Origin: Candidatus Heimdallarchaeota archaeon
GTDB lineage: Archaea; Asgardarchaeota; Heimdallarchaeia; Heimdallarchaeales; Heimdallarchaeaceae
Direction: 5' to 3'
Length of the DNA stretch: 64,000 nt
Assembly: GCA_030608385.1 (NCBI GenBank)
Contig: JAUWEG010000001.1
Coordinates: 23,479-87,478, forward strand
Part shown: positions 1 through 64,000 of the stretch, one piece after another
How the letters are laid out: every line of letters starts with the position of its first letter
How positions within the stretch are numbered: position 1 is the stretch's first letter
Translations under genes and position numbers: made by a program
Notes under the pieces: generated by a model
Seen by the model: only the letters and a program-made list of their open reading frames with translations
Told to the model about the DNA's origin: nothing
Database searches by the model: none

Positions 1-30
1 TTATCTTTTCTTGAGCAGAACAAGCATTAA

Positions 31-240
31 TTACTTTCCAGTAACTTCTGGAGGTTTATAATAGAATTTTGCAGCGTTTTTTAGTATCTTTATCAGTTTG
101 TAGGTATCGTCTATCTCTTTTACACTAGCTCGAGGTTTTTCTGTAAGCAAATTTTCTATTTTGAGAATAACTCTCCCTTTTTCTGGTTTTGCAGACAACT
201 TAGGAATAGATTCAATTGTTCGTTCTATTTTTTTAACCAT
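31..240 (-). CDS. small basic hypothetical protein (69 aa)
   Basis: Intact ORF from the six-frame track. No motif recognised. Confidence 0.3.
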   Translation of the reverse strand: MVKKIERTIESIPKLSAKPEKGRVILKIENLLTEKPRASVKEIDDTYKLIKILKNAAKFYYKPPEVTGK

Positions 241-374
241 TTAGAATCACAAGTACTTGTTTCTTAATCTTAAGAGCTTAACTATTTTCTTTTGACAGAA
301 TGTATTACTGGGATATTCATTATTTACTTGTGAAAGACAATTAACGTTTTATAGTAACTTTTCACTGTTTTCAT

Positions 375-794
375 ATGTCTCCATCAAAAGAATCAGATGC
401 TTCTGTCGCTGCAGGAGCTGACTTACTTCTAAAGGGTTGGAAAATGATCAATAAGGCATGCCCTGTTTGTGTAGAACCTCTTTATGAAAAAGATGGGAAA
501 GTCGTCTGTGTAAAATGTAAGAAAGAATATGTTCTGGTGGATTCAAAATCTGATATGCCCGTAACTAAAACATCAGGGGCTCAACAACAAGCAGCAAGTT
601 CTTCACCAAACAATTTCAGTTCATATGATTTCAGCTCTTTACCTCCTGCTCTAGCAGATACTGCTAAAATAATGCTGGAAAAAATAACCGACCTGAATGC
701 AAAATTAAAAGAATCATCGGATCCTAAAGAAATAGAAGAAATTTCTTCTTCAATTCGTTCTCTTATTGATTCTCTCCGTTCTCTGAGTTCCTAG
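375..794 (+). CDS. zinc-ribbon protein, UPF0148 / autoantigen-p27-like family
   Basis: CPVC-x13-CVKC zinc ribbon in the N-terminal half followed by a Ser-rich tail. The pattern resembles archaeal UPF0148 proteins. The 3' end overlaps the convergent Hef gene by about 30 nt. Confidence 0.5.
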   Translation: MSPSKESDASVAAGADLLLKGWKMINKACPVCVEPLYEKDGKVVCVKCKKEYVLVDSKSDMPVTKTSGAQQQAASSSPNNFSSYDFSSLPPALADTAKIMLEKITDLNAKLKESSDPKEIEEISSSIRSLIDSLRSLSS

Positions 795-3252
795 GTTTTT
801 TTCTTACCTTTTCTCTTTTTAAGAGCTCTAATTCATCCTTCATACCCTTTATCTCTTCTCCCGTCTCAATTTCGTTATAGTTTGTATAAATAAAATCAAC
901 TATGTCAGAAGCGATTTTCTCACCAACACCACGTACTTCAAAGAAATCCTCTAATTTCGCATTCATAATCTCTTTAACCGATCCAAAATGCTTCAGCATT
1001 CTACTAGCTATCTTGTGGTCAACATGTGGTAACGAAGCAATAGCTTCTTCTAACTGTGACTTAAGACCTATTCCCTTTCTCTTACCAATTGAAATACTTC
1101 TTTTTCTCTCTTCTTGTTCTCTTCTTGCTAAAGCAAATAGAATTTCTGCTGTCTCTTTTTGATTTTGAGTGTGAATAATTGGGATTCTAAAATCTGTAGC
1201 TAAAGAAGTTAAAGCTCCTGCAAGTGCATGTGGGTGAAGTGACGAACTGAATAAATTGAAGTCTCCTTCTAAAATCATCACTGGTTTTGAACAACTTTCT
1301 ACCAATACTTTTGTTTGCACAAATAACCGTTTATCTAAAATTGATTTGATAAAATCATCACCAGTTTTTCTCTCCACTACGATTCGATCTGAACAAATAT
1401 AGTCACCAATATCTAATCTTTCAAATCCTAGTTCTACATCTTTGTTCATCAATTCTTTAATAACGACTGAATTTCTTTCTCTACTATCACAAATTACTTT
1501 GATTTTTCCCTTTTCTTTAACGAATTTAACCTCTTTAGTTTCTTTTTCGAGGTTTTCTAGTTCTTCTAGATTTTCTTCTTGATGTTCTTGTGTCTTGGTT
1601 GAAACTTTTTCTGCTTCTTTGAGGAAATCCATAATGCCTTTTTGTTTTTCTTTCGTTGCTGTTTCTTTCTTTTTTAAGGGTTTTTCAAGCTTCTTCACGA
1701 GTTTTTTCATTTTTTGAGCTTGTCTCTTAGATGCCCACATGTATGCTTCATCTCTAGTTCCCTCAGCGATGAGCATAATTACTTTTCCTTTCTTTCTTCT
1801 CCCTGTTCGTCCCTTTCTCTGAATTAATCTGATAGCACTTGGGACAGCATCATAGAAAATTACTAACTCACACTCACCAATGTCTAACCCTTCTTCTGCA
1901 ACACTGGTTGAAATTAATGCGTTGTAAGTTCCATCTCGAAAAGATTGCATAATTTCAATTTGTTCTTTTTGGGAAAGGCCTTTGTCTCCTCTTGCGGAAG
2001 ATTGCCCTACAAACCAGTGGGAATTTATCCCATTTATTTTGTTTAATTCTTCACTAATTATTTTAGCAGCTACTCTGAAATGTGCAAAAATGAGTATTCT
2101 GTTGTTTGGATTGCTCGACAATTCCTCAGATACAATTTCTTTTAATCTTTCAATTTTCGGGTGAATAATTTTCTTCTCTTGAAGAGATTGAACAGATTCT
2201 ACAACTTGTTGCATTTCATCTGAGAACATTAGTTCTCTTAGTGCTCTACTTCCTTTTCCAAACTTAATCTCGCTAATTTGCTTTTCTAAATATTTACTTA
2301 ATGAGGGTATTCCTTGTGTTTCAATAAGTTCTATGGCATGAGATAATCGAATTGAATTACCTACTAAAGACATGGCTCTGAAGAATTCTGTTCTGTCTTC
2401 TTGGTCTGAATTGCTATAGATTTCATTTACCCTTGCTCTTAACTGTAATAATTCCCTCCTGGGATTATTTTTTGGGGAGACTGATCTAATAATCTTAAGT
2501 TCTTTTAATTCCTCTAGGATAACCTTGAAGAGATTATTTAGTGTATCAATAATTGTTTTAAAATCGTCTGATAAAGGAATAATTTCCCAGTTTTCATCAA
2601 TTTCATGTATATATTGCCTAACATCATCTGAACTTTCATCACGCATTTCGATGTTAGTGATTCCAAGGTTTGATTTAACTTCATTAATTCTTTCAATTTT
2701 TGAACCAGGACTAGCGGTTATACCAAGCAATAAAGGATTGGTAGCTCTTTTACGATATTGCTCCGCGATGAAAACATAACTATGGTCCCCGACAGCTTTA
2801 TGTGCTTCATCTAAGCACAGAAAAATAATTTCTTCCAATTTGACTCTTCTTTGAATTATGTCATTCTGTATGGTTTGAGGTGTAGTAATGAACACTTGGC
2901 CATTATCCCAAATCTCCTTACGTTTTTTAGGATCAATTTGCCCAGAAACTTGAACAATTTTGTCTTGATCAATATTAAGCGAGTTACGAGTTGTACGTTC
3001 ATGTTGATCAAGTAATGGTTTTGTTGGGGCACAGAAAACAATTTTACCTTCAGGAAATTTTTCTAACCTTTGTGCTGTAATCATAAGATAAAGAACTGTT
3101 TTACCTAAACCTGTTGGTAGAATAACAAGGGAATTTTCCTTTATACAAGACGCAAAAAGAGTTTGTTGATAGAGTCTTGCTTCAATTGTATTTGGTTTAA
3201 TCAAAGGATGATTTAGGTATTCAGTTTGGTTCATTTTAGACCACAATAGCAA
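763..3252 (-). CDS. hef: Hef: helicase-associated endonuclease for fork-structured DNA (SF2 helicase + ERCC4 nuclease + HhH2)
   Basis: Walker A LPTGLGKT and DEAH box LCLDEAHKAVG in the N-terminal half. ERCC4 nuclease signature VVERKTGDDF in the C-terminal third, followed by a tandem helix-hairpin-helix. Length of 829 aa is typical of archaeal Hef / FANCM-XPF fusions. Confidence 0.85.
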   Translation of the reverse strand: MLLWSKMNQTEYLNHPLIKPNTIEARLYQQTLFASCIKENSLVILPTGLGKTVLYLMITAQRLEKFPEGKIVFCAPTKPLLDQHERTTRNSLNIDQDKIVQVSGQIDPKKRKEIWDNGQVFITTPQTIQNDIIQRRVKLEEIIFLCLDEAHKAVGDHSYVFIAEQYRKRATNPLLLGITASPGSKIERINEVKSNLGITNIEMRDESSDDVRQYIHEIDENWEIIPLSDDFKTIIDTLNNLFKVILEELKELKIIRSVSPKNNPRRELLQLRARVNEIYSNSDQEDRTEFFRAMSLVGNSIRLSHAIELIETQGIPSLSKYLEKQISEIKFGKGSRALRELMFSDEMQQVVESVQSLQEKKIIHPKIERLKEIVSEELSSNPNNRILIFAHFRVAAKIISEELNKINGINSHWFVGQSSARGDKGLSQKEQIEIMQSFRDGTYNALISTSVAEEGLDIGECELVIFYDAVPSAIRLIQRKGRTGRRKKGKVIMLIAEGTRDEAYMWASKRQAQKMKKLVKKLEKPLKKKETATKEKQKGIMDFLKEAEKVSTKTQEHQEENLEELENLEKETKEVKFVKEKGKIKVICDSRERNSVVIKELMNKDVELGFERLDIGDYICSDRIVVERKTGDDFIKSILDKRLFVQTKVLVESCSKPVMILEGDFNLFSSSLHPHALAGALTSLATDFRIPIIHTQNQKETAEILFALARREQEERKRSISIGKRKGIGLKSQLEEAIASLPHVDHKIASRMLKHFGSVKEIMNAKLEDFFEVRGVGEKIASDIVDFIYTNYNEIETGEEIKGMKDELELLKREKVRKKPRNSENGENQ

Positions 3253-3376
3253 TTTGCATATGATGTTTTATATTTGAATATATAAATAATAATCTTTTCT
3301 TATCCATTGCTCAAGTTAATGTATCTTTGATACAAAAGTCTTATATGAAGAAGTAATTAAAAGAAGGATATCCATT

Positions 3377-4876
3377 ATGAGCTCCAACAACAATGATTCT
3401 GGAATGCCTTCAGGAACACAATTGAAAATCTTTACTCTGGTGAGCGCTGTTGGTGTAGGGGTTTTCATGTCCTCCTTGGATGCATCCATAGTGGTAGTAA
3501 TTCTAGAACAAATTCAAGCAGATTTCGGAGTTACTCCACCTATAGTACAATGGGTAATACTTTCCTATCTCCTAACCATGATGGCCTTTACTGTAATTGC
3601 AGGAAATTTAGGAGATAGATATAGCAATAAAAGAATTTTCCAATATGGGATGATTCTTTTTGCAATAGGGTCCCTTTTCTGTTATTTGTCCATGGAGTTT
3701 CTTGTCAGATCAATATGGTATTTAGTCTTTAGTAGAGTAATACAAGCAGTTGGAGCCACTGGAATGATGGCAAATGGAATGGCATTAGTAACAAGATTCA
3801 CAACAAAGAAGAATAGAGGAACAGCAGTAGGCATAAACAATGTAGTTATTTCTATAGCTGTAATCTTAGGACCTGTTTTTGGAACTGTTATAGGTCAGTT
3901 TTGGAATCTTGGTGGTGTGTTTTTAATTAATCTTCCAATTGCAGCTATCGGCTTGGCTTTAGTACATTTTAATATTCCAAAAACTCCACCACTAACAGAA
4001 AAGAGAAGAGCAGATTATCTTGGGTCTTTTCTAATTGCGGCATTTCTAACGATTTTAGTTTTAAGCTTCAGTGTCTTTCCTGAAACTGAAACCATTCCAA
4101 ATGCAAGAATGTGGGCGGGGATAGCTCTAGGTTTTAGTCTTCTTGTTCTTCCAGTTTTCATATGGTGGGAAAGAAAAACATCTGAGCCCCTGATTGATTT
4201 CAAGATGTTAAAAAACAGGAAAATCTCAATAGGTTTAGTTACGGCCATATTAAAGCATCAAGGGTACATAGTTATTATCTATCAATTTAGCTTGTTTTTA
4301 CCAAGATTTGGTATAACGCATACTCCAATAGAACTTGGTTTGGTACTTGCAGGAGTAGCTGTTGGCATGGCAATTTTTGCAGCTATTTCAGGAAAATTAT
4401 CGAACACAGTTGATGCAAGATATTTATGCACTGGAGCAATGTTGGGTGTTGCTATAATGCTTGCAGTTCTTTCGGCATTAATTGATGTTAATGCTCATCT
4501 GTCAATTTATATTGTCTCAGCAATTGTGATAGGTATTTGTATAGGCATGTTCCAATCTCCCAATGGCAATAGCATTATGAGTGCTGCACCAAAGGAAAAA
4601 CTTGGGATTGCAAGCGCTTTGCACGGATTAACAACTAGTGTAGGGATAAGTTTGGGAACAGCTCTTTCTACAGCTATTCTTGCCCTTGTAGCAGGTCTTG
4701 CTTCAACTAAAAATGGCCTACCTATTTATGGAGAAGTAAATTATGCTATTGGACTCAAATGGGTATTTGGAGTATATGCGGTTATAACCTTTTTGGGAGC
4801 AATTTTATCATATTTCAGAGGACCAGAAGATAGAAGCGATGATGAACACATAGAAAAAGTGATGAAAACACATTAA
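3377..4876 (+). CDS. MFS transporter (DHA2-like drug:H+ antiporter family, about 14 TM)
   Basis: 499 aa and hydrophobic throughout, with multiple predicted TM helices. MFS motif-like GNLGDRYSNKR sits between TM2 and TM3. Confidence 0.8.
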   Translation: MSSNNNDSGMPSGTQLKIFTLVSAVGVGVFMSSLDASIVVVILEQIQADFGVTPPIVQWVILSYLLTMMAFTVIAGNLGDRYSNKRIFQYGMILFAIGSLFCYLSMEFLVRSIWYLVFSRVIQAVGATGMMANGMALVTRFTTKKNRGTAVGINNVVISIAVILGPVFGTVIGQFWNLGGVFLINLPIAAIGLALVHFNIPKTPPLTEKRRADYLGSFLIAAFLTILVLSFSVFPETETIPNARMWAGIALGFSLLVLPVFIWWERKTSEPLIDFKMLKNRKISIGLVTAILKHQGYIVIIYQFSLFLPRFGITHTPIELGLVLAGVAVGMAIFAAISGKLSNTVDARYLCTGAMLGVAIMLAVLSALIDVNAHLSIYIVSAIVIGICIGMFQSPNGNSIMSAAPKEKLGIASALHGLTTSVGISLGTALSTAILALVAGLASTKNGLPIYGEVNYAIGLKWVFGVYAVITFLGAILSYFRGPEDRSDDEHIEKVMKTH

Positions 4877-5019
4877 TTTTTCATTCTTTCTTTCTAGTTA
4901 AAAAAAGTTGGCGAAGTTTTTAAAATAGCTTTTATCTTCATACAAACATAGAGGCTTTATATTAATTGGGTGTGTAATCACTCTATTTTTAAAGCAACAA
5001 AAAACAGCAATATTAAAGG

Positions 5020-7497
5020 TTGATGACTGTGAGTGAATTCGTTCCTAGACTAACAGAAAAAACATATGACCCCCAAATAAAGGATATAGAACTATTCAAT
5101 ATTTGGCAAAAGGAAAAACTGTTTGCATTTAACAAAAACTCAGGAAAACCAATCTACTGTATAGATACTCCCCCTCCTTATGCAAATGCTCCTTGGCACA
5201 TGGGCGGTGCCATACATTATAGCGGTATTGATATGATCGCTCGATATAAACGTATGTCTGGAAATGAAATTTTGTTTCCAATGTGTTTAGATCGCAATGG
5301 CTTACCAATTGAAGTTCAAGCTGAAAAAGTATTTCGAATATCTATGCATGATATTCCAAGAGAAGAATTTATTAAGATGTGCAAGAGGATTTTAGACCGC
5401 GTAGGAGATCAAATACTCCATGTGTGCAGAATTTTAGGATTCAGTAATAATTCCTTTGAATGGGACGAAATTTACAAAACTGACGAAGAGCAGTATAGGG
5501 CATTAACTCAAGCAACTTTTATTAAATTGTTCAATGAAAACCAAATTTACGAAGATGATCGGCCCAATAATTATTGTACTCGATGTAAAACAACCATCGC
5601 AGATAATGAAATTGATTATAAGTCAGGGTCACATCTACTTTATGATATCAAGTTCAAAATAAAGGAGACTGGTGAAGAGTTAATTATCTCAACATCTAGA
5701 CCAGAGTTGATACCTGCTATAGGTGTAGTAATCTTCAATCCAAAAGATGAGAGATATTTGCATTTAGAAGGGAAAACAGCAATATCTCCTATGTTTGGAG
5801 ATGAAATACCAATAAAACCTCATCATTATGCGAAAGCAGAATTTGGAACTGGAATAATGATGGTGTGTGCTTATGGGGATTCAGGAGATGTTCAGATATT
5901 CAGAGAACTAAAATTGAACCCTAGAACTGTAATAGATACAGATGGTAAGATTACAGAACAAGTACCCGCATATGCTGGTTTAACAGTGAAAGAAGCAAAG
6001 AATCAAATTGCTATTGATCTTGAAGACCAAGGTTTTATCATTGAAAGAGTGGATGTACCTCATAATTTTCCAACATGTTCAAGATGTAACAATGAAATAG
6101 AATTCTTAGCAATGCCTGAATATTATCTTAAACAAGTAGAATATGTCCCAAAATTGCTTGAGTATGCGCAAGAGATGGAATTTTTCCCACCTTTCATGAG
6201 ACAAGTATGGGTGGATTGGTTAAACACTGTGTCTATTGATTGGCCAATAAGTAGAAGACGTTATTATGGAACAGAAGTACCTATATGGTACTGTAAGAAG
6301 TGTAATCACCCTACTGTTCCTGAACCCGGTCCATATTATCAACCTTGGAAGGATGAACCTCCATTCGATAAATGTGAAAAATGCAATAGCTCTGAAGGTT
6401 TTGAAGGTGACTTACGTACATTTGATACCTGGATGGACTCTTCAATAAGTGAAATATACATAACTTCACACCCACATAACAAAAAGGATGAAAAACTATT
6501 TGAGGAATTGAACAGTAGGCCGTTCATTTGTGATATAAGACCTCAGGGAAAGGATATAGTGCGAACATGGCTACACTATACGATGTTAAGGGGACTCCAG
6601 CTTCATAAAAAACCCGCTTTCAATCATGCATGGATTTCAGGACATGTGGTAAATAGTAAAGGTGAAAAAATGTCAAAAAGTAGAGGTACTGCAGTAAACC
6701 CCGAAAAAATGATTGAAAAATACGGCGGTGATGCAGCAAGATTCTATGGTGCTGCTGAAGCAAGTCATGGCTCTGATATCAGATTCAATCAGCAGAGATT
6801 ACAAGGTATTTCCAAATTCATAAACAAATTTTACAATATTGCCAAATTTGTTAGTAGATTTCCTATAGTCGAGGAGGAATCAGAAATTTCTTTGCAACCA
6901 GCTGATGAATGGATACTATCTGAATTAGCAAATACTATAGATGAATCTCAAAAAGGCTATGAGATATATGATTTTCAAATACCAGCTAAAACTCTTCGAA
7001 ATTTTGCTTGGGAAATATTCGCTTCACATTATGTGGAACTTGTAAAAGGAAGAGCTTACAACAGAAATAACTCATATAACAGCAAAGAACAAAAAGCTGC
7101 TTGGTTCACACTTCATAAAATTATAAAAGAATTAACTAAAGCTTTAGCCCCAATCATTCCATTTGTGACAGATTTAATCTACAGAGGGATTTATGATTCA
7201 AGTGTTCACATACAAGTGTTTCCAAAACCTGAAGAAATTATTAAAAAATCCGTACTCACAAATATAACATCATTACTATTAGAAATAAATTCTGCAATTT
7301 GGAAGTTTAAGAAAGATAAGAAACTGCCTTTGAACACTCCTATAAAACAAGCATACTTACCCAAAGAACTATCTCCTTTGATGGGTGATCTTCAATCGAT
7401 GCACGGAATTGAAAGTATGGTAGAAAATATAGATAGTATAAAGGAAGGAGAAACAATAAGTCTCTCAGAAGAAACCACCATAAACCTGAAATTATAG
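5020..7497 (+). CDS. valS: class I aminoacyl-tRNA synthetase, most likely valyl-tRNA synthetase
   Basis: The PPPYANAPWHMGG region matches the HIGH motif of the Val/Ile/Leu subclass but is degenerate. KMSKS motif is present (GEKMSKSRG). FDTWMDSS and GKDIVRTW blocks are present. The 825 aa length fits archaeal ValRS better than LeuRS or IleRS. Confidence 0.55.
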   Translation: MMTVSEFVPRLTEKTYDPQIKDIELFNIWQKEKLFAFNKNSGKPIYCIDTPPPYANAPWHMGGAIHYSGIDMIARYKRMSGNEILFPMCLDRNGLPIEVQAEKVFRISMHDIPREEFIKMCKRILDRVGDQILHVCRILGFSNNSFEWDEIYKTDEEQYRALTQATFIKLFNENQIYEDDRPNNYCTRCKTTIADNEIDYKSGSHLLYDIKFKIKETGEELIISTSRPELIPAIGVVIFNPKDERYLHLEGKTAISPMFGDEIPIKPHHYAKAEFGTGIMMVCAYGDSGDVQIFRELKLNPRTVIDTDGKITEQVPAYAGLTVKEAKNQIAIDLEDQGFIIERVDVPHNFPTCSRCNNEIEFLAMPEYYLKQVEYVPKLLEYAQEMEFFPPFMRQVWVDWLNTVSIDWPISRRRYYGTEVPIWYCKKCNHPTVPEPGPYYQPWKDEPPFDKCEKCNSSEGFEGDLRTFDTWMDSSISEIYITSHPHNKKDEKLFEELNSRPFICDIRPQGKDIVRTWLHYTMLRGLQLHKKPAFNHAWISGHVVNSKGEKMSKSRGTAVNPEKMIEKYGGDAARFYGAAEASHGSDIRFNQQRLQGISKFINKFYNIAKFVSRFPIVEEESEISLQPADEWILSELANTIDESQKGYEIYDFQIPAKTLRNFAWEIFASHYVELVKGRAYNRNNSYNSKEQKAAWFTLHKIIKELTKALAPIIPFVTDLIYRGIYDSSVHIQVFPKPEEIIKKSVLTNITSLLLEINSAIWKFKKDKKLPLNTPIKQAYLPKELSPLMGDLQSMHGIESMVENIDSIKEGETISLSEETTINLKL

Positions 7498-7523
7498 GTT
7501 ATTATGAACTGATAAGCAGGAAT

Positions 7524-7829
7524 TTACCAGCTGGGAATTTTTTTCTTTACTCTTGTTTCTGGAGTTCCTTTAATCATGTATCCCTCAACTAAGATTATCG
7601 TTCCATCTGTAATTTTAATTTGAAAAACTTGATTTGACTTTGGAATCCATAAGATCTTTTTTTCAGTTGAAACTCTTAAAAGATTGGCAGTTTCCTCTTC
7701 AATTATACCTTTTACACCAATTAAATCTTTAGAGGAACTATGTTTTACTTCTATTTCAAAACCCACTAGTGACGAAGAAAGATCTCGCCAAACTCTAGAT
7801 TTTCGTTTATTACGATTTTCTTTTGACAT
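7524..7829 (-). CDS. rnp1: RNase P protein component 1 (Rpp29/Pop4 family)
   Basis: 101 aa with the LIGVKGIIEEETANLL ... WIPK pattern of archaeal Rpp29. It sits directly after rpl29, the conserved position in archaeal r-protein clusters. Confidence 0.7.
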   Translation of the reverse strand: MSKENRNKRKSRVWRDLSSSLVGFEIEVKHSSSKDLIGVKGIIEEETANLLRVSTEKKILWIPKSNQVFQIKITDGTIILVEGYMIKGTPETRVKKKIPSW

Positions 7830-8032
7830 TAAATCTCATCTAGTTCAGTCATAATAGTCATAATTCTTGCAATTGCTTTCTTATACTCTTGAATTTGACC
7901 TGGATTTTCGATTGAACCACCAGATGATAATTCGGATTGAATTGTAAACAGCTTCTTCTTAAATTCGTCCAGTTTCTTGAGTCTTTGATTTTTGTTCAAC
8001 TTTCTAATTTCACTTGATCTTATTAGCACCAT
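7829..8032 (-). CDS. rpl29: ribosomal protein uL29
   Basis: 67 aa helical protein with L29 consensus features, located between rps3 and rnp1 with start/stop overlaps. Confidence 0.8.
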   Translation of the reverse strand: MVLIRSSEIRKLNKNQRLKKLDEFKKKLFTIQSELSSGGSIENPGQIQEYKKAIARIMTIMTELDEI

Positions 8033-8046
8033 ATCATTTTACTCCT

Positions 8047-9000
8047 TCATTTCTTCTTGGACTTTTCTTTTGGTTTTTCTTCTTCCTTACCTTCTTTCTT
8101 TGATTTGGAAGCCTTAACCTCTTTCTTTGGTTTTTCTTCTTCTTTATCTTCTTTCTTTGATTTGGAAGCCTTAACCTCTTTCTTTGATTTTGAAACTTTA
8201 TCAACTTCTTCCAGTTCTTCAAACTCGTCTTTAGGTTTCTTCTTTTTCTTCTTACTCTCTTCTTCTGTTATTTTTTCGAGTTCTTCATCGATATCTGGAA
8301 ACTCTTCTAGTTCTTCAATAACTTCTTCACTAACTTCTTCGATGATTTCAGGTTCTTCTTCTATGCCAGTATCCACTATCATGGATGTTGAAGTTGGTTC
8401 AGCTTCAATAGAAATGTCATCGGGTAAAATTGCATCTCCCCTCATGATTCGAACTTGAATACCTATTAATCCTCGTCGTATAAGGGCTGTTGCTTTTCCT
8501 ATATCGACATATCGCTCTGCAGGATCCCCTGCCTTTGCAACAAAGCCAGCTCTGAATGTTTCAACTCTTGCTCTTTGACTAGTAATCTTTCCACTAATCT
8601 TTATTTCAACACCTTTGGCTCCAATTGACATTATACGTCTAATTATACCATGAGCACTTCTACGAAAATGACGTCCCCTCTCTAGAGAAGATGCTAAACG
8701 AAATGCCATAATACGGGCATCAAGTTCTGGATTTTCTACCTCTGTTACCTCAATTTGTGGATTATCTAAATCATATTGCTCACGTAATGCTTCAGTAATC
8801 CTGTGGATGTTTCTTCCTCTTCCCCCAATCGCTAATCCTACTCTCCCCACTCTAAGAAGAACACGATCTCCTAAAGGTGTTCTTCTAAGTTCAACCCCCC
8901 CATATTCAGCATTTTTTAATTCTTCAGCTAAAAATTCATCAATTGCATTTCTTTGGTATTTTTTTAATAGATAGTCTTTTGTTGTAGGCATAATTATCAC
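8047..9000 (-). CDS. rps3: ribosomal protein uS3 with a roughly 90 aa Lys/Glu-rich C-terminal extension
   Basis: KH domain plus the uS3 C-terminal domain (GIQVRIM..., GRGRNIHRITEAL). The tail contains two copies of a roughly 20 aa unit, SKSKKExKEEEKPKKEVKA. Confidence 0.85.
   Translation of the reverse strand: MIIMPTTKDYLLKKYQRNAIDEFLAEELKNAEYGGVELRRTPLGDRVLLRVGRVGLAIGGRGRNIHRITEALREQYDLDNPQIEVTEVENPELDARIMAFRLASSLERGRHFRRSAHGIIRRIMSIGAKGVEIKISGKITSQRARVETFRAGFVAKAGDPAERYVDIGKATALIRRGLIGIQVRIMRGDAILPDDISIEAEPTSTSMIVDTGIEEEPEIIEEVSEEVIEELEEFPDIDEELEKITEEESKKKKKKPKDEFEELEEVDKVSKSKKEVKASKSKKEDKEEEKPKKEVKASKSKKEGKEEEKPKEKSKKK
8071..8186. repeat. two tandem copies of a 58-nt unit inside the rps3 3' coding region
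   Basis: The unit tggtttttcttcttc(c/t)tta(c/t)cttctttctttgatttggaagccttaacctctttcttt occurs twice in tandem. It encodes the duplicated Lys-rich peptide of the uS3 tail. Confidence 0.8.
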
Positions 9001-9461
9001 ATCTCAGCTACTTCTGCTACTAATTCTACATGGATAAATTGTCTCATTTTAGGTGAAGAACTTCCATGAGCTCGGTAAAACATACCTTGTTGTCTAGTTC
9101 CTTGTAGAGTTACAGCATGAGTAATCCTACATTTATCTAACTGTAATTGATTATTTTCTGCATTGTTTTCTAGATTTCTTACAACTCTAAGAATCTCTGT
9201 TGCAGCTTTTACAGGATATCTGCCACTTGACCAACCAACTACGCTACTTTTGTGTCCTACATTCTTTTTGAATCGTCTGTATGGAACTGCAAGTTTTTTA
9301 TCAATTACCGCCTCAAGAAACTCAATAGATTGATGAATTGTCATACCCTTAATTGTGTTACAAACTTCGCGAGCTGCCTTTCTACTAACATCTATGCCTC
9401 TAGCAGAGGCTTTGGCTGATCTATCAGGATCTGTTTGAACTGAATATTTATATTTTGGCAA
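8997..9461 (-). CDS. rpl22: ribosomal protein uL22
   Basis: VPYRRFKKNVGHK, GRYPVKAA and NAENN motifs typical of archaeal L22. There is a 4-nt overlap with rps3. Confidence 0.85.
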   Translation of the reverse strand: MPKYKYSVQTDPDRSAKASARGIDVSRKAAREVCNTIKGMTIHQSIEFLEAVIDKKLAVPYRRFKKNVGHKSSVVGWSSGRYPVKAATEILRVVRNLENNAENNQLQLDKCRITHAVTLQGTRQQGMFYRAHGSSSPKMRQFIHVELVAEVAEM

Positions 9462-9875
9462 TCTTGTATCTCCTGTATATTCTTGTTACTATTGACTACA
9501 TTAGCGAGTAAGAGTACAATTTTTAAGGTTTATTAACGGATACAAATTGTATTAACTATTACCCAGCAAGTAAAATCGACTATTTATTATTTAAAATGGT
9601 TTTCTTTAATGAGCAAATAAAAGAAAGGACAATTTACTTATATTCTGAAAGGTTTTTCAGCATTTAATTTCGATTTTTGAAATACTTAACAATAACAACT
9701 ATTAAAAAGATAAATGATGGAGAAAATCTGTCGATATAGTTTCAAATTAGATAAAAACTAAAAACAGGTATGCGACGTCTTACTCCAAAAGAAATTTTGG
9801 AGCCGAAATTGTTTTCCTGTGTTTTTAACACAGAAAAATATGGGTATAAGACGCTTTACCGAGGTGACAAAAAAA

Positions 9876-10208
9876 ATGAGTGAAGTAAAGAATATAGGTG
9901 TTCCCGGAGTGGAACCACCTACCACAGAATGTGAAGACCCACGCTGTCCTTTTCATGGTAGACTTCCAGTTAGAGGGAGGATTTTCACAGGAAAAGTGGT
10001 TTCTGACAAAATGAAACGAACTGTCGTTATTAGGAGAGATTATCTTCAGTATGTGAAAAAGTACAGAAGGTATGAACGTGCTCATGGAAAGATTTCTGCC
10101 CATAACCCTCCTTGTTTAAATGTTAAAGAAGGCGATATGGTTTTAGCAGCAGAATGCCGACCACTCGCAAAAACTGTGAGTTTTGTAGTTATACAAAAAC
10201 TAAACTAA
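9876..10208 (+). CDS. rps17: ribosomal protein uS17
   Basis: CPFHG zinc motif and an OB-fold pattern (GKVVSDKMKRTVVIRRDY). I place the start at the ATG preceded by GAGGTGA, which is later than the track's start. Confidence 0.85.
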   Translation: MSEVKNIGVPGVEPPTTECEDPRCPFHGRLPVRGRIFTGKVVSDKMKRTVVIRRDYLQYVKKYRRYERAHGKISAHNPPCLNVKEGDMVLAAECRPLAKTVSFVVIQKLN

Positions 10209-10217
10209 GGTGATAAA

Positions 10218-10634
10218 ATGGCAAAAAGAAAAACAGTCGGAAGGACTCAAGTTCATATCACTAAAGGATTGATGGTTGGTTCTAGAATACGATGCGCAGA
10301 TAATTCTGGTGCAAGAATTGTGCAAATTATTGCAGTAAAAAATTATAGAGGAAGATTAAACAGGATTCCCAAAGCTTCTGTTGCAAATATGGTTATTGTA
10401 TCAGTGAAGCAAGGAACCCCTCAAAGAAGAAAACAAATCTTCCCTGCAGTGATTGTAAGACAACGTTCCCCTTATCGTAGAAGATCAGGAGATTGGATAC
10501 AATTTGAGGAAAATGCTGTGGTTCTTACAAATGAAGTAGGAGACCCACTTGGAAGTGAGATTAGAGGGCCAGTTGCTAAAGAAGCAGCGGAAAAATGGCC
10601 AAGAATAGCTCATCAAGCTTCCATAATCGTATAG
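10218..10634 (+). CDS. rpl14: ribosomal protein uL14
   Basis: CADNSGAR signature. A GGTGAT Shine-Dalgarno-like element lies 5 nt upstream. Confidence 0.9.
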   Translation: MAKRKTVGRTQVHITKGLMVGSRIRCADNSGARIVQIIAVKNYRGRLNRIPKASVANMVIVSVKQGTPQRRKQIFPAVIVRQRSPYRRRSGDWIQFEENAVVLTNEVGDPLGSEIRGPVAKEAAEKWPRIAHQASIIV

Positions 10635-11213
10635 GTGATTAAAATGAAACAAACAAAGTCAATACAACCTCGTAAACAGAGGAAGAGTCATTTCAAAGCT
10701 GAATACCATATCAGAAACCGTAAAATGACAGCTCTATTATCTCATGCATTAAGAGAAAAATATGGTATCCGCCGTTTGCCTATACACAGAAACGATAAGG
10801 TGACAGTTTTCAAAAACAAATCACAAGACGCGGAAATTAAAGGAAAAGTCATTAGGGTTTTACCACAAAGATATGCAGTTCATATTGAGGGGCACAGTAA
10901 AGAAAAAGCAGATGGAACTATTGTCAGCTTTCCAGTTCATCCAAGCAATATTGTGATAACCTCACTAAATTTAAGAGATAAAAAGAGACGAGCTATTATT
11001 CAACGAAGGTCTAGAAAAGAAATGACTGATGAAGAATTAGCTGAAGATATTTTTGATGAAGATGAAGAGTTAGCTGAAGAACTAGAAGATTCTGATATGC
11101 TAGAAGATGAAGATTTCCTCGAAGAAGATTTCGAAGATCTTGATATGGATGAACTAGCTGAAGGAGAAGAAGAAACTCCTGACACTGAAGAAGACAAGGA
11201 GGAATCAGAATGA
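10635..11213 (+). CDS. rpl24: ribosomal protein uL24 (KOW) with a roughly 65 aa acidic C-terminal extension
   Basis: KOW motif KGKVIRVLPQR. The tail is D/E-rich (EELAEDIFDEDEELAEELEDSD...). Confidence 0.8.
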   Translation: MIKMKQTKSIQPRKQRKSHFKAEYHIRNRKMTALLSHALREKYGIRRLPIHRNDKVTVFKNKSQDAEIKGKVIRVLPQRYAVHIEGHSKEKADGTIVSFPVHPSNIVITSLNLRDKKRRAIIQRRSRKEMTDEELAEDIFDEDEELAEELEDSDMLEDEDFLEEDFEDLDMDELAEGEEETPDTEEDKEESE

Positions 11214-11956
11214 CCAAGGGCGGTGGAAAAAGACATCTGAAGAGATATGTTGTATCAAAACATATCGCCATCAGTAAAAAAACAGATACATACGCTGTCA
11301 GACCTTCCCCTGGTCCTCATGCAGCTTATGATTGTATTCCTGTAGCTATTCTACTAAGAGATATGTTCCAGTTTGCACGAAACATGAGCGAAGTGAAACG
11401 TATTCTCTATGAAAGAAATGTTGTCGTTGATGGAAGAGTTAAAACAAACAGAAAATACCCTCTAGGGTTTATGGATGTTTTATCTTTGCCCAAAATGCAA
11501 AAGCATTATAGGATGATTTACACAATTAAGAAAGGATTAAGAGCTATCCCAATAGATGAAAATGAAACAACTGAAAAATTGTGTCAAATAAAGAACAAAA
11601 CCACAATTAAAGATGGTTTAATACAACTAAATTTACATGACGGAAGAAATATAGTTCTTAGCAAAGAAGAAGATAATAATTCAACTTATGCTACTCATGA
11701 TACCATAAAAATTTCTCTACCTGAACAAAAGATTCTAGAGAAATTCGAGCTTAAAGTAGGAACATATGGATTTATTACTAGCGGAAGATGGATGGGTAGG
11801 CATGGTGCTATTGAAGAAATTAGTGCTCATGGAACTAAGAAAACAAAAACTGTTACCCTTAGTACTCCTGATGGTGAAAAAATAGTTACACTTTACAGAT
11901 ATATTTTTGTTGTAGGGGATCAATCTCCAAGTGTGACAATTGAAGGTAAGAAGTAG
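11210..11956 (+). CDS. rps4e: ribosomal protein eS4
   Basis: 248 aa with S4e-type N-terminal RNA-binding and KOW-like regions. There is a 4-nt overlap with rpl24. Confidence 0.85.
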   Translation: MTKGGGKRHLKRYVVSKHIAISKKTDTYAVRPSPGPHAAYDCIPVAILLRDMFQFARNMSEVKRILYERNVVVDGRVKTNRKYPLGFMDVLSLPKMQKHYRMIYTIKKGLRAIPIDENETTEKLCQIKNKTTIKDGLIQLNLHDGRNIVLSKEEDNNSTYATHDTIKISLPEQKILEKFELKVGTYGFITSGRWMGRHGAIEEISAHGTKKTKTVTLSTPDGEKIVTLYRYIFVVGDQSPSVTIEGKK

Positions 11957-11963
11957 GTGATGA

Positions 11964-12533
11964 TTGATGACAGAAGAAGTAATGGAACAAACACAATTTG
12001 AGCCTAAATTTGCCGAAGAATGGAAGAAGAATCCAATGAAAAAGCCAAAGCTAAAAGCTCTCATCGTCAATACATGTGTCGGTGAATCAGGTCCAAGATA
12101 TGAACGTTCAAAGGAAATTCTAAGACAGATAACTAATAGGGAGCCTGTTGATAGGCAAGCAAAAGAATCTATAAGAGGTTTTAACATCAGAAAAGGTGAA
12201 CCAATTGCTTCACTTGTAACTCTGAGGGGAGATGAAGCTGGTAAAGCCTTGAAACGTTTTCTGTATGCATATGATTACGAAATTAAACATTCATCTTTTG
12301 ATGAACAAGGTAATTTTGCTTTTGGTATAACAGAACATGTTGATATTGAGGATGCACCATTTGATCCTATGTTAGGAACTATTGGTTTTAATGTAGTTGT
12401 TAAAATTGAAAGAGCTGGATATAGACTCAAGTATCGCCAAAGAAAAAGACAAAGTATCCCAAAAAAGCACTTGATTAGCCCTGAAGAAGCCATGGAATAT
12501 CTAGTGACAGAATTTGGGATGAAGATAATTTAG
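11964..12533 (+). CDS. rpl5: ribosomal protein uL5
   Basis: ALIVNTCVGESG ... FAFGITEHVDIEDAPFDP matches the archaeal L5 pattern. Confidence 0.85.
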   Translation: MMTEEVMEQTQFEPKFAEEWKKNPMKKPKLKALIVNTCVGESGPRYERSKEILRQITNREPVDRQAKESIRGFNIRKGEPIASLVTLRGDEAGKALKRFLYAYDYEIKHSSFDEQGNFAFGITEHVDIEDAPFDPMLGTIGFNVVVKIERAGYRLKYRQRKRQSIPKKHLISPEEAMEYLVTEFGMKII

Positions 12534-12542
12534 GTGACGGAA

Positions 12543-12710
12543 ATGCAAGAGAAAAGAGAAATTAAATATGGTAAAGGCTCAAGACGATGCAGACGTTGTG
12601 GAACTCATCAAGCTATTATAAGAAGAGGAGGACTATATGTTTGTAGACGATGCATTAGAGAAATATACGCCAAAATAGGTTTCAAGAAAACCGGCGGTAG
12701 AGGAGGATAA
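12543..12710 (+). CDS. rps14: ribosomal protein uS14, zinc-binding type Z (55 aa)
   Basis: Not in the ORF track because it is under 60 aa. ATG at 12543, with GGTGA upstream. CRRCG-x13-CRRC zinc ribbon. Located between rpl5 and rps8. Confidence 0.8.
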   Translation: MQEKREIKYGKGSRRCRRCGTHQAIIRRGGLYVCRRCIREIYAKIGFKKTGGRGG

Positions 12711-12723
12711 GGAGGTAATAAAA

Positions 12724-13113
12724 ATGCAAATGGATACACTAGCAGATGCCTTAACATCAATTCTGAATGCTGAAAAAACTGGAAAGAAAACCGTCACAGT
12801 CAAACCTGCAAGTAAAATAATTGCTAATGTTTTGCGAACAATTCAAAGAGCTGGATATCTAGGAGAACTAGAATATATCGAAAATAATAGAGGGGGAATG
12901 TTCGATATCCAACTTTTAGGTCGTATAAACAAGTGCGGTGTTATCAAACCTCGTTTCCCAATCAAGAAAGATGCATTTGAGGATGAAGAACGTGCGTATC
13001 TTCCCGCAAGAGGATTCGGTATACTTGTAGTCACTACCTCAGAAGGCGTTATGACACACGAAAATGCAAAAGAGAAAGACATCGGTGGTCGTTTATTGGC
13101 TTACATATACTAA
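12724..13113 (+). CDS. rps8: ribosomal protein uS8
   Basis: Sequence pattern and position both fit uS8. Confidence 0.9.
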   Translation: MQMDTLADALTSILNAEKTGKKTVTVKPASKIIANVLRTIQRAGYLGELEYIENNRGGMFDIQLLGRINKCGVIKPRFPIKKDAFEDEERAYLPARGFGILVVTTSEGVMTHENAKEKDIGGRLLAYIY

Positions 13114-13123
13114 AGTGATTAAA

Positions 13124-13675
13124 ATGAAACAATTATACATCGCAAGAAGTATCGAACTTCCTGAAGATTTGAAGATAACAGTTAAAGATCGACATGTAAC
13201 TATTGAAGGACCTAAAGGTACTTTGACAAGAAACTTTGATCCGACTGATGTTGAAATTACAAAGAAAGGCAAAAAAGTTGATATCAAGGCTTACTATATA
13301 AATAAAAAACGAAAAGCAGCAACCCTTGCAGTAGTTGGGTACATAAACAACATGATCAAAGGCGTAATGCAAGGTTATACATACAAATCTAAGATTGTTT
13401 TTAGTCACTTTCCTTTGACAGTTGAACCAGACAATAAGAAAAAAATTATAACCATCAAGAATTTGTATGGTGGTCGTAAGCACATAACTGTTCCTATAGT
13501 CGGTCCTGAAACCACAGTTAAAATTGACAAAGATGATGTCATCATCGAAGGTATTGATAAAGAAGCAGTAGGTCAAACAACAGCTAATATGCAAGAAGCA
13601 TGTAGGTTAAGAGGTAAAAGAAAGAAAGATCCAGAAACCTTCATGGATGGCATTTGGCTGTGGGATAAAGAATAA
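13124..13675 (+). CDS. rpl6: ribosomal protein uL6
   Basis: The track ORF extends upstream, but the ATG at 13124 (GTGAT 5 nt upstream) gives the canonical L6 N-terminus. Two L6 repeat domains are present. Confidence 0.85.
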   Translation: MKQLYIARSIELPEDLKITVKDRHVTIEGPKGTLTRNFDPTDVEITKKGKKVDIKAYYINKKRKAATLAVVGYINNMIKGVMQGYTYKSKIVFSHFPLTVEPDNKKKIITIKNLYGGRKHITVPIVGPETTVKIDKDDVIIEGIDKEAVGQTTANMQEACRLRGKRKKDPETFMDGIWLWDKE

Positions 13676-13677
13676 TC

Positions 13678-13706
13678 CCTTCTTTTTTATTTTTTATTTT
13701 TATTAC
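13678..13706 (+). terminator. oligo-T tract after rpl6 (putative archaeal intrinsic terminator)
   Basis: tcttttttattttttatttttatt immediately 3' of rpl6, followed by a roughly 190 nt AT-rich gap before rpl32e. Confidence 0.3.
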
Positions 13707-13865
13707 TTCATTTAGTTTCTAATACTTCTAAATTTGAATGTGAATTTTATTATTATGATTTTTTAGGAGACTTTATGATTCTGTTCTAGAATATCTTAAC
13801 GATAAAAAGTATTAAAAACACCAGAAAGTAGGTAGCATAATTAAGAAGGTAACATTCTACCGTGA

Positions 13866-14399
13866 GTGCCTATGACAGTCAGTAAAAAACGATTGTTGGA
13901 AAAACGAAAAAAAATCAATGCTCGTAGACCTAACTTTGTACGTCAAGAAAGTTGGCGCTACAATAGAGTCAAGAAAAGTTGGCGAAAGCCCAAGGGTATT
14001 GATAATAAAATGAAAGAAAAACGCAAAGGTGTTCCTGCAATGGTCAGCGTTGGTTATAGAGGACCAAAAGCTGTCAGAGGTCTGCATCCTTCGGGTTATC
14101 AGGTAGTTCATGTTGCTAATATCTACGAACTTGATAAAGTAGATAAAGAGATTGAAGCAGTGATGATTAAACATACTGTGGGGTCTCGAAAAAGGCAAAC
14201 AATTCTCGACACAGCAGCAGATTTGGGTTTGAAAGTACTGAATCCACCAGCTCGAATTGAAGAGTTTGGTGAAGTACTCGAAGATACTATGCTCGAGGAA
14301 GAGTATGAACTATTAGATGAAGATTTCGAGTTGGATGAAGATTTCGAGTTGGACGAAGACCTTGAAAAAGATGAAAAATCAAAAGATGATTCTTCATAG
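13866..14399 (+). CDS. rpl32e: ribosomal protein eL32 with an acidic C-terminal extension
   Basis: NFVRQESWRYNRV ... SVGYRGPK core. The tail is EEYELLDEDFELDEDFELDEDLEKDE. Confidence 0.8.
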   Translation: MPMTVSKKRLLEKRKKINARRPNFVRQESWRYNRVKKSWRKPKGIDNKMKEKRKGVPAMVSVGYRGPKAVRGLHPSGYQVVHVANIYELDKVDKEIEAVMIKHTVGSRKRQTILDTAADLGLKVLNPPARIEEFGEVLEDTMLEEEYELLDEDFELDEDFELDEDLEKDEKSKDDSS

Positions 14400-14425
14400 A
14401 ACAAAACTAACATGAGGTTAAGTTT

Positions 14426-14890
14426 ATGGACGTAAAAACTCAAAGAAAAATAGCTGCTAAAGTATTAAAGGTCGGTGTTAACAGAGTTATAATCGAACCT
14501 GATAGTCTAATTGATGTTGCTTTAGCGATTACTAGAGAGGATATTAGGCGTCATATAGATGACGGCGATATCAGAAAAAGAAAGGTTAAAGGAATTAGTA
14601 GAGGGAGAGCAAGAGCTGTTGCGGCTAAGAAGAGAAAGGGTCAAAGAATTGGTCCCGGTAGTCGTAAAGGTCCTAAATACTCTCGTCTTCCTAGTAAAGA
14701 CAGATGGATCGCAAAAGTACGAGCTCAACGAAAATACCTTAAAAACCTTAGAGATGAAGGATATATTGATACTTTAAATTACAGAAAGTTATATCTCCAA
14801 GCTAAAGGTGGCCTTTTCCGCTCTGTACGCTATCTTCGAAATTATATTGCTGAACATGGTTTAGCAAAGAAACGTCTTCCTGAATTATAA
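14426..14890 (+). CDS. rpl19e: ribosomal protein eL19
   Basis: QRKIAAKVLKVG N-terminus and a basic C-terminal half. Confidence 0.85.
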   Translation: MDVKTQRKIAAKVLKVGVNRVIIEPDSLIDVALAITREDIRRHIDDGDIRKRKVKGISRGRARAVAAKKRKGQRIGPGSRKGPKYSRLPSKDRWIAKVRAQRKYLKNLRDEGYIDTLNYRKLYLQAKGGLFRSVRYLRNYIAEHGLAKKRLPEL

Positions 14891-14904
14891 TAAGGTGATA
14901 AAAG

Positions 14905-15546
14905 ATGTCAAGAAGAAGCAGAAAGGGTTATAAAAAGAAAAGGAAGCTGCAGCCAAAGCGTCAAAGATATGGACCACTCTATAGAGTTCCATTTAGAAGA
15001 CGCCGAGAAATGAAAACAGATTATAGACAAAGAAAAAGACTCTTAAAATCTGGTAAAATTCGATTTGTAGCAAGACCTTCAAATAAGCAAGTTTTGGTTC
15101 AGTTCGTTGAATCAAAAATTGGTGGCGATCAAACTTTTGTTCAAGTAAGATCAAATGAATTGAAGAATCATGGATGGGATATAGCTACTTCAAATCTACC
15201 TGCGGCTTATCTTACTGGCTATCTAGCTGGTAAAAAGGCTATAAAATCTAAAATTAAAGCAGCAATTTTAGATGTTGGTACATTTGCTGTAAATCCAGGA
15301 ACAAGAATGTTTGCTACTCTCAAGGGAGTAGTGGATGCAGGGATAGAAATTCCATACAATGATAAAATGATGCCTTCTGAAGATAGAATCAGAGGAAAAC
15401 ACATCCAATCTTATGCCAAATTATTAGCTAAAGAAGATAAGGAGAAGTACAGTAAACTCTTCTCTAAATATCTCGAAGTTAATAAGAAGCCTGAGAATTT
15501 ACCCTCGCTTTTCGATGAGGTAAAAGCTAAGATTGATAGATTATAA
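14905..15546 (+). CDS. rpl18: ribosomal protein uL18
   Basis: Basic N-terminus and the L18/5S-binding fold pattern. Position fits uL18. Confidence 0.8.
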   Translation: MSRRSRKGYKKKRKLQPKRQRYGPLYRVPFRRRREMKTDYRQRKRLLKSGKIRFVARPSNKQVLVQFVESKIGGDQTFVQVRSNELKNHGWDIATSNLPAAYLTGYLAGKKAIKSKIKAAILDVGTFAVNPGTRMFATLKGVVDAGIEIPYNDKMMPSEDRIRGKHIQSYAKLLAKEDKEKYSKLFSKYLEVNKKPENLPSLFDEVKAKIDRL

Positions 15547-15560
15547 TGAGGTAGATAAAA

Positions 15561-16199
15561 ATGAGTAGAAATATGTATTTAGATTTAGACGCATGGGAAC
15601 CTCGAACAAGAGTAGGGAGATTAGTTAAAGAGGGTAGAATTTCAAGCATCGACGAAATATTCCAACAGGGATTACCTCTGGTGGAACCTGAAATCATTGA
15701 TATGTTGTTCGGTGATACTCTTGAGGATGATGTAGTTGATATTAGTCTTGTTCAGAGACAAACAGACGCTGGTAGAAAACGCAAATTCCGCGCAACTGTT
15801 GTTGTAGGAAATCGTAATGGTTACGTTGGCGTTGGAGAAGCTAAGCTAAAAGAAATTGGTCCAGCTATCAAAAAGGCCATAGTCAATGCTAAATTAAATA
15901 TTAGGCCTGTAAGACGAGGATGTGGATCATGGGAATGCTCATGCGGAACTCAACATACAGTACCTTTCAAGGTTTCTGGAAAAGTAGGGTCAACTAAGGT
16001 TATACTTTATCCTGCACCACGAGGTTTAGGCCTAGTAGTTGGAAATACTGCTAAAACAGTTCTAGAACTAGCTGGAATAGCTGATGTGTGGAGTAAAACA
16101 TTTGGAGAAACTCGTACTACCTCAAACTTTGCTAAATCAACTTTTGAGGCATTAAAAAATAGTTATTCCATTATAGCTCCATATGATTGGACAAGATAG
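15561..16199 (+). CDS. rps5: ribosomal protein uS5
   Basis: dsRBD plus the S5 C-terminal domain ([22 protein letters not shown]). Confidence 0.9.
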
Positions 16200-16212
16200 G
16201 AAAGTGAGAGAA

Positions 16213-16701
16213 ATGAGTCAAACTAAAGATAAACCAGAATTATTGGCGGTTATTCGATTAAGAGGAACAATCAACGTTCATTATAATGTTCGTGAAACTC
16301 TGAAGATGTTAAATGTTAGACGAAGTAACTATATGACTCTTGTTCCTAATACTTCTTCATATATGGGTATGCTCAAAAAAGCTAAAGATTACCTAACATG
16401 GGGTGAAGTTAGTCAAGAGGCATTGGAATACGTTCTTACCAAGAGAGGAGAATTACCAGGTAGAACTAAAATTTCTAACAAATATCTGAAAGAAAATTCC
16501 TCCTACACAACAATCAAAGCACTTTCCAAAGCATTAGTTAATGGAGAAACAAGCTTAGGTGATATAACTGGATTGAAAAAATTCTTCAGACTCCATCCTG
16601 CATCAAAAGGATATAAATCCATGAAACGCGGTTTCGCAGAAGGCGGAGATTTGGGGTATAGAGGAAATACAATCAATGAGCTAATAATAAGAATGTCGTG
16701 A
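16213..16701 (+). CDS. rpl30: ribosomal protein uL30
   Basis: LLAVIRLRGTINV ... motif. I place the start at the internal Met, which is later than the track's start. Confidence 0.8.
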   Translation: MSQTKDKPELLAVIRLRGTINVHYNVRETLKMLNVRRSNYMTLVPNTSSYMGMLKKAKDYLTWGEVSQEALEYVLTKRGELPGRTKISNKYLKENSSYTTIKALSKALVNGETSLGDITGLKKFFRLHPASKGYKSMKRGFAEGGDLGYRGNTINELIIRMS

Positions 16702-17150
16702 TATTAATGACAGTAAGAAAAAGAAAAAAGGTTAGACGAGAACGTGGATACCGTACCCATGGCTGGGGAATTGTTCGAACTCACAGAGGAAGTGGTATGC
16801 GTGGTGGAGTTGGTAAAGCTGCCCCTATGTCACATCATTGGATTCAAACAGTTAAGGGACTTCGTCCTCCTGTTGGAAAAAAAGGTTTTGTTCGTCCTCC
16901 TGCTGTAACTGAGAAAACCTATCAAATTAACATTTCTCATCTTGAAGCTATGATCCCCTCATTGTTAAATGAAGGATTAGCAGTTAAGAAAGGAGAAAAA
17001 TTTGAGATAAAACTGGAAGAACTTGGTTATACTAAATTACTTGCTCAAGGTAATATAACTACCCCAATGAGTATAACAGTTAATAAAGCATCTGAGAAAG
17101 CAATTGCCAAAATCAAAAAAGCTGGCGGTAAAGTAAACCTAATAGAATAG
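16698..17150 (+). CDS. rpl15: ribosomal protein uL15
   Basis: THRGSGMRGGVGKAAP glycine-rich L15 motif. Confidence 0.85.
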   Translation: MILMTVRKRKKVRRERGYRTHGWGIVRTHRGSGMRGGVGKAAPMSHHWIQTVKGLRPPVGKKGFVRPPAVTEKTYQINISHLEAMIPSLLNEGLAVKKGEKFEIKLEELGYTKLLAQGNITTPMSITVNKASEKAIAKIKKAGGKVNLIE

Positions 17151-17264
17151 ATTCTTTACCTCTATTCCTTATTTTTTATTCATTTTTAAGATTTTAACCT
17201 ATTCTAATAATATTCTATTCCTTTCACTATACGAAAACCTTTTGTTTAAGTGTTCTAATCTGGG

Positions 17265-17888
17265 TTGAATAGCATGAAAGTTTTTATTCTAGTTGGTTTG
17301 CAACTGAGCGGAAAATCATCTCATGGTCACAAATTGAGAGAAGAAGAAAATATTCCCATGATAGAAACAGGTCATGCAGTTTACCATGAACTGAAAAGGC
17401 AGAACCTCGAGGTAAATCATAAGAATACATCAAAAGTTATTATAGGACTTCTTTCTAAAGATCCAACAGCTTTTACACAAGCCATTTTGGAATTCGAGAA
17501 AGAGAAATATGAAGACTCTTCTGTTTTGATTCTTAATGGTGTTAAATCTTCTGCAGAAATAAATTATACAAAAGACAAGTTTGGGAAGAACAATGTCTAT
17601 GTTTTATGTTTTCATGCAGGACAACTAACTAGGTTCAATAGAGTAACAAACCCAGATCGTTTTGCGGTGTCTGGAAGATATCTTGAAAAAACTCAAGAAG
17701 ATCAAGATTTAGCAAAATGGGAGAATTTCAAAAGTAGGGATATTCGCGAAATCGGTCTAGGTATAGGTAACGCAATAGCAACAGCTAACCACATTATTGT
17801 CACCGAAGATAAAGATTGGCCGTATTATACCTTTGAAATCTCTTATAAGAATTTTAAAAAATACGTTTTAGCAAAATTAAGTGTTTAG
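17265..17888 (+). CDS. P-loop NTPase, small nucleotide-kinase-like protein
   Basis: Gly-rich GLQLSGKSS element near the N-terminus. The 207 aa size is kinase-like. It occupies the position after rpl15 where secY/adk normally follow. Confidence 0.35.
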   Translation: MNSMKVFILVGLQLSGKSSHGHKLREEENIPMIETGHAVYHELKRQNLEVNHKNTSKVIIGLLSKDPTAFTQAILEFEKEKYEDSSVLILNGVKSSAEINYTKDKFGKNNVYVLCFHAGQLTRFNRVTNPDRFAVSGRYLEKTQEDQDLAKWENFKSRDIREIGLGIGNAIATANHIIVTEDKDWPYYTFEISYKNFKKYVLAKLSV

Positions 17889-17907
17889 ATACTTAGATAG
17901 TAAACAA

Positions 17908-18918
17908 TTATTTTGCTTTTGAACTTGGGTAGGTTCCTATTGGCATAAGAACTCTCTTTACACTTGCTAAAATACCATGATCCGAACTCTTTATACTATC
18001 AGATGTAAGCTGCATCTCTCCTAATGCAATTAGTTCATGTTTAAGTGTAAAAATACCAACTAAATCACCTTTACCAAACTTGTTAGTATATTTAGACAAT
18101 CCAGGCATAGCAAGTGGTGCTCCATGACAAAGGGAATCTACTGTACTGTCTTTCACAAAGAGTTTTGGTATATGCTTGACTCCATATTCCATAGGAAGTA
18201 TGATATTTCGAAGTGGCACTTCATCCTTCTCTTCAAGATACCAACTATATGCATCATAGAGGTCTTGAAGTGTTGATAAGTGGTCATCTTCAGTAAAAGG
18301 TCCTGATCTAATTCTACGTAATTCCTTCATGTGCGCGCCACAAGATAGACTTTGACCGATATCATGACAATACTTTCTAATGTAAGTTCCCGCTTGACAA
18401 CTTACTCTAAATAATACTTCCCTTTCTTTTATCTGAATAATCTCATTTTCGTAAATTTTTCTAATTCTCAAAACTCTTTTTACACTAGATCTTAATGGAG
18501 GGCGTTGATAAAGTTCTCCTAAATATTCCTTCATTATGTCCTTAATTTTCCCTTCTTCAACATCTTTGTGCAATTTCATATTGCACATATATTCTTTACC
18601 TGCAAGTAATAAAGTATCTAGAATTCTTGTGGCTTTGCTAAGTGCAACTGGCAAAACACCTGTAACGTGGGGATCCAAAGTACCTGAATGACCTGCACGG
18701 GGTATATCGAGTATTTTCTTAACATAACTAACAACTTCGTGGCTTGTTGGTTTAGGTGGTTTATCCAAATTTATTATACCGTATTGTAATAGTTCTTCAA
18801 TAGATCGATCTGTTGGGATTTTACCCCATCTGAAGTTAGTTGTATCACTTGACAATTCTACTATCTTGTCATTTTCATTGCCCAAGACGATTTTTGAAGG
18901 AGTAAAAATAATTGTCAT
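17908..18918 (-). CDS. cbf5: H/ACA RNP pseudouridine synthase Cbf5 (TruB family + PUA)
   Basis: GHSGTLDP catalytic motif and a C-terminal PUA-like domain. It is adjacent to rpl14e-cmk, as in other archaea. Confidence 0.9.
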   Translation of the reverse strand: MTIIFTPSKIVLGNENDKIVELSSDTTNFRWGKIPTDRSIEELLQYGIINLDKPPKPTSHEVVSYVKKILDIPRAGHSGTLDPHVTGVLPVALSKATRILDTLLLAGKEYMCNMKLHKDVEEGKIKDIMKEYLGELYQRPPLRSSVKRVLRIRKIYENEIIQIKEREVLFRVSCQAGTYIRKYCHDIGQSLSCGAHMKELRRIRSGPFTEDDHLSTLQDLYDAYSWYLEEKDEVPLRNIILPMEYGVKHIPKLFVKDSTVDSLCHGAPLAMPGLSKYTNKFGKGDLVGIFTLKHELIALGEMQLTSDSIKSSDHGILASVKRVLMPIGTYPSSKAK

Positions 18919-18970
18919 ATTTCACCAACTATTGAAAAAAGGGAGATATTAAGTTTGAGGAAAAAGAAAC

Positions 18971-19246
18971 TTAAGGAATTATAATTTCTTCCATAAATTT
19001 CTTCAATTTTGCAGTTTCAATTGCTGCTTTGACTTCTTCATCTGTTGCATCTCTTTTGATTGCAACAACTTTATCTGTTGGTTCTAAATGTCTTATATTG
19101 CATTTGCGACGACGAACTGAAGTTACTATTTTTGGTCCAGTAAGGAGAACATAGTTTTCGTTTATAATGTCGACTATTATTCCTTTCTTTCCTGCTTCTC
19201 TTCCATTTGTCTTAACAATAACTCTTCCTACTTGAATTGCTGTCAT
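18971..19246 (-). CDS. rpl14e: ribosomal protein eL14
   Basis: VGRVIVKTNGREAGKKGIIVDII KOW motif. Confidence 0.85.
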   Translation of the reverse strand: MTAIQVGRVIVKTNGREAGKKGIIVDIINENYVLLTGPKIVTSVRRRKCNIRHLEPTDKVVAIKRDATDEEVKAAIETAKLKKFMEEIIIP

Positions 19247-19788
19247 TCTTTTTCACCTTTTAATTTTCTATTAAACGCAGTCAATATTATTTCAACACAT
19301 TCAAAGGCGTTGAATTTCTGTGAATTAATTATCAGATCATAGATAGTTAAATCAGTGATATCGATTTTATACAGTTTTTGATATCTGTTTTTTTCAGATT
19401 CTTCTCTAGCCTTTGTTTCTTGAATAATAATTTCAACTGTTTTGTTTTCTCTTTCAGATATTCTTTGAATTCTTAAATCAAACGGAGCTGTAATATAAAT
19501 GAGTATGTCTGCTTCGTTTTTAAGCATCCATCCTCCTAATTGTGCGTCAATAACTATATTGTCTCTTGTTTGACCCAATTCTAATGTTTTATCATCAATA
19601 TATTTGTCAATCTCTTCTTTTAGTTCAGCATGTTTACTGAATTCTTCAAGACTCATATTTTCTTCTTTTGCCATATCTCTAAACAGTTCACCAGCTGATA
19701 CATACTCATATCCTAAACTCTCCGCAACTTTCCTAGCAGCAGTGCTTTTTCCGGAACCGTGCGGACCTGAAACTGCGATAATTGGCAA
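19243..19788 (-). CDS. cmk: cytidylate kinase, archaeal type
   Basis: P-loop GPHGSGKST. The 181 aa size and position between rpl34e and rpl14e both fit. Confidence 0.8.
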   Translation of the reverse strand: MPIIAVSGPHGSGKSTAARKVAESLGYEYVSAGELFRDMAKEENMSLEEFSKHAELKEEIDKYIDDKTLELGQTRDNIVIDAQLGGWMLKNEADILIYITAPFDLRIQRISERENKTVEIIIQETKAREESEKNRYQKLYKIDITDLTIYDLIINSQKFNAFECVEIILTAFNRKLKGEKE

Positions 19789-19806
19789 TTTGCCACATCC
19801 TCAGAA

Positions 19807-20064
19807 TTAACTGCGAACTTCTGCCTTAATTGCACTCTTTAAGCAATTTGAGCATAAATGTCCTGCATGTTGTCTTGTTGGCAAACGCTCAGAACGAGAC
19901 ATTTTTCTTACTCTATTCTGATTACCAAAAGCTACTCCATGAACGATAGCTCCACAATTAGCACAATGTGGCTTTTTTGTTCTTTTGTCTACTCTTCTTA
20001 ACTTAGTTCCAGAGGGTGTTCTTCGCTTTCTTGTTTTTGCGACACGTAATGAAGGTTTAACCAT
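19807..20064 (-). CDS. rpl34e: ribosomal protein eL34
   Basis: Basic 85 aa protein with a Cys ribbon (CANCG ... CSNC). Confidence 0.85.
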   Translation of the reverse strand: MVKPSLRVAKTRKRRTPSGTKLRRVDKRTKKPHCANCGAIVHGVAFGNQNRVRKMSRSERLPTRQHAGHLCSNCLKSAIKAEVRS

Positions 20065-20085
20065 TTTGATTCCTCATAGTAATTT

Positions 20086-20796
20086 TCATTCTTTTTTGGT
20101 GGTGGTTTTCTTTCTAGCTAATTGTTCTTTGGCAGATGAAACTGGTGTTTTAACTTGTTTTTCCTTAACTGTTGTTGATCTGGATTTAGCTGCTCCTGAT
20201 GGAGTGACTCCAAATATCCTGGAAATTATTGAACCAAAAGCAAAGGCAGTTATGAAATACCAAGTTGAAAAGGGAACTTTTGAGAAGAAACGTCCATTGT
20301 ACTCTTCAAGTCCAAACCAAGGGTTGCTTCCTATCCAGGGAAAATTTCCAATATTGAAAGGCAACCAAGCATAATAATGTGTTACTGGATTTGCTTCTGT
20401 GGGAACACCACTTGGAAAGGCACCTCGTAAAATTGCAAATATTAGCAAGAAAGGAATAGTTGTAAAAAGCATTGGCTTCATTCGTTTAAACATCATAGAG
20501 GATTGCATTTTCTTGATTCTTTCCTCATCCCTTTTTACACTTAACCATAATTTCTTATCTGCAGTTTGCATGGCTTTCTTTCTCCTTTGGTTCCATTCAT
20601 TGACTTTTTGCATACTTTCCTTTAATGCATCAACGTCTGAAACTACTCTGGTGATTGTTGTTGATATAATAGCAAGTAGAACAGAAGTTAATGCAATGAT
20701 CCAAGCCGAAGTAGGTCTTTGATTAAGTCCATGTTCTATCATCCAGTTTGTTAGTCCTTTAAACCAATTGTCCCAGAAAGCCATAACTAAAACCAC
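20086..20796 (-). CDS. DUF106-family membrane protein (Oxa1/EMC3/TMCO1-like insertase homologue)
   Basis: Three TM segments with a coiled-coil between TM1 and TM2 and a basic C-terminal tail. It sits at the conserved archaeal position between secY/adk and cmk. Confidence 0.65.
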   Translation of the reverse strand: MVLVMAFWDNWFKGLTNWMIEHGLNQRPTSAWIIALTSVLLAIISTTITRVVSDVDALKESMQKVNEWNQRRKKAMQTADKKLWLSVKRDEERIKKMQSSMMFKRMKPMLFTTIPFLLIFAILRGAFPSGVPTEANPVTHYYAWLPFNIGNFPWIGSNPWFGLEEYNGRFFSKVPFSTWYFITAFAFGSIISRIFGVTPSGAAKSRSTTVKEKQVKTPVSSAKEQLARKKTTTKKE

Positions 20797-20884
20797 ATTC
20801 TATACTATACTTACACGAAAAATGATTTTCTTTTTAAAAGCTTTTGTAATTGGAGTATACTACTAATATACAATTTTATCAAAA

Positions 20885-21604
20885 TTAATCATTTTTCAAT
20901 AGAAGAAAGAAATTATCTTTTCCACCTCTTCCTCCTAGTTTGGCAAAATCAATAACTGTGTAGTTTGTTGCTGAAACTATTCTCAGTAATTCTTTCTTCC
21001 CAAATAGATGATAATACCTTTCGGCTATTAGCTCTTTTTTCTCATTATACCATGGAAGATAAATGTCCCCATGACGCCACAGTCGATTTTTCCTTTTCTT
21101 AAAGAAATGCAAAAGGAAATCAGAGACTATCTTCTTTCGTGTTCCTTTCTTCCATTTTTTCCAGCAGGATAATATTAGAAACCCTTCTTGTTTCAGAATT
21201 TTAGAGATATTTCTAAGCACAAGTAGCACTTCATCTTCATTCCTAAAATGATGTATTGTAGCGATACACAATGATAGATTAACCGACCTTTCCTTCAAAG
21301 GAATTGAGTTTGCATTGTTATTAAGAGGGTAGACTGTATTGTTTTCTAGAATAACTCTTGAGTCTAATAGCTCAAATGATATATCAGATGCTATGTGTTG
21401 CCAGTTTTGAGATTCAAAAAGCAAGAGATTTCTTGCATTTCCACTTCCAATATCAAGTAATATTCCCTCTGTAGGTAGTGAAAATCGCTTTTTTATGGAT
21501 TCTAAATATCTCTGAAAATCTTTCCAGGGTTTTTTCTTTAGACTACTGTACCTTGGAGAGATTTTTTTGTATGCTTCTATTAATTCAAAATCCAAATCTG
21601 ACAA
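20885..21604 (-). CDS. class I SAM-dependent methyltransferase
   Basis: Motif I LLDIGSGNARN. Rossmann-fold layout. Confidence 0.65.
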   Translation of the reverse strand: MSDLDFELIEAYKKISPRYSSLKKKPWKDFQRYLESIKKRFSLPTEGILLDIGSGNARNLLLFESQNWQHIASDISFELLDSRVILENNTVYPLNNNANSIPLKERSVNLSLCIATIHHFRNEDEVLLVLRNISKILKQEGFLILSCWKKWKKGTRKKIVSDFLLHFFKKRKNRLWRHGDIYLPWYNEKKELIAERYYHLFGKKELLRIVSATNYTVIDFAKLGGRGGKDNFFLLLKND

Positions 21605-21738
21605 TGTATGAATAATAAGGTGCGGTGCTTTATCAATTTTCTTTTTTCTTCACTCCATTCAGCCAAATGAGAAATTTTATATATTTACTTATCTTTACTC
21701 AAAATGAGGGAATAATTGGTTCGTCTCTGGTGAAAAAA

Positions 21739-22689
21739 ATGAAAAAATTAAATGTAGCAGTAATAGGCACTGGTAGTTGGGGTAAGAATCATGCTCGTGT
21801 CTTTACTGAAATGGACAATACAACTCTTGCTGGACTTTTTGACTTAGATCAAAAAAGAGCAAATGAAATGGCTAAATTGTACAACACTAAACTCTATTCG
21901 AGCATTGATGAGATACTTAAGGATGAAAATGTTCATGCAATAACAATCGCATCACCAACTTCAACACATGCTAAGATTGCTATGCAAGCAATAGAAAACG
22001 GAAAGCATGTCTTAATAGAAAAGCCAATGACTAGTACCGTTGAAGAAGCAGAAAAGATAGTTGATTTGGAAAAAAGTTCAAATGTTGTAGTTTCAGTAGG
22101 TTTCATTGAACGATTTAATCCCATAGTATTTAGATCAAGAAAAATAGTTGAAGAAGAAGAATTAGGAGAACTTGTTCTAATCAGTGCAAGACGATTAGGT
22201 CCATACTGGCCAGATAGATTGAAAGATGTAGATGTTATTCGAGATGTAAGTATTCATGATATAGATGCCTTTAGATATATTACTGACAAAGAACCTAAAT
22301 CAGTCTATGCAAGAGGAGGAAAGTTAAGACATACTTATCTTGATTATGCTGAAATTTTGTTAGATTTTGGTAACGGGGTAACTGGCTTTATAGAATCAAA
22401 CTATCTTACTCCTCATAAACTAAGAAAATTAAACTTAACTTGCGAAAAGGGAGTAGTTGAAGCAGATTATATATCACAGGATTATTTAATTGAGGACGAG
22501 GAATGGTTGCGTAATAAGAAGCTTCAATGGAAAGAACCTCTAAGTGCAGAGATGCACGCATTTGCAGAATCTTGTTTAGGAAATGCTCCACCAGTTATAA
22601 CATCAATAGATGGATTAAAGGCTTTGAAAATTGCCATAGCTTCAATTAAAAGTATTGAAGCACATCAAATAGTTGACTTAAATTTTTAA
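21739..22689 (+). CDS. Gfo/Idh/MocA-family NAD(P)-dependent oxidoreductase
   Basis: N-terminal VAVIGTGSWGKNHARV Rossmann motif. The ATG at 21739 is the likely start, so the track's start is upstream of the true one. Confidence 0.75.
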   Translation: MKKLNVAVIGTGSWGKNHARVFTEMDNTTLAGLFDLDQKRANEMAKLYNTKLYSSIDEILKDENVHAITIASPTSTHAKIAMQAIENGKHVLIEKPMTSTVEEAEKIVDLEKSSNVVVSVGFIERFNPIVFRSRKIVEEEELGELVLISARRLGPYWPDRLKDVDVIRDVSIHDIDAFRYITDKEPKSVYARGGKLRHTYLDYAEILLDFGNGVTGFIESNYLTPHKLRKLNLTCEKGVVEADYISQDYLIEDEEWLRNKKLQWKEPLSAEMHAFAESCLGNAPPVITSIDGLKALKIAIASIKSIEAHQIVDLNF

Positions 22690-22729
22690 TGTAATTTAAA
22701 AATAATAAAAAGGGAAGGAGATTTAGGTT

Positions 22730-24193
22730 TTATTTTAAGCCTAAGAATCCCGCTAATGCTGGAACAGTTTCACTTACTTGTTCGCTAGCAAATATCTCAT
22801 AGTATTGACGGAGAATACCCGTTGTTAGCAGAATACCTGTCCCCGTACCTAATGCACCTAGGAAATCCGCAAAGGCAGCTAATACGCCTATGAAGAACCC
22901 TCCTAACCATGCTGCGGTTGGGATATATCTTTCTAGGTATTTTTCTACTATCCTTGGATTTCTTCTAAATCCAGGTATTTGCATATTCGCATCAAGTAAT
23001 TGCTTCGCAACATTTTTTGAACTCATACCTGCCGTATCTATCCAGATCCGTGAGAATATACCACAAAGCGCAATCATCAATATTAGGTAAATTATAGCAT
23101 TTACTGGATACTGCGCTATCTGCTCAGGACCATATGGGGCCGTTGTATACGACGCTAAACCCGTCACAGGTGCTAATTGTTGACTACCCGTACCACCTGA
23201 TATGTCTTCCCACGTACCAAAGAATCTTACTAGAAAATATTTTAATCCAGATGCCGCACTTTTCCAATTATTCCACATCAGATTAGAAATGAAATAAATG
23301 TTTGCAAATAATGCGCTAACTAGAATTACCGGAATGTTTGAAGTATAAAGGAATTTTATTGGGTAACGAGCTGGCATTTTATATTGACTGTGTTGTACTG
23401 GGATTTCAATCTTTATGGAATCAACATAAATTACCACCGCAAATACAACGATCGTAGCTAATAGACCAATCAAATCTGGCGTTCTACCTACTCTACTGAA
23501 CGGTGTTGACAAAGTAGCATTTGGATCATCACTGAATATTGCTTGGAAGAATGCTAGAATACATCCTCTAAACCAGTTAAATCCTCCAGAGGGTTCAGGA
23601 CTAAGACTAAACATTCCATCAAAGATGTTGAACGAAACGCTTGCTGCAATAAAAAGACTGATACCGCTTCCAAGTCCATAGCCTTTTTGGATTATTTCAT
23701 CCATTAATAAAATAATAAACCCAGCTACCAGTAATTGAACCAATATAAGCATTGAAGCTTCAAATCCGATATCTTCTCCATAAGCTCCACCTAAGATATA
23801 AGCAAGAGCTTCAAAGATTGTCATCAATACAGCTAGAATCTTTTGTGTTCCAGTGTATAATGCTCTTTCCTCAGGATTCGAGAAATCAACTTTGATGATT
23901 TGTGAACCCACAAGTAGTTGCATAATCAAACCAGCTGTAACTATGGGACCTATTCCAAGTTCAGCTAGACTTCCTCTTTGGGAAGCTAGAATTGCCCTCA
24001 TCGCAAAAAATGGGTCGGTTCCTTCGTCAGAAGGTACCCCAACTAGAGGAATGTTTAACATCACTAAGTAAAGGGCCAGTATTCCGAAAGTCCAGGCTAT
24101 CTTCCTCTTAAAGGAAGGTTTCCTTGCAGGTTTTTTTACCTCAAGGGTAAAACGTTGAAACGGTTTGAATAGTAGTAGAAACTTTGATGCCAT
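22730..24193 (-). CDS. secY: preprotein translocase subunit SecY
   Basis: 487 aa with 10 TM segments. The N-terminus matches the SecY/Sec61alpha pattern. Confidence 0.9.
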   Translation of the reverse strand: MASKFLLLFKPFQRFTLEVKKPARKPSFKRKIAWTFGILALYLVMLNIPLVGVPSDEGTDPFFAMRAILASQRGSLAELGIGPIVTAGLIMQLLVGSQIIKVDFSNPEERALYTGTQKILAVLMTIFEALAYILGGAYGEDIGFEASMLILVQLLVAGFIILLMDEIIQKGYGLGSGISLFIAASVSFNIFDGMFSLSPEPSGGFNWFRGCILAFFQAIFSDDPNATLSTPFSRVGRTPDLIGLLATIVVFAVVIYVDSIKIEIPVQHSQYKMPARYPIKFLYTSNIPVILVSALFANIYFISNLMWNNWKSAASGLKYFLVRFFGTWEDISGGTGSQQLAPVTGLASYTTAPYGPEQIAQYPVNAIIYLILMIALCGIFSRIWIDTAGMSSKNVAKQLLDANMQIPGFRRNPRIVEKYLERYIPTAAWLGGFFIGVLAAFADFLGALGTGTGILLTTGILRQYYEIFASEQVSETVPALAGFLGLK

Positions 24194-24462
24194 GAAACCA
24201 CCGGTTTGATTTCTAACTCAAAGAAGATGTTTCATTTATGAGTTTTTTTATGTATGTGTATCGATGAGAAGAGATAAAAAATGTCGATGGGGGGTCTCAC
24301 ACTTTATATTTGTTAGTTTCAGCACAAATTAGGACCTATATTGACTGAAGTGATAATTTATTGGTTTCGGAATCTCATGAAATCGTAATAAGATGAAAAA
24401 GAAACATTTTAAAACAAAATAAATGAAGAATGAACGTAAGATATTTATTGTCTATTTGAAAT

Positions 24463-24545
24463 GCCAGGATACTCAAGCGGTATGAGGCTAGATTGGAAAT
24501 CTAGTGCCAGTAGGTTCCGGGGTTCAAATCCCCGTCCTGGCTCCA
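24463..24545 (+). tRNA. tRNA-Ser (anticodon GGA), type II with a long variable arm. Genomically encoded CCA
   Basis: Hand-folded cloverleaf. Acceptor stem GCCAGGA/TCCTGGC. D stem CTCA/TGAG with loop AGCGGTA. Anticodon stem CTAGA/TCTAG with loop TTGGAAA (anticodon GGA). 13-nt variable arm. T stem CGGGG/CCCCG with loop TTCAAAT. Ends TCCA. Confidence 0.8.
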
Positions 24546-24688
24546 CATCTACCTTTGATGTCTCTTCATCATTTTTGTCTTTGAAGCAAATACTTAAAAA
24601 AATCATTTACGCTCACAAGCTAAGGTCATTTGTGCAATTTAGAAAAAGTTGAAAAGCACAAGGCGAAGCTCGAAGGATAAAATCCTGA

Positions 24689-24732
24689 TTCTGAACATTC
24701 AGAAATGAAGAGCATCACAACTTCGGGTTGTG
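24689..24732 (+). promoter_or_regulatory. two perfect hairpins in the rps13 5' leader (TTCTGAA-CA-TTCAGAA and CACAAC-TTCG-GTTGTG)
   Basis: Inverted repeats seen directly in the sequence. The second has a UUCG tetraloop. Both lie 30 to 70 nt upstream of the rps13 start. Confidence 0.3.
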
Positions 24733-24760
24733 GAATAAAAAAAACACAAAGAGTGAAAAT

Positions 24761-25204
24761 ATGTCATTTCGCCATTTAGTTAGGATAAAGTCTACAGATC
24801 TTGAAGGACATCTTCCTGTTTCTATGGGTCTTTCAAGAATAACTGGAATTAGTAATCGATTAGCTCAAGCAATTACAAAAAAATTGAATATTCCTGCATC
24901 AGAACGTATTGGTTTTCTTACCGATGTTAAAATAAAGGAAATAGAAACTGTCATCGGTGATCCCGTTACTGCTGGCATACCAGAATGGTTGGTTAATCGT
25001 AGGAAAGATCGTCAAACCGGTGGTAATATTCACATCACTGAAGCTCAACTTATTTTGCAAACCAAGCAAGATATTGAACGATACATTCGTATACGAAGTC
25101 GTAGAGGAATCAGACACCAATTTAAGCTTAAAGTCAGAGGGCAAAAGACCCGAACCCACGGTAGCAAAGGTACCACGGTGGGTGTTTCAAAGAGGAGAAG
25201 GTAA
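24761..25204 (+). CDS. rps13: ribosomal protein uS13
   Basis: The S13 N-terminus (RIKSTDLEGHLPV ... GISNRLAQ) begins at the internal Met. Confidence 0.85.
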   Translation: MSFRHLVRIKSTDLEGHLPVSMGLSRITGISNRLAQAITKKLNIPASERIGFLTDVKIKEIETVIGDPVTAGIPEWLVNRRKDRQTGGNIHITEAQLILQTKQDIERYIRIRSRRGIRHQFKLKVRGQKTRTHGSKGTTVGVSKRRR

Positions 25205-25214
25205 GGTGAAATGA

Positions 25215-26267
25215 ATGGGTGGAATACGAAGATATAAAAAGAAAATTCTAACACCAGGTCATCCTTATGATAAAGATCGAATTGAACGAGAGTTGCCATT
25301 AGTTGGTGAGTATGGATTACGAAACAAGAAAGAATTATGGAAAGCTAGAACTTTATTATCAAAAGCTCGACAACAAGCTCGTGCTCTTCTAGCTCTAACA
25401 CCTGAAATTAGAGAACAAAGAGCAACTGAATTATTATCCCGTTTAACTCGTTTCGGTATGCTTCCCCAAGGTGGGGATCTCGATTCTGTTCTAGCATTGA
25501 ATGTTAAAACAGTACTAAACCGCAGATTACAAACAGTTGTCTTTAGGAAAGGTTTAGCATCTTCTCCCTATCAAGCTAGACAATTTATTACACATAGACA
25601 CATCGCTCTAAATAGTGCGGTAGTTACAGCTCCTGGAATGCTAGTGAAGATAGATGAAGAAGAACATATTGCTTATGCACCAAGTTCTCCTTTAGTTAAA
25701 CAAGATCATCCTTCAAGACCACAAGCACCACCAACTCAAGTTGAAGAACCTCCTAAAAAGAAAGAAATCCCTAAGGGTAGAGGAAAGCCTAAACCTGAAG
25801 TCAAGCCTAAAGTTGAAGTCAAGCCTAAAGTTGAAGTTAAACCTAAACCTGAAGTCAAACCTAAAGTTGAAGTCAAACCTAAAGTTGAAGTCAAACCTAA
25901 ACCTGAAGTCAAACCTAAAGTTGAAGTTAAACCTAAACCTGAAGTCAAGCCTAAACCTGAAGTCAAGCCTAAACCTGAAGTTAAGCCTAAAACAGCACCT
26001 GAAGCTGCACCAAAGGAAAAACCTCTTGTTAAGAAACCTGCAGAGAAAATACCTATTGCACCAAAAGATGATATTTCATCGATTAAAGGTATTGGTGCTA
26101 AAACAGCAATGCTTCTCAAAGAAAATGGTTTCAACACAGTCGATAAAATTGCTAAAGCTACAGTTGAAGATCTTTCCAAAGTCCCAGGTATTGGTCCTGC
26201 TACTGCTGAAGCTATGAACAAAGAGGCTAAGAATTTGTTAGCCAAAAGTAAGGAGGAAGCTAAGTAG
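25215..26267 (+). CDS. rps4: ribosomal protein uS4 fused through an 11-copy PK(P/V)EVK repeat linker to a C-terminal tandem helix-hairpin-helix domain
   Basis: The first roughly 170 aa are canonical S4 (S4 RNA-binding domain, [10 protein letters not shown]). Then come the [12 protein letters not shown] repeats. The C-terminus has IKGIGAKTA ... [12 protein letters not shown] HhH motifs. Confidence 0.8.
25786..25989. repeat. tandem 18-nt repeat (cctaaa[c/g][c/t]tgaagt[c/t]aag), about 11 copies, coding
   Basis: Seen directly in the sequence. It encodes ([12 protein letters not shown])n inside rps4. No spacers are present, so this is not CRISPR. Confidence 0.85.
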
Positions 26268-26275
26268 GTGATTTT

Positions 26276-27031
26276 ATGAGTGAAGATAAAAAAGAGAAGA
26301 AAGAATCGGCTAAGAAAACTAAGGAAGACGTTGAAACTCCCAAAGTAGAAGAGAAAGTTGAAGCTCCTAAGAAAGAGAAGAAAACTTCCACTACTAAGAA
26401 GCAAGAAAAAACCGAACCTCCTAAAGAAGAAAAGAAAGCCGAACCAAAGAAACCCAAAGAGACCAAAGATAAAAAAGCCAAGGATGAAGCTAAACCTAAG
26501 AAAGAAGAAACTGAAGCTCCTAAAAAGGAAAAATCTAAAACCAAAGAAGAAGCTAAACCCGAAGAAAAGGCTAAATCTGAAGAGAAAGCTGAACCCGAAG
26601 CTAAACCTAAACCTGAATCTGAAGCTAGATCTAGAACAAGAAGAAGAGATTCTAAATACGGTGTAGCTCATATCTTTTCCAGTTACAATGATACTATCGT
26701 TCATATCACCGACATTTCAGGTGCTGAAACATTCAGCCGTAAAAGTGGAGGAATGTTTGTTAAAGCAGACAGAAATGAATCAAGTCCATATGCAGCGATG
26801 AAAGCAGCAAACTCAGCAGCACAAGAAGCGCAAAGTAAAGGAATATATCAGCTGTATGTACGTTATAGGGCACCAGGAGGACATAAGAATAGAACACCTG
26901 GACCAGGAACACAAGCAGCATTAAGGGCGCTAAAAAGATCAGGGATGAGAATATTAAGACTAGAAGATGTAACTCCTTTGCCTCATGATGGCTGTAGACG
27001 CAAAGGTGGCCGTAGAGGCCGCAGAATGTAA
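26276..27031 (+). CDS. rps11: ribosomal protein uS11 with a roughly 120 aa Lys/Glu/Pro-rich N-terminal extension
   Basis: The C-terminal 130 aa are canonical S11 ([20 protein letters not shown] ... [10 protein letters not shown]). The N-terminus is a histone-H1-like KKEK/PKKE low-complexity region. Confidence 0.85.
27002..27031 (+). repeat. direct repeat copy 1 (the last 30 nt of rps11 including its stop codon)
   Basis: aaaggtggccgtagaggccgcagaatgtaa. It matches 29354..29383 at 27 of 30 positions. Both copies are followed by T-rich tracts. Confidence 0.7.
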
Positions 27032-27075
27032 GTTTTTCTACATTTTTACTCTTTTTTTATTCTGTTTTTAGTTTG
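27032..27075 (+). terminator. T-rich tract downstream of rps11
   Basis: gtttttctacatttttactctttttttattctgtttttag. Confidence 0.3.
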
Positions 27076-27125
27076 ACATTATTGGTCTTTTTATTCCATT
27101 TTCTAGATAATTATATAGGATTTAA

Positions 27126-28307
27126 ATGGCAATAGATGAAAAGAAGAATTTCTCTTGTGAAATTTGTGGTCGTAGCTTTTCAAGAAAAGATGGTTTGTAT
27201 AGACATGTTCGATCAGTTCATTCTGAAACTAAGAAATACAAATGCAAGGATTGCGAGCTCTCTTTTTCTCGTAAAGATACCTTAGATCGTCATGTTAGTG
27301 ATGTTCATAAACAAATACGAAAGCATGTTTGTAATGAATGTGGAGAGAAATTCAAACAACCTGGTGCTCTAAAAAGACATATTCAAACAATGCATGAAAA
27401 AGACGTATTTTATGAGTGTCCACATTGTGATGCAGAGTTTTCTCGAACTGATTCTTTAAACCGTCATATCAATGCAGTTCATCTAAACCTTCGTCCCTAC
27501 ATTTGTAAAGAATGCGGCGCTTCTTTTAAGTTGTCAGGTCATCTTAAGGAGCACATAATATCTGTACATACAAACAAACGAATTCATGTGTGTGAGGAAT
27601 GTGGTTTTGCATTCAAGCTTCGTAGTCAGCTCAAAGATCATATTAGAGTTGTTCATCAAGACTTGCGTCCTCATGTATGTGAAGAATGTGATAAAGAGTT
27701 TCATCATGCAAGAAGTTTGAGGAAACATATAGTATCTGTACATACTGATAATCTTCCATATGTTTGCGAAACCTGTAAGAGGGGTTTTGCCGACCCAAGC
27801 AATCTATATAACCACAAAAAAGCTAATGCTTGCTGGTATACTTCTACTACAGCCTACAAATGGGAGGAATTGTGTAAAGAAATAGCAGAGGTTTTGTTAG
27901 CTGGTTTAGATTGGAAGTGGAAACCTAAGATTGATACTCCTGATATTGAAGAGCAGAGTTGGATTCAACCTGAAATAGTTGTATACTACGAAAATAATAC
28001 AAAAAGAATCATTGATGCTAAGAGATCTACTCTAGCGATATTCAAGGAGAAGGATTTGAAAGTGTATCCAAAAGTGGCTGAGAAGGTGGAGTTTTGGTGT
28101 CTATATGGAAAAGCTGAGGGGATGTTTGAAGAGGAAGAGGAATTTAAAGCAAGAAATAGTGAAGAGATTATTGCTGAGTTAAAGAAGAAGAAATTTGAAG
28201 AGAATCAGAGTTTTGTGGATAACTTGGTAATGAAAATTCAAATGCTGAGAAAAGGATTTGAATTTAAAGAACAAAAAATTCTTGCCAACTTCTCTGAAGA
28301 ACACTAA
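27126..28307 (+). CDS. C2H2 zinc-finger protein with eight tandem fingers plus a roughly 150 aa C-terminal domain
   Basis: Eight C-x2-C-x12-H-x3-5-H units with conserved F/L positions (for example CEICGRSFSRKDGLYRHVRSVH). The last finger is atypical (H ... C). Confidence 0.8.
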   Translation: MAIDEKKNFSCEICGRSFSRKDGLYRHVRSVHSETKKYKCKDCELSFSRKDTLDRHVSDVHKQIRKHVCNECGEKFKQPGALKRHIQTMHEKDVFYECPHCDAEFSRTDSLNRHINAVHLNLRPYICKECGASFKLSGHLKEHIISVHTNKRIHVCEECGFAFKLRSQLKDHIRVVHQDLRPHVCEECDKEFHHARSLRKHIVSVHTDNLPYVCETCKRGFADPSNLYNHKKANACWYTSTTAYKWEELCKEIAEVLLAGLDWKWKPKIDTPDIEEQSWIQPEIVVYYENNTKRIIDAKRSTLAIFKEKDLKVYPKVAEKVEFWCLYGKAEGMFEEEEEFKARNSEEIIAELKKKKFEENQSFVDNLVMKIQMLRKGFEFKEQKILANFSEEH

Positions 28308-28397
28308 GTGAAGATTGACTATTAAATCCTGAGTTTCTTAATTGCTATAAAAGCTGAAAACCTTTAATTTAAAAGTAATAATAGCATATATTTCTAC

Positions 28398-29318
28398 ATG
28401 TTAAACCAATCGAGATTGAGGGTTTTAAAAAAACTTCAAAGCTTTAGATATCCTTCTATTGTTGAAAGCATGATCAGAGAACGTATGGAAAAAATGAAAT
28501 ATTCCGAAATTCATGAAGGTGAATCTCATGCTCATCTCTGTTATAAAAGATTACAGGAATATGAAGTAAACATATTGCGATTGAAAGAAATACGTGAGAA
28601 GTTAGAACAAGAAAGAAAACTTGTTCTATCATTTTCCCTAAATGATTCAGAAGAAGAGATAATTGAACGAATACGGGAACTTAAGGAAAATGTTCAAACA
28701 AAGGAATCTAAAATAAAAGCAAAAGTTTCTTTACCTAAAACAGATGAAGAGATAAAAGAACTTACTGATGAAATTTCTTTATATTTCTCACAAGGATATG
28801 AGATGTACAAAACATCAATTGATGCAGATGTTAGTACTAGTCCCATTGTAGAATATTATGCAATGTTACAAATTATTAAAGCATTCATCTTACTTGAACT
28901 TGAAGTAGATACTCAAGAATTTCTTGGTGCTCATGGTTTAGAGAGAAAGAAAAATATAAACGATAACACAATATTTCAAGTGAAAACAAAAACTCATGGG
29001 GTTTTTGCTGCCTTATTACTACGTACAACTTCTTTTACAATAGAAGAGGATGGAACTCATACAAGTGAGTTACACAAATATTATACCGATTATTATCCAA
29101 AATTTGAGGACTTTGTTAATAAAAAGTTACCATATTTTAGAATTCCTGACACCTTCATTTTTCTATGGATTTTATCTGAAATAGCTCGATATCAACCACA
29201 GAAATGGAGAGAAATTTGCTCAGGAGTAAAAAACAATTGGATTGATAAAATAGATCTATTCAGAGAAGAAGCGGTACCAAAACTTTTCTTTGATTTACTT
29301 GAATATCATTGCAAATAA
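28398..29318 (+). CDS. hypothetical coiled-coil/helical protein (306 aa)
   Basis: Intact ORF that is the second gene of the repeat-flanked island. No recognisable motif. Confidence 0.4.
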   Translation: MLNQSRLRVLKKLQSFRYPSIVESMIRERMEKMKYSEIHEGESHAHLCYKRLQEYEVNILRLKEIREKLEQERKLVLSFSLNDSEEEIIERIRELKENVQTKESKIKAKVSLPKTDEEIKELTDEISLYFSQGYEMYKTSIDADVSTSPIVEYYAMLQIIKAFILLELEVDTQEFLGAHGLERKKNINDNTIFQVKTKTHGVFAALLLRTTSFTIEEDGTHTSELHKYYTDYYPKFEDFVNKKLPYFRIPDTFIFLWILSEIARYQPQKWREICSGVKNNWIDKIDLFREEAVPKLFFDLLEYHCK

Positions 29319-29353
29319 TCCATCAATCAATTTAGTTTCTACTTTGTAATTTC

Positions 29354-29383
29354 AAAAGTGGTCGTAGAGGCCGTAGAATGTAA
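29354..29383 (+). repeat. direct repeat copy 2 (degenerate copy of the rps11 3' end)
   Basis: aaaagtggtcgtagaggccgtagaatgtaa, with 3 mismatches to 27002..27031. Confidence 0.7.
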
Positions 29384-29443
29384 TTTTGTTCTTTTCTCAT
29401 TTTTTATTTTTCTTTTATTTTTACTTAGGTATAATTTTGTTGT

Positions 29444-30007
29444 TTATTCTTCTTCCTCATCTTCATTTTTGCTATCTTCATCAAACATTTCTATTGTCAG
29501 GTCAATATTTAATTTCTTCATGGTCTCTTCGGAAATTTTTCCCTTGCTATTTGATGCAAGAACAATCAACCCCCCATAATCCTCTATTCTCTGAAGTAGA
29601 GAATTAGTTTCGATATTAGCATATCTATCATGAGCATCTGTTATTTCAGTTCTCTTGCCAAAAAGTGCATCTGCTTCGTCAAAGAACAAGATCCAATCTT
29701 TGTTCTCAGCTTTGGAAAACAGTTTGTTTAAGTTCTTTTCAGTTTCACCAATATACTTGTTAAGAATAGAAGCAAGGTCCACGCGGAAAAGAGGATAATC
29801 TAATCTCACATCTAAATATTGAGTCATCGTCTTCCCTTCTGAAGATTTTCCAATAAGCAAAATCCTATAATTTTTGTCAAGATATTCTGATATGTTTTCC
29901 ACAATTTCATTTAATTGGAATTGGACTTCTGATGGCAAAACAATTTTTCTTGCAGCCTTTCTCTTCCAAAATGGGGTTATTCTCTGTATCATTCGTTTCT
30001 GTAGCAT
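29444..30007 (-). CDS. small stand-alone AAA-type ATPase
   Basis: Walker A GKSSEGKT and Walker B ILFFDEAD. The C-terminal tail is acidic. Confidence 0.6.
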   Translation of the reverse strand: MLQKRMIQRITPFWKRKAARKIVLPSEVQFQLNEIVENISEYLDKNYRILLIGKSSEGKTMTQYLDVRLDYPLFRVDLASILNKYIGETEKNLNKLFSKAENKDWILFFDEADALFGKRTEITDAHDRYANIETNSLLQRIEDYGGLIVLASNSKGKISEETMKKLNIDLTIEMFDEDSKNEDEEEE

Positions 30008-30135
30008 AGATAAAAGTCATGCTAAAACCATTTAAATCTAATCAAGATACAAGAAAAAAATAGAATATCCCAATCAGATAGAATTGAATAATTTTAAATA
30101 ATTCCAAACTAGGTTGGTTTTGTTTGTGATAACTT

Positions 30136-30885
30136 ATGTATGAATTATCTTTTGTTCCCAGAATAAGTGAAATTGATGTTAATGGTAAAGTGAAGATTAC
30201 CGCTTTGATGGATTATCTACAACATGTAGCTTACAAACATGCTAATCAATTAGGTATTGGTCATCGACAGATTTTCCATAAAGGTTTAACATGGTTGCTT
30301 TTACGACATACTGTTGAAATTACTCGTTATCCTGAATTAGATGAGGTTCTTAAAGTATCAAGTTGGGTTGCTGAATCAGGTAGCCCCAAATATACCATAA
30401 GAGATTTTGAAATTACAGACGAAAACAACATTATTGTCTGTAAAGCTACAACAAGTTGGTTATTATTCGATTATCGAAAAAGAAAACCAGTAGATTACAT
30501 AGATTATTGGTCAAATTATGATGTAGAGGAGAGGAGAGCTCTAAACTATGGTTTTCCTGGTTTACAATTGCCTAAGAAAATAGATACAAGACAATCACTT
30601 AGAGTAAGAAAGCAAGACCTAGATATTAATCAACATGTAAATCACATAGCACATATCCACTGGATAATTGAAGGAATGCCAGAAAAAACAGTTAAGAGAT
30701 ATGAACTGGAAAAGCTGGAGATTAGTTATAAAGAACAAGTATTTCATGAAGACAACATTACTGTAGAATCAGAAATTCAGAAAGAAAAGGATAATGAAAC
30801 TATCAAGGCATTTCATCAGTTAATTAAAGGTAAGAAGGAAAAACTTGTTTCCAAAGCAATAACACACTGGAAATTACAAGAGTAA
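30136..30885 (+). CDS. acyl-ACP thioesterase family protein (tandem hotdog)
   Basis: Two hotdog halves. The second half carries the acyl-ACP thioesterase signature D-x-NQHVNH-x3-I-x-W. Confidence 0.7.
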   Translation: MYELSFVPRISEIDVNGKVKITALMDYLQHVAYKHANQLGIGHRQIFHKGLTWLLLRHTVEITRYPELDEVLKVSSWVAESGSPKYTIRDFEITDENNIIVCKATTSWLLFDYRKRKPVDYIDYWSNYDVEERRALNYGFPGLQLPKKIDTRQSLRVRKQDLDINQHVNHIAHIHWIIEGMPEKTVKRYELEKLEISYKEQVFHEDNITVESEIQKEKDNETIKAFHQLIKGKKEKLVSKAITHWKLQE

Positions 30886-30950
30886 ATGATATTCATTCTA
30901 TGCCCAAAGTTTTTTCTACAGCTAACATTTCTTGTTTTTAGGTACTTTCA

Positions 30951-31781
30951 ATGTCCATAAAAAAAATAAAAGATAATGTTTATGCTATAACTGATGGTAG
31001 CACTCGCGGGAATGTTGCTGCATATGTTCTACCTAGTCAGATAGTTTTTGTTGATTCTGGTATGCATATCCCCCTAATAAAGAAATTTAGAGAGCATATT
31101 GAACGAGAAACGGGAAAGAAAGCTTCTGTTCTCTTTATAACTCACGCTCACGGAGACCATGTTTTTGGTAATCAGATTTTTGAAGATTGTGAAATCATCA
31201 CTTCGGAGTTAACCCATGAAGCAATGGTTGACTCACAGAAGAATAATTGGACTCCAGAAGCCTTAGAAGAATGGAAAAAGAATTCAGAAGACCCTTTAGC
31301 TTTGGATGGATTAAAGATAGTTCTTGCTAACAAAACATTTGCAGATGAGTATGAATTAGTAGATCGTGATGTAAAGGTTATTGTAAAGAGAACAGGTGGA
31401 CATACAGCGGGATCCAGTTATGTTTATTGCCCCAATTACAAAGTAATGTTTGCGGGAGATAACCTCTTTAATCATAGCTTTCCATGGGGCGGAACTCCTA
31501 CTTCAGATCCTTTGAAATGGGTAGAATCTATACAAGAATATCTATCACTAGATGTAGAGAACTATATCCCAGGTCATGGTTCAATATCTGGAAAGGAAAC
31601 TTTAGAAGAGTTTTTAGCTTATCTTAACAAAGTTATTTCGCTTATGAAGGAAATGATTGCCGAAGGAAAAACCGAAGAAGAAATTCTTGAACAAGCTGAT
31701 AAAATTGATTATTATCCCTCAAAAAGAGAACAATGGAAGGCATTATCACTAAAAAAATGGTATGAAGTTATAACAAGTTAG
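30951..31781 (+). CDS. MBL-fold metallo-hydrolase
   Basis: ITHAHGDHVFG (HxHxDH) plus downstream His and Asp ligands. Confidence 0.8.
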   Translation: MSIKKIKDNVYAITDGSTRGNVAAYVLPSQIVFVDSGMHIPLIKKFREHIERETGKKASVLFITHAHGDHVFGNQIFEDCEIITSELTHEAMVDSQKNNWTPEALEEWKKNSEDPLALDGLKIVLANKTFADEYELVDRDVKVIVKRTGGHTAGSSYVYCPNYKVMFAGDNLFNHSFPWGGTPTSDPLKWVESIQEYLSLDVENYIPGHGSISGKETLEEFLAYLNKVISLMKEMIAEGKTEEEILEQADKIDYYPSKREQWKALSLKKWYEVITS

Positions 31782-31813
31782 ATCTTTTTTGTGTCTTCCA
31801 ACAATTATTCACT

Positions 31814-32698
31814 TCAATGTTCAAAGTCTTTAAACATGACAACAATCACGGAACCAGGACCCGTAAAACTATATGTTATGCCACTCATTGGAATGATTCC
31901 ATAGAAATTTACTTCAGGAAATTGTTCAGTTAGAATCTGTTTTGCAAGAGTTGATCCTTTTTCTGCATTCCCCGAAACGATATAACATCCCAAATTCTTG
32001 AAGTGTTTTATCAAGTTATATGCTTGAGTTACAATAGCTTCTATTGCTTCTTCATATGATTTTGCTTGATTAAAAGAGTTAATCCCACCATCTTGTGTTC
32101 CTTCCAAACAAGGATAAATATTCAGAAGAGACCCCATAACGAATTTTATAAGCCCTATTCTACCGCTTCTTTGTAAGTATTTTAAGCTTTCAAAAGTAAA
32201 AGTAGTTTTTAGTTCAGTACTCTTAAACTCATTCAAGCGAGAAATTATTTTTGTGAAATCCTTTCCTTCGCTAAAAAGTTTAGCTGCTTTTATAACTGAA
32301 ATACCCACTCCAAAGGATCCCTCTTTAGAGTCATATTGATGGAATTTGATTATTCCTCCCTGTTTCTGATATTGAATGATACTCGCTTTAACGGTGTTAA
32401 CTATTCCAGTACCTCTTGATGTCATATTAATTATGAAGATATCTTCATATCCTTCCTCTTCCAAGTGTTTGAAAGTGTTTACAAAATAATTTATGCTTGG
32501 TTGAATGGGTTTAGGCATTTTTTTACTGGTATGAATTCTCTTCAAAAATTCTTCATAAGTGATTTCACTTGGATATAATAGTTCTTCATTAGTGTCTGGA
32601 AACTCCACAGGTACTTGTATTGTAAAAATATTGTATTTTTCTATTAAATTTGAAGGAATATCAGCTGCTATATTTGCTAAGATGACTGCACTTGTCAT
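31814..32698 (-). CDS. DegV-family fatty-acid-binding protein
   Basis: N-terminus VILANIAADIPSNLIEKYNIFTIQVPV matches the DegV consensus IAIVTDSTADLP ... KYNI .. VPL. GR-containing SGRIG motif is present. Size is 294 aa. Confidence 0.7.
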   Translation of the reverse strand: MTSAVILANIAADIPSNLIEKYNIFTIQVPVEFPDTNEELLYPSEITYEEFLKRIHTSKKMPKPIQPSINYFVNTFKHLEEEGYEDIFIINMTSRGTGIVNTVKASIIQYQKQGGIIKFHQYDSKEGSFGVGISVIKAAKLFSEGKDFTKIISRLNEFKSTELKTTFTFESLKYLQRSGRIGLIKFVMGSLLNIYPCLEGTQDGGINSFNQAKSYEEAIEAIVTQAYNLIKHFKNLGCYIVSGNAEKGSTLAKQILTEQFPEVNFYGIIPMSGITYSFTGPGSVIVVMFKDFEH

Positions 32699-32844
32699 TA
32701 AGAAATGTAGTTCAACGTTTGATAAAAACCTATTGTCAAGAAAATTTCTTCTTTTGTTTTTATATTTAGATTTTTTTTGTATTAATTAAGAAGAACATTG
32801 CTTTTTTGAAGTAGATTTATATTCTAAATCCCACAACACAAGTT

Positions 32845-34641
32845 ATGGGTTATGCTAGTATTACTTTTTTATTATTTGTTGCTTATATTCCCCTTATTTG
32901 GATAATTTTCCGTATAAGACAAAGAAGCAAAGGATTAGGATATTTCGCAGCAGTTGTTTTCTTAGTGCTGCTACTAGGAGTTTGGATAGTTGGATTTCTC
33001 AATCGTATAATAATGGTAGGAGCTATTGAACATTTAATTATAGTAGGATCAGTAACAACTCTTACTACGGTAATATTTGAACTAACGATTAGTAGGATTA
33101 ATCTCTTAGTTAGATTTAAAAGAAGAAGGGAAGCTCTCTTATCCATAGTTATCCTGATACTTCTAGTCATTGTAGGTGGTCAAACCCTGTTGGGTGTACG
33201 GAAAACAATGCTAAGCGCAAAATATTTTGAAAATACTGTCACATATGACGAAACAAATCTGCCTTTTCTTGTTTTCGATGAAGAAAATGAGATTGATAAT
33301 AACATAAGACTTGTTACTAAAGAATTTGCAATAAGCAAAGCTGAACAGAACAAAGCTGTGTTTGGTTCTAATGCAGTGCTGACAGAAGCTAATGTGATAT
33401 ATGTTAACGATTCTATATACTGGTGCATGATTTATGCACCGAAGAAATCTGCGCAAATATGGAGATCAGGACAATTTAACCTTGCTTGGGGATTGGTTTT
33501 AGTAGAGGTCAATAACCCAAATGCTGAACCTGTAATTATCAACTTTGTAAAAGGTGATTTCAATTATGCAGAAGGTCTATGGTATAATCATGATATTAAC
33601 TTGAAGAATTATCGACGTGATCAAAAGGCCAAATATTGGCGTTCTTATCCTGCATGGACCGGGACAGAGTGGGTATATATTGTTACACGATCAACTAGAA
33701 ACGTCTATGGTGCGTGGTTATCAGACGGTATCGATGTATTAGATATCAAGACCGGTGAAATAATCACTCATTATGCAGCTGATGAACTAGATACGACTCC
33801 CAAATATATTCTGCAGGTTTTTTCAGAAGATTTGATAGAATTAGAATGGATTATAAAATGGGGAAATAAGCGAGATACAACAGCAGATGGAAATATACGC
33901 TTATTGCCTGGATTTCCTCACTATAGTTCAGATAGACTTGGATTCTACGGAGAAGGTGTTGAAGACATCAGATATGTCAAATGTCAAAATTCAACTCTTG
34001 CTTTCTTCGCTACACATCCAAGAGATTCTTCAGAAACCTTAGCTGGAATTGGGATTATAAGGAAAAATGGAACAACATTCTATAACTTGAGAGAAAGAGG
34101 TTACATTTCTGCTGTCACAGCTTCAAAGTTAGCGGAAGGTCAACTTACAATCCCTAATGAGGGGAGTTACATTGTTCAGATGCCTGTACCTTATACTCTA
34201 AATACTTCAATAGGATTTAGGCTTGCTTGGTTTATCCCAATTTATTGGCAAAGTGGTACTGTGCAAAGATTATCTTATGTATGTGTGATTGATGCTTTAG
34301 ATTCTAGCTACATCTCTATAGCGGAGGCTGAAGGTTTATCAGGTTCTCAAGTAGTAAGAGAAGCGCGATTACAGTTCAAATCTTTCTTCGCTTCAGAAAT
34401 CCCTCAACAAGAGTACATAACAGCTGAAATTGATAATTTGGGTTCATATGTAGATGACGGAAATAGTATTTTTGTGTTCCAATTAAATAATTCAAAGATA
34501 ATTCGATGCTCACAGGGTTATCTCAATGAAACACATTGGAACCAAGTTGTTCTAGCTGAAATAGGAAATGTAATTCACTATACTTATACTGAAGATGATG
34601 ATGGAATTCTTTGGGCAACAGAATTTTTTGTTATTTCTTAA
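32845..34641 (+). CDS. membrane-anchored hypothetical protein (N-terminal 4 TM plus a roughly 450 aa extracytoplasmic domain)
   Basis: The N-terminal 120 aa are hydrophobic. The remainder is rich in W/Y/N/T with several NxS/T sequons. Confidence 0.4.
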   Translation: MGYASITFLLFVAYIPLIWIIFRIRQRSKGLGYFAAVVFLVLLLGVWIVGFLNRIIMVGAIEHLIIVGSVTTLTTVIFELTISRINLLVRFKRRREALLSIVILILLVIVGGQTLLGVRKTMLSAKYFENTVTYDETNLPFLVFDEENEIDNNIRLVTKEFAISKAEQNKAVFGSNAVLTEANVIYVNDSIYWCMIYAPKKSAQIWRSGQFNLAWGLVLVEVNNPNAEPVIINFVKGDFNYAEGLWYNHDINLKNYRRDQKAKYWRSYPAWTGTEWVYIVTRSTRNVYGAWLSDGIDVLDIKTGEIITHYAADELDTTPKYILQVFSEDLIELEWIIKWGNKRDTTADGNIRLLPGFPHYSSDRLGFYGEGVEDIRYVKCQNSTLAFFATHPRDSSETLAGIGIIRKNGTTFYNLRERGYISAVTASKLAEGQLTIPNEGSYIVQMPVPYTLNTSIGFRLAWFIPIYWQSGTVQRLSYVCVIDALDSSYISIAEAEGLSGSQVVREARLQFKSFFASEIPQQEYITAEIDNLGSYVDDGNSIFVFQLNNSKIIRCSQGYLNETHWNQVVLAEIGNVIHYTYTEDDDGILWATEFFVIS

Positions 34642-34769
34642 TTATCTTCTCTTTTTCTCTTCTTTTTTCTGAATTTTTTCGAATAAATATTTAAGAACTT
34701 AATAATTCTTTCAGTTTCAACTAAGCCCCCAAAGTGTTTTTTAAGCTGTTATTATTTCTTTGATTCAGA

Positions 34770-35579
34770 ATGACAAAATCATTAGATGAAATTCTCGGAT
34801 CAGTTGCCAATATCTGCGATAGGGAAACAAAACGTTCAAAAGACTTTGGTATTGAATTTGGTACATTTTCCCCTCATAAATTAAAAGCTACTAATGTGAA
34901 ATGCATCGTTGTTTCACCTTTGATGAATCTGAAACTCGCTCATTTCATGAATGATAACAAAGCAAATGTTGCTGTAACCTTATTGCCTTTATCCATTATA
35001 GAGAATAAATTTCCTCTTTCAGAAATAGACTTTGAATTATTAAGGTCTTTAATTACAAATAACATCAAAACAATTAGATTACCCCACAAATGGCTTCATT
35101 CAGTAAAAGGAAGTTTTCCCTACTTCCTTCAAACTCTAGGATTAAGTAAAATGGACGATTCAAGCCTTGTTACAGAAACTGACAAGAAACTAACAATGTG
35201 GAATTTGCCTGAAATGAGTTTTCAAGATTTTCTTGTAACTTTGAGTCATCTAAACAAAAAATGGATCGCTCATTCATTCGGAATACAAGAGGATAAATTA
35301 TCATTTGTGTTAGAAAATGAAAAATTCTCAAGTTCAGATTTTCAAGAGTTGAAAGAAGAAGGAATTAATACCATTGTAAGTTTCCATTTGGATTCAAGTT
35401 CCATTCCAATATATCAAAAAAACAGAATGAATTTTTTGTTTATTCCATTTGTTGATTATTGTAATATAGCTTTACGTAAGTTTGCTCAAGTACTCCAGCT
35501 TGAAACAAATGAAAAAGTTCTTTTCCATCCTTTTAAAGCAAAAGAGTGGATAGGGTATCAAGATTTACAAAAACGATGA
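34770..35579 (+). CDS. hypothetical protein (269 aa)
   Basis: Intact ORF with no motif recognised. Confidence 0.35.
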   Translation: MTKSLDEILGSVANICDRETKRSKDFGIEFGTFSPHKLKATNVKCIVVSPLMNLKLAHFMNDNKANVAVTLLPLSIIENKFPLSEIDFELLRSLITNNIKTIRLPHKWLHSVKGSFPYFLQTLGLSKMDDSSLVTETDKKLTMWNLPEMSFQDFLVTLSHLNKKWIAHSFGIQEDKLSFVLENEKFSSSDFQELKEEGINTIVSFHLDSSSIPIYQKNRMNFLFIPFVDYCNIALRKFAQVLQLETNEKVLFHPFKAKEWIGYQDLQKR

Positions 35580-35625
35580 TAAACTTAAGTAGTATAAGAG
35601 ACCATCATAAAATTAGGGGGAGAAT

Positions 35626-36951
35626 ATGAATACATTAATTCCGTTAATTCTAACTTCACTTGAACAAGTAGATGAAGGTCGTTCAATTAGAACTATTCTC
35701 AGATATCATATTCAAGATAATGATTTAACGAATTATGATGAATCTCGGATATATTATCATGTTTTTGAAATATATAGAAAGCTAAACCTGATTGATTTGT
35801 ATATTAAAACAAGCTCCTCCTCCTTTTCTTTGAGAAAAATTAGTTTTAGAATGAGAGCTCTCCTCAGATTGGCTACTCAACTTCTCAAAGTAGAAAAAGA
35901 AAACATAAATCATGTAATTGAATTACTTAAACCCCATTATAAGAAGATTAACGATTTAGAACTAGAGAATATTCTTCATTCTATAAACAATTTACAAGAG
36001 GAGGTTCTTTATGAAAATAAGCATGATTTTGCATCCAAAGCAGCTCTGAGATATTTTACTCCCACATGGATAATAAGGAAATTTATCAGACAATGGGGAG
36101 AGGCTTTTGCAGAAAAAATCCTTTCAACTTTTCTAACAACTATTCCTATGTATGTTCGGGTTAATGATTTAAAATCAAACATGGAGGAAATAACTCTTGG
36201 ATTTGAAGAACAAGAAATTGCTTTTACAATAGATAATGGAATTCCAAATCTGCTAAGAATTGAAAAAACCCCCATTCCAATCCCTCGCACAATTGAGTTC
36301 CAAAATGGTAAGATTGTGATTCAACAAAAAGCTTCAGCTTTGGCTTCACTTGTTCTGGATCCTAAATCAAATGAACTCATTCTTGATATGTGTGCTTCTC
36401 CAGGAAGTAAAACTTCGCACATTGCAGCTTTGTTAGATAATAAATCAAGGATTACTGCTGTAGATATAAATGATGAACGCATCAATATTTTGAGAAACAG
36501 AATGAAAAAGCTTGGTGTTAAACCAATAGATATTGTTCAAGGTGATGCTAAGCAATTCAGTAAAATAACTTCTGATACTTTTGATAAAATATTACTTGAT
36601 CCCCCATGTTCTAGTTCGGGGACATATTCCTCACGACCAGAAAACAAATGGAAAATGAAGCAAAGAGACTTACGTTGGTATGTTGACTTGCAAACTGATT
36701 TACTAAAAGAAGCCGCACACTTAGTTAAACCTAATGGCGTTATAGTATATTCCACTTGTTCATTATTTCATGATGAGAATCACAACATAATTTCATCCTT
36801 TCTACAGGAGAATGAAGATTTTTATCTAGAAACACCTCTGCCTATCATTGGAACTCTAAGTACTACACCACATGGAGAAGTACAAGAACTATTTCCCCAT
36901 TTGCATGAAACTGAAGGCTTCTTTATTGCGAAAATTAGAAAAAGGAAGTAA
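35626..36951 (+). CDS. NOL1/NOP2/Sun-family RNA (cytosine-C5)-methyltransferase
   Basis: Motifs DMCASPGSKTSH, DKILLDPPCSSSG (catalytic Cys) and VYSTCSL. An N-terminal NusB-like region is present. Confidence 0.85.
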   Translation: MNTLIPLILTSLEQVDEGRSIRTILRYHIQDNDLTNYDESRIYYHVFEIYRKLNLIDLYIKTSSSSFSLRKISFRMRALLRLATQLLKVEKENINHVIELLKPHYKKINDLELENILHSINNLQEEVLYENKHDFASKAALRYFTPTWIIRKFIRQWGEAFAEKILSTFLTTIPMYVRVNDLKSNMEEITLGFEEQEIAFTIDNGIPNLLRIEKTPIPIPRTIEFQNGKIVIQQKASALASLVLDPKSNELILDMCASPGSKTSHIAALLDNKSRITAVDINDERINILRNRMKKLGVKPIDIVQGDAKQFSKITSDTFDKILLDPPCSSSGTYSSRPENKWKMKQRDLRWYVDLQTDLLKEAAHLVKPNGVIVYSTCSLFHDENHNIISSFLQENEDFYLETPLPIIGTLSTTPHGEVQELFPHLHETEGFFIAKIRKRK

Positions 36952-36972
36952 TTTTAAAGAGATCTCAGATTT

Positions 36973-37599
36973 CTAGTACATCTTATCTAATAAACCATCG
37001 ATTTTTTTAATTAGCTCATTTCTAAGCTTATTTCGTGGTGGTTTTTCAACTTTTTTCATGTGTTCGATATTTGAATCAAACAGAATTTTGGATGCTAGGG
37101 TTTTAGCCACTTCCTCAAAGTCATATGTTTCTGAACCTTGCATCATTTGAATAGATTCTTGTTTTGGTTTTGGTTCTGGTAATCCCTTTTCGTACTTGAT
37201 TTCACTCGTTGTTTTACTAATAGTTTGAGTAGCTGGAACTATTTTTTCACCATAAACATAAGCACTCCCTCCTAAACCTGTCTTTGTAGTTGTAGAGGGT
37301 TCTGAATAAGCGGTTTCTTCTAGCTTTTGTATTAATTCAGGTAATATTCTATCTCTTTCTTCTTGTTCTATGTTAATAACTCTGTATTTTGATCCTTTTT
37401 TTGTTTTAAGATTCGTTGCTGCTCTTCCTGCCCAATAAGCTAGAGAGGAAGGAATCCCATCTTTTCTATAGACATAGATTCTTTTTTCTACTCTGTCTAT
37501 AATCAAGTATGCTCCATTATCTTCAAAAAAACTCTCTCTTCTTGCAGGTACTTCACTATAACTTCCATCTCTCCTAACTGAAAAAATCCGAAGACCCAT
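36973..37599 (-). CDS. hypothetical protein with a possible N-terminal gelsolin/cofilin-like domain
   Basis: Residues roughly 1 to 95 follow the gelsolin-repeat pattern. They are followed by a Lys/Thr-rich region and a helical C-terminus. Low confidence, from pattern only. Confidence 0.3.
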   Translation of the reverse strand: MGLRIFSVRRDGSYSEVPARRESFFEDNGAYLIIDRVEKRIYVYRKDGIPSSLAYWAGRAATNLKTKKGSKYRVINIEQEERDRILPELIQKLEETAYSEPSTTTKTGLGGSAYVYGEKIVPATQTISKTTSEIKYEKGLPEPKPKQESIQMMQGSETYDFEEVAKTLASKILFDSNIEHMKKVEKPPRNKLRNELIKKIDGLLDKMY

Positions 37600-37657
37600 G
37601 ATAACACCCCAGTGTCAACACTATGTATGTTCACACATAAAAACATTTTTTCCAAAG

Positions 37658-38383
37658 TTATCTGTATTCTGTGGGATCGTCTATACTTGCTTGAAGAAAA
37701 GCTCTTTTTCTCCTTTGGCAAGACTCACAGGTGCCACAATGTATTGGTTTTCCTTCATTTGTCCATTCCTCTATTTGGTAGCAGGATGATGAAAAAGCCA
37801 TTTTGGCATTGTTTTCAGTAAGAAATACAACTATGTCCTTCTTATCTGAATCATGAAATGGGGCTTGAATTGTAACTTGGTTTAAACACCCTAATTCAAT
37901 TGATTTATTCATCCTATTAACAAAATCTAAGGTATTATCTGGAAATGTGGTTCCTTCTTCCTTATTAGCTCCAAAAATTATATCTGTTGGTACTGTTGAA
38001 CTATCAGCTAAAGAAGCTGCTATTGAAAGAAAGAGAATATTTCTTCCTGGAATCCAAACTTCTTTAGCAGTTTGCAAAGCTAAATCTTTCCTATCTAATT
38101 GTTCAAAGGAGCTAACTTCTGGAGGTTTCTTTTCAGATTTTGTAAGACTAGAACCAGCTTCTTGGGAAAATTCTTCTAGAAAAGGCAAATTGATAATCTT
38201 AGTTTTAACAGAAAGCAAGGAGGAAAACTTTTTGTTGACCTTGATAATGGTTTGATCTTCTTTACTACCATAAAGAAAACTTAGTAGAGTTATTTCATCA
38301 TATTTTTGCATTGTCCAATATAAACATGCGGTGGAATCCATTCCCCCTGAAAACAAGACAATCGCTTTTCGCATATTTTTCAC
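37658..38383 (-). CDS. queC: 7-cyano-7-deazaguanine (preQ0) synthase QueC
   Basis: PP-loop LFSGGMDS. C-terminal zinc cluster CGTCESCQRRKRAF. Confidence 0.85.
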   Translation of the reverse strand: MKNMRKAIVLFSGGMDSTACLYWTMQKYDEITLLSFLYGSKEDQTIIKVNKKFSSLLSVKTKIINLPFLEEFSQEAGSSLTKSEKKPPEVSSFEQLDRKDLALQTAKEVWIPGRNILFLSIAASLADSSTVPTDIIFGANKEEGTTFPDNTLDFVNRMNKSIELGCLNQVTIQAPFHDSDKKDIVVFLTENNAKMAFSSSCYQIEEWTNEGKPIHCGTCESCQRRKRAFLQASIDDPTEYR

Positions 38384-38437
38384 CTGTTATCTACTGATAT
38401 TTCCGTATTATTCACGTATTATTTTCTCTTTAAAATC

Positions 38438-38890
38438 TCATTCTGTATATGTCACAACACTTGTAGGTGTCTCTGCCATTGTAATAGTTATTTTGAATTG
38501 AGGATACTGTTTTTTTATTAGGCTGTGAAAATATTTAGCCAATAGCTCTACAGTGGTTGCTTCTAAAGGGAGCAAAATTACATCCTCTCTTGGAAAACGA
38601 TAATATCTTCCTTCACATGTGTCAACTATGACTTGTTTGTCTGTGGTTGTTATTTTTAAGTCCTTGTTAAAATCGGGAATAAGAACTCTGTGATCAAATT
38701 TTTTTACTATCTTCCCAACAGCTGTTTTGAAGATCCCAAAATCAATCAACATATTATTTTCATCCATTTTTCCTTCAACTTCAACCTCAATATCATAATT
38801 ATGACCATGGAGGCGTGCACATTTATCATGTCTTGTTAACATATGTGCTGAAGCAAAGGTTAATTTGTCACCAGAGATTTTTAATTTCAA
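38438..38890 (-). CDS. queD: 6-carboxy-5,6,7,8-tetrahydropterin synthase QueD (PTPS family)
   Basis: C-x3-HGHNY motif (CARLHGHNYDIE). Size is 150 aa. Confidence 0.85.
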   Translation of the reverse strand: MKLKISGDKLTFASAHMLTRHDKCARLHGHNYDIEVEVEGKMDENNMLIDFGIFKTAVGKIVKKFDHRVLIPDFNKDLKITTTDKQVIVDTCEGRYYRFPREDVILLPLEATTVELLAKYFHSLIKKQYPQFKITITMAETPTSVVTYTE

Positions 38891-38898
38891 ATTATCAC

Positions 38899-39531
38899 CT
38901 ATATTGTTCTAGTTTTTGCAATATCCTCTTTAATTTTGGATATTTCACTTACATATTTCTCAGCTATTTGAATTGCCAAGTTTTGTATTTCTTCTGTTTG
39001 TACTCCAAGATCCGTTAAACCAATAGCTTGAACATGTTCTGGAACTCCTGTGCTAAGGATATTTATTCCAAAGTGGATTTTACTACTTGAAATTCCTACT
39101 GTCGCGATTCCCACGTTTAGTTTTTTTCCATCAACGAAAATATCTGTTCCTTTTCTTTCAATTTGAATATTTTTTTCCTTCAAAATATCGATGACTGTTT
39201 GAGCAAATATCCGGAGTCTGTAATATTCTAATTCCATATTTGGTGGTTGTATATCAAATTCCTCAATTATGAAATGTAGGGAATCATCAGAACTAATTAA
39301 AATATTACTCAAGTGCGATTCTCTGAGAATATCTTTAATATCAACCATTTCCTTTGGAGAAAGCTTCATTCCCCCTCTAAAAACAAGAATACTATCTCCT
39401 ATTATACCATATTTTTCAGCTGTAAAATGACTTGAAAGCTGAGATCCATCATAAATCATTTGATTAGCAAAATCTTCTACAATGATATGATATGGCGGTT
39501 TATTTATTGTCTTCATTTGCTTCCAATCCAT
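38899..39531 (-). CDS. hypothetical protein embedded in the preQ0 cluster (210 aa)
   Basis: Intact ORF whose start overlaps the folE2 stop by 32 nt. No recognisable motif. Confidence 0.4.
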   Translation of the reverse strand: MDWKQMKTINKPPYHIIVEDFANQMIYDGSQLSSHFTAEKYGIIGDSILVFRGGMKLSPKEMVDIKDILRESHLSNILISSDDSLHFIIEEFDIQPPNMELEYYRLRIFAQTVIDILKEKNIQIERKGTDIFVDGKKLNVGIATVGISSSKIHFGINILSTGVPEHVQAIGLTDLGVQTEEIQNLAIQIAEKYVSEISKIKEDIAKTRTI

Positions 39532-40471
39532 TAAGTTGTTCCATCAATTTCTTTAAAGATATTTTAACTTCTGCAACTGCATTATGTTGATGAATGCTTT
39601 CATAGTTAATTTGTTTGACACAAATTAATGTTTCTGGGGGCTGATTTAAGTATTTTTTAGAAACTTTCTGCAAAATCGATCTTACAACATCCTCAACAAA
39701 GGCTGGATGTTGATGTGCATAGAGAACAACAGCTTGCTCATCTTTTCGTTTTAGTACTTCATGTGTAGGTGAGCTCATCGATGTTTCTAGTATTCCAATT
39801 ATATCTTCAAGTTCTATTCTTTCTGCATCTCTTGGTTGCTCAATTACTAAAATTGATTTTGATCTCTGATTATGCGATGCTAAAGGTATGGTTTCAATTA
39901 CGTAATCTATTTGTTCCTCTGTGAACCCCTCTTCTGCAAGTTTTTCCTTAGCAAAATCCCTTGATAGTTCTTGAGAACAGGGACAGACTGTTGTTCCTTC
40001 AACCTCTGCACCAATTATTTTAGTAATCGTAATATTTTCTCCAGTTTTATGCGCAAGAGCTCCAGCTCTTAATTTGTGAACACTGGATTTCTTCCTTCCA
40101 ATGGCTTCTGAATGAGTTTCCATTTCATAATCTGCAACAAGTGTTACTTCAGCATTAGTTGCTCCTGGTTGAATAGAAAGAACCTTTTCTGCAATTTGAG
40201 CACATAATTCTTCACAATCAGAAATAACTTCTCCTGTAAGTGTTGATATAACTTCATTAATAGCTTCTAGATTTCGGGACATGTGAATTCCTCTTTTTGA
40301 AGGCAATAAATCGACATAAACATCTATTTTTGCTGATAATTCATTATATTCACCAAAACGTTTCCTACGAATAATTTTTGGAATATCACTAACTCCTACT
40401 CTCCTAATACCTATCTGTATTTTTGATTCATCTGATTGAACATCTGATAGTTTTTTGCTATTTAGATTCAT
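39500..40471 (-). CDS. folE2: GTP cyclohydrolase FolE2/MptA family (type IB)
   Basis: IQIGIRRVGVSDI ... LLPSKRGIHMSRN pattern of GCH-IB. Size is 323 aa. Confidence 0.75.
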   Translation of the reverse strand: MNLNSKKLSDVQSDESKIQIGIRRVGVSDIPKIIRRKRFGEYNELSAKIDVYVDLLPSKRGIHMSRNLEAINEVISTLTGEVISDCEELCAQIAEKVLSIQPGATNAEVTLVADYEMETHSEAIGRKKSSVHKLRAGALAHKTGENITITKIIGAEVEGTTVCPCSQELSRDFAKEKLAEEGFTEEQIDYVIETIPLASHNQRSKSILVIEQPRDAERIELEDIIGILETSMSSPTHEVLKRKDEQAVVLYAHQHPAFVEDVVRSILQKVSKKYLNQPPETLICVKQINYESIHQHNAVAEVKISLKKLMEQLNGLEANEDNK

Positions 40472-40480
40472 CTTTATTCC

Positions 40481-41290
40481 CTACAAGATTTCTACGGCTT
40501 TGTGCATTTGTATTGAAATCCCTATTTTTTCAGGTGAAAGAAATTTCCCAGCAATTTGAGAGAAATCATTCACTTGCTCCCATGTTGGTTGTTCAACCTT
40601 AGAATTAACTATTGGTGTAACAAATTGGATAACAATGGGAAGATCTATGGATCCACACTTCTTTGCAATAATCTCAAAATTTTCTTTTTTTGAGGCTTTG
40701 GTTATTACAGTTTTTGCAAATACTTTAGTTCCTGCGTTTTTTAGTATCCTACTCATTTCTACTTCCTGATTTACAAGATTCTCCCATTCTAGAGCAGCAT
40801 TCGCTGTTTTATCCTTTATATCTACACATGCAAAATCAATTTTTTCTGATAATTTTTCTAGAAACACAAAATTATCCGTGTATGCTGTTTCTAAATATGT
40901 TTTATATCCTGCTTCTTTGAGAAGGCTAGTAATATCTTCAAAAAATGATTCCTGATACAAGGGCTCTCCCCCTGTCAAACTTACAGAGTGCAAATCCTTA
41001 GTAGAAAGCTTTTTCACAAAATCTAAAATTTCTTCAGGTGTCAAAGGGTTAGATATTTCTTCAAAGGATTGAGTTCCTGCTTGTGTTTCCACAAGACATT
41101 TTGATGGAGTTGTACTCCAAGATTTCGGAGAATCACACCAGATACAACCTTTTGTTCCATGAACACCTAAAGCAAGAGGACATCCTGAGAATCTGATGAA
41201 AATCTGTCTTAATCCATAACAGCTTCCTTCAACTGCTGCTCCTTCACCTTGGAAACTTGAGAATATTTCCTGTACGTAACCCTGTGACAT
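40481..41290 (-). CDS. queE: 7-carboxy-7-deazaguanine synthase QueE (radical SAM)
   Basis: EIFSSFQGEG and FIRFSGC signatures of QueE. Confidence 0.8.
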   Translation of the reverse strand: MSQGYVQEIFSSFQGEGAAVEGSCYGLRQIFIRFSGCPLALGVHGTKGCIWCDSPKSWSTTPSKCLVETQAGTQSFEEISNPLTPEEILDFVKKLSTKDLHSVSLTGGEPLYQESFFEDITSLLKEAGYKTYLETAYTDNFVFLEKLSEKIDFACVDIKDKTANAALEWENLVNQEVEMSRILKNAGTKVFAKTVITKASKKENFEIIAKKCGSIDLPIVIQFVTPIVNSKVEQPTWEQVNDFSQIAGKFLSPEKIGISIQMHKAVEIL

Positions 41291-41369
41291 TGATATATTA
41301 TTTTCTTAACTCTAAATAAAAATTCCTTATGATGATAGATTCAGTCATGCTGTAATAAAAGAAGATTTG

Positions 41370-41837
41370 CTATAAATTGTACTTACCTATCTGATCAAAT
41401 GTAGCATATTTTTCTACATATTCTCGAACTTTTCTAGCATATTCTTTAGGGTCTCTTTTCATCAGATTAGCAGCTGTTGAATTTAAAGGGTCATCAGGAT
41501 TTGGATTACTTAAAATGAAGCGAATTGATTCTATAACATCAACTAGATTGTTCGCTGGGGTCCAATCTGCGCCTAGAACCCCTACACATATTCTTGTATC
41601 AAATACATTAGCATGAAAAACCTTTGTTAGCATTTTTACCTTTGGAGGTTTGAATGGATATTCTCTCGGAATATCGATATCAAGTACAAAAACACCATTT
41701 TCATATAAACCTGCTCCAAAAATAAATCCCCTCCATTGAAGTGTATTTCCGTCTATTGGTTTGAATGTTGGCAATTCTTTTTTTAACTCATTGGCTTCGA
41801 TTGCTATTCTAGGCCAAAATTCTTCTTCTGCTAACAT
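41370..41837 (-). CDS. ubiquitin-conjugating enzyme E2 (UBC fold, catalytic Cys retained)
   Basis: FHANVFDTRICVGVLGADWTPA aligns to the E2 HPN-x-G-x-IC-LDIL-x-W-SPA active-site block. Size is 155 aa. Confidence 0.75.
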   Translation of the reverse strand: MLAEEEFWPRIAIEANELKKELPTFKPIDGNTLQWRGFIFGAGLYENGVFVLDIDIPREYPFKPPKVKMLTKVFHANVFDTRICVGVLGADWTPANNLVDVIESIRFILSNPNPDDPLNSTAANLMKRDPKEYARKVREYVEKYATFDQIGKYNL

Positions 41838-41877
41838 TGCTTCATATCCAGTATGTTTTTTTAAGGATGGTTGTAAC

Positions 41878-42041
41878 TAGTATCCTCCTGAACCTTTGTT
41901 CTGCATCTCTAGAAGTATCATGAGTATGGCTGCAATTAATCCTTTTTGATCTCCTGCAATTTTCTCAAATTCTTTTCTTTCTAACATCATTGCAACAGAA
42001 CGCCATCTAACTAGTAATTCCACGATGTCTCTTTCGCTCAT
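41878..42041 (-). CDS. unannotated mini-ORF (54 aa) ending in GSGG-Y, immediately upstream of the E2 gene
   Basis: My own translation of the minus strand gives MSERDIVELLVRWRSVAMMLERKEFEKIAGDQKGLIAAILMILLEMQNKGSGGY. The gap to the E2 start is 40 nt. Coding status is unproven. Confidence 0.25.
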
Positions 42042-42192
42042 TAGCCTTCATCTATGAAAAGTTTGCTAGATATATTAAGATTATGTCTCTCCTAAATGAA
42101 ATTTGATTCAGCTAATAAATGAAACTAGTTTTTGATTACGCCTAATCCACAAATTTTTTTAATTTGATAACAATTACTATATGTGAATATGT

Positions 42193-42879
42193 ATGAGTAA
42201 CCCAGAGGAAATGTTAGTTCAACTAATTAACTCAATCAATAAGCTTTCAACTCTTGTTCAAAATGTAAATGATGCGATTTCTAAACTATCTACTCAAATT
42301 ACGCAATTAGAAACAAAGATGACGGGTTTTTCTAATGTTGAAAATCAAGTTTCTGAGGTAGGTCTTAAACTCAGTGAGATTCCTGGAATTAAAGATATGA
42401 TCGCAAACCTAAACACTAAGATTGATGGGTTGGGATCTATTGCTGTTGCAGCTCCTGCAAAATCCAAAGGCAAAGCCAAGAAAGGATCTGCCCCTGCAGT
42501 TGCAGTACCCGCTGAACCAGCTCCAGTAGAATATACTTCTCCAGGTATAGCTGAAGAAGATGATGGAGCAGGAGTTTCAGCTGAAGCTGATGCAGCTTTT
42601 AATGCTGTTTCCAAGAAATTTAAACATATAACACAAATGGTTAGCCCTACTAGTAGTTGTGGGAACATATCAAAGATGATCGAAGATTTAAGGGATGAAG
42701 TCGAAACTCATGTCGGAATGTCACCAATGTTATATGAACTAAACTCTTGGGTTCAAAGAGTTTCAAAAATGCCTGAAGCAGATGTACTTCTTCCTGAAGT
42801 CCATTCTGAATTAATTGGTAAACTAGATGATTGGTTAACAAGAGTGACCAAAGCAATTCACTTAAAATATCAAGATTAA
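42193..42879 (+). CDS. coiled-coil protein with an Ala/Pro-rich linker and a helical C-terminal domain
   Basis: N-terminal heptad-rich 80 aa, then an AAPAKSKGKAKKGSAPAVAVPAEPAP linker, then a roughly 100 aa helical domain. Confidence 0.4.
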   Translation: MSNPEEMLVQLINSINKLSTLVQNVNDAISKLSTQITQLETKMTGFSNVENQVSEVGLKLSEIPGIKDMIANLNTKIDGLGSIAVAAPAKSKGKAKKGSAPAVAVPAEPAPVEYTSPGIAEEDDGAGVSAEADAAFNAVSKKFKHITQMVSPTSSCGNISKMIEDLRDEVETHVGMSPMLYELNSWVQRVSKMPEADVLLPEVHSELIGKLDDWLTRVTKAIHLKYQD

Positions 42880-42966
42880 TGGGTGTTTTATTAATATAGT
42901 AATACCCCCGTCCATATTGATATAATACTTATTTTTTAACTTGTTAAACTAAATTATGTACATGTT

Positions 42967-43605
42967 ATGATGAATCTAGGTGATATTAAGGGCATCATAG
43001 AGATAAACGGTGAGTCTTATGATCCAAAAGAGGTTCTTAGAGCTCTTCTTGAACAAGGTTTGAAAATCCATCCTTTAAATGGTTCCTTACTAATTGGACG
43101 AACTTTTATTGATCCTGCCCCAAATCTTGAATTTAGGAGCAAATCCTGTCCAATATCTACCCACTGTAAGATTTTTGAAAAACTGAACTTGTCAAAAGAA
43201 GAAACAACAGATTCTTCATTAACTTCATATGACCCTGACTTTGATTCACAATCACCTTCTAGTCCATCGCAATCTCCCCCTAACAGATCTTATACTGATC
43301 CAGTTCAGATGGATATTGATAATATGGATACCCAAAGTTTTTTTTCAGAATCATCCATTGAAGAGACAGTTTTACCATATGATGAACCTCAGAATAGTTC
43401 AGTTCTAAGGACCAACATAATCGATAATTTAGAACCTGAACCTGCTGAAATGATGGGAGTGTCTCCTGTAACAAAATATGGTGAATCGATGAACATAGAT
43501 GTTTCTCACATACCGTTAGAATACAAGGGAAGATGTCCTTATTGCAAATCTGTTGTTAATATGAAATGGAAGTTTTGTGGAACTTGTGGCACTCATATGC
43601 AATAA
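42967..43605 (+). CDS. protein with a ubiquitin-like-looking N-terminal domain, a Ser/Pro-rich linker and a C-terminal Cys4 zinc ribbon
   Basis: N-terminus roughly 60 aa (GESYDPKEVLRALLEQGLKIHPLNGSLLIGRTF) parallels the ubiquitin [41 protein letters not shown] segment. C-terminus CPYC-x11-CGTC. Confidence 0.35.
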   Translation: MMNLGDIKGIIEINGESYDPKEVLRALLEQGLKIHPLNGSLLIGRTFIDPAPNLEFRSKSCPISTHCKIFEKLNLSKEETTDSSLTSYDPDFDSQSPSSPSQSPPNRSYTDPVQMDIDNMDTQSFFSESSIEETVLPYDEPQNSSVLRTNIIDNLEPEPAEMMGVSPVTKYGESMNIDVSHIPLEYKGRCPYCKSVVNMKWKFCGTCGTHMQ

Positions 43606-43613
43606 ATTAAAGG

Positions 43614-44981
43614 TTAGTCTGAACCCTCTACGTCAACACAACCTTCTGGTGTTATTGCAAATACAGCTTCTGATTCTGGTAAATATGGTGAGTCATAAAT
43701 TCTAATAATTCTCTTCTCGCCTTTGGATTTTCTTAAATAGAATCTAGTTATAGCCCAGTGACCAAGGATATTTCCACCAATCGCTTGAGTTGGATCACCA
43801 AAAAAGGCTGCGGGATTTGACTGAACCTGGTTTGTGATTGCAATAGCTACATTATAGGTGTCTGCTAATCTTCCAAGAATCCCTAAATGATGGTTGATTG
43901 TTTGTTGTCTCTCAGCAAGAGTTCCTCTTCCCGCATATTCTGCTCTAAAATGAGCTGTAGCAGAATCAAGAGCAACAAGCCCATATTCATCCTTGTGGTT
44001 GTAAAACAATTCAAGTAGTCTTTCTACTAGAGTCATTTGATGATCTGAGTTATACGCTCTTGCGTAAGTTATGTCTCTAAGAACATCCTCAAAACTTTTC
44101 TCCCAACCTAAATCATTTTGTAATTTACCATGAATTGCTTTAATTCTACTAGGAGAAAATGTTCCCTCAGTATCTATAAATACAGCTTTCTTTCCAACTC
44201 CTCCTAATTCTGGTGGAAGTTGAACAGTTACACAAAGCTGGTGGCATAATTGTGACTTTCCAGAGCGGAAAGGTCCAAAAAGTTCTATAGTCTCTCCAAG
44301 CCTCACTCCAGCAACATCTAATTCCTCAATAGTTGTTAACGCATCTAATGCTTTAATCCCATAAGAAAAAGCTGGAGACCCCTTCTGTTTTTCCATTATC
44401 TCAAAACCGTTAATGAACTCAATTCCTCCACGTGCCTCAGTAAGAGCTTGCTTGTATTTTTTTGCAGCACTTGCTGTAATCCCATACTTTTCTTCTAATT
44501 CTCTTATAGGAGTTGTTTCAAGAAGATAAACGTTTAATCCCTTCTCTCTTAGCATATCTGCGGTAGTTTTTCCTACTCCAGGTAAATCTTCTAAACCGAT
44601 TTCTTCTTTGAAAAACCTATACTTTTGTACTGTAGAAATTATTTCTCCCCTAATTTTCTTTGCAATAGCTCTTTGGACACCCATTGTCTGTAATTCAATA
44701 AGCCTTGTCGTCATTAATTTTTCAATAGTTGTGATTTCATTCTCAATTAAAATTTCCAGGGTTTTCTTTCCTAAACCTGGAACATCTTTAAGTTTCAGCT
44801 CAACATCTGCTTTTTTCTTCTTAGAATTCTCTTGTTCTTCTATCTCAATTAGATGTTCTTCGTATTGTTCTCCAATTTCCTTTGAATCAGGCTTAGTGGT
44901 TTCTTCCTGTGTTTCTTTGCTCATATTATGCACCACTGCTATTACTCCGAAGAGGTTAGAGTATTTAAAGATAATACTCAT
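43614..44981 (-). CDS. radA: DNA repair/recombination protein RadA with a duplicated N-terminal HhH module
   Basis: Walker A GPFRSGKSQ and Walker B AVFIDTEG. Two consecutive (V/L)PG(L/V)GKxT HhH units. The true start is possibly the internal Met (MSKETQ). Confidence 0.9.
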   Translation of the reverse strand: MSIIFKYSNLFGVIAVVHNMSKETQEETTKPDSKEIGEQYEEHLIEIEEQENSKKKKADVELKLKDVPGLGKKTLEILIENEITTIEKLMTTRLIELQTMGVQRAIAKKIRGEIISTVQKYRFFKEEIGLEDLPGVGKTTADMLREKGLNVYLLETTPIRELEEKYGITASAAKKYKQALTEARGGIEFINGFEIMEKQKGSPAFSYGIKALDALTTIEELDVAGVRLGETIELFGPFRSGKSQLCHQLCVTVQLPPELGGVGKKAVFIDTEGTFSPSRIKAIHGKLQNDLGWEKSFEDVLRDITYARAYNSDHQMTLVERLLELFYNHKDEYGLVALDSATAHFRAEYAGRGTLAERQQTINHHLGILGRLADTYNVAIAITNQVQSNPAAFFGDPTQAIGGNILGHWAITRFYLRKSKGEKRIIRIYDSPYLPESEAVFAITPEGCVDVEGSD

Positions 44982-45087
44982 ATTACACTTACTATTCCTT
45001 AGATTTAACTTCTTCGAAGGGAGACTGTATTTTGAAAGTAATGAACTGATTAAATGAACTGGTTTTTTATCGAGAAAATTACTTTTT

Positions 45088-45597
45088 TTAGAAATCTATC
45101 CCTTTTCTTGCTTCAATACCCTTGGTGTAGGGATGTTTAATTTCTTTAACATCAATGATTGTATCAGCTTTTAATTTTAGTCCTTCTGGAAATTTTCTTC
45201 CAGTCAAGATAATTTCATCACTAACATAGGGAAAGATTCCCTTCAATTGATCCCAAGAAATTAATCCAAATGAGAGAGCAATTCCTGCTTCATCCAAAAG
45301 AAGTATCTCAACTTGAGCTTTCTTTAGTTCTTTTTCTAGAACACTGATACCATTGTTTATCAAAGCTATATATTCCTCTTTTTGATCCTTCGATTGATAA
45401 AACCTATCTTTCCCAAACGTAAACCACCTTACATTATCCTTATCCTTAAAAAAATTACATTCTCCACAGTTTTTACCAGTTTTTAGGAATTGAGCTACTA
45501 GTATTGATTTTCCTTCTCTTTGCTTTTGAAAAATATAACCTATACTTGTTGTTGTTTTTCCTTTTCCTTCTCCCACTATGAAGGTAATCTTAACCAT
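45088..45597 (-). CDS. cobA: cob(I)yrinic acid a,c-diamide / corrinoid adenosyltransferase (CobA/CobO/BtuR family)
   Basis: P-loop GEGKGKTT at the N-terminus. LLLDEAG and ILTGR blocks. KHPYTKGIEARKGIDF C-terminus. Confidence 0.75.
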   Translation of the reverse strand: MVKITFIVGEGKGKTTTSIGYIFQKQREGKSILVAQFLKTGKNCGECNFFKDKDNVRWFTFGKDRFYQSKDQKEEYIALINNGISVLEKELKKAQVEILLLDEAGIALSFGLISWDQLKGIFPYVSDEIILTGRKFPEGLKLKADTIIDVKEIKHPYTKGIEARKGIDF

Positions 45598-45711
45598 TAT
45601 CTGAAAAATAGGTTTATCTCTTTTAAACATTGACTAAAAGAGTCAGTGTAATCTAAATTAAAACATATTTAGATACACTAGCTTGGAAAGTTCAAAGACT
45701 CAGATTTGTAT

Positions 45712-46161
45712 TTATTCTTGTTCAAGATTAGTTTCGTTGTTTTTACGTTTCTTTTCTTCTTTTTCCCTTATTTGCCTATTCTTTTCTTCTTCTAAATGCT
45801 TTAACCCTTTATCTTTCAATTTTCCAGTTCCGCTACAAACTGGACAAACATCTTTTCTAGCTTCTCTTTTTGGTCCAGCATCTACATATCCCGTTCCGTA
45901 ACAATAAGGGCAATTTGTCCCTATAACCTTAGCACCTGTTCTTGCATAAATATACGATAATAGTAGAAACAAAACACCTAATCCAGCAGTGATGAAACCT
46001 GCTATTTCTAGTCCTCTCGCATCAATTCCGCTCTCTTCAAAAACAGCAATAGCTTTATCATACATATATAATCCAACAATAAGCAGAATACCACCAAATA
46101 GAAAGATGGAATACTGGATAACATAGATTCTTATATTCGAAACTCTTCTTTTCCCTTTCAT
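45712..46161 (-). CDS. two-TM membrane protein with a DnaJ-type CxxCxGxG zinc finger
   Basis: CPYCYGTGYV ... CPVCSGTGKL. The C-terminal tail is K/E-rich. Confidence 0.45.
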   Translation of the reverse strand: MKGKRRVSNIRIYVIQYSIFLFGGILLIVGLYMYDKAIAVFEESGIDARGLEIAGFITAGLGVLFLLLSYIYARTGAKVIGTNCPYCYGTGYVDAGPKREARKDVCPVCSGTGKLKDKGLKHLEEEKNRQIREKEEKKRKNNETNLEQE

Positions 46162-46255
46162 TATTGTTTGATTGTTTGTTTGAACGCTGAAAAATTTTGT
46201 GCTTCTGAAGAGAATGAATGAAGAAGAAAATTACAAGAATTTTTTCCAGTTCCTC

Positions 46256-46807
46256 TTATCTTCCTGCTCGTTTCATAGTTTCATTTTTTATTGCATTTCC
46301 TAGAAGAGCTTTAACTAATTCTCCTATTCCGGCTCCAGTTAATGCTGATGTTTCAAGATATCTACAGCCTAGTTTTCTAGATATTCTTTCTGCATCCCCT
46401 CTTAAAACTTCACGTTTTGCATCAGTTTTATTGCCAACAATTGTAATATCCAAATCAAGATTTTGATTTCTAAGTTCTCTAATCCAATCTGCACACTCTT
46501 TGAATGATTCTCTCCTAGATACATCAAAGATGATTGCTGCAGCATTGGTTCCTGAATATAGGAGATTCCTAACTACTCCAAATCTTTTTTGTCCTGCCAT
46601 GTCGTAAAACAGTGCTACCGCTTTTCCTTTGCCAGTTTTAAATGAATAAGTATGGAATTCAGCCCCTACAGTTGGCTTATAATGTTTTAGAAAAATATTT
46701 TCTGTTATCCTTTTGCAAATTGTTGTTTTTCCCGATCTACCGGGTCCACATATGGCTAACTTGTATATATCGTAATCTCGAAATTTAACTTCCACTTTGG
46801 AATTCAT
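46256..46807 (-). CDS. Ras-superfamily small GTPase (Rab/Ras-like)
   Basis: G1 GPGRSGKT, G3 DMAGQ (Ras-type catalytic Gln), G4 GNKTD, G5 TSAL. Size is 183 aa. Confidence 0.8.
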   Translation of the reverse strand: MNSKVEVKFRDYDIYKLAICGPGRSGKTTICKRITENIFLKHYKPTVGAEFHTYSFKTGKGKAVALFYDMAGQKRFGVVRNLLYSGTNAAAIIFDVSRRESFKECADWIRELRNQNLDLDITIVGNKTDAKREVLRGDAERISRKLGCRYLETSALTGAGIGELVKALLGNAIKNETMKRAGR

Positions 46808-46970
46808 GCAGTTAGCACCAAGGTAAACCTCTGAAAAATTAATAAAAGACGATGTAATACTAAGAGGTTACTTGAAACCATATGTAATTATGAGTACTAT
46901 AACATAATTATGCTTTACCAACCATATTTCTTGCTGAATTCTTAAATAATAAAGCTGAGTAAGTTGATGT

Positions 46971-47831
46971 ATGAGTTTTGAGTTCAAGAAAATTGCAGTA
47001 GTTGGTTCTGGAACAATGGGAAGTGGTATTGCAATGGTTTTAGCACAAGCTGGAATCAACGTTAGTCTCCATGATGTAAATGAAGAGTATCTAGAAAAAG
47101 GAAAGGAACAAATAGATAAATTCCTCAAGGGAAGTATGAAGAGGGGGAAAATAACAGAGGAAGAAGCCAATCAGATAAAAAGTAAAATTTCCTTTAATGT
47201 TGACTTAGCTGCATGTACAAAAGATGTTCAATTAGTAATCGAAGCAATTGTTGAAGAATCTAAAGCAAAGAAAATATTGTTTACAGAGCTTGATAAAATA
47301 TGTGAAAACGATGTCATTTTTGCAAGTAACACCTCTGCAATCAGCATAACTGATCTTGCAATGGTAACGAATAGACAAGAACTATTTTTAGGACTTCATT
47401 TCTTCAATCCACCATCGTTGATGAAATTAGTTGAAGTAATTAGAGGAAATAAAACAAATGATGAAACTGTTAGTAAAATAATGTCTCTCTGTCAAAAGCT
47501 GGGTAAAACACCAGTACCTTCAAACGAAGCTCCTGGTTTCATTGTTAATAGATTGCTTTGGGTTTTCTTGAATGAATCCTATAAACTAATAGAAACAAAC
47601 GTTGCGGAAAAAGAAGATATAGACACTGCAGTAAAACTTGGACTTAATCATCCAATGGGACCGTTTGAACTTTCAGATTACATAGGTTTGGATATTATGC
47701 TAGATATTGGAAGTTACATAGCAACTAAGTATGGTGAAATGTATAAACCAGCTCCACTTCTAAAGAAAATGGTTGAAAAGGGTAAATTGGGTAGAAAATC
47801 TGGCGAGGGTTTCTACAAATATTCTTCATAG
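46971..47831 (+). CDS. hbd: 3-hydroxyacyl-CoA (3-hydroxybutyryl-CoA) dehydrogenase
   Basis: KIAVVGSGTMGSGIA Rossmann motif plus the C-terminal 3HCDH dimerisation domain. Confidence 0.9.
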   Translation: MSFEFKKIAVVGSGTMGSGIAMVLAQAGINVSLHDVNEEYLEKGKEQIDKFLKGSMKRGKITEEEANQIKSKISFNVDLAACTKDVQLVIEAIVEESKAKKILFTELDKICENDVIFASNTSAISITDLAMVTNRQELFLGLHFFNPPSLMKLVEVIRGNKTNDETVSKIMSLCQKLGKTPVPSNEAPGFIVNRLLWVFLNESYKLIETNVAEKEDIDTAVKLGLNHPMGPFELSDYIGLDIMLDIGSYIATKYGEMYKPAPLLKKMVEKGKLGRKSGEGFYKYSS

Positions 47832-47863
47832 AATTGATAAGAATAAAGTAAGGAGTTAATCAG

Positions 47864-48547
47864 TTATCTCCTTCTAAAATACAATAGAAATGCAGATAAT
47901 CCTGCAATTACAGCTGGCACTAAAGCAAAAATAACCCATGCCCATGCCGCGGAAATTGATTTACCCAAATTCCATTGTGGTAAGATAGTGTTTATTGGTG
48001 AATCAGCTGAAACGAAATCAACTAGAATCCGACTTAGACGAGATATTTCCTGTAAATCCCCCCAATTATCAAGATATGACATATCTACGGGAGGTATAGC
48101 TTTAGAAATAATACTATCTGAAGTTAAGTTATAATAGAATATAATATTTGTACCAGGTTCTAATTGTGTAATATTAAATTCCAAGTATTCTGTTGTCATG
48201 AATCCATAAGTGATATTTACTGGAGTAAAGTCATACTCTTCTGGTGTTTGCATTGTTGAATTGAGAGTTATATTACCGTTTGTTAATCTCCCAAACATAC
48301 TTGAATTGAGGGTTAATGGAGTTGAATCTGTGAAACTTAAAGAAACAGTAATATTGGTGATTGTATAGTTTAAATAATTCTTGATTATGATACCAACTTC
48401 TATATTTTCGTTTTGAACAGCTGTTTCATCAAAAGCTACTTGTTTAACTATTAATTGTTGTTCTGGTACGTAACTAGCTGCAAAATGAGCATAGAACATT
48501 ACTGATGTGAGAACTACTAACAAGAGAATCTTACTCTTTGATTTCAT
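47864..48547 (-). CDS. secreted, probably N-glycosylated, surface protein with a C-terminal TM anchor
   Basis: N-terminal signal peptide. At least 9 N-x-S/T sequons. C-terminal hydrophobic segment followed by RRR. Confidence 0.4.
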   Translation of the reverse strand: MKSKSKILLLVVLTSVMFYAHFAASYVPEQQLIVKQVAFDETAVQNENIEVGIIIKNYLNYTITNITVSLSFTDSTPLTLNSSMFGRLTNGNITLNSTMQTPEEYDFTPVNITYGFMTTEYLEFNITQLEPGTNIIFYYNLTSDSIISKAIPPVDMSYLDNWGDLQEISRLSRILVDFVSADSPINTILPQWNLGKSISAAWAWVIFALVPAVIAGLSAFLLYFRRR

Positions 48548-48621
48548 TGATTTGTCTCCTTCAGAGCATAAAAAGTAGGAATGTTTTTAACTTTAACTCT
48601 TGCTGTTAGTAAACTACAAGC

Positions 48622-49344
48622 TTACATCAAATTAAGGGTACTTTGAAAAGCTCTAACTATATCGATATTTTCAATTACTGATGATTTTGCTACTATTTCA
48701 GGAAGTTGAAGATTAATCCAGTTCATAGCATCTTCCATTTTTTTCCGCATACTTGGGTCTGTTATTCGAAATATATCAACAAGTGTATCAAAATTAACAT
48801 TAGAGTTAGTTTCGAGTACTTCTAACCAATTTCGTAGTGTAACAATTCTTTGAGAGGGTAGAATGAACTCAACACTGTTATTGATTCGATTTGTTACCAC
48901 AACTCCTTTGATTTTTACGGGCATAAGTGAAATAAATTGACCCCCTAATTGTGATCGAAAAAGCAAAGAAAGTATCTTTGTTTTGTCATTTATTCGCAAT
49001 TTAGAGTATAAATGTTCATAATCTACCAGAGTTGTACCAAAGAAGATTTTGGTATCTCCATGTTCAATATTCAAAACTGATTTCGATTCTAGAACTGTAT
49101 TAAGATTATTTTTTTTGAATCTAATTGAAATGATTCGTGGTAAATCTTGAGTTAATTTCTCTAGAACTTTGTCAATATCACCTTCGATAACTAAATCATC
49201 ACCTGATCTTGAGAAACGAGGATCAAACAAGCGTTTTATTGTTACGGGTTCTTCCTCAAGAGCTGAATATAAATCATTCAAGCTCTCAATGTTGAGGGAT
49301 TTTTGTGATATTCTAATCATTGTAGCTTCAGGCAGCGAAAACAC
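48622..49344 (-). CDS. hypothetical protein co-oriented with and abutting polB
   Basis: Intact 240 aa ORF starting 6 nt after the polB stop. No motif recognised. Confidence 0.4.
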   Translation of the reverse strand: MFSLPEATMIRISQKSLNIESLNDLYSALEEEPVTIKRLFDPRFSRSGDDLVIEGDIDKVLEKLTQDLPRIISIRFKKNNLNTVLESKSVLNIEHGDTKIFFGTTLVDYEHLYSKLRINDKTKILSLLFRSQLGGQFISLMPVKIKGVVVTNRINNSVEFILPSQRIVTLRNWLEVLETNSNVNFDTLVDIFRITDPSMRKKMEDAMNWINLQLPEIVAKSSVIENIDIVRAFQSTLNLM

Positions 49345-49349
49345 CCCAT

Positions 49350-52184
49350 TTAACTAAACCAAGAATCAAGTGATTTTTGTCCTTCAATTGATTCTACCCA
49401 GGAAATACCTATGGTATCCAGAAGTTGTATTAAAGTAGATTTAAGTAGTTCTTTAACTTTAGGTATATCTACATCTGATTTTTCAGCCAATTGAATAGGT
49501 TTTACAGAGCATTCTTTGCTTTGGCTAATTTGATCTGAAAGCTTAATGGATTGAGCTTGAATCTTAAATGGTTTAGTTTTGATAAAACTAATCAAAGATC
49601 CTACAGTTGGTTTTTCACCATCAGGAAATGCTAACATAAGTTGAACTGCAGCTTGTAAAGGTTGAGTCCAACTATCATATTGCTCGATTTTCTTAGATAG
49701 AGTTACACTAATTGCTAGATCTTCAAGTTCAAAATTCCTTTTAGATATTTTTTGGTTAACAGCTTGTGTTATTCTTATTATCTTCTTCTTAGTTTCTTCT
49801 AATTCTTCCGGGGTTTGAACATCTGTTAAAATTTCTAATGATTTTTCAAATGGTCTTTTTGCTAAAATTGGCGTATTCTTCTTCCTACCCATCAAACCCT
49901 TTACTATTGGATATCCTTCAGTTGTGATTCCAAAGTAGTTTTTCTTTCTATCCGAAAGTCCACAATAACGGAATACATAATCGGTCCCTAATTCTATCTG
50001 AAAGGTTTCCATGCTCCATTTTTCCAATTCCTCGATGTTTTCGGGGGTTGGTTTGTGTATGAAAATACTATCTGTATCCCCATACAAAACCTGCAATCCT
50101 AATTTCTCTTCGCTATATTTCTTTGTTTTAGAAATTGCTTCTCGAGCAAGAGCCGCAGTTGACTCTGCCACAGGAGGGCAATACAAAGCAAAATTATCTG
50201 AACCAAAAACACCATAGGAGGCGTTAAGTAGTACTTTTAGAGAAGATTGTATGACATCACTAAGTTTTCTTTCTTCTTCGCTTAACGATGGATCTTTTGC
50301 TCTGTCTTTAAACCAGTAAACTCTGATATCCCTTATGAATCCAATTAGCATGGAACTTATACCCACATGCTTTTCACATATCCAGTGACTGGTTTCTGGT
50401 ATTTTGTTCTTCTTGCACTCAATATGATTACAATTCAAAGTTTCATACGATAGATTTCTAGTTTTTATGATGGAAGGATAGAGACTAGCAAAATCCATTA
50501 CATGAACATCCCACCATACACCAACTTGTGGATCTATTACAATTGCCCCTTGATACTTCTTTCCTTTAATGATGGCTTCAGTTGAAGTACCTCCCTTTAA
50601 TTGAAGAATATCCTCTCTCCTTGGGATTAAATAATTTCGGAATCTGTGTTCAAAATACATCCAATTCTGGATCCATATACTAATACTTGCTCGAGTAAAA
50701 TCATCTATTGGCATTTTTGTAATTCGAGAAAGCATTACTATTAAGTTAATTACTTGATCATTATTGAAACTGGTTAATTCAAAGGTTATTTCAGAATCTC
50801 TTCCATTGTATTCGATAAGTTCCTCCAAATCCAAGTCCCAAATATCTTTTTCATGTTTAAGTTTCTCCTTGCCTAGAATTGTTTTTCCAAGTTCATCAAG
50901 GGTTATTCTATCATAAACACCTCCAAATGCATAAATTCGAATGGCGGGTTGTCTAAAAAATCTATATAAATCGAGATGTATAGAGTGGGAAAGGAAAACG
51001 TTTTGAAATCTTGTTCGTACAAATGGATTCATCTTTTCATCAATTTCAAGTTTTTTCGCTCTATTATCTAGATACAAGAAATCAAAACCATCCCCATTAA
51101 ATGTAATAACGATAGGATATTTGCTCATTTCATCAAAAACTGCTAGAAGCAACTCTTTCTCATCATCAAACTCTTTAACCTTTACTGAAATTTTGCTTTG
51201 ATCTATTTGCTTTTTTTCTTCATTAAGCACAAAAACAGTGGTTTCTCTCTCTTCATTTGTTAAGCCTATTGAGATTACTTTCTGTAGGGCAGCATGAGGA
51301 TCAGGAATCTTGTTTTTTTCACTCTCAACTTCTATATCCACTGAACACCTGCTTATTTTAGGAATAGGGGCAAAGAATATGGGAAGATACTGCTCCACTA
51401 ATTGCAAAACTTCATGAGATTGTCCTTTAAAAATATCAAGTAAGTTGTCTTTAACTTCATTGGGTATTTTAGGTTCCACTCTTTGTAGTTTGTTGTTTTT
51501 AACTTCATAGAACAACCCAGGGACTAGTCCATTGTCATAGATATAATTCAAATGATATCTAATGTTAGCCTCAAAAGAGGGGCTGATTTTTTCCCTATAA
51601 CTATTATCTCTCCCCCCAATTGCTAGCGGATTTGTTGCAATTACCTTTGTTAGAGTTAATTCTTTTTCATTAAGTAGACTATATTTCTTAATAACCTCAC
51701 AACCGATAAACTCTTTTTCATTTGCAAGTTTTTTTTCTACTTCAGCTTTACTTACTGTAGTGAGCAAATATGGCAGGTGGTTTGTTGTATCATACCATCT
51801 GAAAACTTTACCTTGTTCTGGGTTGAACAGTTTTACATATGCCTTCTCTTTTTTACCATCATATTTTACATCAATAAGATAGGAAGAGGATAGATTTTCG
51901 GGAGCAAGATGAACATAACTGCTTCCCTTTTCTTCAAAGGATACCCCTTTCGATTTGTTAGCTGGTTTTTTATTTGTGTTTAGAAAAGCTCCTTTAGTTG
52001 AAGTTGATTCTTTATTGTCTCTTATGTTGATCTTTGAACTCAAATTTCCTTCTTTCTTTTTATCAGAATCTGCTTTGTTTGAATCTTGAATAAAACTCAT
52101 TAGACTTTTATGAGAATTTTTATTATCATTTTTCACGATAGATCTACCCATTCTTCTATTTTGATGCTCATCTCTAAATTGCAC
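49350..52184 (-). CDS. polB: family B DNA polymerase (PolB) with an N-terminal low-complexity extension and a C-terminal PIP box
   Basis: Pol motif A DFASLYPSII and motif C YGDTDSIF. Exonuclease blocks are present. The last residues QKSLDSWFS match the PIP-box Q-x2-L-x2-W-F. The first roughly 100 aa are K/S/N-rich. Confidence 0.9.
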   Translation of the reverse strand: MQFRDEHQNRRMGRSIVKNDNKNSHKSLMSFIQDSNKADSDKKKEGNLSSKINIRDNKESTSTKGAFLNTNKKPANKSKGVSFEEKGSSYVHLAPENLSSSYLIDVKYDGKKEKAYVKLFNPEQGKVFRWYDTTNHLPYLLTTVSKAEVEKKLANEKEFIGCEVIKKYSLLNEKELTLTKVIATNPLAIGGRDNSYREKISPSFEANIRYHLNYIYDNGLVPGLFYEVKNNKLQRVEPKIPNEVKDNLLDIFKGQSHEVLQLVEQYLPIFFAPIPKISRCSVDIEVESEKNKIPDPHAALQKVISIGLTNEERETTVFVLNEEKKQIDQSKISVKVKEFDDEKELLLAVFDEMSKYPIVITFNGDGFDFLYLDNRAKKLEIDEKMNPFVRTRFQNVFLSHSIHLDLYRFFRQPAIRIYAFGGVYDRITLDELGKTILGKEKLKHEKDIWDLDLEELIEYNGRDSEITFELTSFNNDQVINLIVMLSRITKMPIDDFTRASISIWIQNWMYFEHRFRNYLIPRREDILQLKGGTSTEAIIKGKKYQGAIVIDPQVGVWWDVHVMDFASLYPSIIKTRNLSYETLNCNHIECKKNKIPETSHWICEKHVGISSMLIGFIRDIRVYWFKDRAKDPSLSEEERKLSDVIQSSLKVLLNASYGVFGSDNFALYCPPVAESTAALAREAISKTKKYSEEKLGLQVLYGDTDSIFIHKPTPENIEELEKWSMETFQIELGTDYVFRYCGLSDRKKNYFGITTEGYPIVKGLMGRKKNTPILAKRPFEKSLEILTDVQTPEELEETKKKIIRITQAVNQKISKRNFELEDLAISVTLSKKIEQYDSWTQPLQAAVQLMLAFPDGEKPTVGSLISFIKTKPFKIQAQSIKLSDQISQSKECSVKPIQLAEKSDVDIPKVKELLKSTLIQLLDTIGISWVESIEGQKSLDSWFS

Positions 52185-52365
52185 ACGCTAGTTTTATTGT
52201 TAGTTAAAGATATCAAATATATATTTTGACTATTATTGGTATTAAAACCAATTTACATAATCCAATTTATAAATATGATTTTGTCCTCTAATATTTTATT
52301 GGGTTTAAATATAAAAATCAAGTGTAATTTATAGGGAGAAAGTTGATAGCTCATGTAGACTTCGG

Positions 52366-52392
52366 GACCACCTCCCATCATGGACGGTGGTC
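52366..52392 (+). ncRNA. GC-rich perfect hairpin inside a locally GC-elevated intergenic island. Possible small structured RNA
   Basis: GACCACC-T-CCAT-C-ATGG-AC-GGTGGTC, seen directly in the sequence. The surrounding roughly 250 nt are visibly less AT-rich than the flanks. No known RNA-family signature was recognised. Confidence 0.15.
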
Positions 52393-52668
52393 AAGATACA
52401 AGAGCATGGGCCTCCTTATATTCAATCTATAAAAGGAAAAGAACAAGCGATTCGAAAGCACTCTCTGAGTTTGAACGGGGTAGGAGGATACGTGATTTAT
52501 CCATTAGAACAAGTAAGAGCTGGAATCAGGCCATCTTTCAGTTCTTATAGTGGTTTCTATAAAAGCACCTTAAACTGACTTCTAGATACTAAAAAATAAT
52601 AACGTTTATTTCCCTTAAAGGCACTTTCTTCCCACTAATTTTATTTAATACTAATTTTTGATTATCTC

Positions 52669-53103
52669 ATGAAATCAACAATTGATAAATTAAAAAGGTT
52701 ACACTATCTTAAGCTTGAGAAAGGTGATGATATACTAGAGAGCATAGTTTCCTACTGTAAAGATAACGCAGTGTCATCTGGCGCAGTCTTTGGAATAGGA
52801 GCGGTATGTAACCCCTCTTTAGGTTATTTTGATTTAGAAAAAAAAATCTATCTTCAAAATGATTATGATTTTAATGCAGAGATACTTAATTGCAGCGGTA
52901 ACATTGCTAAAAACGCTGAAACAGGGGATTACATAGCACATTTACACATGTTAGTTGGTGATCAAAAAGGAAACACCTTTGGTGGACATCTATTGCCTGG
53001 TAACAAGATTACTGTTACAGGTGAATTTGTAATTTTTGAGACAGAAGCAACACTTACTAGAGCGCTAGATGATGAGTTTAAATTATTGCTACTTAATATT
53101 TGA
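52669..53103 (+). CDS. PPC/DUF296-domain protein
   Basis: 144 aa with Gly-rich GAVFGIGAV and HLHMLVGD ... GGHL blocks typical of the PPC (DUF296) fold. Confidence 0.5.
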   Translation: MKSTIDKLKRLHYLKLEKGDDILESIVSYCKDNAVSSGAVFGIGAVCNPSLGYFDLEKKIYLQNDYDFNAEILNCSGNIAKNAETGDYIAHLHMLVGDQKGNTFGGHLLPGNKITVTGEFVIFETEATLTRALDDEFKLLLLNI

Positions 53104-53253
53104 TAATGACTCATCATTCTCTTCGTAATTTTTGAGTTCCATGAAATTGCTCATTTTTTTTCTTCTCTACCAATTCTTCCATGAGTCAAAAAGATAATCC
53201 TCTAACAAACTTTTAATAAGGCGAAATGAGTTTATCTTATTAAAAATAACATC

Positions 53254-54267
53254 GTGATTATAGTGTCAGATATACTTCAGGAAATACTAAAGAGCGGGGC
53301 GATATTGGTTATTGATCCAACAGTCATTCAGACAAATCCTGATGATTTTTTGGATCATTATGGACATATGGTGGATGCCATATCATTGGTTGCAAAGGGA
53401 AGATCTGGTTTTACTTTCTACCAAAGCAATAGTGCTCCAAAAGATAAAACAAACGGTGTCTTCTTTCATTCATTTTGTACAATTGCAGATAATATGGGGA
53501 TAAAAGTGGATGCAGTTACTTATGTTCATGGGGATAGTTTTCTTTCTCAAAACACTGATTTTCAACTAAGTAGTAGCGATGGGGCTACTATTGCCTCATA
53601 TTCTTGTCCAAGCCAAGAAAGTATGGTAAAATATTCAGCAGCTATAGCATTAGAAATAGCTCATTACCCAATAGAAAGTTTGGTATTAGACGATTTGATG
53701 TTGGCAAGTAAAAGAACTTGTTTCTGTGATAGATGCAGGAGATTATTTGCGAGCAAGTGGAATATTGAAAGAGATTTCAGTTTTGAATATCTTGAATCCA
53801 GAGACCTATTGGAAAATTGGAATGATGAAAGGTCTACTTACATTAATCAAACATTAAGAGAAATTACAGATACTGTGAAAAACCTAAAGAACATCGATAT
53901 TTCTTTTGTATTAAAAGCTGATAAAGAAACTGGTTTTATTACTGGAGCTAATGAGTTCTTTGGTCAAAATATCACAGAATTGGCAAAGATTACAAACAAT
54001 ATAATCATCCATGTGAATCCATGGAGTGAATCTTTTCCTGCTAAAAAAAGTCCTGAGTATCAACATCTGGTAAGTTCATTTTCTATATTAAGTGATTATT
54101 CTCGATCAGGGATAAAGCCATCTCTATATTTCTGGAACATTGATTCGAAGGAAAAACTTGATGTTGCTATTCAGCTGAAAAATGATTTAAAAGTCGATAA
54201 AGTTTATTTAGAGCCTTCATTACCTCATGATTTCACTAAACGAAGAACAATTAATTTAGGGTTTTAA
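53254..54267 (+). CDS. hypothetical protein with a CxCxxC motif (337 aa)
   Basis: Intact ORF containing TCFCDRCRR. First gene of a tight three-gene unit. Confidence 0.4.
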   Translation: MIIVSDILQEILKSGAILVIDPTVIQTNPDDFLDHYGHMVDAISLVAKGRSGFTFYQSNSAPKDKTNGVFFHSFCTIADNMGIKVDAVTYVHGDSFLSQNTDFQLSSSDGATIASYSCPSQESMVKYSAAIALEIAHYPIESLVLDDLMLASKRTCFCDRCRRLFASKWNIERDFSFEYLESRDLLENWNDERSTYINQTLREITDTVKNLKNIDISFVLKADKETGFITGANEFFGQNITELAKITNNIIIHVNPWSESFPAKKSPEYQHLVSSFSILSDYSRSGIKPSLYFWNIDSKEKLDVAIQLKNDLKVDKVYLEPSLPHDFTKRRTINLGF

Positions 54268-54269
54268 AA

Positions 54270-55679
54270 ATGAGTCTTGAGAAAGCAATTGAAGAAATTA
54301 AAACAATGTTTTGGGGCGTTCTAAAGGGTAAGTTCAACCCAGAAGAAGAGGAGGATGTTAAAACACATCTTATAACAAACTTGGCTACTCTTTCCTCATA
54401 TGTTAAAACCTGTTTACCTCCAGAGCAACAAAAAGAGTACGAAAAACATTTTTCAACTGCTAAGGATATTCTTCTGAAATTCGACAGTGCAGGACCTTGG
54501 TTTAGAGAATTACCTGAAATGATTGATACAGTTTACAATGTAATAACATATGCAAATATGCTACAAATAGAATATCATAGATTCAGTGGTACTGAAAATG
54601 ATACATTACAGTTCATTAATGCAAAACTTGAAACGTTAGAGCTTAACATTAATTCTATTCGTGAAGAAACAAAAAAGCTGAAACAACAAACAACAGCCTT
54701 GTTACAGCTCCAAAGAAGCAACATTCAAATTACAGAAATTGAACCATCAAAACAGATTCCTATAAAGCAAAACGAGGAAAAAAACCAAGACGATTCTGAT
54801 GTTCAAGTTTTTGAAGAACTTATTGAAGCTGAAATAGAAAAGCCTGAAGTTGAGGAAACTAAAGAACAAGAAATTATTGAAGAAGTTGAATTGGATTCTG
54901 TACCGGTGGATTCTGCTCCTTTGGATGATATTTCAGAAGCAACTGAGCAATCTGAAAAGGATTTGATGGATGATGCTAAAGACTTGATTGAAGGTATTGA
55001 GATTGCTTCCCAATATGAATTTGAGCACGAACCCTTTATGCAAAATATTGAAACAGAGCAAGAAGCTTTGAAGGAGTTAGCAGGTTTGTTAACTGCCTTG
55101 GATCCGGGAGATGATTCAGTTATTTCTCCATTAACAGAAAAACTAATATCAATTAGTGATAAAGAAGGAAAAATTACACTTCCAAGCACCCCTTCAATTG
55201 AAGAAAGTGTGATAAGTGAAGAAGGATTAAGTGAGAAAGAAATTGCTGAAGTCCATGAATTTCGTTCTTCTATATCTAGATTAAATCAAGTTTTATCGTC
55301 ACCCAAGCAGAGAGAAACAGCTGCTGATTTTGTATCCTCAATAAAGGAAACGATAGCACATGTATCCAAGGAAAAAGATTTCGAAACAGAAGAAAAGAAA
55401 TCTGCATTAACTAAAATTATTGAAGCAGAAGCTGGGGAAGCAGATAAAACCCCTATACAATTCGAAGATATTGAGAATGTTATCAAACACCTCGGAACCC
55501 GAAGACAAAAGGCCATAGAGAGAATCCAACAATTAGAACATGCTCTAAATTCGGAGAAAATCGATGAAGAGGAATGGCAAGAACTCAGAATTAAAGCAGA
55601 AAGGCATATGTTGAGAGTTGAAGACACTCTAGATGGATACAAGCGATACTTGGCAAAATTACAAAGTCAATCTAATTAG
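54270..55679 (+). CDS. acidic coiled-coil protein (469 aa)
   Basis: Helical N-terminal domain, a long E/D-rich low-complexity centre and a C-terminal coiled coil. Confidence 0.4.
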   Translation: MSLEKAIEEIKTMFWGVLKGKFNPEEEEDVKTHLITNLATLSSYVKTCLPPEQQKEYEKHFSTAKDILLKFDSAGPWFRELPEMIDTVYNVITYANMLQIEYHRFSGTENDTLQFINAKLETLELNINSIREETKKLKQQTTALLQLQRSNIQITEIEPSKQIPIKQNEEKNQDDSDVQVFEELIEAEIEKPEVEETKEQEIIEEVELDSVPVDSAPLDDISEATEQSEKDLMDDAKDLIEGIEIASQYEFEHEPFMQNIETEQEALKELAGLLTALDPGDDSVISPLTEKLISISDKEGKITLPSTPSIEESVISEEGLSEKEIAEVHEFRSSISRLNQVLSSPKQRETAADFVSSIKETIAHVSKEKDFETEEKKSALTKIIEAEAGEADKTPIQFEDIENVIKHLGTRRQKAIERIQQLEHALNSEKIDEEEWQELRIKAERHMLRVEDTLDGYKRYLAKLQSQSN

Positions 55680-55686
55680 TAAGTAG

Positions 55687-56121
55687 ATGTTTATGACTGA
55701 TCTTTACTTAACCCATTACTATTTTGGTGTGAGAGAAGGAGCTTTTCATACTGGATTAGGATCAATCTTAAGAGCAAAAGGGCACTCAAAACCTGTATCG
55801 GTAATCATTATTGATAATTCTTTTACTTGGATTCCGGATTTAGAGCTAGAAGACTCTATTCCATATGTAATAATTAGATCTAATGAGACAGTGAATAATG
55901 TTCGGAACACTTTATTTGATACATTAAGTGTTTTGAAAAATGCTGTATGTTTAATTGTAAATTTCGATTTATTAATTACTAATGAAATTTTATCTCTTCA
56001 GGATCTCTTACAGATTATTCGAGATATTAATAACTCAAATGAATATATCTTTACATCAGAAGATTATTTCAAAGAACTTGAGGAATACGCAGATTATGTT
56101 AGTTCTATTAAGGAGCTTTGA
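55687..56121 (+). CDS. hypothetical protein, possibly a P-loop-less CobA-like paralogue
   Basis: Weak similarity in residue spacing to the N-terminal and central blocks of the CobA at 45088..45597, but without the GKGKT lysine. Confidence 0.3.
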   Translation: MFMTDLYLTHYYFGVREGAFHTGLGSILRAKGHSKPVSVIIIDNSFTWIPDLELEDSIPYVIIRSNETVNNVRNTLFDTLSVLKNAVCLIVNFDLLITNEILSLQDLLQIIRDINNSNEYIFTSEDYFKELEEYADYVSSIKEL

Positions 56122-56920
56122 AACATAAATCTGCTGCAATATGTGCAATTTTTGGACCTAGCCATCTAATCAATCTTATATCTGCAATAGTATAGTTCTT
56201 AAAGAAATTGTATGAATGAGCGATGCTATTAATTCTGCCAATAATTATTTCTTCACCTATCTCTTTTGAGCTTATTCTTTCTGTAATTTGCCAATGAATA
56301 ACTCCTCTTCCGTCTTTCAAAGCTTGATAAGCTATTGGAAGAGCTTTGTCTGAATCTAGAGGTAAAGGAAGCAAAACCCTATTTACACTGTTGATAAACA
56401 TTTTTGGAACAATCTCAAAAGCGTCTCCGAAATAAGGAATAACTTTTTCCTGACATTTGTTTAGTTCAATATTTTTGAGAAGATAATTATATGCTGTTTT
56501 GTTTATTTCAATACTATGAACAACACATGAATTGCATTTAGATGCTAAAGCTATACTAAACGGACCAACTCCTGAAAAGAAATTCAGAATTATCTCATTT
56601 TCTTCAATCAAATTAGTAATTCGTTGTCTTTCGTAACTCAAGCGAGGAGAGAAAAATACTTCAGATAGATCTACTAAGAATGAATTTCCGTGCTCTTTGT
56701 GAATTGTTTCTGATTTGTTTTTTCCCATAACATACTTGAGCTTTCTTTTTCTCTCTTGTCCATGGATTTTGGAGGTTTGAAGCAATACTGTTTTAATAAA
56801 AGAGTGCTTTTGGATTTTTTCTTCTGCAAAGCTTTTCAAAGAAATTTCATCAGAATCATCTCTGATGATCAATATATCTCCAATTATCTCAAATGCTAGA
56901 TCCTTCATTCTTCTCTCCAA
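56108..56920 (-). CDS. Trm5/TYW2-family tRNA methyltransferase (short, Taw2-like)
   Basis: FSPRLSYERQRI, NFFSGVGPFSIALA (motif I) and LPLP (NPPY-equivalent) blocks. 270 aa. Confidence 0.7.
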   Translation of the reverse strand: MERRMKDLAFEIIGDILIIRDDSDEISLKSFAEEKIQKHSFIKTVLLQTSKIHGQERKRKLKYVMGKNKSETIHKEHGNSFLVDLSEVFFSPRLSYERQRITNLIEENEIILNFFSGVGPFSIALASKCNSCVVHSIEINKTAYNYLLKNIELNKCQEKVIPYFGDAFEIVPKMFINSVNRVLLPLPLDSDKALPIAYQALKDGRGVIHWQITERISSKEIGEEIIIGRINSIAHSYNFFKNYTIADIRLIRWLGPKIAHIAADLCFKAP

Positions 56921-56928
56921 TCAACATC

Positions 56929-59070
56929 CTACTTAATTTCTCTAATTGATGGTCCTTTGTAAGTAGCTTTATCAAACGCAATCCTTCTCATCTGAGTTTG
57001 AGTATTAATCTCCTCAAAATAATGTGCAGCCAGTCCCGCTGTTCTTCCAAATACAAAAATGACTTTTGCAAGTTTTGGGTCTAATCCCATGTCAGCTGTA
57101 ATCGCTGCAATAACCCCATCTACATTAATTGGGAGGTTCATTCCTCGCACGCGATGGAAAGTGCTACTAATCATTTTTGAAACATCAACACAGCTCTTTG
57201 CATATCCTGCGTCTTCTGCAAGTTTCCATAAAACATCTCTTCTAGGATCTTGTGTATGAATACGGTGACCTAAACCTTCAATTCTTTTGCCGGTTTTGAT
57301 TGTTTCACTTATCAATTTGAAGGTGGATTCATCGAGTTCCAATTTTTCTTTTTCAGCTTTTTCAACAACTGATAAGAAGAACTTAGCAGCCATTTGTCCT
57401 GCACCACCATGAACATCAGTAATTGCTTGTAAACCTCCAGCTACAGCTACTTCATAATTTGCTCTAGTAGAAGCTAGGATTATTGTTGCTTGAGCAGATG
57501 GTGGTGTGATTCCGTGATCTACACAAGCAATAATCATTGCTTCTAACAGCTTAACTTTAAGCGTGTCTGAGTTTTTTTCTTTTACCAATCCTAGATATAT
57601 CATTTCTGAGAATGATGTTTCAGAAACTGAAGAAGATTCTAGTTGATCTAAATTGCCTAGAATATATGCAAAATACTTCAAAACTCTTCCCAATGTGTAA
57701 GCTACGATTTTTGTTTCTTCAGAATTCAATCTTACAAAATCTGCAAGTTTATTATCGACCAACATCAATGTTCCAAGGGTTTTAGATATGTCTGAACTTA
57801 TGGTAATCGATTTAAGGTCTGTGAATTCTTGTTTTATTGCTTTTTTTGCAGTATCCTCAAGCTCTTTAAGTTGAGCTTCTTCAGGGAACTCTCCTTTAAG
57901 GAGTAAATATGACGTTTCCAGAAATCCTTTCTTTGCTATAATTTCTTGTAAAGGATATCCTCGAATTATCAAGTTGTTTGGCATTACATTAGTTACTAAA
58001 GTCCCCCAAGTTTTTACTGGTGGTCTAGCATCCCATTTTTTACTCATTTTTGAGTAATATTTTTCAATATCAAAATATGTTCGATTTAGTTTTGACCTTA
58101 CAGCATCAATTAAATCTCTTTGGTGGTTTACCACAGTTACTCCAGCTTTTTCCAAAGATTCCTTCTTTGATTGATAAGTACCATAACTTTGCCCAGGAGA
58201 AATTACAGCTCCTGCATGACCCATGGTTTTTCCTTCAGGAGCATTGGCCCCTGATATTAATGCAACTAGAGGCTTTTGATATTTTTCTGGATTTGCTTTC
58301 ATATCTTGAGCTAGCAATTCTTCCTGCATTCCACCAATTTCACCAGCGATAACAACTAAATCTGTGTGCTCGTATCGCATTATTCTTGATACAAGATCTA
58401 TAAAACGAGAACCAATAGCTCCATCTCCCCCTACACCCAATACTCCATTTTGAGCAATTCCTGCACTAGCTAGTGCATCAGATAAATGATATAGAATAGC
58501 TCCACTTCGAGATAAAATCGTCACTCCTTTGGGACCGATTTTGTTATCGGTTTTCTGAGCCTGAAAAATATCTGGTAGCATACCTACTTTTATTCCTTCT
58601 GGAGGAAATATTATTCCTGGTGTGTTACCGCCAAATAAGATTGTTTTATGTTTTCTAGCTTCAACTAGAATGTCTCTTACATCCTTAAGAGGAATGAATT
58701 CTGAAATTAGAACAACAATAGGAATTCCTGATCTAATAACTTCAATTGTAGCATCTTTAGCAGAAGAATAATGTTTCCATATACTTGCTACAGCTATGTC
58801 CGGGTGTTTCTTTTTTGCTACCTCAGCAGATTCATAAACAGGAACAGTTTCATGAACATATGTACCACCTTTGCCTGGTGCTACTCCACATGTAACATTG
58901 GTTCCATATTCCATCATAAGTTGCGCGTGTCGAGTTCCTTGTCTTCCTAATCCTACAATCATTGTTTCGATTGTTTTCTTTTCCGATATTTTCTGAGCGA
59001 GTTCAGGACGAATGTGTTTGATAAGATAATTAAGAAGTCCTTGATCCACGGCTAATTTATCAGTTGTCAT
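56929..59070 (-). CDS. aclA: ATP-citrate lyase large subunit (SucD-like CoA-binding/phosphohistidine domain fused to a citrate-synthase-like domain)
   Basis: N-terminal CoA-binding Rossmann fold. Phosphohistidine motif TMGHAGA. C-terminal roughly 280 aa with citrate-synthase-fold blocks. 4-nt overlap with the upstream ATP-grasp subunit. Confidence 0.8.
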   Translation of the reverse strand: MTTDKLAVDQGLLNYLIKHIRPELAQKISEKKTIETMIVGLGRQGTRHAQLMMEYGTNVTCGVAPGKGGTYVHETVPVYESAEVAKKKHPDIAVASIWKHYSSAKDATIEVIRSGIPIVVLISEFIPLKDVRDILVEARKHKTILFGGNTPGIIFPPEGIKVGMLPDIFQAQKTDNKIGPKGVTILSRSGAILYHLSDALASAGIAQNGVLGVGGDGAIGSRFIDLVSRIMRYEHTDLVVIAGEIGGMQEELLAQDMKANPEKYQKPLVALISGANAPEGKTMGHAGAVISPGQSYGTYQSKKESLEKAGVTVVNHQRDLIDAVRSKLNRTYFDIEKYYSKMSKKWDARPPVKTWGTLVTNVMPNNLIIRGYPLQEIIAKKGFLETSYLLLKGEFPEEAQLKELEDTAKKAIKQEFTDLKSITISSDISKTLGTLMLVDNKLADFVRLNSEETKIVAYTLGRVLKYFAYILGNLDQLESSSVSETSFSEMIYLGLVKEKNSDTLKVKLLEAMIIACVDHGITPPSAQATIILASTRANYEVAVAGGLQAITDVHGGAGQMAAKFFLSVVEKAEKEKLELDESTFKLISETIKTGKRIEGLGHRIHTQDPRRDVLWKLAEDAGYAKSCVDVSKMISSTFHRVRGMNLPINVDGVIAAITADMGLDPKLAKVIFVFGRTAGLAAHYFEEINTQTQMRRIAFDKATYKGPSIREIK

Positions 59071-60383
59071 TTAATACCCTCCATGTTCTCACTTTGCTTT
59101 TTCACTTTAAACCCATATTCAATTCCATCTTTAATGACATCCGCCATTATCTTTTGATTTCCAACAACAATGTGTAAGTCTATTAATGGTTCTGGAGTTT
59201 CTAGCTTAGCTTTCTCAAGGAAAGCTTTTGCAGCTGCTAAATCAGTTCCAACCATTCGACCATAAACCGGTATCATTCTTTTCTTAGCAATGAATCTATC
59301 TCTTAATGACATAATCAATCCTTGAATGAAGACATCACAACTGGATATCCCCCCAAAACGACTAGTTATGATCAGATCTGTTGCAGGATGATCCATTAGA
59401 AGGTGGAACATATCTGCAACCTTACTTATTGAAGGACCACCACCACTATCCATGAAATTTATGGGAATAACCTTGCCATTGAAATATCGATTTCCAACAT
59501 TAACAATTTCATCTACAGAAAAAATTCCATATCCTGCTCCTCCTGGAACAAGACCTACATACAGTTTTTCTTCATCTTTCATAAAATTCTCTGGATTCTC
59601 AAGTAAATCAATGAACGGAAAGCCTATTTGATATGCTTTTGCTTCAAAAGCTGTTTGCTCTGAAACATCGTGCCTTTTACTTCTGGGATCTATCCCAATT
59701 GATTTCAGCAAAGGTGTTTGCCTGTACAAACTGTTATCATCAAGTACAAATTTCGCATCAGCAGCAATTATATCTCCTTTCTTTGTTACAATTAGGGGGT
59801 TTATTTCACAGATTTTTGCTTCTGCACCCTGAAAAGCCAAATAGAGAGATTCAATAGTTTGTTGAAGTTTTTCACTTACTAGTTGGAGATTTTGATTTTT
59901 ATCTACTAGAAAATCAGTAGCTTTTTTTCCTATTTCAGCATTCAAAGATTTATCATTATTTCTTAGTACTTTCTTCCATATTTCATCTGGTTTAGTTCGA
60001 GCAACTTCTTCAATATCAACACCACCACTTGCAGATGTCACCAATACTATATCAAAAGTTGCAGGATCAGTGGTTATGCACAAGTAGATTTCACTAGCAA
60101 TATCGACTGCTTCCTCAAGTAAAATTTTCTTTATAGGATAACCATGAATTGTTAAGTTCAACATTTCTTTTATGATGCTCTCTGTTTCCTCAATAGTTTC
60201 AGCTTTCTTTATTCCTCCTGCTTTTCCCCTTCCTCCAATCAAAATCATAGCTTTAATCATAATAGGAAATTCTAAAGATATATCTACTAAATCTTCAATA
60301 CGTTCTATTATTGCTATTTGTTTAGGAATTTTAAGGTTAAACTGTTCAAAAATCTGCTTTGCCTCATATTCGTATAATTTCAT
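59067..60383 (-). CDS. aclB: ATP-citrate lyase small subunit (SucC-like ATP-grasp)
   Basis: MKLYEYEAKQIF N-terminus typical of the succinyl-CoA synthetase beta / ACL ATP-grasp subunit. Confidence 0.8.
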   Translation of the reverse strand: MKLYEYEAKQIFEQFNLKIPKQIAIIERIEDLVDISLEFPIMIKAMILIGGRGKAGGIKKAETIEETESIIKEMLNLTIHGYPIKKILLEEAVDIASEIYLCITTDPATFDIVLVTSASGGVDIEEVARTKPDEIWKKVLRNNDKSLNAEIGKKATDFLVDKNQNLQLVSEKLQQTIESLYLAFQGAEAKICEINPLIVTKKGDIIAADAKFVLDDNSLYRQTPLLKSIGIDPRSKRHDVSEQTAFEAKAYQIGFPFIDLLENPENFMKDEEKLYVGLVPGGAGYGIFSVDEIVNVGNRYFNGKVIPINFMDSGGGPSISKVADMFHLLMDHPATDLIITSRFGGISSCDVFIQGLIMSLRDRFIAKKRMIPVYGRMVGTDLAAAKAFLEKAKLETPEPLIDLHIVVGNQKIMADVIKDGIEYGFKVKKQSENMEGIK

Positions 60384-60393
60384 TTTTATCCCT

Positions 60394-62253
60394 CTAGTTT
60401 GAATATTGTTTTTGATAATATTTGATAAGCCCTCCAGCTGTAAATATTTCTAGTAATTCACTTGGTAGTTTTGGGAAAGAATAAACTTGACTTCCATTTG
60501 TAATTTGGCCTTTTTCTAAGTCAACTGTTGTTTGCTGATTTCTATCAAATTTATCAATGAACTCTTGATGTACAATGATTGGTAATCCCTGATTAATTGC
60601 AGATCTATAAAAGATTCGAGATACTGATTTTACAATAACAGCTTTAACACCTGCAGCTGCAAGCCCTACGGCTGGATGTTCTCTTGATGATCCACATCCA
60701 AAATTTTCTCCACCTATTACAATATCCCCTTCCTTAACTCTAGCTGCAAAAGTTTCATCTAAGCCTTTGAATAGATGTGGAACTATTTTATCCCCCTCTG
60801 AAGACTTAATGTCGTATGTAAGATCTCCAGCAAACATCTGATCTGTGTTGAAATCATCAACATCACTATAATCCCAAACATACATGCTGTATCTATCGTC
60901 TTTAGAGTCTATTTCAAGGGTTTTAGTTTCTACATCTCTATATTGTAGCACTATTTCAGTTTCCTCTCTTATGGCTCCAGATGACAGATATTTTCTGGGG
61001 TCTGTAATTTTTCCTTCAATTGCAGAAGCTGTTATTGTAGCTGGAGATGCTAAAAATATACGTGTATTTTTATTCCCCATTCTTCCCAGAAAATTCCTGT
61101 TTGCAGTAGATAAAACATTCCAATCGTCAGCTGGTATTCCTTGTCCCTTGCCTAAGCAAGGACCACAACTGCATGAAAGTATTGTTGCCCCTGCTTCAAC
61201 AAGTGTTTGAATAACTCCCCTCTCTAAAGCTTCAAGATAGATTTTGTTTGAAGCTGGAGCTACAAGAAATATTACCCCATTTTTCACTTTTTTATCTTTG
61301 ATTATTTTCGCAGCAATTTCTAAATCATCTAATCTGGCATTTGTACAAGTTCCAAGAAAAGCTTGATGAATGGGGGTTTCTTCTAGTTTTTTGGCAAATT
61401 GTGTATTATCTACTTGATGTGGAACCGCAACTAAAGGTTCCAATTTGCTTAAATCTAGAATGATTTCTCTGTTAAAAATTGCATCTTTGTCTGACCAGAA
61501 TGGTTTTTCTTGCGGACTTCCAAATGAATGATGCTTTTCCTTTAACCAATTAATTAAGACTTTATCATGTGGAAAAATAGCTGTTTTAGCACCCATCTCT
61601 GAAGCTAGGTTTGCTAGTGTCATTCTTTCAGATATAGATAAATTTTCTACGCCTTTTCCATGAAACTCAATCGCATAATATGTTGCCCCTGCAGCACCTA
61701 TTTTATTCATTAGCCATAAAGCAATATCCTTTGCATAAACACCCAAAGGCAATTTTCCATTTAGAACAATTTTAATTGTTTCAGGAACTCTAAACCAAGT
61801 CTTTCCTGTTAACCACAATCCTGCTGTTTCTGTTCTATCAATTCCTGCTGCAAATGTTGCAAATGCACCACTTGTGCATGTATGAGAATCTGACCCAACA
61901 ATGAGCATATTGGGTGAAGCATGGTTGGACATCAATTGGTGGCAGATTCCCTTCCCTTCATCATAGAAATTAGTGATATTCTGCTTTTTAACTAACTCTC
62001 TTATACTTTTATGATCATTTGCTATCTTAGCACTCGTTGGAGGGGAATCATGATCCAAGACAATTACAAGACGTTCAGGAAATTTGATTTTTGTTCCACC
62101 CATTTTTTGAAAAGTTTTTTCTATTGATGCTGAATTGTCGTGTGACAAAATTAAATCAGGTTCTGCATAAACTATATCGCCAGCTTTCACATCTGTATTT
62201 GACTTAAACGAAAAGAGTTTTTCTGAAAATGTTTTACCATTCATATATCCCAC
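60394..62253 (-). CDS. aconitase-family dehydratase, fused large (LeuC-like) and small (LeuD-like) subunits
   Basis: GSDSHTCTSGAFATFA, GTCTNARLDD and SCSCGPC Fe-S ligand blocks in the first roughly 420 aa. A LeuD-like swivel domain (GENFGCGSSREH) in the last roughly 190 aa. Confidence 0.75.
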   Translation of the reverse strand: MGYMNGKTFSEKLFSFKSNTDVKAGDIVYAEPDLILSHDNSASIEKTFQKMGGTKIKFPERLVIVLDHDSPPTSAKIANDHKSIRELVKKQNITNFYDEGKGICHQLMSNHASPNMLIVGSDSHTCTSGAFATFAAGIDRTETAGLWLTGKTWFRVPETIKIVLNGKLPLGVYAKDIALWLMNKIGAAGATYYAIEFHGKGVENLSISERMTLANLASEMGAKTAIFPHDKVLINWLKEKHHSFGSPQEKPFWSDKDAIFNREIILDLSKLEPLVAVPHQVDNTQFAKKLEETPIHQAFLGTCTNARLDDLEIAAKIIKDKKVKNGVIFLVAPASNKIYLEALERGVIQTLVEAGATILSCSCGPCLGKGQGIPADDWNVLSTANRNFLGRMGNKNTRIFLASPATITASAIEGKITDPRKYLSSGAIREETEIVLQYRDVETKTLEIDSKDDRYSMYVWDYSDVDDFNTDQMFAGDLTYDIKSSEGDKIVPHLFKGLDETFAARVKEGDIVIGGENFGCGSSREHPAVGLAAAGVKAVIVKSVSRIFYRSAINQGLPIIVHQEFIDKFDRNQQTTVDLEKGQITNGSQVYSFPKLPSELLEIFTAGGLIKYYQKQYSN

Positions 62254-62256
62254 TTT

Positions 62257-62763
62257 TTACATTATTTCTCCAAGTTTTAAAAGACCACCAGCTTTTATTA
62301 TATCTAATACTGGTTGAGGTATTTTAACGCATTTAATGGTCTCCCCATTATTTTGGTTGATAATTAATGATTGAGTTATGTCTATTTCTAGATCATCATC
62401 TTCTTTAACCTTGAATTCAGATATTCCTGGTACTTCAACAAGGAGTAAACCTGAATTTACAGAATTACTATAATAAATTGGTCCAAAAGATTCACCAACT
62501 ATTGCTGTGATTCCATGAGCTATAAATCCTGTTACAGCTTGTTGTCTTGTGGATCCTTTACCGAAATTTTTACCAACCAATAATATTTTCCCAACATTGT
62601 CTTCCTTTCCAAAACTCTTATACCCTTCAAGATTTCCGAAAATATGCGGTTTTATTTCATTGGGGTCATGAATTGTTAGTAAGGATTGATGAAATATTTG
62701 GTCGGTATCAACGTCATCTACTATGACTAGCTTTGCTTTTGCTTTGATTGTTTCTTTGCTCAT
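62257..62763 (-). CDS. 3-isopropylmalate/homoaconitate dehydratase small subunit (LeuD-like)
   Basis: GKNFGKGSTRQQA block. 168 aa. 4-nt overlap with the upstream large subunit. Confidence 0.8.
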   Translation of the reverse strand: MSKETIKAKAKLVIVDDVDTDQIFHQSLLTIHDPNEIKPHIFGNLEGYKSFGKEDNVGKILLVGKNFGKGSTRQQAVTGFIAHGITAIVGESFGPIYYSNSVNSGLLLVEVPGISEFKVKEDDDLEIDITQSLIINQNNGETIKCVKIPQPVLDIIKAGGLLKLGEIM

Positions 62764-64000
62764 CTCTTAACCACCTCTTTAGGAGCAGCAATTTTTCCTT
62801 CAATTGCTGTAGCTGCGGCTACTACAGGACTAGCTAAATAAACATCCGCGGGACCAATTTTGCCTTGGGTGTTTCTGTTTCCTGTTGTTAAAGTTACAGC
62901 TGTTTCACCCCCGGTTAAGCCATATTGTCCATTTGCGCAGGTTGAACAACCTGCACCAAAGAAGTTTCCACCAGATTCTAGAATTATTGTCATATCGCCA
63001 TTTAGATTGATTGAAACGAAATCCTCTCTAGTAGCAGGAACTATTCCAAATCTCACATCTGGGTTGATTTTGTGTCCCTTTAGTATCTTTGCAACATCAT
63101 GAATATCAGCTGAACTTCCATTTGTACAAGAACCAATAATAATAGAATTTATGGGAGTACCAATTACTTCCTCAATTTTTTTGACATTATGTGGATGTGG
63201 AGGACATGCGATGTATTGGCCTAAATCTTGAATATCTAAGACTAGTTCTGAGACGTATCTTGCATCTTCATCAGCGGATAACATTTCTATCTCGATTCCA
63301 ATCTCGGAGTAATAATCAGCTGTAATTTTATCATCAGGTACAAATCCAATAACGCCTGAAGCTTCTGTAATCAGAGAACATAAAGTGACTCTTTCTTCAA
63401 TTGATAGCTTGTCAATAATCTCACCATAGAATTCAACAGCTTTTCCTGTAATTCCATATTCATGAAGTTCTTTAAGAACATAAAGAGCTAAATCTTTTGC
63501 TGTTGTTGGCCACTCATAATCTCCCTTTAAGATAACTTTTACAGTTTCAGGAATTTTTATCCATGATTTTCCTGTTTTTAAAGCAAAAGCAAGCATGACA
63601 TCTCCTGCTCCTTGCCCTAAGATTCCTAAAGCTCCAAGAATATTATAATGGCTATCAGCTCCAATAGCTATATCTCCTGGTTTTGAAAAACCTCTTCGAA
63701 ACAATAGATGAGAACCTATACCTGATCCGAGATCAGTTACCTTGATTCCATGTTCTTTGGCAAATACACGAATTTTTTCTTGATCTTTAGCATGTTTTGG
63801 ATCATTGCCATAAGGATAACAGTCTGGAGTAAAGATAATTTTTTCATTGTTGAATGTTTTAGAACCAGTATAATTTTTTTGAAATAGATCTATGACTTGA
63901 GGTCCTGCATAATCTCTTGCCGTAACCAAATCAAGATTAACCCATACTATGTTGTTTGGATAAATCTCATCATCTGAAACATCTGTACGATTTCTAATGA
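62760..64000 (-). CDS. aconitase-family dehydratase large subunit (LeuC-like), 5' end truncated by the window edge
   Basis: GADSHYNILGA, GSCTNGSSAD and GAGCSTCANG ligand blocks. The reading frame stays open upstream of the track's TTG start all the way to position 64000, and the upstream residues (IVWVNLDLVTARDYAGP) match the LeuC N-terminal region. The gene therefore starts beyond the window. Confidence 0.8.
   Translation of the reverse strand, partial: IRNRTDVSDDEIYPNNIVWVNLDLVTARDYAGPQVIDLFQKNYTGSKTFNNEKIIFTPDCYPYGNDPKHAKDQEKIRVFAKEHGIKVTDLGSGIGSHLLFRRGFSKPGDIAIGADSHYNILGALGILGQGAGDVMLAFALKTGKSWIKIPETVKVILKGDYEWPTTAKDLALYVLKELHEYGITGKAVEFYGEIIDKLSIEERVTLCSLITEASGVIGFVPDDKITADYYSEIGIEIEMLSADEDARYVSELVLDIQDLGQYIACPPHPHNVKKIEEVIGTPINSIIIGSCTNGSSADIHDVAKILKGHKINPDVRFGIVPATREDFVSINLNGDMTIILESGGNFFGAGCSTCANGQYGLTGGETAVTLTTGNRNTQGKIGPADVYLASPVVAAATAIEGKIAAPKEVVKR

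What the first reader, a model, noticed from the sequence alone, without database searches (positions are those of the whole stretch)
45712..46807. Ras/Rab-like small GTPase with a full G1-G5 motif set, next to a DnaJ-zinc-finger membrane protein
DMAGQ (Ras-type catalytic Gln), GNKTD and TSAL place this protein in the Ras superfamily rather than among prokaryotic MglA or translation GTPases. This is a eukaryote-signature protein. The adjacent two-TM protein with a CxxCxGxG x2 finger is a candidate membrane partner.
Basis: partly seen in the sequence, partly recalled or inferred. Interest (0 to 1): 0.6.

Follow-up and report, generated by a model that had tools for sequence, protein, structure and literature searches.

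The report
Asgard Rab-like GTPase beside zinc-knuckle membrane protein
This is a genuine eukaryote-type (Ras/Rab-like) small GTPase gene in a Heimdallarchaeaceae (Asgard archaeon) genome, a protein class known in these archaea since 2015, and the small zinc-finger membrane protein next to it is a conserved neighbour with no positive evidence of being its partner.

Summary
ORF 46256-46807(-) encodes a 183-aa small GTPase with all five G motifs (Pfam Ras E=1.1e-33). ORF 45712-46161(-) encodes a 149-aa protein with two TM helices and one CxxCxGxG...CxxCxGxG zinc knuckle.

The window comes from a Heimdallarchaeaceae (Asgard) MAG. The GTPase belongs to the known Asgard 'RasL/Rab-like' class. Its best PDB matches are Rab5, Rab11 and Rab35, then Thorarchaeota Rab and Ran. 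Its AlphaFold model superposes on Rabs at TM 0.84-0.90. In an NJ tree it falls inside Rab/Ras/Rho/Ran, away from Arf/Sar1/MglA (97%), with no resolved eukaryotic sister. It has no C-terminal Cys, so it cannot be prenylated. Public records already annotate it.

The zinc-knuckle membrane protein is confined to this one archaeal family: 4 clusters among 1.84 billion representatives. It is adjacent to the GTPase in about 30 loci, but these lie inside a collinear ~12-kb housekeeping block. Each gene has its own conserved promoter-like element. Their evolutionary rates do not covary. One lineage has cleanly deleted the membrane gene and kept the GTPase, and another has a gene inserted between them. 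The adjacency does survive an inversion of the GTPase.

Verdict: a new member of a known kind. The partner idea is an untested lead.

The parts
46256..46807 (-). Ras/Rab-like small GTPase gene (183 aa), a single-copy orthogroup of Heimdallarchaeaceae
   Evidence: ORF. Pfam Ras E=1.1e-33. PDB profile hits: Rab5 2.8e-31, Rab11, Rab35, Thor-Rab 2.3e-27, Ran 2.3e-26. AF2 pLDDT 85.6. Foldseek TM 0.84-0.90 to Rab10/11/35/8. Orthologues at 56-99% identity.
46724..46747 (-). G1 / P-loop GPGRSGKT (residues 21-28)
   Evidence: Read from the translation. G21, G26, K27 and T28 are invariant.
46670..46672 (-). Switch-I threonine (T46, G2)
   Evidence: Invariant T46 in alignments A2, A5 and A7.
46589..46603 (-). 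G3 / switch II DMAGQ (residues 69-73), with the Ras-type catalytic Gln73
   Evidence: Translation. D69, G72 and Q73 are invariant.
46421..46432 (-). G4 NKTD (residues 126-129), guanine specificity
   Evidence: Translation. N126, K127 and D129 are invariant.
46340..46348 (-). G5 SAL (residues 154-156)
   Evidence: Translation. S154 and A155 are invariant.
46808..46863 (-). Conserved 5' region of the GTPase: CTTAGTATTACATCGTCTTTTATT (TATA-like) followed by GGTGCT (Shine-Dalgarno-like, 46814-46819)
   Evidence: Nearly invariant across loci whose proteins are only 69-80% identical. The core motif is also present, in the matching orientation, upstream of the inverted GTPase in L028. The promoter and SD roles are inferred.
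45712..46161 (-). Two-TM zinc-knuckle membrane protein (149 aa), restricted to Heimdallarchaeaceae
   Evidence: ORF. Homologues are found only in Heimdallarchaeaceae. A profile search of 1.84e9 representatives gives only 4 full-length clusters. AF2 predicts a TM hairpin, a small beta knuckle and a C-terminal helix.
46060..46134 (-). TM helix 1 (about residues 10-34)
   Evidence: Hydrophobic stretch IRIYVIQYSIFLFGGILLIVGLYMY. AF2 helix 6-44 with pLDDT 81-93. Conserved I12, Y13, F20, G30.
45943..46008 (-). TM helix 2 (about residues 52-73)
   Evidence: Hydrophobic stretch EIAGFITAGLGVLFLLLSYIYA. AF2 helix 49-82. Conserved G62, S69, Y72.
45823..45912 (-). Single zinc centre: CPYCYGTG (residues 84-91) ... 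CPVCSGTG (residues 106-113), predicted to face the cytoplasm
   Evidence: C84, C87, C106, C109 and the glycines are invariant. The only PDB sequence match is the DnaJ Cys-rich domain 1EXK, E=6e-4, aligned to its repeats 2-3. Topology is inferred from the positive-inside rule.
46178..46201 (-). Conserved element upstream of the membrane-protein gene: CACAAnnTTTTTCAGCGTTTAAAC, 17-40 nt (TTCAAAC core 17-23 nt) before the ATG (TATA-like; probable own promoter)
   Evidence: Conserved in about 20 loci whose proteins are 50-60% identical. It was deleted together with the gene in L035. The promoter role is inferred.

Best explanation
The 183-aa protein is an Asgard archaeal Ras-like ('RasL', Rab-like) small GTPase.

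Shown:
- It has every residue needed to bind Mg-GTP and to hydrolyse it by the Ras/Rab mechanism: P-loop Lys/Thr, switch-I Thr46, switch-II Asp69/Gly72 and the catalytic Gln73.
- It has NKxD/SAx guanine specificity and a Rab-type fold.
- It lacks any C-terminal cysteine, so it cannot be prenylated.

Inferred:
- It acts as a soluble GTP/GDP switch. Its switch regions recruit still-unknown effectors in the GTP state.
- It cycles with the help of unidentified GAP/GEF proteins encoded elsewhere.
- It is a strongly conserved, single-copy housekeeping member of the family, not one of the fast-evolving paralogues.

The downstream 149-aa protein is a lineage-specific membrane protein. It has N-in/C-in topology, a two-helix hairpin and one cytoplasmic DnaJ-type Cys4 zinc knuckle. 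By analogy with J-domain-less DnaJ-like zinc-finger membrane proteins, it most likely acts as a membrane-tethered protein-binding or holdase adaptor.

The two genes are neighbours mainly because they sit in a slowly rearranging syntenic block: PolB, two hypotheticals, 3-hydroxyacyl-CoA dehydrogenase, GTPase, ZnF-TM, CobA, RadA ... E2. They appear to be transcribed from separate promoters. Current evidence does not show that they work together.
For: GTPase identity:
- Pfam Ras 1.1e-33 and TIGR00231 small_GTP 9e-18.
- PDB phmmer hits: Rab11 7e-23, Rab5, Rab21, Rab35, Ran 8.5e-22.
- Orthologue profile against PDB: Rab5 2.8e-31 ... Thor-Rab 2.3e-27, Ran 2.3e-26.
- AF2 pLDDT 85.6 and pTM 0.83 with the canonical strand/helix order.
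- The top 50 Foldseek hits are Rab, Ran and Ral, with TM up to 0.90.
- NJ, 500 bootstraps: orthogroup monophyletic 100%; inside Rab/Ras/Rho/Ran excluding Arf/Sar1/MglA 96.8%; no sister above 25%. This matches the published picture of Asgard RasL (bioRxiv 10.1101/2024.02.28.582541; PMC4915359).
- No C-terminal Cys in any orthologue.

Host and orthogroup:
- Hits are named Heimdallarchaeota or Heimdallarchaeaceae.
- There is one copy in the window.
- Mean Kimura distance is 0.29, against 0.185 for RadA and 0.79 for CobA.

Synteny rather than operon:
- An identical 11-gene order in about 20 GTDB species.
- Separate conserved upstream elements. The GTPase element moves with the gene when it is inverted.
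- No terminator or sigma-70 signal is relevant here.

Against an obligate pairing:
- Partial r for GTPase and ZnF-TM is -0.13, rank 38 of 45 gene pairs.
- A clean deletion of ZnF-TM with an intact GTPase in L035.
- YdjM lies between the two genes in L046.

ZnF-TM nature:
- Invariant Cys4/Gly pattern and conserved TM residues.
- The DnaJ Cys-rich domain is the only PDB match.
- The family is limited to 4 clusters.
- Plant FIP has the same TM plus two-CxxCxGxG layout and binds FtsH5 (PMC5915565).
Against: - No biochemical data exist for this orthogroup. GTP binding, hydrolysis, effectors and localisation are all inferred.
- Adjacency of the two genes is retained in three different local arrangements: tandem; head-to-head with 3HCDH beyond the GTPase; and head-to-head with hyp227 beyond the GTPase. 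This is somewhat more persistent than pure chance synteny would predict.
- The ZnF-TM family and this GTPase orthogroup appear to share the same narrow taxonomic range.
- The mirror-tree test has little power with 17 genomes.
- The deletion in L035 comes from one metagenomic contig, and the gene might lie elsewhere in that genome.
- The holdase/adaptor role of the zinc knuckle rests only on analogy. The zinc-knuckle part of the model has pLDDT 60-67.
Confidence: 0.75

Rival explanations
1. Functional pair. The zinc-knuckle membrane protein is the membrane receptor or anchor (or a membrane-bound effector or regulator) of the non-lipidated GTPase. It would bind the GTPase on the cytoplasmic face in a nucleotide-dependent way and so substitute for the prenyl anchor of eukaryotic Rabs.
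For: - The two genes are adjacent in essentially all loci where both flanks are visible.
- They remain adjacent after inversion of the GTPase and after other local rearrangements in lineages with 56-59% and 36-44% identity.
- The zinc knuckle is predicted to be cytoplasmic, the same compartment as the GTPase (sequence).
- The GTPase has no lipidation site.
- How Asgard GTPases reach membranes is an open question (PMC4915359; PMC10732040).
Against: - The whole ~12-kb block is collinear, so adjacency is not specific to this pair.
- Each gene has its own conserved promoter-like element, and they do not form an overlapping or tight operon.
- There is no rate covariation.
- ZnF-TM is precisely deleted in L035 while the GTPase stays intact at 81% identity.
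- YdjM is inserted between the two genes in L046.
Confidence: 0.12
2. The GTPase is a specific archaeal relative or precursor of Ran, as JGI's automatic name suggests. It would be a soluble, non-lipidated GTPase that sets up a spatial GTP/GDP gradient, not a Rab-like membrane-identity switch.
For: - Ran is among the best PDB hits (8.5e-22).
- Ran shows the highest pairwise identity of any eukaryotic family, about 30-34%.
- Switch I (KHYKPTVGAEFH against Ran's KKYVATLGVEVH) and switch II (GQKRFGVVRN against GQEKFGGLRD) resemble Ran.
- Like Ran, the protein lacks lipidation.
Against: - With the orthologue profile, many Rab chains outrank Ran by about 5 orders of magnitude.
- Ran is the sister group in only 8% of bootstraps.
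- There is no C-terminal extension and no acidic DEDDDL-like tail (sequence).
- Published trees find no Asgard sister to an individual eukaryotic family (bioRxiv 10.1101/2024.02.28.582541).
Confidence: 0.05
3. The protein is a prokaryote-type MglA, Era or other bacterial-type GTPase that only mimics the Ras motifs.
For: None beyond the shared P-loop NTPase fold. Weak sub-threshold Pfam hits to FeoB_N, MMR_HSR1 and EF-Tu.
Against: - Pfam Ras scores 116 bits against 18-19 bits for those families.
- The complete DxxGQ, NKxD and SAL set is present.
- It groups with Rab/Ras/Rho/Ran to the exclusion of MglA, Arf and Sar1 in 96.8% of bootstraps.
- It is 20% identical to MglA against 27-30% to Rabs and Ran.
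Confidence: 0.01

Closest known systems
Asgard 'RasL' / archaeal Rab-like small GTPases (Klinger et al. 2016 classes; Surkont & Pereira-Leal 2016, PMC4915359; Thorarchaeota Rab, PDB 7EZB, PMC10933270)
   Same: Ras-family domain with a complete G1-G5 set and catalytic Gln. Rab-like fold. No C-terminal prenylation cysteines. Asgard host. Unresolved position within the Rab/Ras/Rho/Ran clade.
   Different: A distinct, single-copy orthogroup seen here only in Heimdallarchaeaceae. It is highly conserved (56-99% identity) and embedded in a housekeeping block. It has an invariant N-terminal VKFRDYD[IV]Y segment. Its assignment to RasL subgroups I-IV was not tested.
Eukaryotic Rab GTPases (Rab5, Rab11, Rab35, Rab8/10)
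   Same: Best sequence and structure matches: E down to 2.8e-31, TM 0.84-0.90. A Rab-like N-terminal 'DYDxxFK/YK' lead-in to strand 1. An F/Y/Y hydrophobic triad at the Rab positions (sequence).
   Different: Only about 25-30% identical. RabF motifs are only partly kept: VGAEF for IGVDF; FYD in place of IWD, so the RabF2 Trp is missing; RFGVVR for RFRSIT. No hypervariable C-terminal tail and no CC/CxC prenylation site. Not placed inside the Rab clade.
Ran
   Same: Non-lipidated. Similar switch I and switch II wording. Highest pairwise identity, about 30-34%.
   Different: No C-terminal extension or acidic tail. The profile search prefers Rabs. No phylogenetic support for a sister relationship.
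J-domain-less DnaJ-like zinc-finger membrane proteins of plastids (FIP, PMC5915565; ORANGE, PMC6985574 and PMC12063368)
   Same: A small membrane-anchored protein whose soluble part is a CxxCxGxG-type Cys4 zinc finger without a J domain. FIP also has exactly two repeats, hence one zinc centre.
   Different: No detectable homology beyond the motif. Pfam is below threshold and only DnaJ 1EXK is matched, at E=6e-4. The protein here has a two-helix hairpin anchor with conserved intramembrane Gly/Tyr/Ser residues, an archaeal host and a K/E-rich C-terminal helix. OR has four repeats. Any partner such as FtsH5 (FIP) or phytoene synthase (OR) is unknown here.
E. coli DnaJ cysteine-rich domain (PDB 1EXK), zinc centre II
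   Same: The two repeats align to DnaJ repeats 2 and 3, which together form one zinc-bound hairpin.
   Different: No J domain, no G/F region, no C-terminal substrate-binding domains and only one zinc centre. The protein is membrane-anchored.

Membership tests
Ras superfamily small GTPase (Pfam PF00071) | Score above the curated Pfam threshold over the full domain | tested here: met
   116.5 bits against a cut-off of 21.6, residues 16-169 on model positions 1-157 of 162.
Ras superfamily small GTPase (Pfam PF00071) | G1 GxxxxGK[ST], G2 Thr, G3 DxxG(Q), G4 NKxD, G5 SA[KL] | tested here: met
   GPGRSGKT, T46, DMAGQ, NKTD and SAL, invariant in orthologues.
Ras superfamily small GTPase (Pfam PF00071) | Six-stranded sheet and five-helix G-domain fold | tested here: met
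   AF2 pLDDT 85.6. Foldseek TM 0.84-0.90 and rmsd 1.4-2.0 A to Rab structures. This is a predicted structure, not a solved one.
Ras superfamily small GTPase (Pfam PF00071) | GTP binding and hydrolysis | not testable with these tools
   Requires purified protein.
Asgard RasL (Ras-like) group | An Asgard sequence falling in the Rab/Ras/Rho/Ran(+Rup1) clade, separate from ArfR/ArfL, Rag/Gtr and MglA | tested here: met
   96.8% NJ bootstrap for the split that excludes Arf/Sar1/MglA. Pfam Arf scores 37.7 bits against 116.5 for Ras, with no Gtr1_RagA hit. The host is Heimdallarchaeaceae.
Eukaryotic Rab family sensu stricto | All five RabF motifs (IGVDF, KLQIW, RFrsiT, YYRGA, LVYDIT) | tested here: not met
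   Read by eye against motifs recalled from Pereira-Leal & Seabra 2000: VGAEF, ALFYD (no Trp), RFGVVR, LYSGT, IIFDVS. The resemblance is only partial.
Eukaryotic Rab family sensu stricto | C-terminal prenylatable cysteines (CC, CxC or CAAX) after a hypervariable tail | tested here: not met
   The protein ends ...NETMKRAGR. No Cys lies after residue 148 in any orthologue.
Eukaryotic Rab family sensu stricto | Phylogenetic placement inside the Rab clade | tested here: inconclusive
   No sister group exceeds 25% bootstrap. Published analyses also fail to resolve this (PMC4915359; bioRxiv 10.1101/2024.02.28.582541).
Ran | C-terminal extension with an acidic DEDDDL-type tail, and a supported sister relationship to Ran | tested here: not met
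   No extension or acidic tail (sequence). Ran is the sister in 8% of bootstraps. Rabs outrank Ran in the profile search.
MglA / bacterial polarity GTPases | Grouping with MglA; an MglB/roadblock partner encoded nearby | tested here: not met
   Excluded from MglA at 96.8%. 20% identity to MglA. No roadblock-domain ORF among the window ORFs scanned.
DnaJ / Hsp40 (Pfam DnaJ_CXXCXGXG, PF00684) | Four CxxCxGxG repeats forming two zinc centres, scoring above the Pfam threshold | tested here: not met
   Only two repeats. 19.8 bits against a cut-off of 32.7, and 21-23.5 bits for the divergent homologues.
DnaJ / Hsp40 (Pfam DnaJ_CXXCXGXG, PF00684) | N-terminal J domain with an HPD motif | tested here: not met
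   No DnaJ (J-domain) Pfam hit. The N-terminal half is a TM hairpin.
   Adjacency is kept through an inversion and rearrangements. It is lost in L035 by deletion and in L046 by an intervening gene. The background block is collinear.
   The intergenic spacer is 55-128 nt across the confirmed loci. It holds a conserved TATA-like element for the downstream gene, and the GTPase has its own separate conserved 5' element. The shared TTTTTCAGnGnTT motif is not enriched: 10 matches against 6.1 expected. No transcript data are available.
   Partial r = -0.13, rank 38 of 45 pairs in the block. This is a low-power test on 17 genomes.

The most novel reading that the evidence does not exclude
The lineage-specific two-TM zinc-knuckle protein is the dedicated membrane receptor of this non-lipidated Rab-like GTPase. 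That would give a protein-based, prenylation-independent way of putting a Rab-type switch on an archaeal membrane. It would be a concrete, testable answer to how Asgard small GTPases engage membranes.
Probability: 0.1. Interest if true: 0.7.

Novelty: new member of a known kind. Interest (0 to 1): 0.25.

Why it matters
Small GTPases of the Rab/Ras type are central to theories of how eukaryotic endomembranes arose from Asgard archaea. This locus adds nothing categorically new to that picture. Such genes are abundant in Asgard genomes, and this one is already annotated.

Two modestly useful points come out of the analysis:
1. This is a well-defined orthogroup. It is single-copy and strongly conserved, it sits in a housekeeping neighbourhood, and it has a conserved 5' control region. 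That makes it a better candidate for biochemical study than the many fast-evolving paralogues.
2. Its persistent neighbour is a cytoplasm-facing, membrane-anchored zinc knuckle found only in the same archaeal family. Published work states that archaeal Rab-like proteins show no membrane-association signal (PMC4915359; PMC10732040). A cheap binding or localisation test on this pair could therefore be informative either way. On present evidence the link is unproven and more likely coincidental.

Tried and rejected
1. AlphaFold on a GTPase-(GGGGS)6-ZnF-TM fusion with a genome-paired alignment (A3), to look for an interface.
2. Foldseek against afdb50 for the membrane protein. The library was unavailable. 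Foldseek against PDB gave only generic helical hairpins at E>=1.
3. A shared promoter motif for the two genes (TTTTTCAGnGnTT). There are 10 matches in the window against 6.1 expected, and the GTPase copy is not conserved in other species. Rejected as evidence of co-regulation.
4. Mirror-tree rate covariation among 10 genes of the block. There is no GTPase/ZnF-TM signal.
5. The sigma-70 and intrinsic-terminator scan does not apply to an archaeon and found nothing useful.
6. The word-indexed protein search found only close orthologues of either protein. More distant ZnF-TM relatives needed the exhaustive HMM search.
7. A search for roadblock or longin regulators among the window ORFs scanned found none. 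The ORFs at about 9-17.9 kb, largely a ribosomal-protein cluster judging by position, were not scanned.
8. PDB sequence searches for the uncharacterised neighbours hyp240 and hyp228 found nothing significant.
9. The Ran-specific reading was considered because of JGI's name for the protein and the 30-34% identity. It was rejected on the profile ranking and the tree.
10. The N-terminal ~180 residues of the Ras-like protein in L049 looked roadblock-like by eye, but Pfam gave no hit.
Full report
**1. What is in the sequence**

The interval holds two co-directional minus-strand ORFs, 94 nt apart.

ORF 46256-46807 encodes 183 aa with these motifs:
- G1 GPGRSGKT (residues 21-28)
- switch-I Thr46
- G3 DMAGQ (residues 69-73)
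- G4 NKTD (residues 126-129)
- G5 SAL (residues 154-156)

Pfam gives Ras E=1.1e-33 (116.5 bits, cut-off 21.6), Roc 7.9e-22 and Arf 1.9e-9. FeoB, EF-Tu and MMR_HSR1 score only at noise level. NCBIfam gives the small_GTP domain at 9e-18.

ORF 45712-46161 encodes 149 aa. It has a basic N-terminus, two hydrophobic helices, CPYCYGTG...CPVCSGTG, and a K/E-rich tail. Pfam DnaJ_CXXCXGXG scores only 19.8 bits, below its 32.7 cut-off. The small plus-strand ORFs overlapping these genes are antisense artefacts.

**2. Where it comes from**

Close homologues of both proteins are named Candidatus Heimdallarchaeota or Heimdallarchaeaceae. Heimdallarchaeota AB_125 carries the same locus (L010). The window is about 34% G+C.

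The window also encodes archaeal and eukaryote-like housekeeping genes: RadA, family-B DNA polymerase, SecY, ribosomal proteins, Cbf5/TruB, archaeosine/queuosine genes, an E2 ubiquitin-conjugating enzyme and ATP-citrate-lyase-like genes. There is a single Ras-like gene in the window. None of the scanned ORFs carries a roadblock or longin domain.

**3. What the GTPase is**

- Against PDB sequences, the best matches are Rab11, Rab5, Ypt51, Rab21, Rab35 and Ran, all near E=1e-22, with the Thorarchaeota Rab (7EZB) among them.
- A profile of 27 orthologues sharpens this ranking: Rab5 2.8e-31, Rab11, Rab35, Rab21, Ypt31/32, Thor-Rab 2.3e-27, Ran 2.3e-26.
- The AlphaFold2 model is confident (pLDDT 85.6, pTM 0.83) and has the canonical G-domain topology.
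- Foldseek's top hits are GTP-state Rab10, Rab11, Rab35 and Rab8 at TM 0.84-0.90. Ran structures show the highest identity, 30-34%.
- I built an NJ tree with 500 bootstraps.
  - The orthogroup is monophyletic at 100%.
  - It lies inside Rab/Ras/Rho/Ran, excluding Arf/Sar1/MglA, at 96.8%.
  - No sister group exceeds 25%, and Ran is the sister in 8% of replicates.

This is the published situation for Asgard 'RasL/Rab-like' GTPases. They cluster with Rab/Ras/Rho/Ran and bacterial Rup1 without a resolved eukaryotic sister (bioRxiv 10.1101/2024.02.28.582541; PMC4915359). The 'would refute' outcome, placement with MglA or Era, is not observed.

The protein lacks any C-terminal cysteine, as do all orthologues. 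The literature likewise reports that archaeal Rab-like proteins show no prenylation site or other membrane signal (PMC4915359; PMC10732040). RabF motifs are only partly present and the RabF2 Trp is missing, so it is Rab-like and not a Rab.

**4. The orthogroup**

Orthologues at 56-99% identity occur once per genome in about 20 GTDB species and in many metagenomic contigs. An N-terminal VKFRDYD[IV]Y segment is invariant.

Its divergence (mean Kimura distance 0.29) is close to that of core genes in the same block: RadA 0.185, hyp240 0.37, CobA 0.79.

A ~55-nt upstream region is almost invariant: CTTAGTATTACATCGTCTTTTATT...GGTGCT. Its core motif accompanies the gene where it is inverted. I read it as a TATA-like promoter element plus a Shine-Dalgarno-like GGTG. 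That reading is an inference.

**5. The neighbour**

All four Cys, the motif glycines and several intramembrane residues (Y13, F20, G30, G62, S69, Y72) are invariant. The loop between the helices varies from about 0 to 18 residues. The conserved parts are therefore the hairpin and the cytoplasmic knuckle.

By the positive-inside rule both termini, and hence the zinc knuckle, face the cytoplasm (inference). AF2 gives a confident TM hairpin (pLDDT 81-93) and a less confident knuckle (60-67).

An exhaustive profile search of 1.84 billion representatives finds only four full-length clusters. Every other hit matches the CxxCxGxG segment alone. The family is therefore confined to Heimdallarchaeaceae.

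The only solved relative by sequence is the DnaJ cysteine-rich domain (1EXK, E=6e-4), aligned to repeats 2-3, which form one zinc centre. Fold search is uninformative.

The nearest architectural analogues are plastid J-domain-less DnaJ-like zinc-finger membrane proteins. The closest is FIP, which has a TM anchor plus two CxxCxGxG repeats and binds the FtsH5 protease (PMC5915565). ORANGE is another (PMC6985574). By analogy, the most likely role is a membrane-tethered protein-binding or holdase adaptor. This is an inference with modest confidence.

**6. Are they partners?**

For:
- The genes are adjacent wherever both flanks are visible in the main clade.
- In more divergent lineages the GTPase is inverted and lies head-to-head with the membrane gene. 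Other genes have meanwhile been inserted or reshuffled around them: YdjM, DUF362, and a hyp227/3HCDH swap. These lineages are L028/L029 (GTPase 56%, ZnF-TM 36% identity) and L030 (59%, 44%).

Against:
- The entire 11-gene block from PolB to the E2 is collinear in about 20 species, so adjacency is not specific to this pair.
- The spacer (55-128 nt across the confirmed loci) contains a strongly conserved TATA-like element, CACAAnnTTTTTCAGCGTTTAA, 17-40 nt upstream of the membrane gene's ATG. This indicates a separate promoter. The apparent motif shared between the two upstream regions is not enriched and not conserved.
- Evolutionary rates do not covary: partial r = -0.13, rank 38 of 45 pairs.
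- In contig Ga0272441_10016320 (L035) the membrane gene and its upstream element are cleanly deleted. The intact GTPase (81% identity) then abuts CobA.
- In L046 a YdjM gene lies between the two genes. In L045 a TnpB fragment and YdjM flank the GTPase.

An interaction model could not be computed. I therefore regard the partnership as an untested lead with about 10% probability, not a finding.

**7. Mechanism, with status**

Shown:
- the Ras-family domain
- the full catalytic and nucleotide-binding motif set
- a Rab-type predicted fold
- the absence of a lipidation site
- strong purifying selection
- for the neighbour, a two-helix anchor plus an invariant Cys4 knuckle

Inferred:
- The GTPase cycles between GDP and GTP states.
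- It signals through its switch regions to unknown effectors, under GAP/GEF control encoded elsewhere.
- It is soluble, or is recruited to membranes by protein-protein contacts.
- The neighbour is a cytoplasm-facing membrane adaptor or holdase.

**8. Novelty and score**

This is a further member of a well-documented class, Asgard Ras-like GTPases, and is already annotated in public databases. The membrane zinc-knuckle family appears undescribed, but it is small, lineage-restricted and of unknown function.

Interest is low to moderate at 0.25. The residual value lies in the testable membrane-receptor hypothesis and in nominating a well-behaved orthogroup for biochemistry.

Noticed in passing
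window 27126-28307 (+): A 393-aa protein made of an array of C2H2 zinc fingers (Pfam zf-C2H2 E=5.8e-44, zf-H2C2_2 2.1e-37). This eukaryote-style architecture is unusual for an archaeon. It lies just downstream of the S13/S4/S11 ribosomal genes.
   Followed up: no
window 41370-41837 (-): An E2 ubiquitin-conjugating enzyme homologue (Pfam UQ_con E=3.5e-34). It is the most conserved gene of the syntenic block, at 75-100% identity across the related loci with mean Kimura distance 0.08. It is another eukaryotic signature protein about 4.4 kb from the GTPase.
   Followed up: partly
window 46808-46863 (-), and the same region in L001-L024 and L028: The ~55 nt upstream of the GTPase (CTTAGTATTACATCGTCTTTTATT...GGTGCT) is more conserved than the coding sequence, across orthologues down to 56% protein identity. 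It moves with the gene when the gene is inverted. It could hold a regulator binding site as well as a promoter.
   Followed up: partly
L035 3287-3355 compared with L014 6897-7476: A precise deletion of the whole ZnF-TM gene plus its upstream element in one metagenomic lineage. It leaves a 69-nt GTPase-CobA spacer.
   Followed up: yes
L002/L003 1-3404 and L028 995-4759, compared with window 49350-52184: The family-B DNA polymerase of some relatives carries an intein (Intein_splicing, LAGLIDADG; 1254-1347 aa). The window copy (944 aa) and several others do not.
   Followed up: no
window 48622-49344 (-), 47864-48547 (-), 42193-42879 (+), 42967-43605 (+): Four conserved genes of the block have no Pfam family above threshold. 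hyp240 lies 5 nt (9-23 nt in the related loci) downstream of PolB. hyp227 is a membrane or secreted protein rich in N-x-S/T sites. hyp228 is coiled-coil-like. hyp212 has a C-terminal zinc ribbon. hyp240 shows the highest raw distance correlation with the GTPase, r=0.95.
   Followed up: partly
window 55687-56121 (+) and L030 10403-10879: A second, divergent CobA/CobO-like P-loop protein (Pfam 3.5e-5, below threshold) lies next to a TYW2/Trm5 methyltransferase gene. The same pairing appears in L030.
   Followed up: no
L049 (metagenome contig Ga0209635_10000929), ORF around 3001-3477: A 360-aa protein with a ~180-aa N-terminal extension of no recognised family, fused to a Ras-family domain (Pfam Ras 4.1e-43). 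It is 32% identical to the window GTPase. It is an unrelated paralogue, probably from another Asgard lineage.
   Followed up: partly
window 56929-63929 (-): ATP-citrate-lyase-like genes (a citrate-synthase/CoA-ligase fusion plus an ATP-grasp subunit) followed by aconitase-family genes. This suggests reverse-TCA-type carbon metabolism.
   Followed up: no
L045 156-458 (+): A TnpB/Cas12f-like TNB-domain fragment (Pfam 8.8e-10) sits where the ZnF-TM gene would be expected. This indicates IS activity in the locus in one lineage.
   Followed up: no

What the first reader, a model, noticed from the sequence alone, without database searches (positions are those of the whole stretch)
56108..64000. Operon coupling two aconitase-family (LeuCD-type) dehydratase sets with ATP-citrate lyase
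On the minus strand, with gaps of 10 nt or less: leuC-like (partial), leuD-like, a fused leuC-leuD-like 619 aa gene, aclB, aclA and a Trm5-like gene. ACL makes or uses citrate. A LeuCD-type enzyme immediately upstream is a strong candidate for a non-canonical aconitase (citrate to isocitrate) or for a second substrate (homo-aconitate or citramalate). Having both fused and split paralogues in the same operon is unusual.
Basis: partly seen in the sequence, partly recalled or inferred. Interest (0 to 1): 0.65.

Follow-up and report, generated by a model that had tools for sequence, protein, structure and literature searches.

The report
Citrate-to-oxoglutarate operon with two aconitase-like enzymes
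A Heimdall (Asgard) archaeon carries an operon that joins an unusual ATP-citrate-lyase-like enzyme to two very different aconitase-family dehydratases; one belongs to a rare, apparently undescribed subfamily without the usual catalytic histidine, and the same gene set recurs next to citrate-cleaving genes in many uncultured anaerobes.

Summary
The gene order is real. The window cuts the operon. In related Heimdallarchaeia it reads HD-domain protein, Iso_dh dehydrogenase, split LeuC/LeuD, fused LeuCD, SucC-like, SucD+citryl-CoA-lyase fusion. Trm5 is not a conserved member.

The "ACL" is not the Chlorobium or eukaryote type. Its ligase half is closer to succinyl-CoA synthetase and has no citrate-binding domain. 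Its C-terminal domain is closest to citryl-CoA lyase, and the catalytic residues are kept. The architecture is that of a CcsB-CCL fusion ("type II"-like).

The two dehydratase sets are about 29% identical. The fused one (clade B) has a fully canonical active site. The split one (clade A) keeps the Fe-S ligands but has Arg at position 72, Cys/Leu/other at His101, a shifted His147, Ser at 258 and Lys at 452.

A clade-A-specific scan of metagenomes found 79 loci. Clade A often sits beside clade B, HD and Iso_dh. It also sits beside three unrelated citrate-cleaving systems: SCS-like+CCL, CitF+CCL and CitDEF.

Best reading: a citrate/isocitrate/2-oxoglutarate module in which LeuCD-type enzymes supply aconitase activity, probably non-redundantly. 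None of this is biochemically tested. I could not check for a canonical aconitase elsewhere in the genome.

The parts
62760..64000 (-). Large subunit of a clade-A aconitase-family hydro-lyase. It is LeuC-like and loses about 10 codons at its 5' end to the window edge. It carries the clade-A signature: Arg at mAcn position 72 (codon 63915-63917), Cys at position 101 (codon 63819-63821), Ser-His at 147-148, Ser at 258 and Lys at 452. It keeps D100, D165-S166-H167, E262, the three Fe-S Cys, N446 and R447.
   Evidence: Active-site table against pig aconitase. Orthologues in Heimdallarchaeia are 60-84% identical, and the next relatives are at most 45%. It scores below every NCBIfam cutoff (336 bits against 385 for PRK00402, though the sequence is partial).
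62257..62763 (-). Small subunit of the clade-A enzyme (LeuD-like, 168 aa). It keeps the Ser642/Arg644 equivalents (GSTRQ). Its substrate loop reads DTDQIFHQSLLTIHDP, which is neither the HacB type (YLRT) nor the LeuD type (YLVY).
   Evidence: PDB alignments to 3vba and 2pkp. Loop alignment.
60394..62253 (-). Fused clade-B LeuC-LeuD hydro-lyase of 619 aa. The large domain spans about aa 1-430 and the small domain about aa 455-619. All 18 mAcn active-site positions scored in the large domain are identical to M. jannaschii HacA/LeuC. The small-domain loop reads NTDQMFAGDLTYDIKSS, with a conserved Lys in a 3-residue insertion.
   Evidence: It passes only subfamily-level models (PRK00402 493 bits, hacA_fam 482). 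It falls below the LEU2, HacA_Meth and PRK07229 equivalog cutoffs.
59067..60383 (-). ATP-grasp beta subunit of the citrate-cleaving enzyme. It has the SucC/CcsA architecture (ATP-grasp_2 plus Ligase_CoA) and no Citrate_bind domain.
   Evidence: PDB scores: SCS-beta 174.5 bits, Hydrogenobacter CcsA 76.6, Chlorobium AclB 41.8.
56929..59070 (-). Alpha subunit: a SucD-like CoA-binding/phosphohistidine module (aa about 35-330, with GHAGA His285 at codon 58216-58218) fused to a citryl-CoA-lyase/citrate-synthase-fold domain (aa about 350-713, 56932-58023).
   Evidence: The CCL domain's best PDB hit is H. thermophilus CCL 6hxp (120 bits). The N-terminal half's best hit is SCS-alpha (182 bits). Invariant catalytic residues across 13 sequences from Asgard, Thermoplasmata and Bipolaricaulia.
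56108..56920 (-). TRM5/TYW2-family tRNA methyltransferase (Taw2/Taw21/Trm5b-like, 270 aa). It lies 8 nt downstream of the alpha subunit and is probably co-transcribed here, but it is not part of the conserved module.
   Evidence: It is adjacent only in the closest relatives (L002, L014). It is absent from that position in L004, L005, L006 and all non-Heimdall loci.

Best explanation
The window holds the distal two-thirds of a conserved Heimdallarchaeial operon. Its full order is HD-domain protein, Iso_dh-family dehydrogenase, clade-A LeuC/LeuD, clade-B fused LeuCD, SCS-beta-like subunit, SCS-alpha::CCL fusion.

It most likely encodes a self-contained branch between 2-oxoglutarate and acetyl-CoA plus oxaloacetate:
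1. The Iso_dh enzyme interconverts 2-oxoglutarate + CO2 and isocitrate.
2. The two LeuCD-type [4Fe-4S] hydro-lyases together provide the aconitase step (isocitrate, cis-aconitate, citrate).
3. The SCS-like ligase with its fused citryl-CoA lyase performs ATP-dependent citrate cleavage through citryl-CoA, or the reverse, ATP-yielding citrate synthesis.

The two hydro-lyases are probably not redundant. The fused enzyme has the classical acid/base set. The split enzyme has a rewired one.

Shown: gene content, conservation, residue patterns and genomic associations. Inferred: substrates, direction of flux and the division of labour.
For: 1. The seven-gene order is conserved in Heimdallarchaeia whose fused protein is 59-76% identical to the window's, including Hodarchaeales and LC_3.
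2. The SucD::CCL fusion keeps the phospho-His loop (GHAGA). It also keeps the citrate-synthase His/His/Asp and the DPR/Arg oxaloacetate-binding residues in 13 sequences from Asgard, Thermoplasmata and Bipolaricaulia. Its C-terminal domain is closest to a solved citryl-CoA lyase.
3. Of 15 SucD::CCL loci examined (the window plus L002, L004-L016), 12 have an aconitase-family pair or fusion within 10 kb, one has PrpD instead, and two have neither. Clade A alone occurs in Loki, Borrarchaeum and Eubacteriales. Clade B alone occurs in three bacterial loci.
4. A clade-A-specific DNA pattern pulled 80 metagenome loci, and 79 encode clade A. In 18 of them, despite short contigs, a citrate-cleaving gene lies on the same strand. 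These belong to three unrelated systems: SucC/SucD(+)CCL, CitF plus a short CCL, and CitD-CitE/CitF.
5. The same loci repeatedly show Iso_dh-HD-A-B. Clade B directly follows clade A in 15 of the 38 loci with enough downstream sequence. One bacterium has HD-B-Iso_dh-A with no ACL nearby.
6. TCA-type neighbours occur in two loci. A 2-oxoacid:ferredoxin oxidoreductase sits upstream in LC_3. Genes with succinate dehydrogenase/fumarate reductase-type domains (FAD_binding_2, Fer4, CCG) sit upstream in Bipolaricaulia.
7. Neither hydro-lyase set reaches a curated IPMI, HACN or aconitase equivalog score, and neither has the LeuD or HacB specificity loop.
8. Splitting an aconitase-type isomerisation between two family members has precedent (PMC3556520, listed).
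Against: - No enzyme of either clade, nor this ACL type, has been assayed.
- I could not search the genome for AcnA/AcnB, icd, gltA or leu/lys genes, so a canonical aconitase may exist elsewhere. Published reconstructions call the Heimdall TCA cycle 'complete' without saying which gene is the aconitase.
- The Iso_dh substrate helix reads S-P-I-V-x-L-R. It keeps the IDH Ser but has Ile-Val where IDH has Asn-Val, which looks as much like IPMDH. Its best curated hits are homoisocitrate/isopropylmalate dehydrogenases, all below cutoff.
- The ligase subunits resemble succinyl-CoA synthetase more than any characterised citrate-activating enzyme.
- The fused clade-B gene also occurs alone in Bacteroidales, with no citrate-related neighbour.
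- One Heimdall genome has the ACL-like pair without any LeuCD nearby.
- The metagenome loci were not de-replicated, so the counts overstate independence.
Confidence: 0.55

Rival explanations
1. Both hydro-lyase sets are complete, redundant aconitases. They would be isozymes that differ in, for example, oxygen tolerance or kinetics, like AcnA and AcnB, with no division of labour.
For: Lineages with only clade A (Loki, Borrarchaeum, Eubacteriales) or only clade B (three bacterial loci) next to the citrate-cleaving genes suggest that either can suffice. Both keep the Fe-S ligands, D165-S166-H167, R447 and the Ser642/Arg644 equivalents.
Against: The two are co-transcribed back to back in many unrelated loci (15 of 38 informative metagenome loci, Heimdallarchaeia and bacterium L091), which is not what condition-specific isozymes look like. 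Clade A lacks His101, the residue that protonates the leaving hydroxyl in aconitase. The missing partner may simply lie elsewhere in the single-set genomes.
Confidence: 0.15
2. The Iso_dh plus the split LeuC/LeuD (and perhaps the fused enzyme) are amino-acid biosynthesis genes that merely sit beside the citrate-lyase genes. They would be isopropylmalate or citramalate isomerase/dehydrogenase for Leu/Ile, or homoaconitase/homoisocitrate dehydrogenase of the alpha-aminoadipate lysine route, which is known to need two aconitase-family enzymes.
For: The best curated and PDB hits of the Iso_dh are homoisocitrate and isopropylmalate dehydrogenases. Its Ile-Val pair resembles the IPMDH hydrophobic pocket. 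Clade B groups with M. jannaschii HacA/LeuC. There is a two-enzyme precedent for homocitrate (PMC3556520).
Against: - No LeuA, CimA or homocitrate synthase, nor any LysW-pathway gene, appeared among the recurrent neighbour families (gene families seen in two or more of the 80 clade-A loci) or in the Asgard loci.
- The recurrent neighbours are instead citrate-cleaving enzymes of three kinds, plus HD.
- All equivalog cutoffs are missed.
- The LeuD Val and the HacB Arg are absent from both small-subunit loops.
- Clade A has an extra active-site Arg, which suits a tricarboxylate better than an alkyl-malate (inference).
Confidence: 0.12
3. The SCS-like::CCL enzyme is not a citrate enzyme. It could be a succinyl-CoA synthetase paralogue fused to a citrate-synthase-fold domain that handles another acyl-CoA, for example 2-methylcitryl-CoA in a propionate route. 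The dehydratases would then act on 2-methylcitrate or 2-methylisocitrate.
For: The ligase subunits score higher against SCS than against CCS or ACL. NCBI names the fusion 'citrate/2-methylcitrate synthase'. A PrpD-family gene follows it in one Bipolaricaulia locus.
Against: - No PrpB/2-methylisocitrate lyase was seen in any locus.
- An Iso_dh-family dehydrogenase has no role in the methylcitrate cycle.
- CitDEF and CitF, which are specific for citrate, replace the SCS-like enzyme next to the same module in other loci.
- In L012 an ordinary SucCD pair sits right after the SCS-like::CCL pair, which shows they are distinct paralogues.
Confidence: 0.08

Closest known systems
Citryl-CoA synthetase plus citryl-CoA lyase of Hydrogenobacter thermophilus, and the postulated 'type II ACL' (ccsB-ccl fusion) of Magnetococcus, Leptospirillum and some Planctomycetes
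   Same: Two-step ATP-dependent citrate cleavage by an SCS-like heterodimer and a small citrate-synthase-fold lyase. Here the lyase is fused to the alpha subunit, as described for type II ACL. The CCL domain's best solved relative is H. thermophilus CCL.
   Different: The ligase subunits are closer to true succinyl-CoA synthetases than to CcsA/CcsB (174 against 77 bits, and 182 against 103 bits). Relatedness to the Magnetococcus genes was not tested. It sits in an operon with LeuCD-type dehydratases, Iso_dh and an HD protein.
Type I ATP-citrate lyase (Chlorobium AclBA, Methanothrix ACL, eukaryotic ACLY)
   Same: Same overall chemistry is expected. The alpha-subunit domain order is the same (CoA-binding, ligase, CCL). 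ACL homologues have already been reported in Asgard archaea.
   Different: The beta subunit has no citrate-binding domain and matches AclB only weakly (41.8 bits, ATP-grasp part only). The beta subunit has a SucC-type C-terminal Ligase_CoA domain.
Archaeal LeuCD-type hydro-lyases: M. jannaschii isopropylmalate/citramalate isomerase (MJ0499/MJ1277) and homoaconitase (MJ1003/MJ1271)
   Same: The fused clade-B enzyme shares every scored active-site residue with them, is 42-43% identical over the large domain, and groups with them in the tree.
   Different: It is fused into one chain. Its specificity loop has Thr-Tyr plus a Lys-bearing insertion instead of LeuD's Val-Tyr or HacB's Arg-Thr. It scores below both equivalog cutoffs. 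Its genomic partners are citrate enzymes, not LeuA/AksA.
Two-enzyme isomerisations in the aconitase family: fungal aconitase plus homoaconitase for homocitrate, and PrpD or AcnD/PrpF plus AcnB for 2-methylcitrate
   Same: Two different dehydratases are encoded for one hydroxy-acid isomerisation. PrpD stands next to the same ACL-like genes in one Bipolaricaulia locus (PMC3556520).
   Different: Here both partners are LeuCD-type, the likely substrate is citrate itself, and one partner has lost His101. The division of labour is an inference and has not been shown.
Classical aconitases AcnA/IRP, AcnB, mitochondrial Acn and the PRK07229/TIGR01342 'putative aconitase' group
   Same: Same superfamily, the same Fe-S ligands and the same Ser base. 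The fused enzyme has the same domain order as PRK07229 (large domain, then swivel domain).
   Different: Scores are far below all their cutoffs (for example 390 against 612 for PRK07229). Clade A lacks His101, which a 2026 genome survey still uses as a defining residue for aconitase A.

Membership tests
Type I ATP-citrate lyase (AclB/AclA, ACLY) | The beta subunit carries the ACL citrate-binding domain (Pfam Citrate_bind) after the ATP-grasp. | tested here: not met
   Pfam finds ATP-grasp_2 plus Ligase_CoA. PF24948 scores only 48.8 bits against a cutoff of 83, and there is no Citrate_bind hit.
Type I ATP-citrate lyase (AclB/AclA, ACLY) | The subunits are closer to ACL than to succinyl-CoA synthetase. 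| tested here: not met
   Beta subunit: SCS-beta 174.5 bits against AclB 6hxj_A 41.8. Alpha subunit: SCS-alpha 182 bits against AclA 6hxj_B 110.
Type I ATP-citrate lyase (AclB/AclA, ACLY) | The alpha subunit combines CoA-binding, a phosphohistidine loop and a citrate-synthase-fold lyase domain with catalytic His/His/Asp. | tested here: met
   Pfam finds CoA_binding, Ligase_CoA and Citrate_synt. GHAGA His285, DH519, GH602R and D651 are invariant in 13 sequences.
CCS/CCL-derived 'type II' ACL | An SCS-like heterodimer with the CCL fused to the small (SucD/CcsB-like) subunit. | tested here: met
   Architecture. Literature definition. Unfused SucD plus short CCL versions occur next to the same module in metagenome loci L167 and L168.
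CCS/CCL-derived 'type II' ACL | Sequence relatedness to the Magnetococcus/Leptospirillum type II genes, and measured citrate cleavage. | not testable with these tools
   The reference sequences (Mmc1_3638/3639) were not available. No biochemical data exist for the Asgard enzyme.
Aconitase superfamily ([4Fe-4S] hydro-lyases) | Three Cys cluster ligands, D165-S166-H167, R447, and Ser642/Arg644 in the swivel domain. | tested here: met
   Both window sets keep all of these.
Aconitase superfamily, classical catalytic set | The Asp100-His101 pair, where His101 protonates the leaving hydroxyl, together with His147, Asn258 and Arg452. | tested here: not met
   This row scores the split (clade A) set, which does not meet it. 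Clade A has C/L/I/T/V/Y at 101, never His, in the 56 metagenome sequences where that residue could be read. It also has S/T/Q at 147, S at 258 and K at 452. The fused clade-B enzyme does meet the feature. The role of His101 is taken from PMC8184944.
3-isopropylmalate isomerase (LeuC/LeuD, archaeal type) | Reaches the TIGR02083/TIGR02084 equivalog scores, and has a hydrophobic residue (Val/Met) at the small-subunit specificity position (YLV[YM]). | tested here: not met
   LEU2: fused 408 bits and split 276 bits against a cutoff of 610.65. leud: 123 and 97 bits against 245.85. Loop residues are Tyr (fused) and Thr (split).
Methanogen-type homoaconitase (HacA/HacB) | Reaches the NF040615/NF040604 equivalog scores, and has Arg at the specificity position (YLRT). 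| tested here: not met
   HacA_Meth: 420 and 258 bits against a cutoff of 550. HacB_Meth: 114 and 98 bits against 230. Neither loop has the Arg.
Isocitrate dehydrogenase (for the upstream Iso_dh seen in related loci) | The Ser113/Asn115 motif (S-x-N-V-x-L-R) that binds the isocitrate gamma-carboxylate, and a score above the curated IDH cutoff. | tested here: inconclusive
   The motif is S-P-I-V-x-L-R in 8 loci: Ser is kept and Asn is replaced by Ile. The best models are AksF2 at 319 bits (cutoff 540), LEU3_arch at 303 (cutoff 410) and IDH PRK08997 at 264 (cutoff 510).
TRM5/TYW2 tRNA methyltransferases | PF02475 catalytic domain. | tested here: met
   PF02475 scores 125 bits against a cutoff of 28. 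No equivalog (Taw21, Trm5b, Taw2) is reached.

The most novel reading that the evidence does not exclude
Aconitase activity in these organisms is split between two LeuCD-type enzymes. One is a previously unrecognised subfamily (clade A) with Arg72, no His101, a shifted His147 and Lys452. The other is a canonical-site partner (clade B). Together with a dedicated Iso_dh and an HD-domain protein, they would form a widespread anaerobic 'citrate shunt' linking 2-oxoglutarate to acetyl-CoA or acetate plus oxaloacetate, using interchangeable citrate-cleaving systems. In Heimdallarchaeia this would be an operon-encoded counterpart of the eukaryotic cytosolic IDH1-ACO1-ACLY route. It could serve as a redox-neutral way to ferment glutamate.
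Probability: 0.28. Interest if true: 0.85.

Novelty: new variant of a known kind. Interest (0 to 1): 0.68.

Why it matters
- Metabolic reconstructions of Asgard archaea, and of many uncultured anaerobes, score the TCA cycle by looking for AcnA/AcnB and Chlorobium-type ACL. If LeuCD-type enzymes do the aconitase step and an SCS-like::CCL fusion does citrate cleavage, those reconstructions misread both steps. They label the genes as leucine or coenzyme-B enzymes, or as 'succinyl-CoA ligase'.
- Clade A would add a new catalytic variant to a textbook Fe-S enzyme family, one without the histidine regarded as the general acid.
- An operon joining IDH, aconitase and citrate-lyase functions in the closest archaeal relatives of eukaryotes bears on how the host lineage made or consumed acetyl-CoA. 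The enzymes themselves, however, are not the eukaryotic types.
- The module also occurs in human-gut metagenome contigs, so it is not confined to exotic habitats.

Tried and rejected
1. Small-subunit specificity loop. The aim was to assign substrates. Both sets differ from LeuD (Val) and HacB (Arg), and alignment to aconitase Arg580 is ambiguous, so this is inconclusive.
2. Iso_dh substrate helix. It shows a mixed IDH/IPMDH pattern, and the Arg seen in one sequence is not conserved, so this is inconclusive.
3. Genome-contig scan with an alignment of the SucD::CCL fusion. Only 7 true relatives came back among 80 loci, so no species-level census was possible.
4. Sigma-70 promoter and intrinsic terminator scan. 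It is uninformative in an archaeon, and hits were at or below shuffle expectation.
5. PDB and NCBIfam searches for the HD-domain protein. They gave only marginal hits (Cas10 HD, the TmpB oxygenase), so no function can be assigned.
6. Genomic context of the Bacteroidales fused homologue. It has no informative neighbours.
7. Literature. Ten searches found ACL reported in Asgard archaea and the 'type II ACL' idea. They found no description of this operon, of a LeuCD-type aconitase linked to citrate lyases, or of the clade-A signature.
8. Rejected idea: that the fused and split sets are recent duplicates. They are about 29% identical and fall in different deep clades.
9. Rejected idea: that Trm5 belongs to the module.
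10. Not possible: checking for AcnA/AcnB, icd, gltA or leuA elsewhere in the source genome. The other 56 kb of the window contain none among the 20 largest ORFs scanned.

Full report
**Observation.** Six minus-strand ORFs lie at the reported coordinates.

| Coordinates | Gene | Size |
|---|---|---|
| 62760->64000 | LeuC-like | partial |
| 62257-62763 | LeuD-like | 168 aa |
| 60394-62253 | fused LeuC-LeuD | 619 aa |
| 59067-60383 | SucC-like ATP-grasp protein | 438 aa |
| 56929-59070 | SucD-like plus citrate-synthase-fold protein | 713 aa |
| 56108-56920 | TRM5/TYW2 methyltransferase | 270 aa |

The first ORF stays open to the window edge, so it is truncated by about ten codons. Junctions are -4, +3, +10, -4 and +8 nt. 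Family matches have E-values from 1e-15 to 1e-148.

**Organism and true extent of the operon.** The closest homologues are labelled Candidatus Heimdallarchaeota (96-99% identity). Other Heimdallarchaeia, whose fused protein is 76, 71, 68, 65 and 59% identical, carry the same block. These are L002, L014, L004, the Hodarchaeales locus L005 and the LC_3 locus L006. In them the block is preceded by an Iso_dh-family dehydrogenase (about 377 aa). All except L005, whose contig starts inside the Iso_dh gene, also have a small HD-domain protein (about 187 aa) upstream. The conserved unit is therefore HD, Iso_dh, LeuC, LeuD, fused LeuCD, SucC-like, SucD::CCL, and the window cuts it inside LeuC. The Trm5-like gene follows only in the two closest relatives, so it is not part of the unit. 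In LC_3 a 2-oxoacid:ferredoxin oxidoreductase lies just upstream.

**What the 'ACL' is.**
- The beta subunit has ATP-grasp_2 plus a SucC-type Ligase_CoA domain and no citrate-binding domain.
- Against solved structures the beta subunit scores 174.5 bits with SCS-beta, 76.6 with Hydrogenobacter CcsA and 41.8 with Chlorobium AclB.
- The N-terminal half of the alpha subunit scores 182 bits with SCS-alpha and 103 with CcsB.
- The C-terminal domain of the alpha subunit is closest to Hydrogenobacter citryl-CoA lyase (120 bits), ahead of citrate synthases (at most 62 bits).
- Thirteen sequences from Heimdall-, Loki-, Sif-, Odin- and Hermod-archaea, Thermoplasmata, 'Euryarchaeota' and Bipolaricaulia keep several residues invariant. 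These are the phosphohistidine loop, the citrate-synthase His/His/Asp and the Arg residues that bind oxaloacetate.
- In locus L012 an ordinary SucCD pair follows directly, so the cluster genes are a distinct paralogue.

The enzyme fails the type-I ACL test. It has the architecture proposed for 'type II' ACL, a ccsB-ccl fusion. ACL homologues in Asgard archaea have been reported before.

**The two dehydratase sets are deep paralogues.**
- A neighbour-joining tree and an identity matrix separate two clades.
- Clade B holds the window's fused enzyme, fused proteins of Bacteroidales/WOR-3 (57% identical), split bacterial pairs, and M. jannaschii HacA and LeuC.
- Clade A holds the window's split pair, split pairs of Loki- and Borr-archaea, and an independently fused ~600-aa form in Eubacteriales and others.
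- The window's two large subunits share about 29% identity.

I mapped both clades onto pig mitochondrial aconitase. The pig sequence I recalled was verified residue by residue against the PDB. Clade B is identical to the HacA/LeuC references at all 18 scored active-site positions. Clade A differs consistently at these positions:

| mAcn position | Canonical residue | Clade A |
|---|---|---|
| 72 | Gln or His | Arg |
| 101 | His | Cys, or Leu in three bacterial loci |
| 147 | His | Ser, Thr or Gln |
| 148 | Gln | His |
| 258 | Asn | Ser |
| 452 | Arg | Lys |

Clade A keeps Asp100, Asp165-Ser166-His167, Glu262, the three cluster cysteines, Asn446 and Arg447. Its small subunit keeps the Ser642/Arg644 equivalents. 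In aconitase, Ser642 is the base and His101 protonates the leaving hydroxyl (PMC8184944).

In a library of 1.84 billion representative proteins, only about 15-18 of the best 150 hits carry the clade-A signature. Of the 150, 111 keep the canonical Asp100-His101-His147. Clade A is therefore a small, sharply bounded subfamily.

Neither set reaches a curated IPMI, homoaconitase or aconitase equivalog score. Neither has the LeuD (YLVY) or HacB (YLRT) specificity loop.

**Comparative context.** Fifteen loci with the SucD::CCL fusion were examined (the window plus L002 and L004-L016). Twelve have an aconitase-family pair or fusion within 10 kb, one Bipolaricaulia locus has a PrpD-family dehydratase instead, and two have neither. 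Clade A alone accompanies the fusion in Loki, Borrarchaeum and Eubacteriales. Clade B alone does so in three bacterial loci. Both occur in Heimdallarchaeia. One bacterial MAG has HD, clade B, Iso_dh, clade A with no ACL nearby.

To widen this I wrote a DNA pattern specific for two clade-A motifs (G-[IV]-G-x-H, 17 residues, D-S-H-x-N-[IL]-[LV]-G) and scanned the metagenome collection. Of these, 79 encode a clade-A large subunit. Arg72 was found in all 68 and Lys452 in all 66 of the sequences where those positions could be read, and none has His at 101. All mapped neighbours are on the same strand.

Recurrent orders:
- Iso_dh-HD-A-B(-CitDE-CitF)
- HD-A-B-Iso_dh-CitDE-CitF
- HD-CitF-CCL-A
- CCL-HD-B-Iso_dh-A
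- SucD-CCL-HD-A-B
- A-CitDE-CitF

Counts:
- Clade B directly follows clade A in 15 of the 38 loci with at least 2.5 kb downstream.
- HD and/or Iso_dh precede clade A in 20 of the 39 loci with at least 2 kb upstream.
- 18 of 79 loci carry a citrate-cleaving gene, even though many contigs are under 3 kb.

Pfam confirmed the short CCL (Citrate_synt), CitF, and an ACP+HpcH_HpaI protein, which is a CitD-CitE fusion. An unbiased clustering of neighbouring ORFs gave no LeuA-, homocitrate-synthase- or LysW-type family among the recurrent ones. The loci were not de-replicated, so these are counts of loci and not of independent events.

**Interpretation.** Three unrelated citrate-cleaving systems stand next to the same dehydratase/Iso_dh/HD module. 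They are SCS-like plus CCL (fused or not), the CoA-transferase CitF plus CCL, and classical CitDEF. The simplest common denominator is citrate. The module then runs citrate, cis-aconitate, isocitrate, 2-oxoglutarate, and the LeuCD-type enzymes supply the aconitase function.

Clades A and B are so often co-transcribed, and differ so much in their catalytic residues, that they are probably not redundant. Aconitase-type isomerisations split between two enzymes are known for homocitrate in fungi (PMC3556520). From my own knowledge, the same holds for 2-methylcitrate (PrpD, then AcnB). A plausible division is that one enzyme handles citrate/cis-aconitate and the other cis-aconitate/isocitrate. The extra Arg72 of clade A could replace the domain-4 arginine that binds the third carboxylate in aconitase. 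These last two points are inference.

The direction of flux is open. Association with citrate lyases, which favour cleavage, suggests flow from 2-oxoglutarate (for example from glutamate) by reductive carboxylation to citrate, and on to acetyl-CoA or acetate plus oxaloacetate. With the ATP-dependent enzyme the reverse, ATP-yielding citrate synthesis is also conceivable.

**Weak points.**
- Nothing here is biochemically characterised.
- The Iso_dh substrate helix (S-P-I-V-x-L-R) keeps the IDH serine but not the asparagine. Its best curated hits are homoisocitrate and isopropylmalate dehydrogenases, all below cutoff.
- The ligase is more SCS-like than CCS-like.
- The fused enzyme also occurs alone in Bacteroidales.
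- One Heimdall genome has the ACL-like pair next to CitF but without LeuCD.
- I could not search any genome for a canonical aconitase or for separate leu/lys genes. The rest of the window has none among its 20 largest ORFs.
- The role of the HD protein is unexplained. It has the H...HD...H...H...D ligand pattern of binuclear HD enzymes.

**Novelty.** ACL-like genes in Asgard archaea and the idea of a fused CCS/CCL are known. Ten literature searches found no description of three things. These are the operon, the linkage of LeuCD-type enzymes to citrate-cleaving systems, and the clade-A active-site variant. A 2026 survey of rTCA genomes still recognises only AcnA and AcnB and uses His101 as a defining residue. 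I class this as a new variant of known kinds, with a moderately high chance of hiding a genuinely new enzyme function.

Noticed in passing
L002:6418-6981 (also L004, L006, L007, L008, L010, L011, L013, L014, L015, L091, L092 and 30 of 79 metagenome loci): A small HD-domain protein of 170-187 aa travels with the dehydratase/Iso_dh/citrate-lyase module across Archaea and Bacteria. It has conserved motifs PE..I, G.W, PFTLL, H, HDVGK, RHP, HS.EG and DF. It matches no curated family or informative structure, and its role is unknown. In this genome it lies just beyond the window end.
   Followed up: partly
window 27126-28307 (+): A 393-aa protein made almost entirely of C2H2 zinc fingers (Pfam zf-C2H2 146 bits, many repeats). 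This is a eukaryote-like zinc-finger array in an Asgard archaeon.
   Followed up: no
window 763-3252 (-): A Hef-like protein of 829 aa: DEAD/Helicase_C helicase fused to an ERCC4 nuclease and HhH motifs (XPF/Hef type).
   Followed up: no
window 49350-52184 (-): A family-B DNA polymerase of 944 aa with a low-complexity, Lys/Ser/Asn-rich N-terminal extension of about 100 aa. The same neighbourhood (PolB, a PCC-domain protein, two unannotated proteins, a CobA-like protein) is syntenic in L002.
   Followed up: no
window 53254-55679 (+) and 32845-34641 (+): Three sizeable ORFs (337, 469 and 598 aa) have no Pfam match. The 469-aa one is highly acidic and low-complexity. The 337- and 469-aa ORFs have same-sized unannotated counterparts in L002.
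   Followed up: no
L009:8718-13710 (Heimdallarchaeota CP070760): In a closed 3.16-Mb Heimdall genome the SucC-like/SucD::CCL pair has no LeuCD, Iso_dh or HD nearby. Instead it abuts a CitF (citrate CoA-transferase) gene on the opposite strand, followed by 2-oxoacid oxidoreductase and beta-oxidation genes.
   Followed up: no
L012:4675-6408: An ordinary SucC/SucD pair (30% and 39% identical to the cluster genes) lies directly downstream of the SCS-like::CCL pair in an uncultured bacterium. This shows that the two ligases coexist as paralogues.
   Followed up: partly
L134 and L113 (human-gut metagenome contigs): Clade-A dehydratase loci occur in human-gut assemblies. L134 reads HD, clade A, clade B, Iso_dh, CitD-CitE, CitF.
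   Followed up: no
L013:6617-8686 and proteins P0220-P0240, P0362-P0364: Clade A has its own, independent large-small subunit fusion (about 600-637 aa) in Eubacteriales, Stahlbacteria and other bacteria. Fusion therefore arose separately in clades A and B.
   Followed up: partly
L007:9388-10208: In the Lokiarchaeal locus a HEPN/nucleotidyltransferase toxin-antitoxin pair is inserted between the SucC-like and SucD::CCL genes.
   Followed up: no
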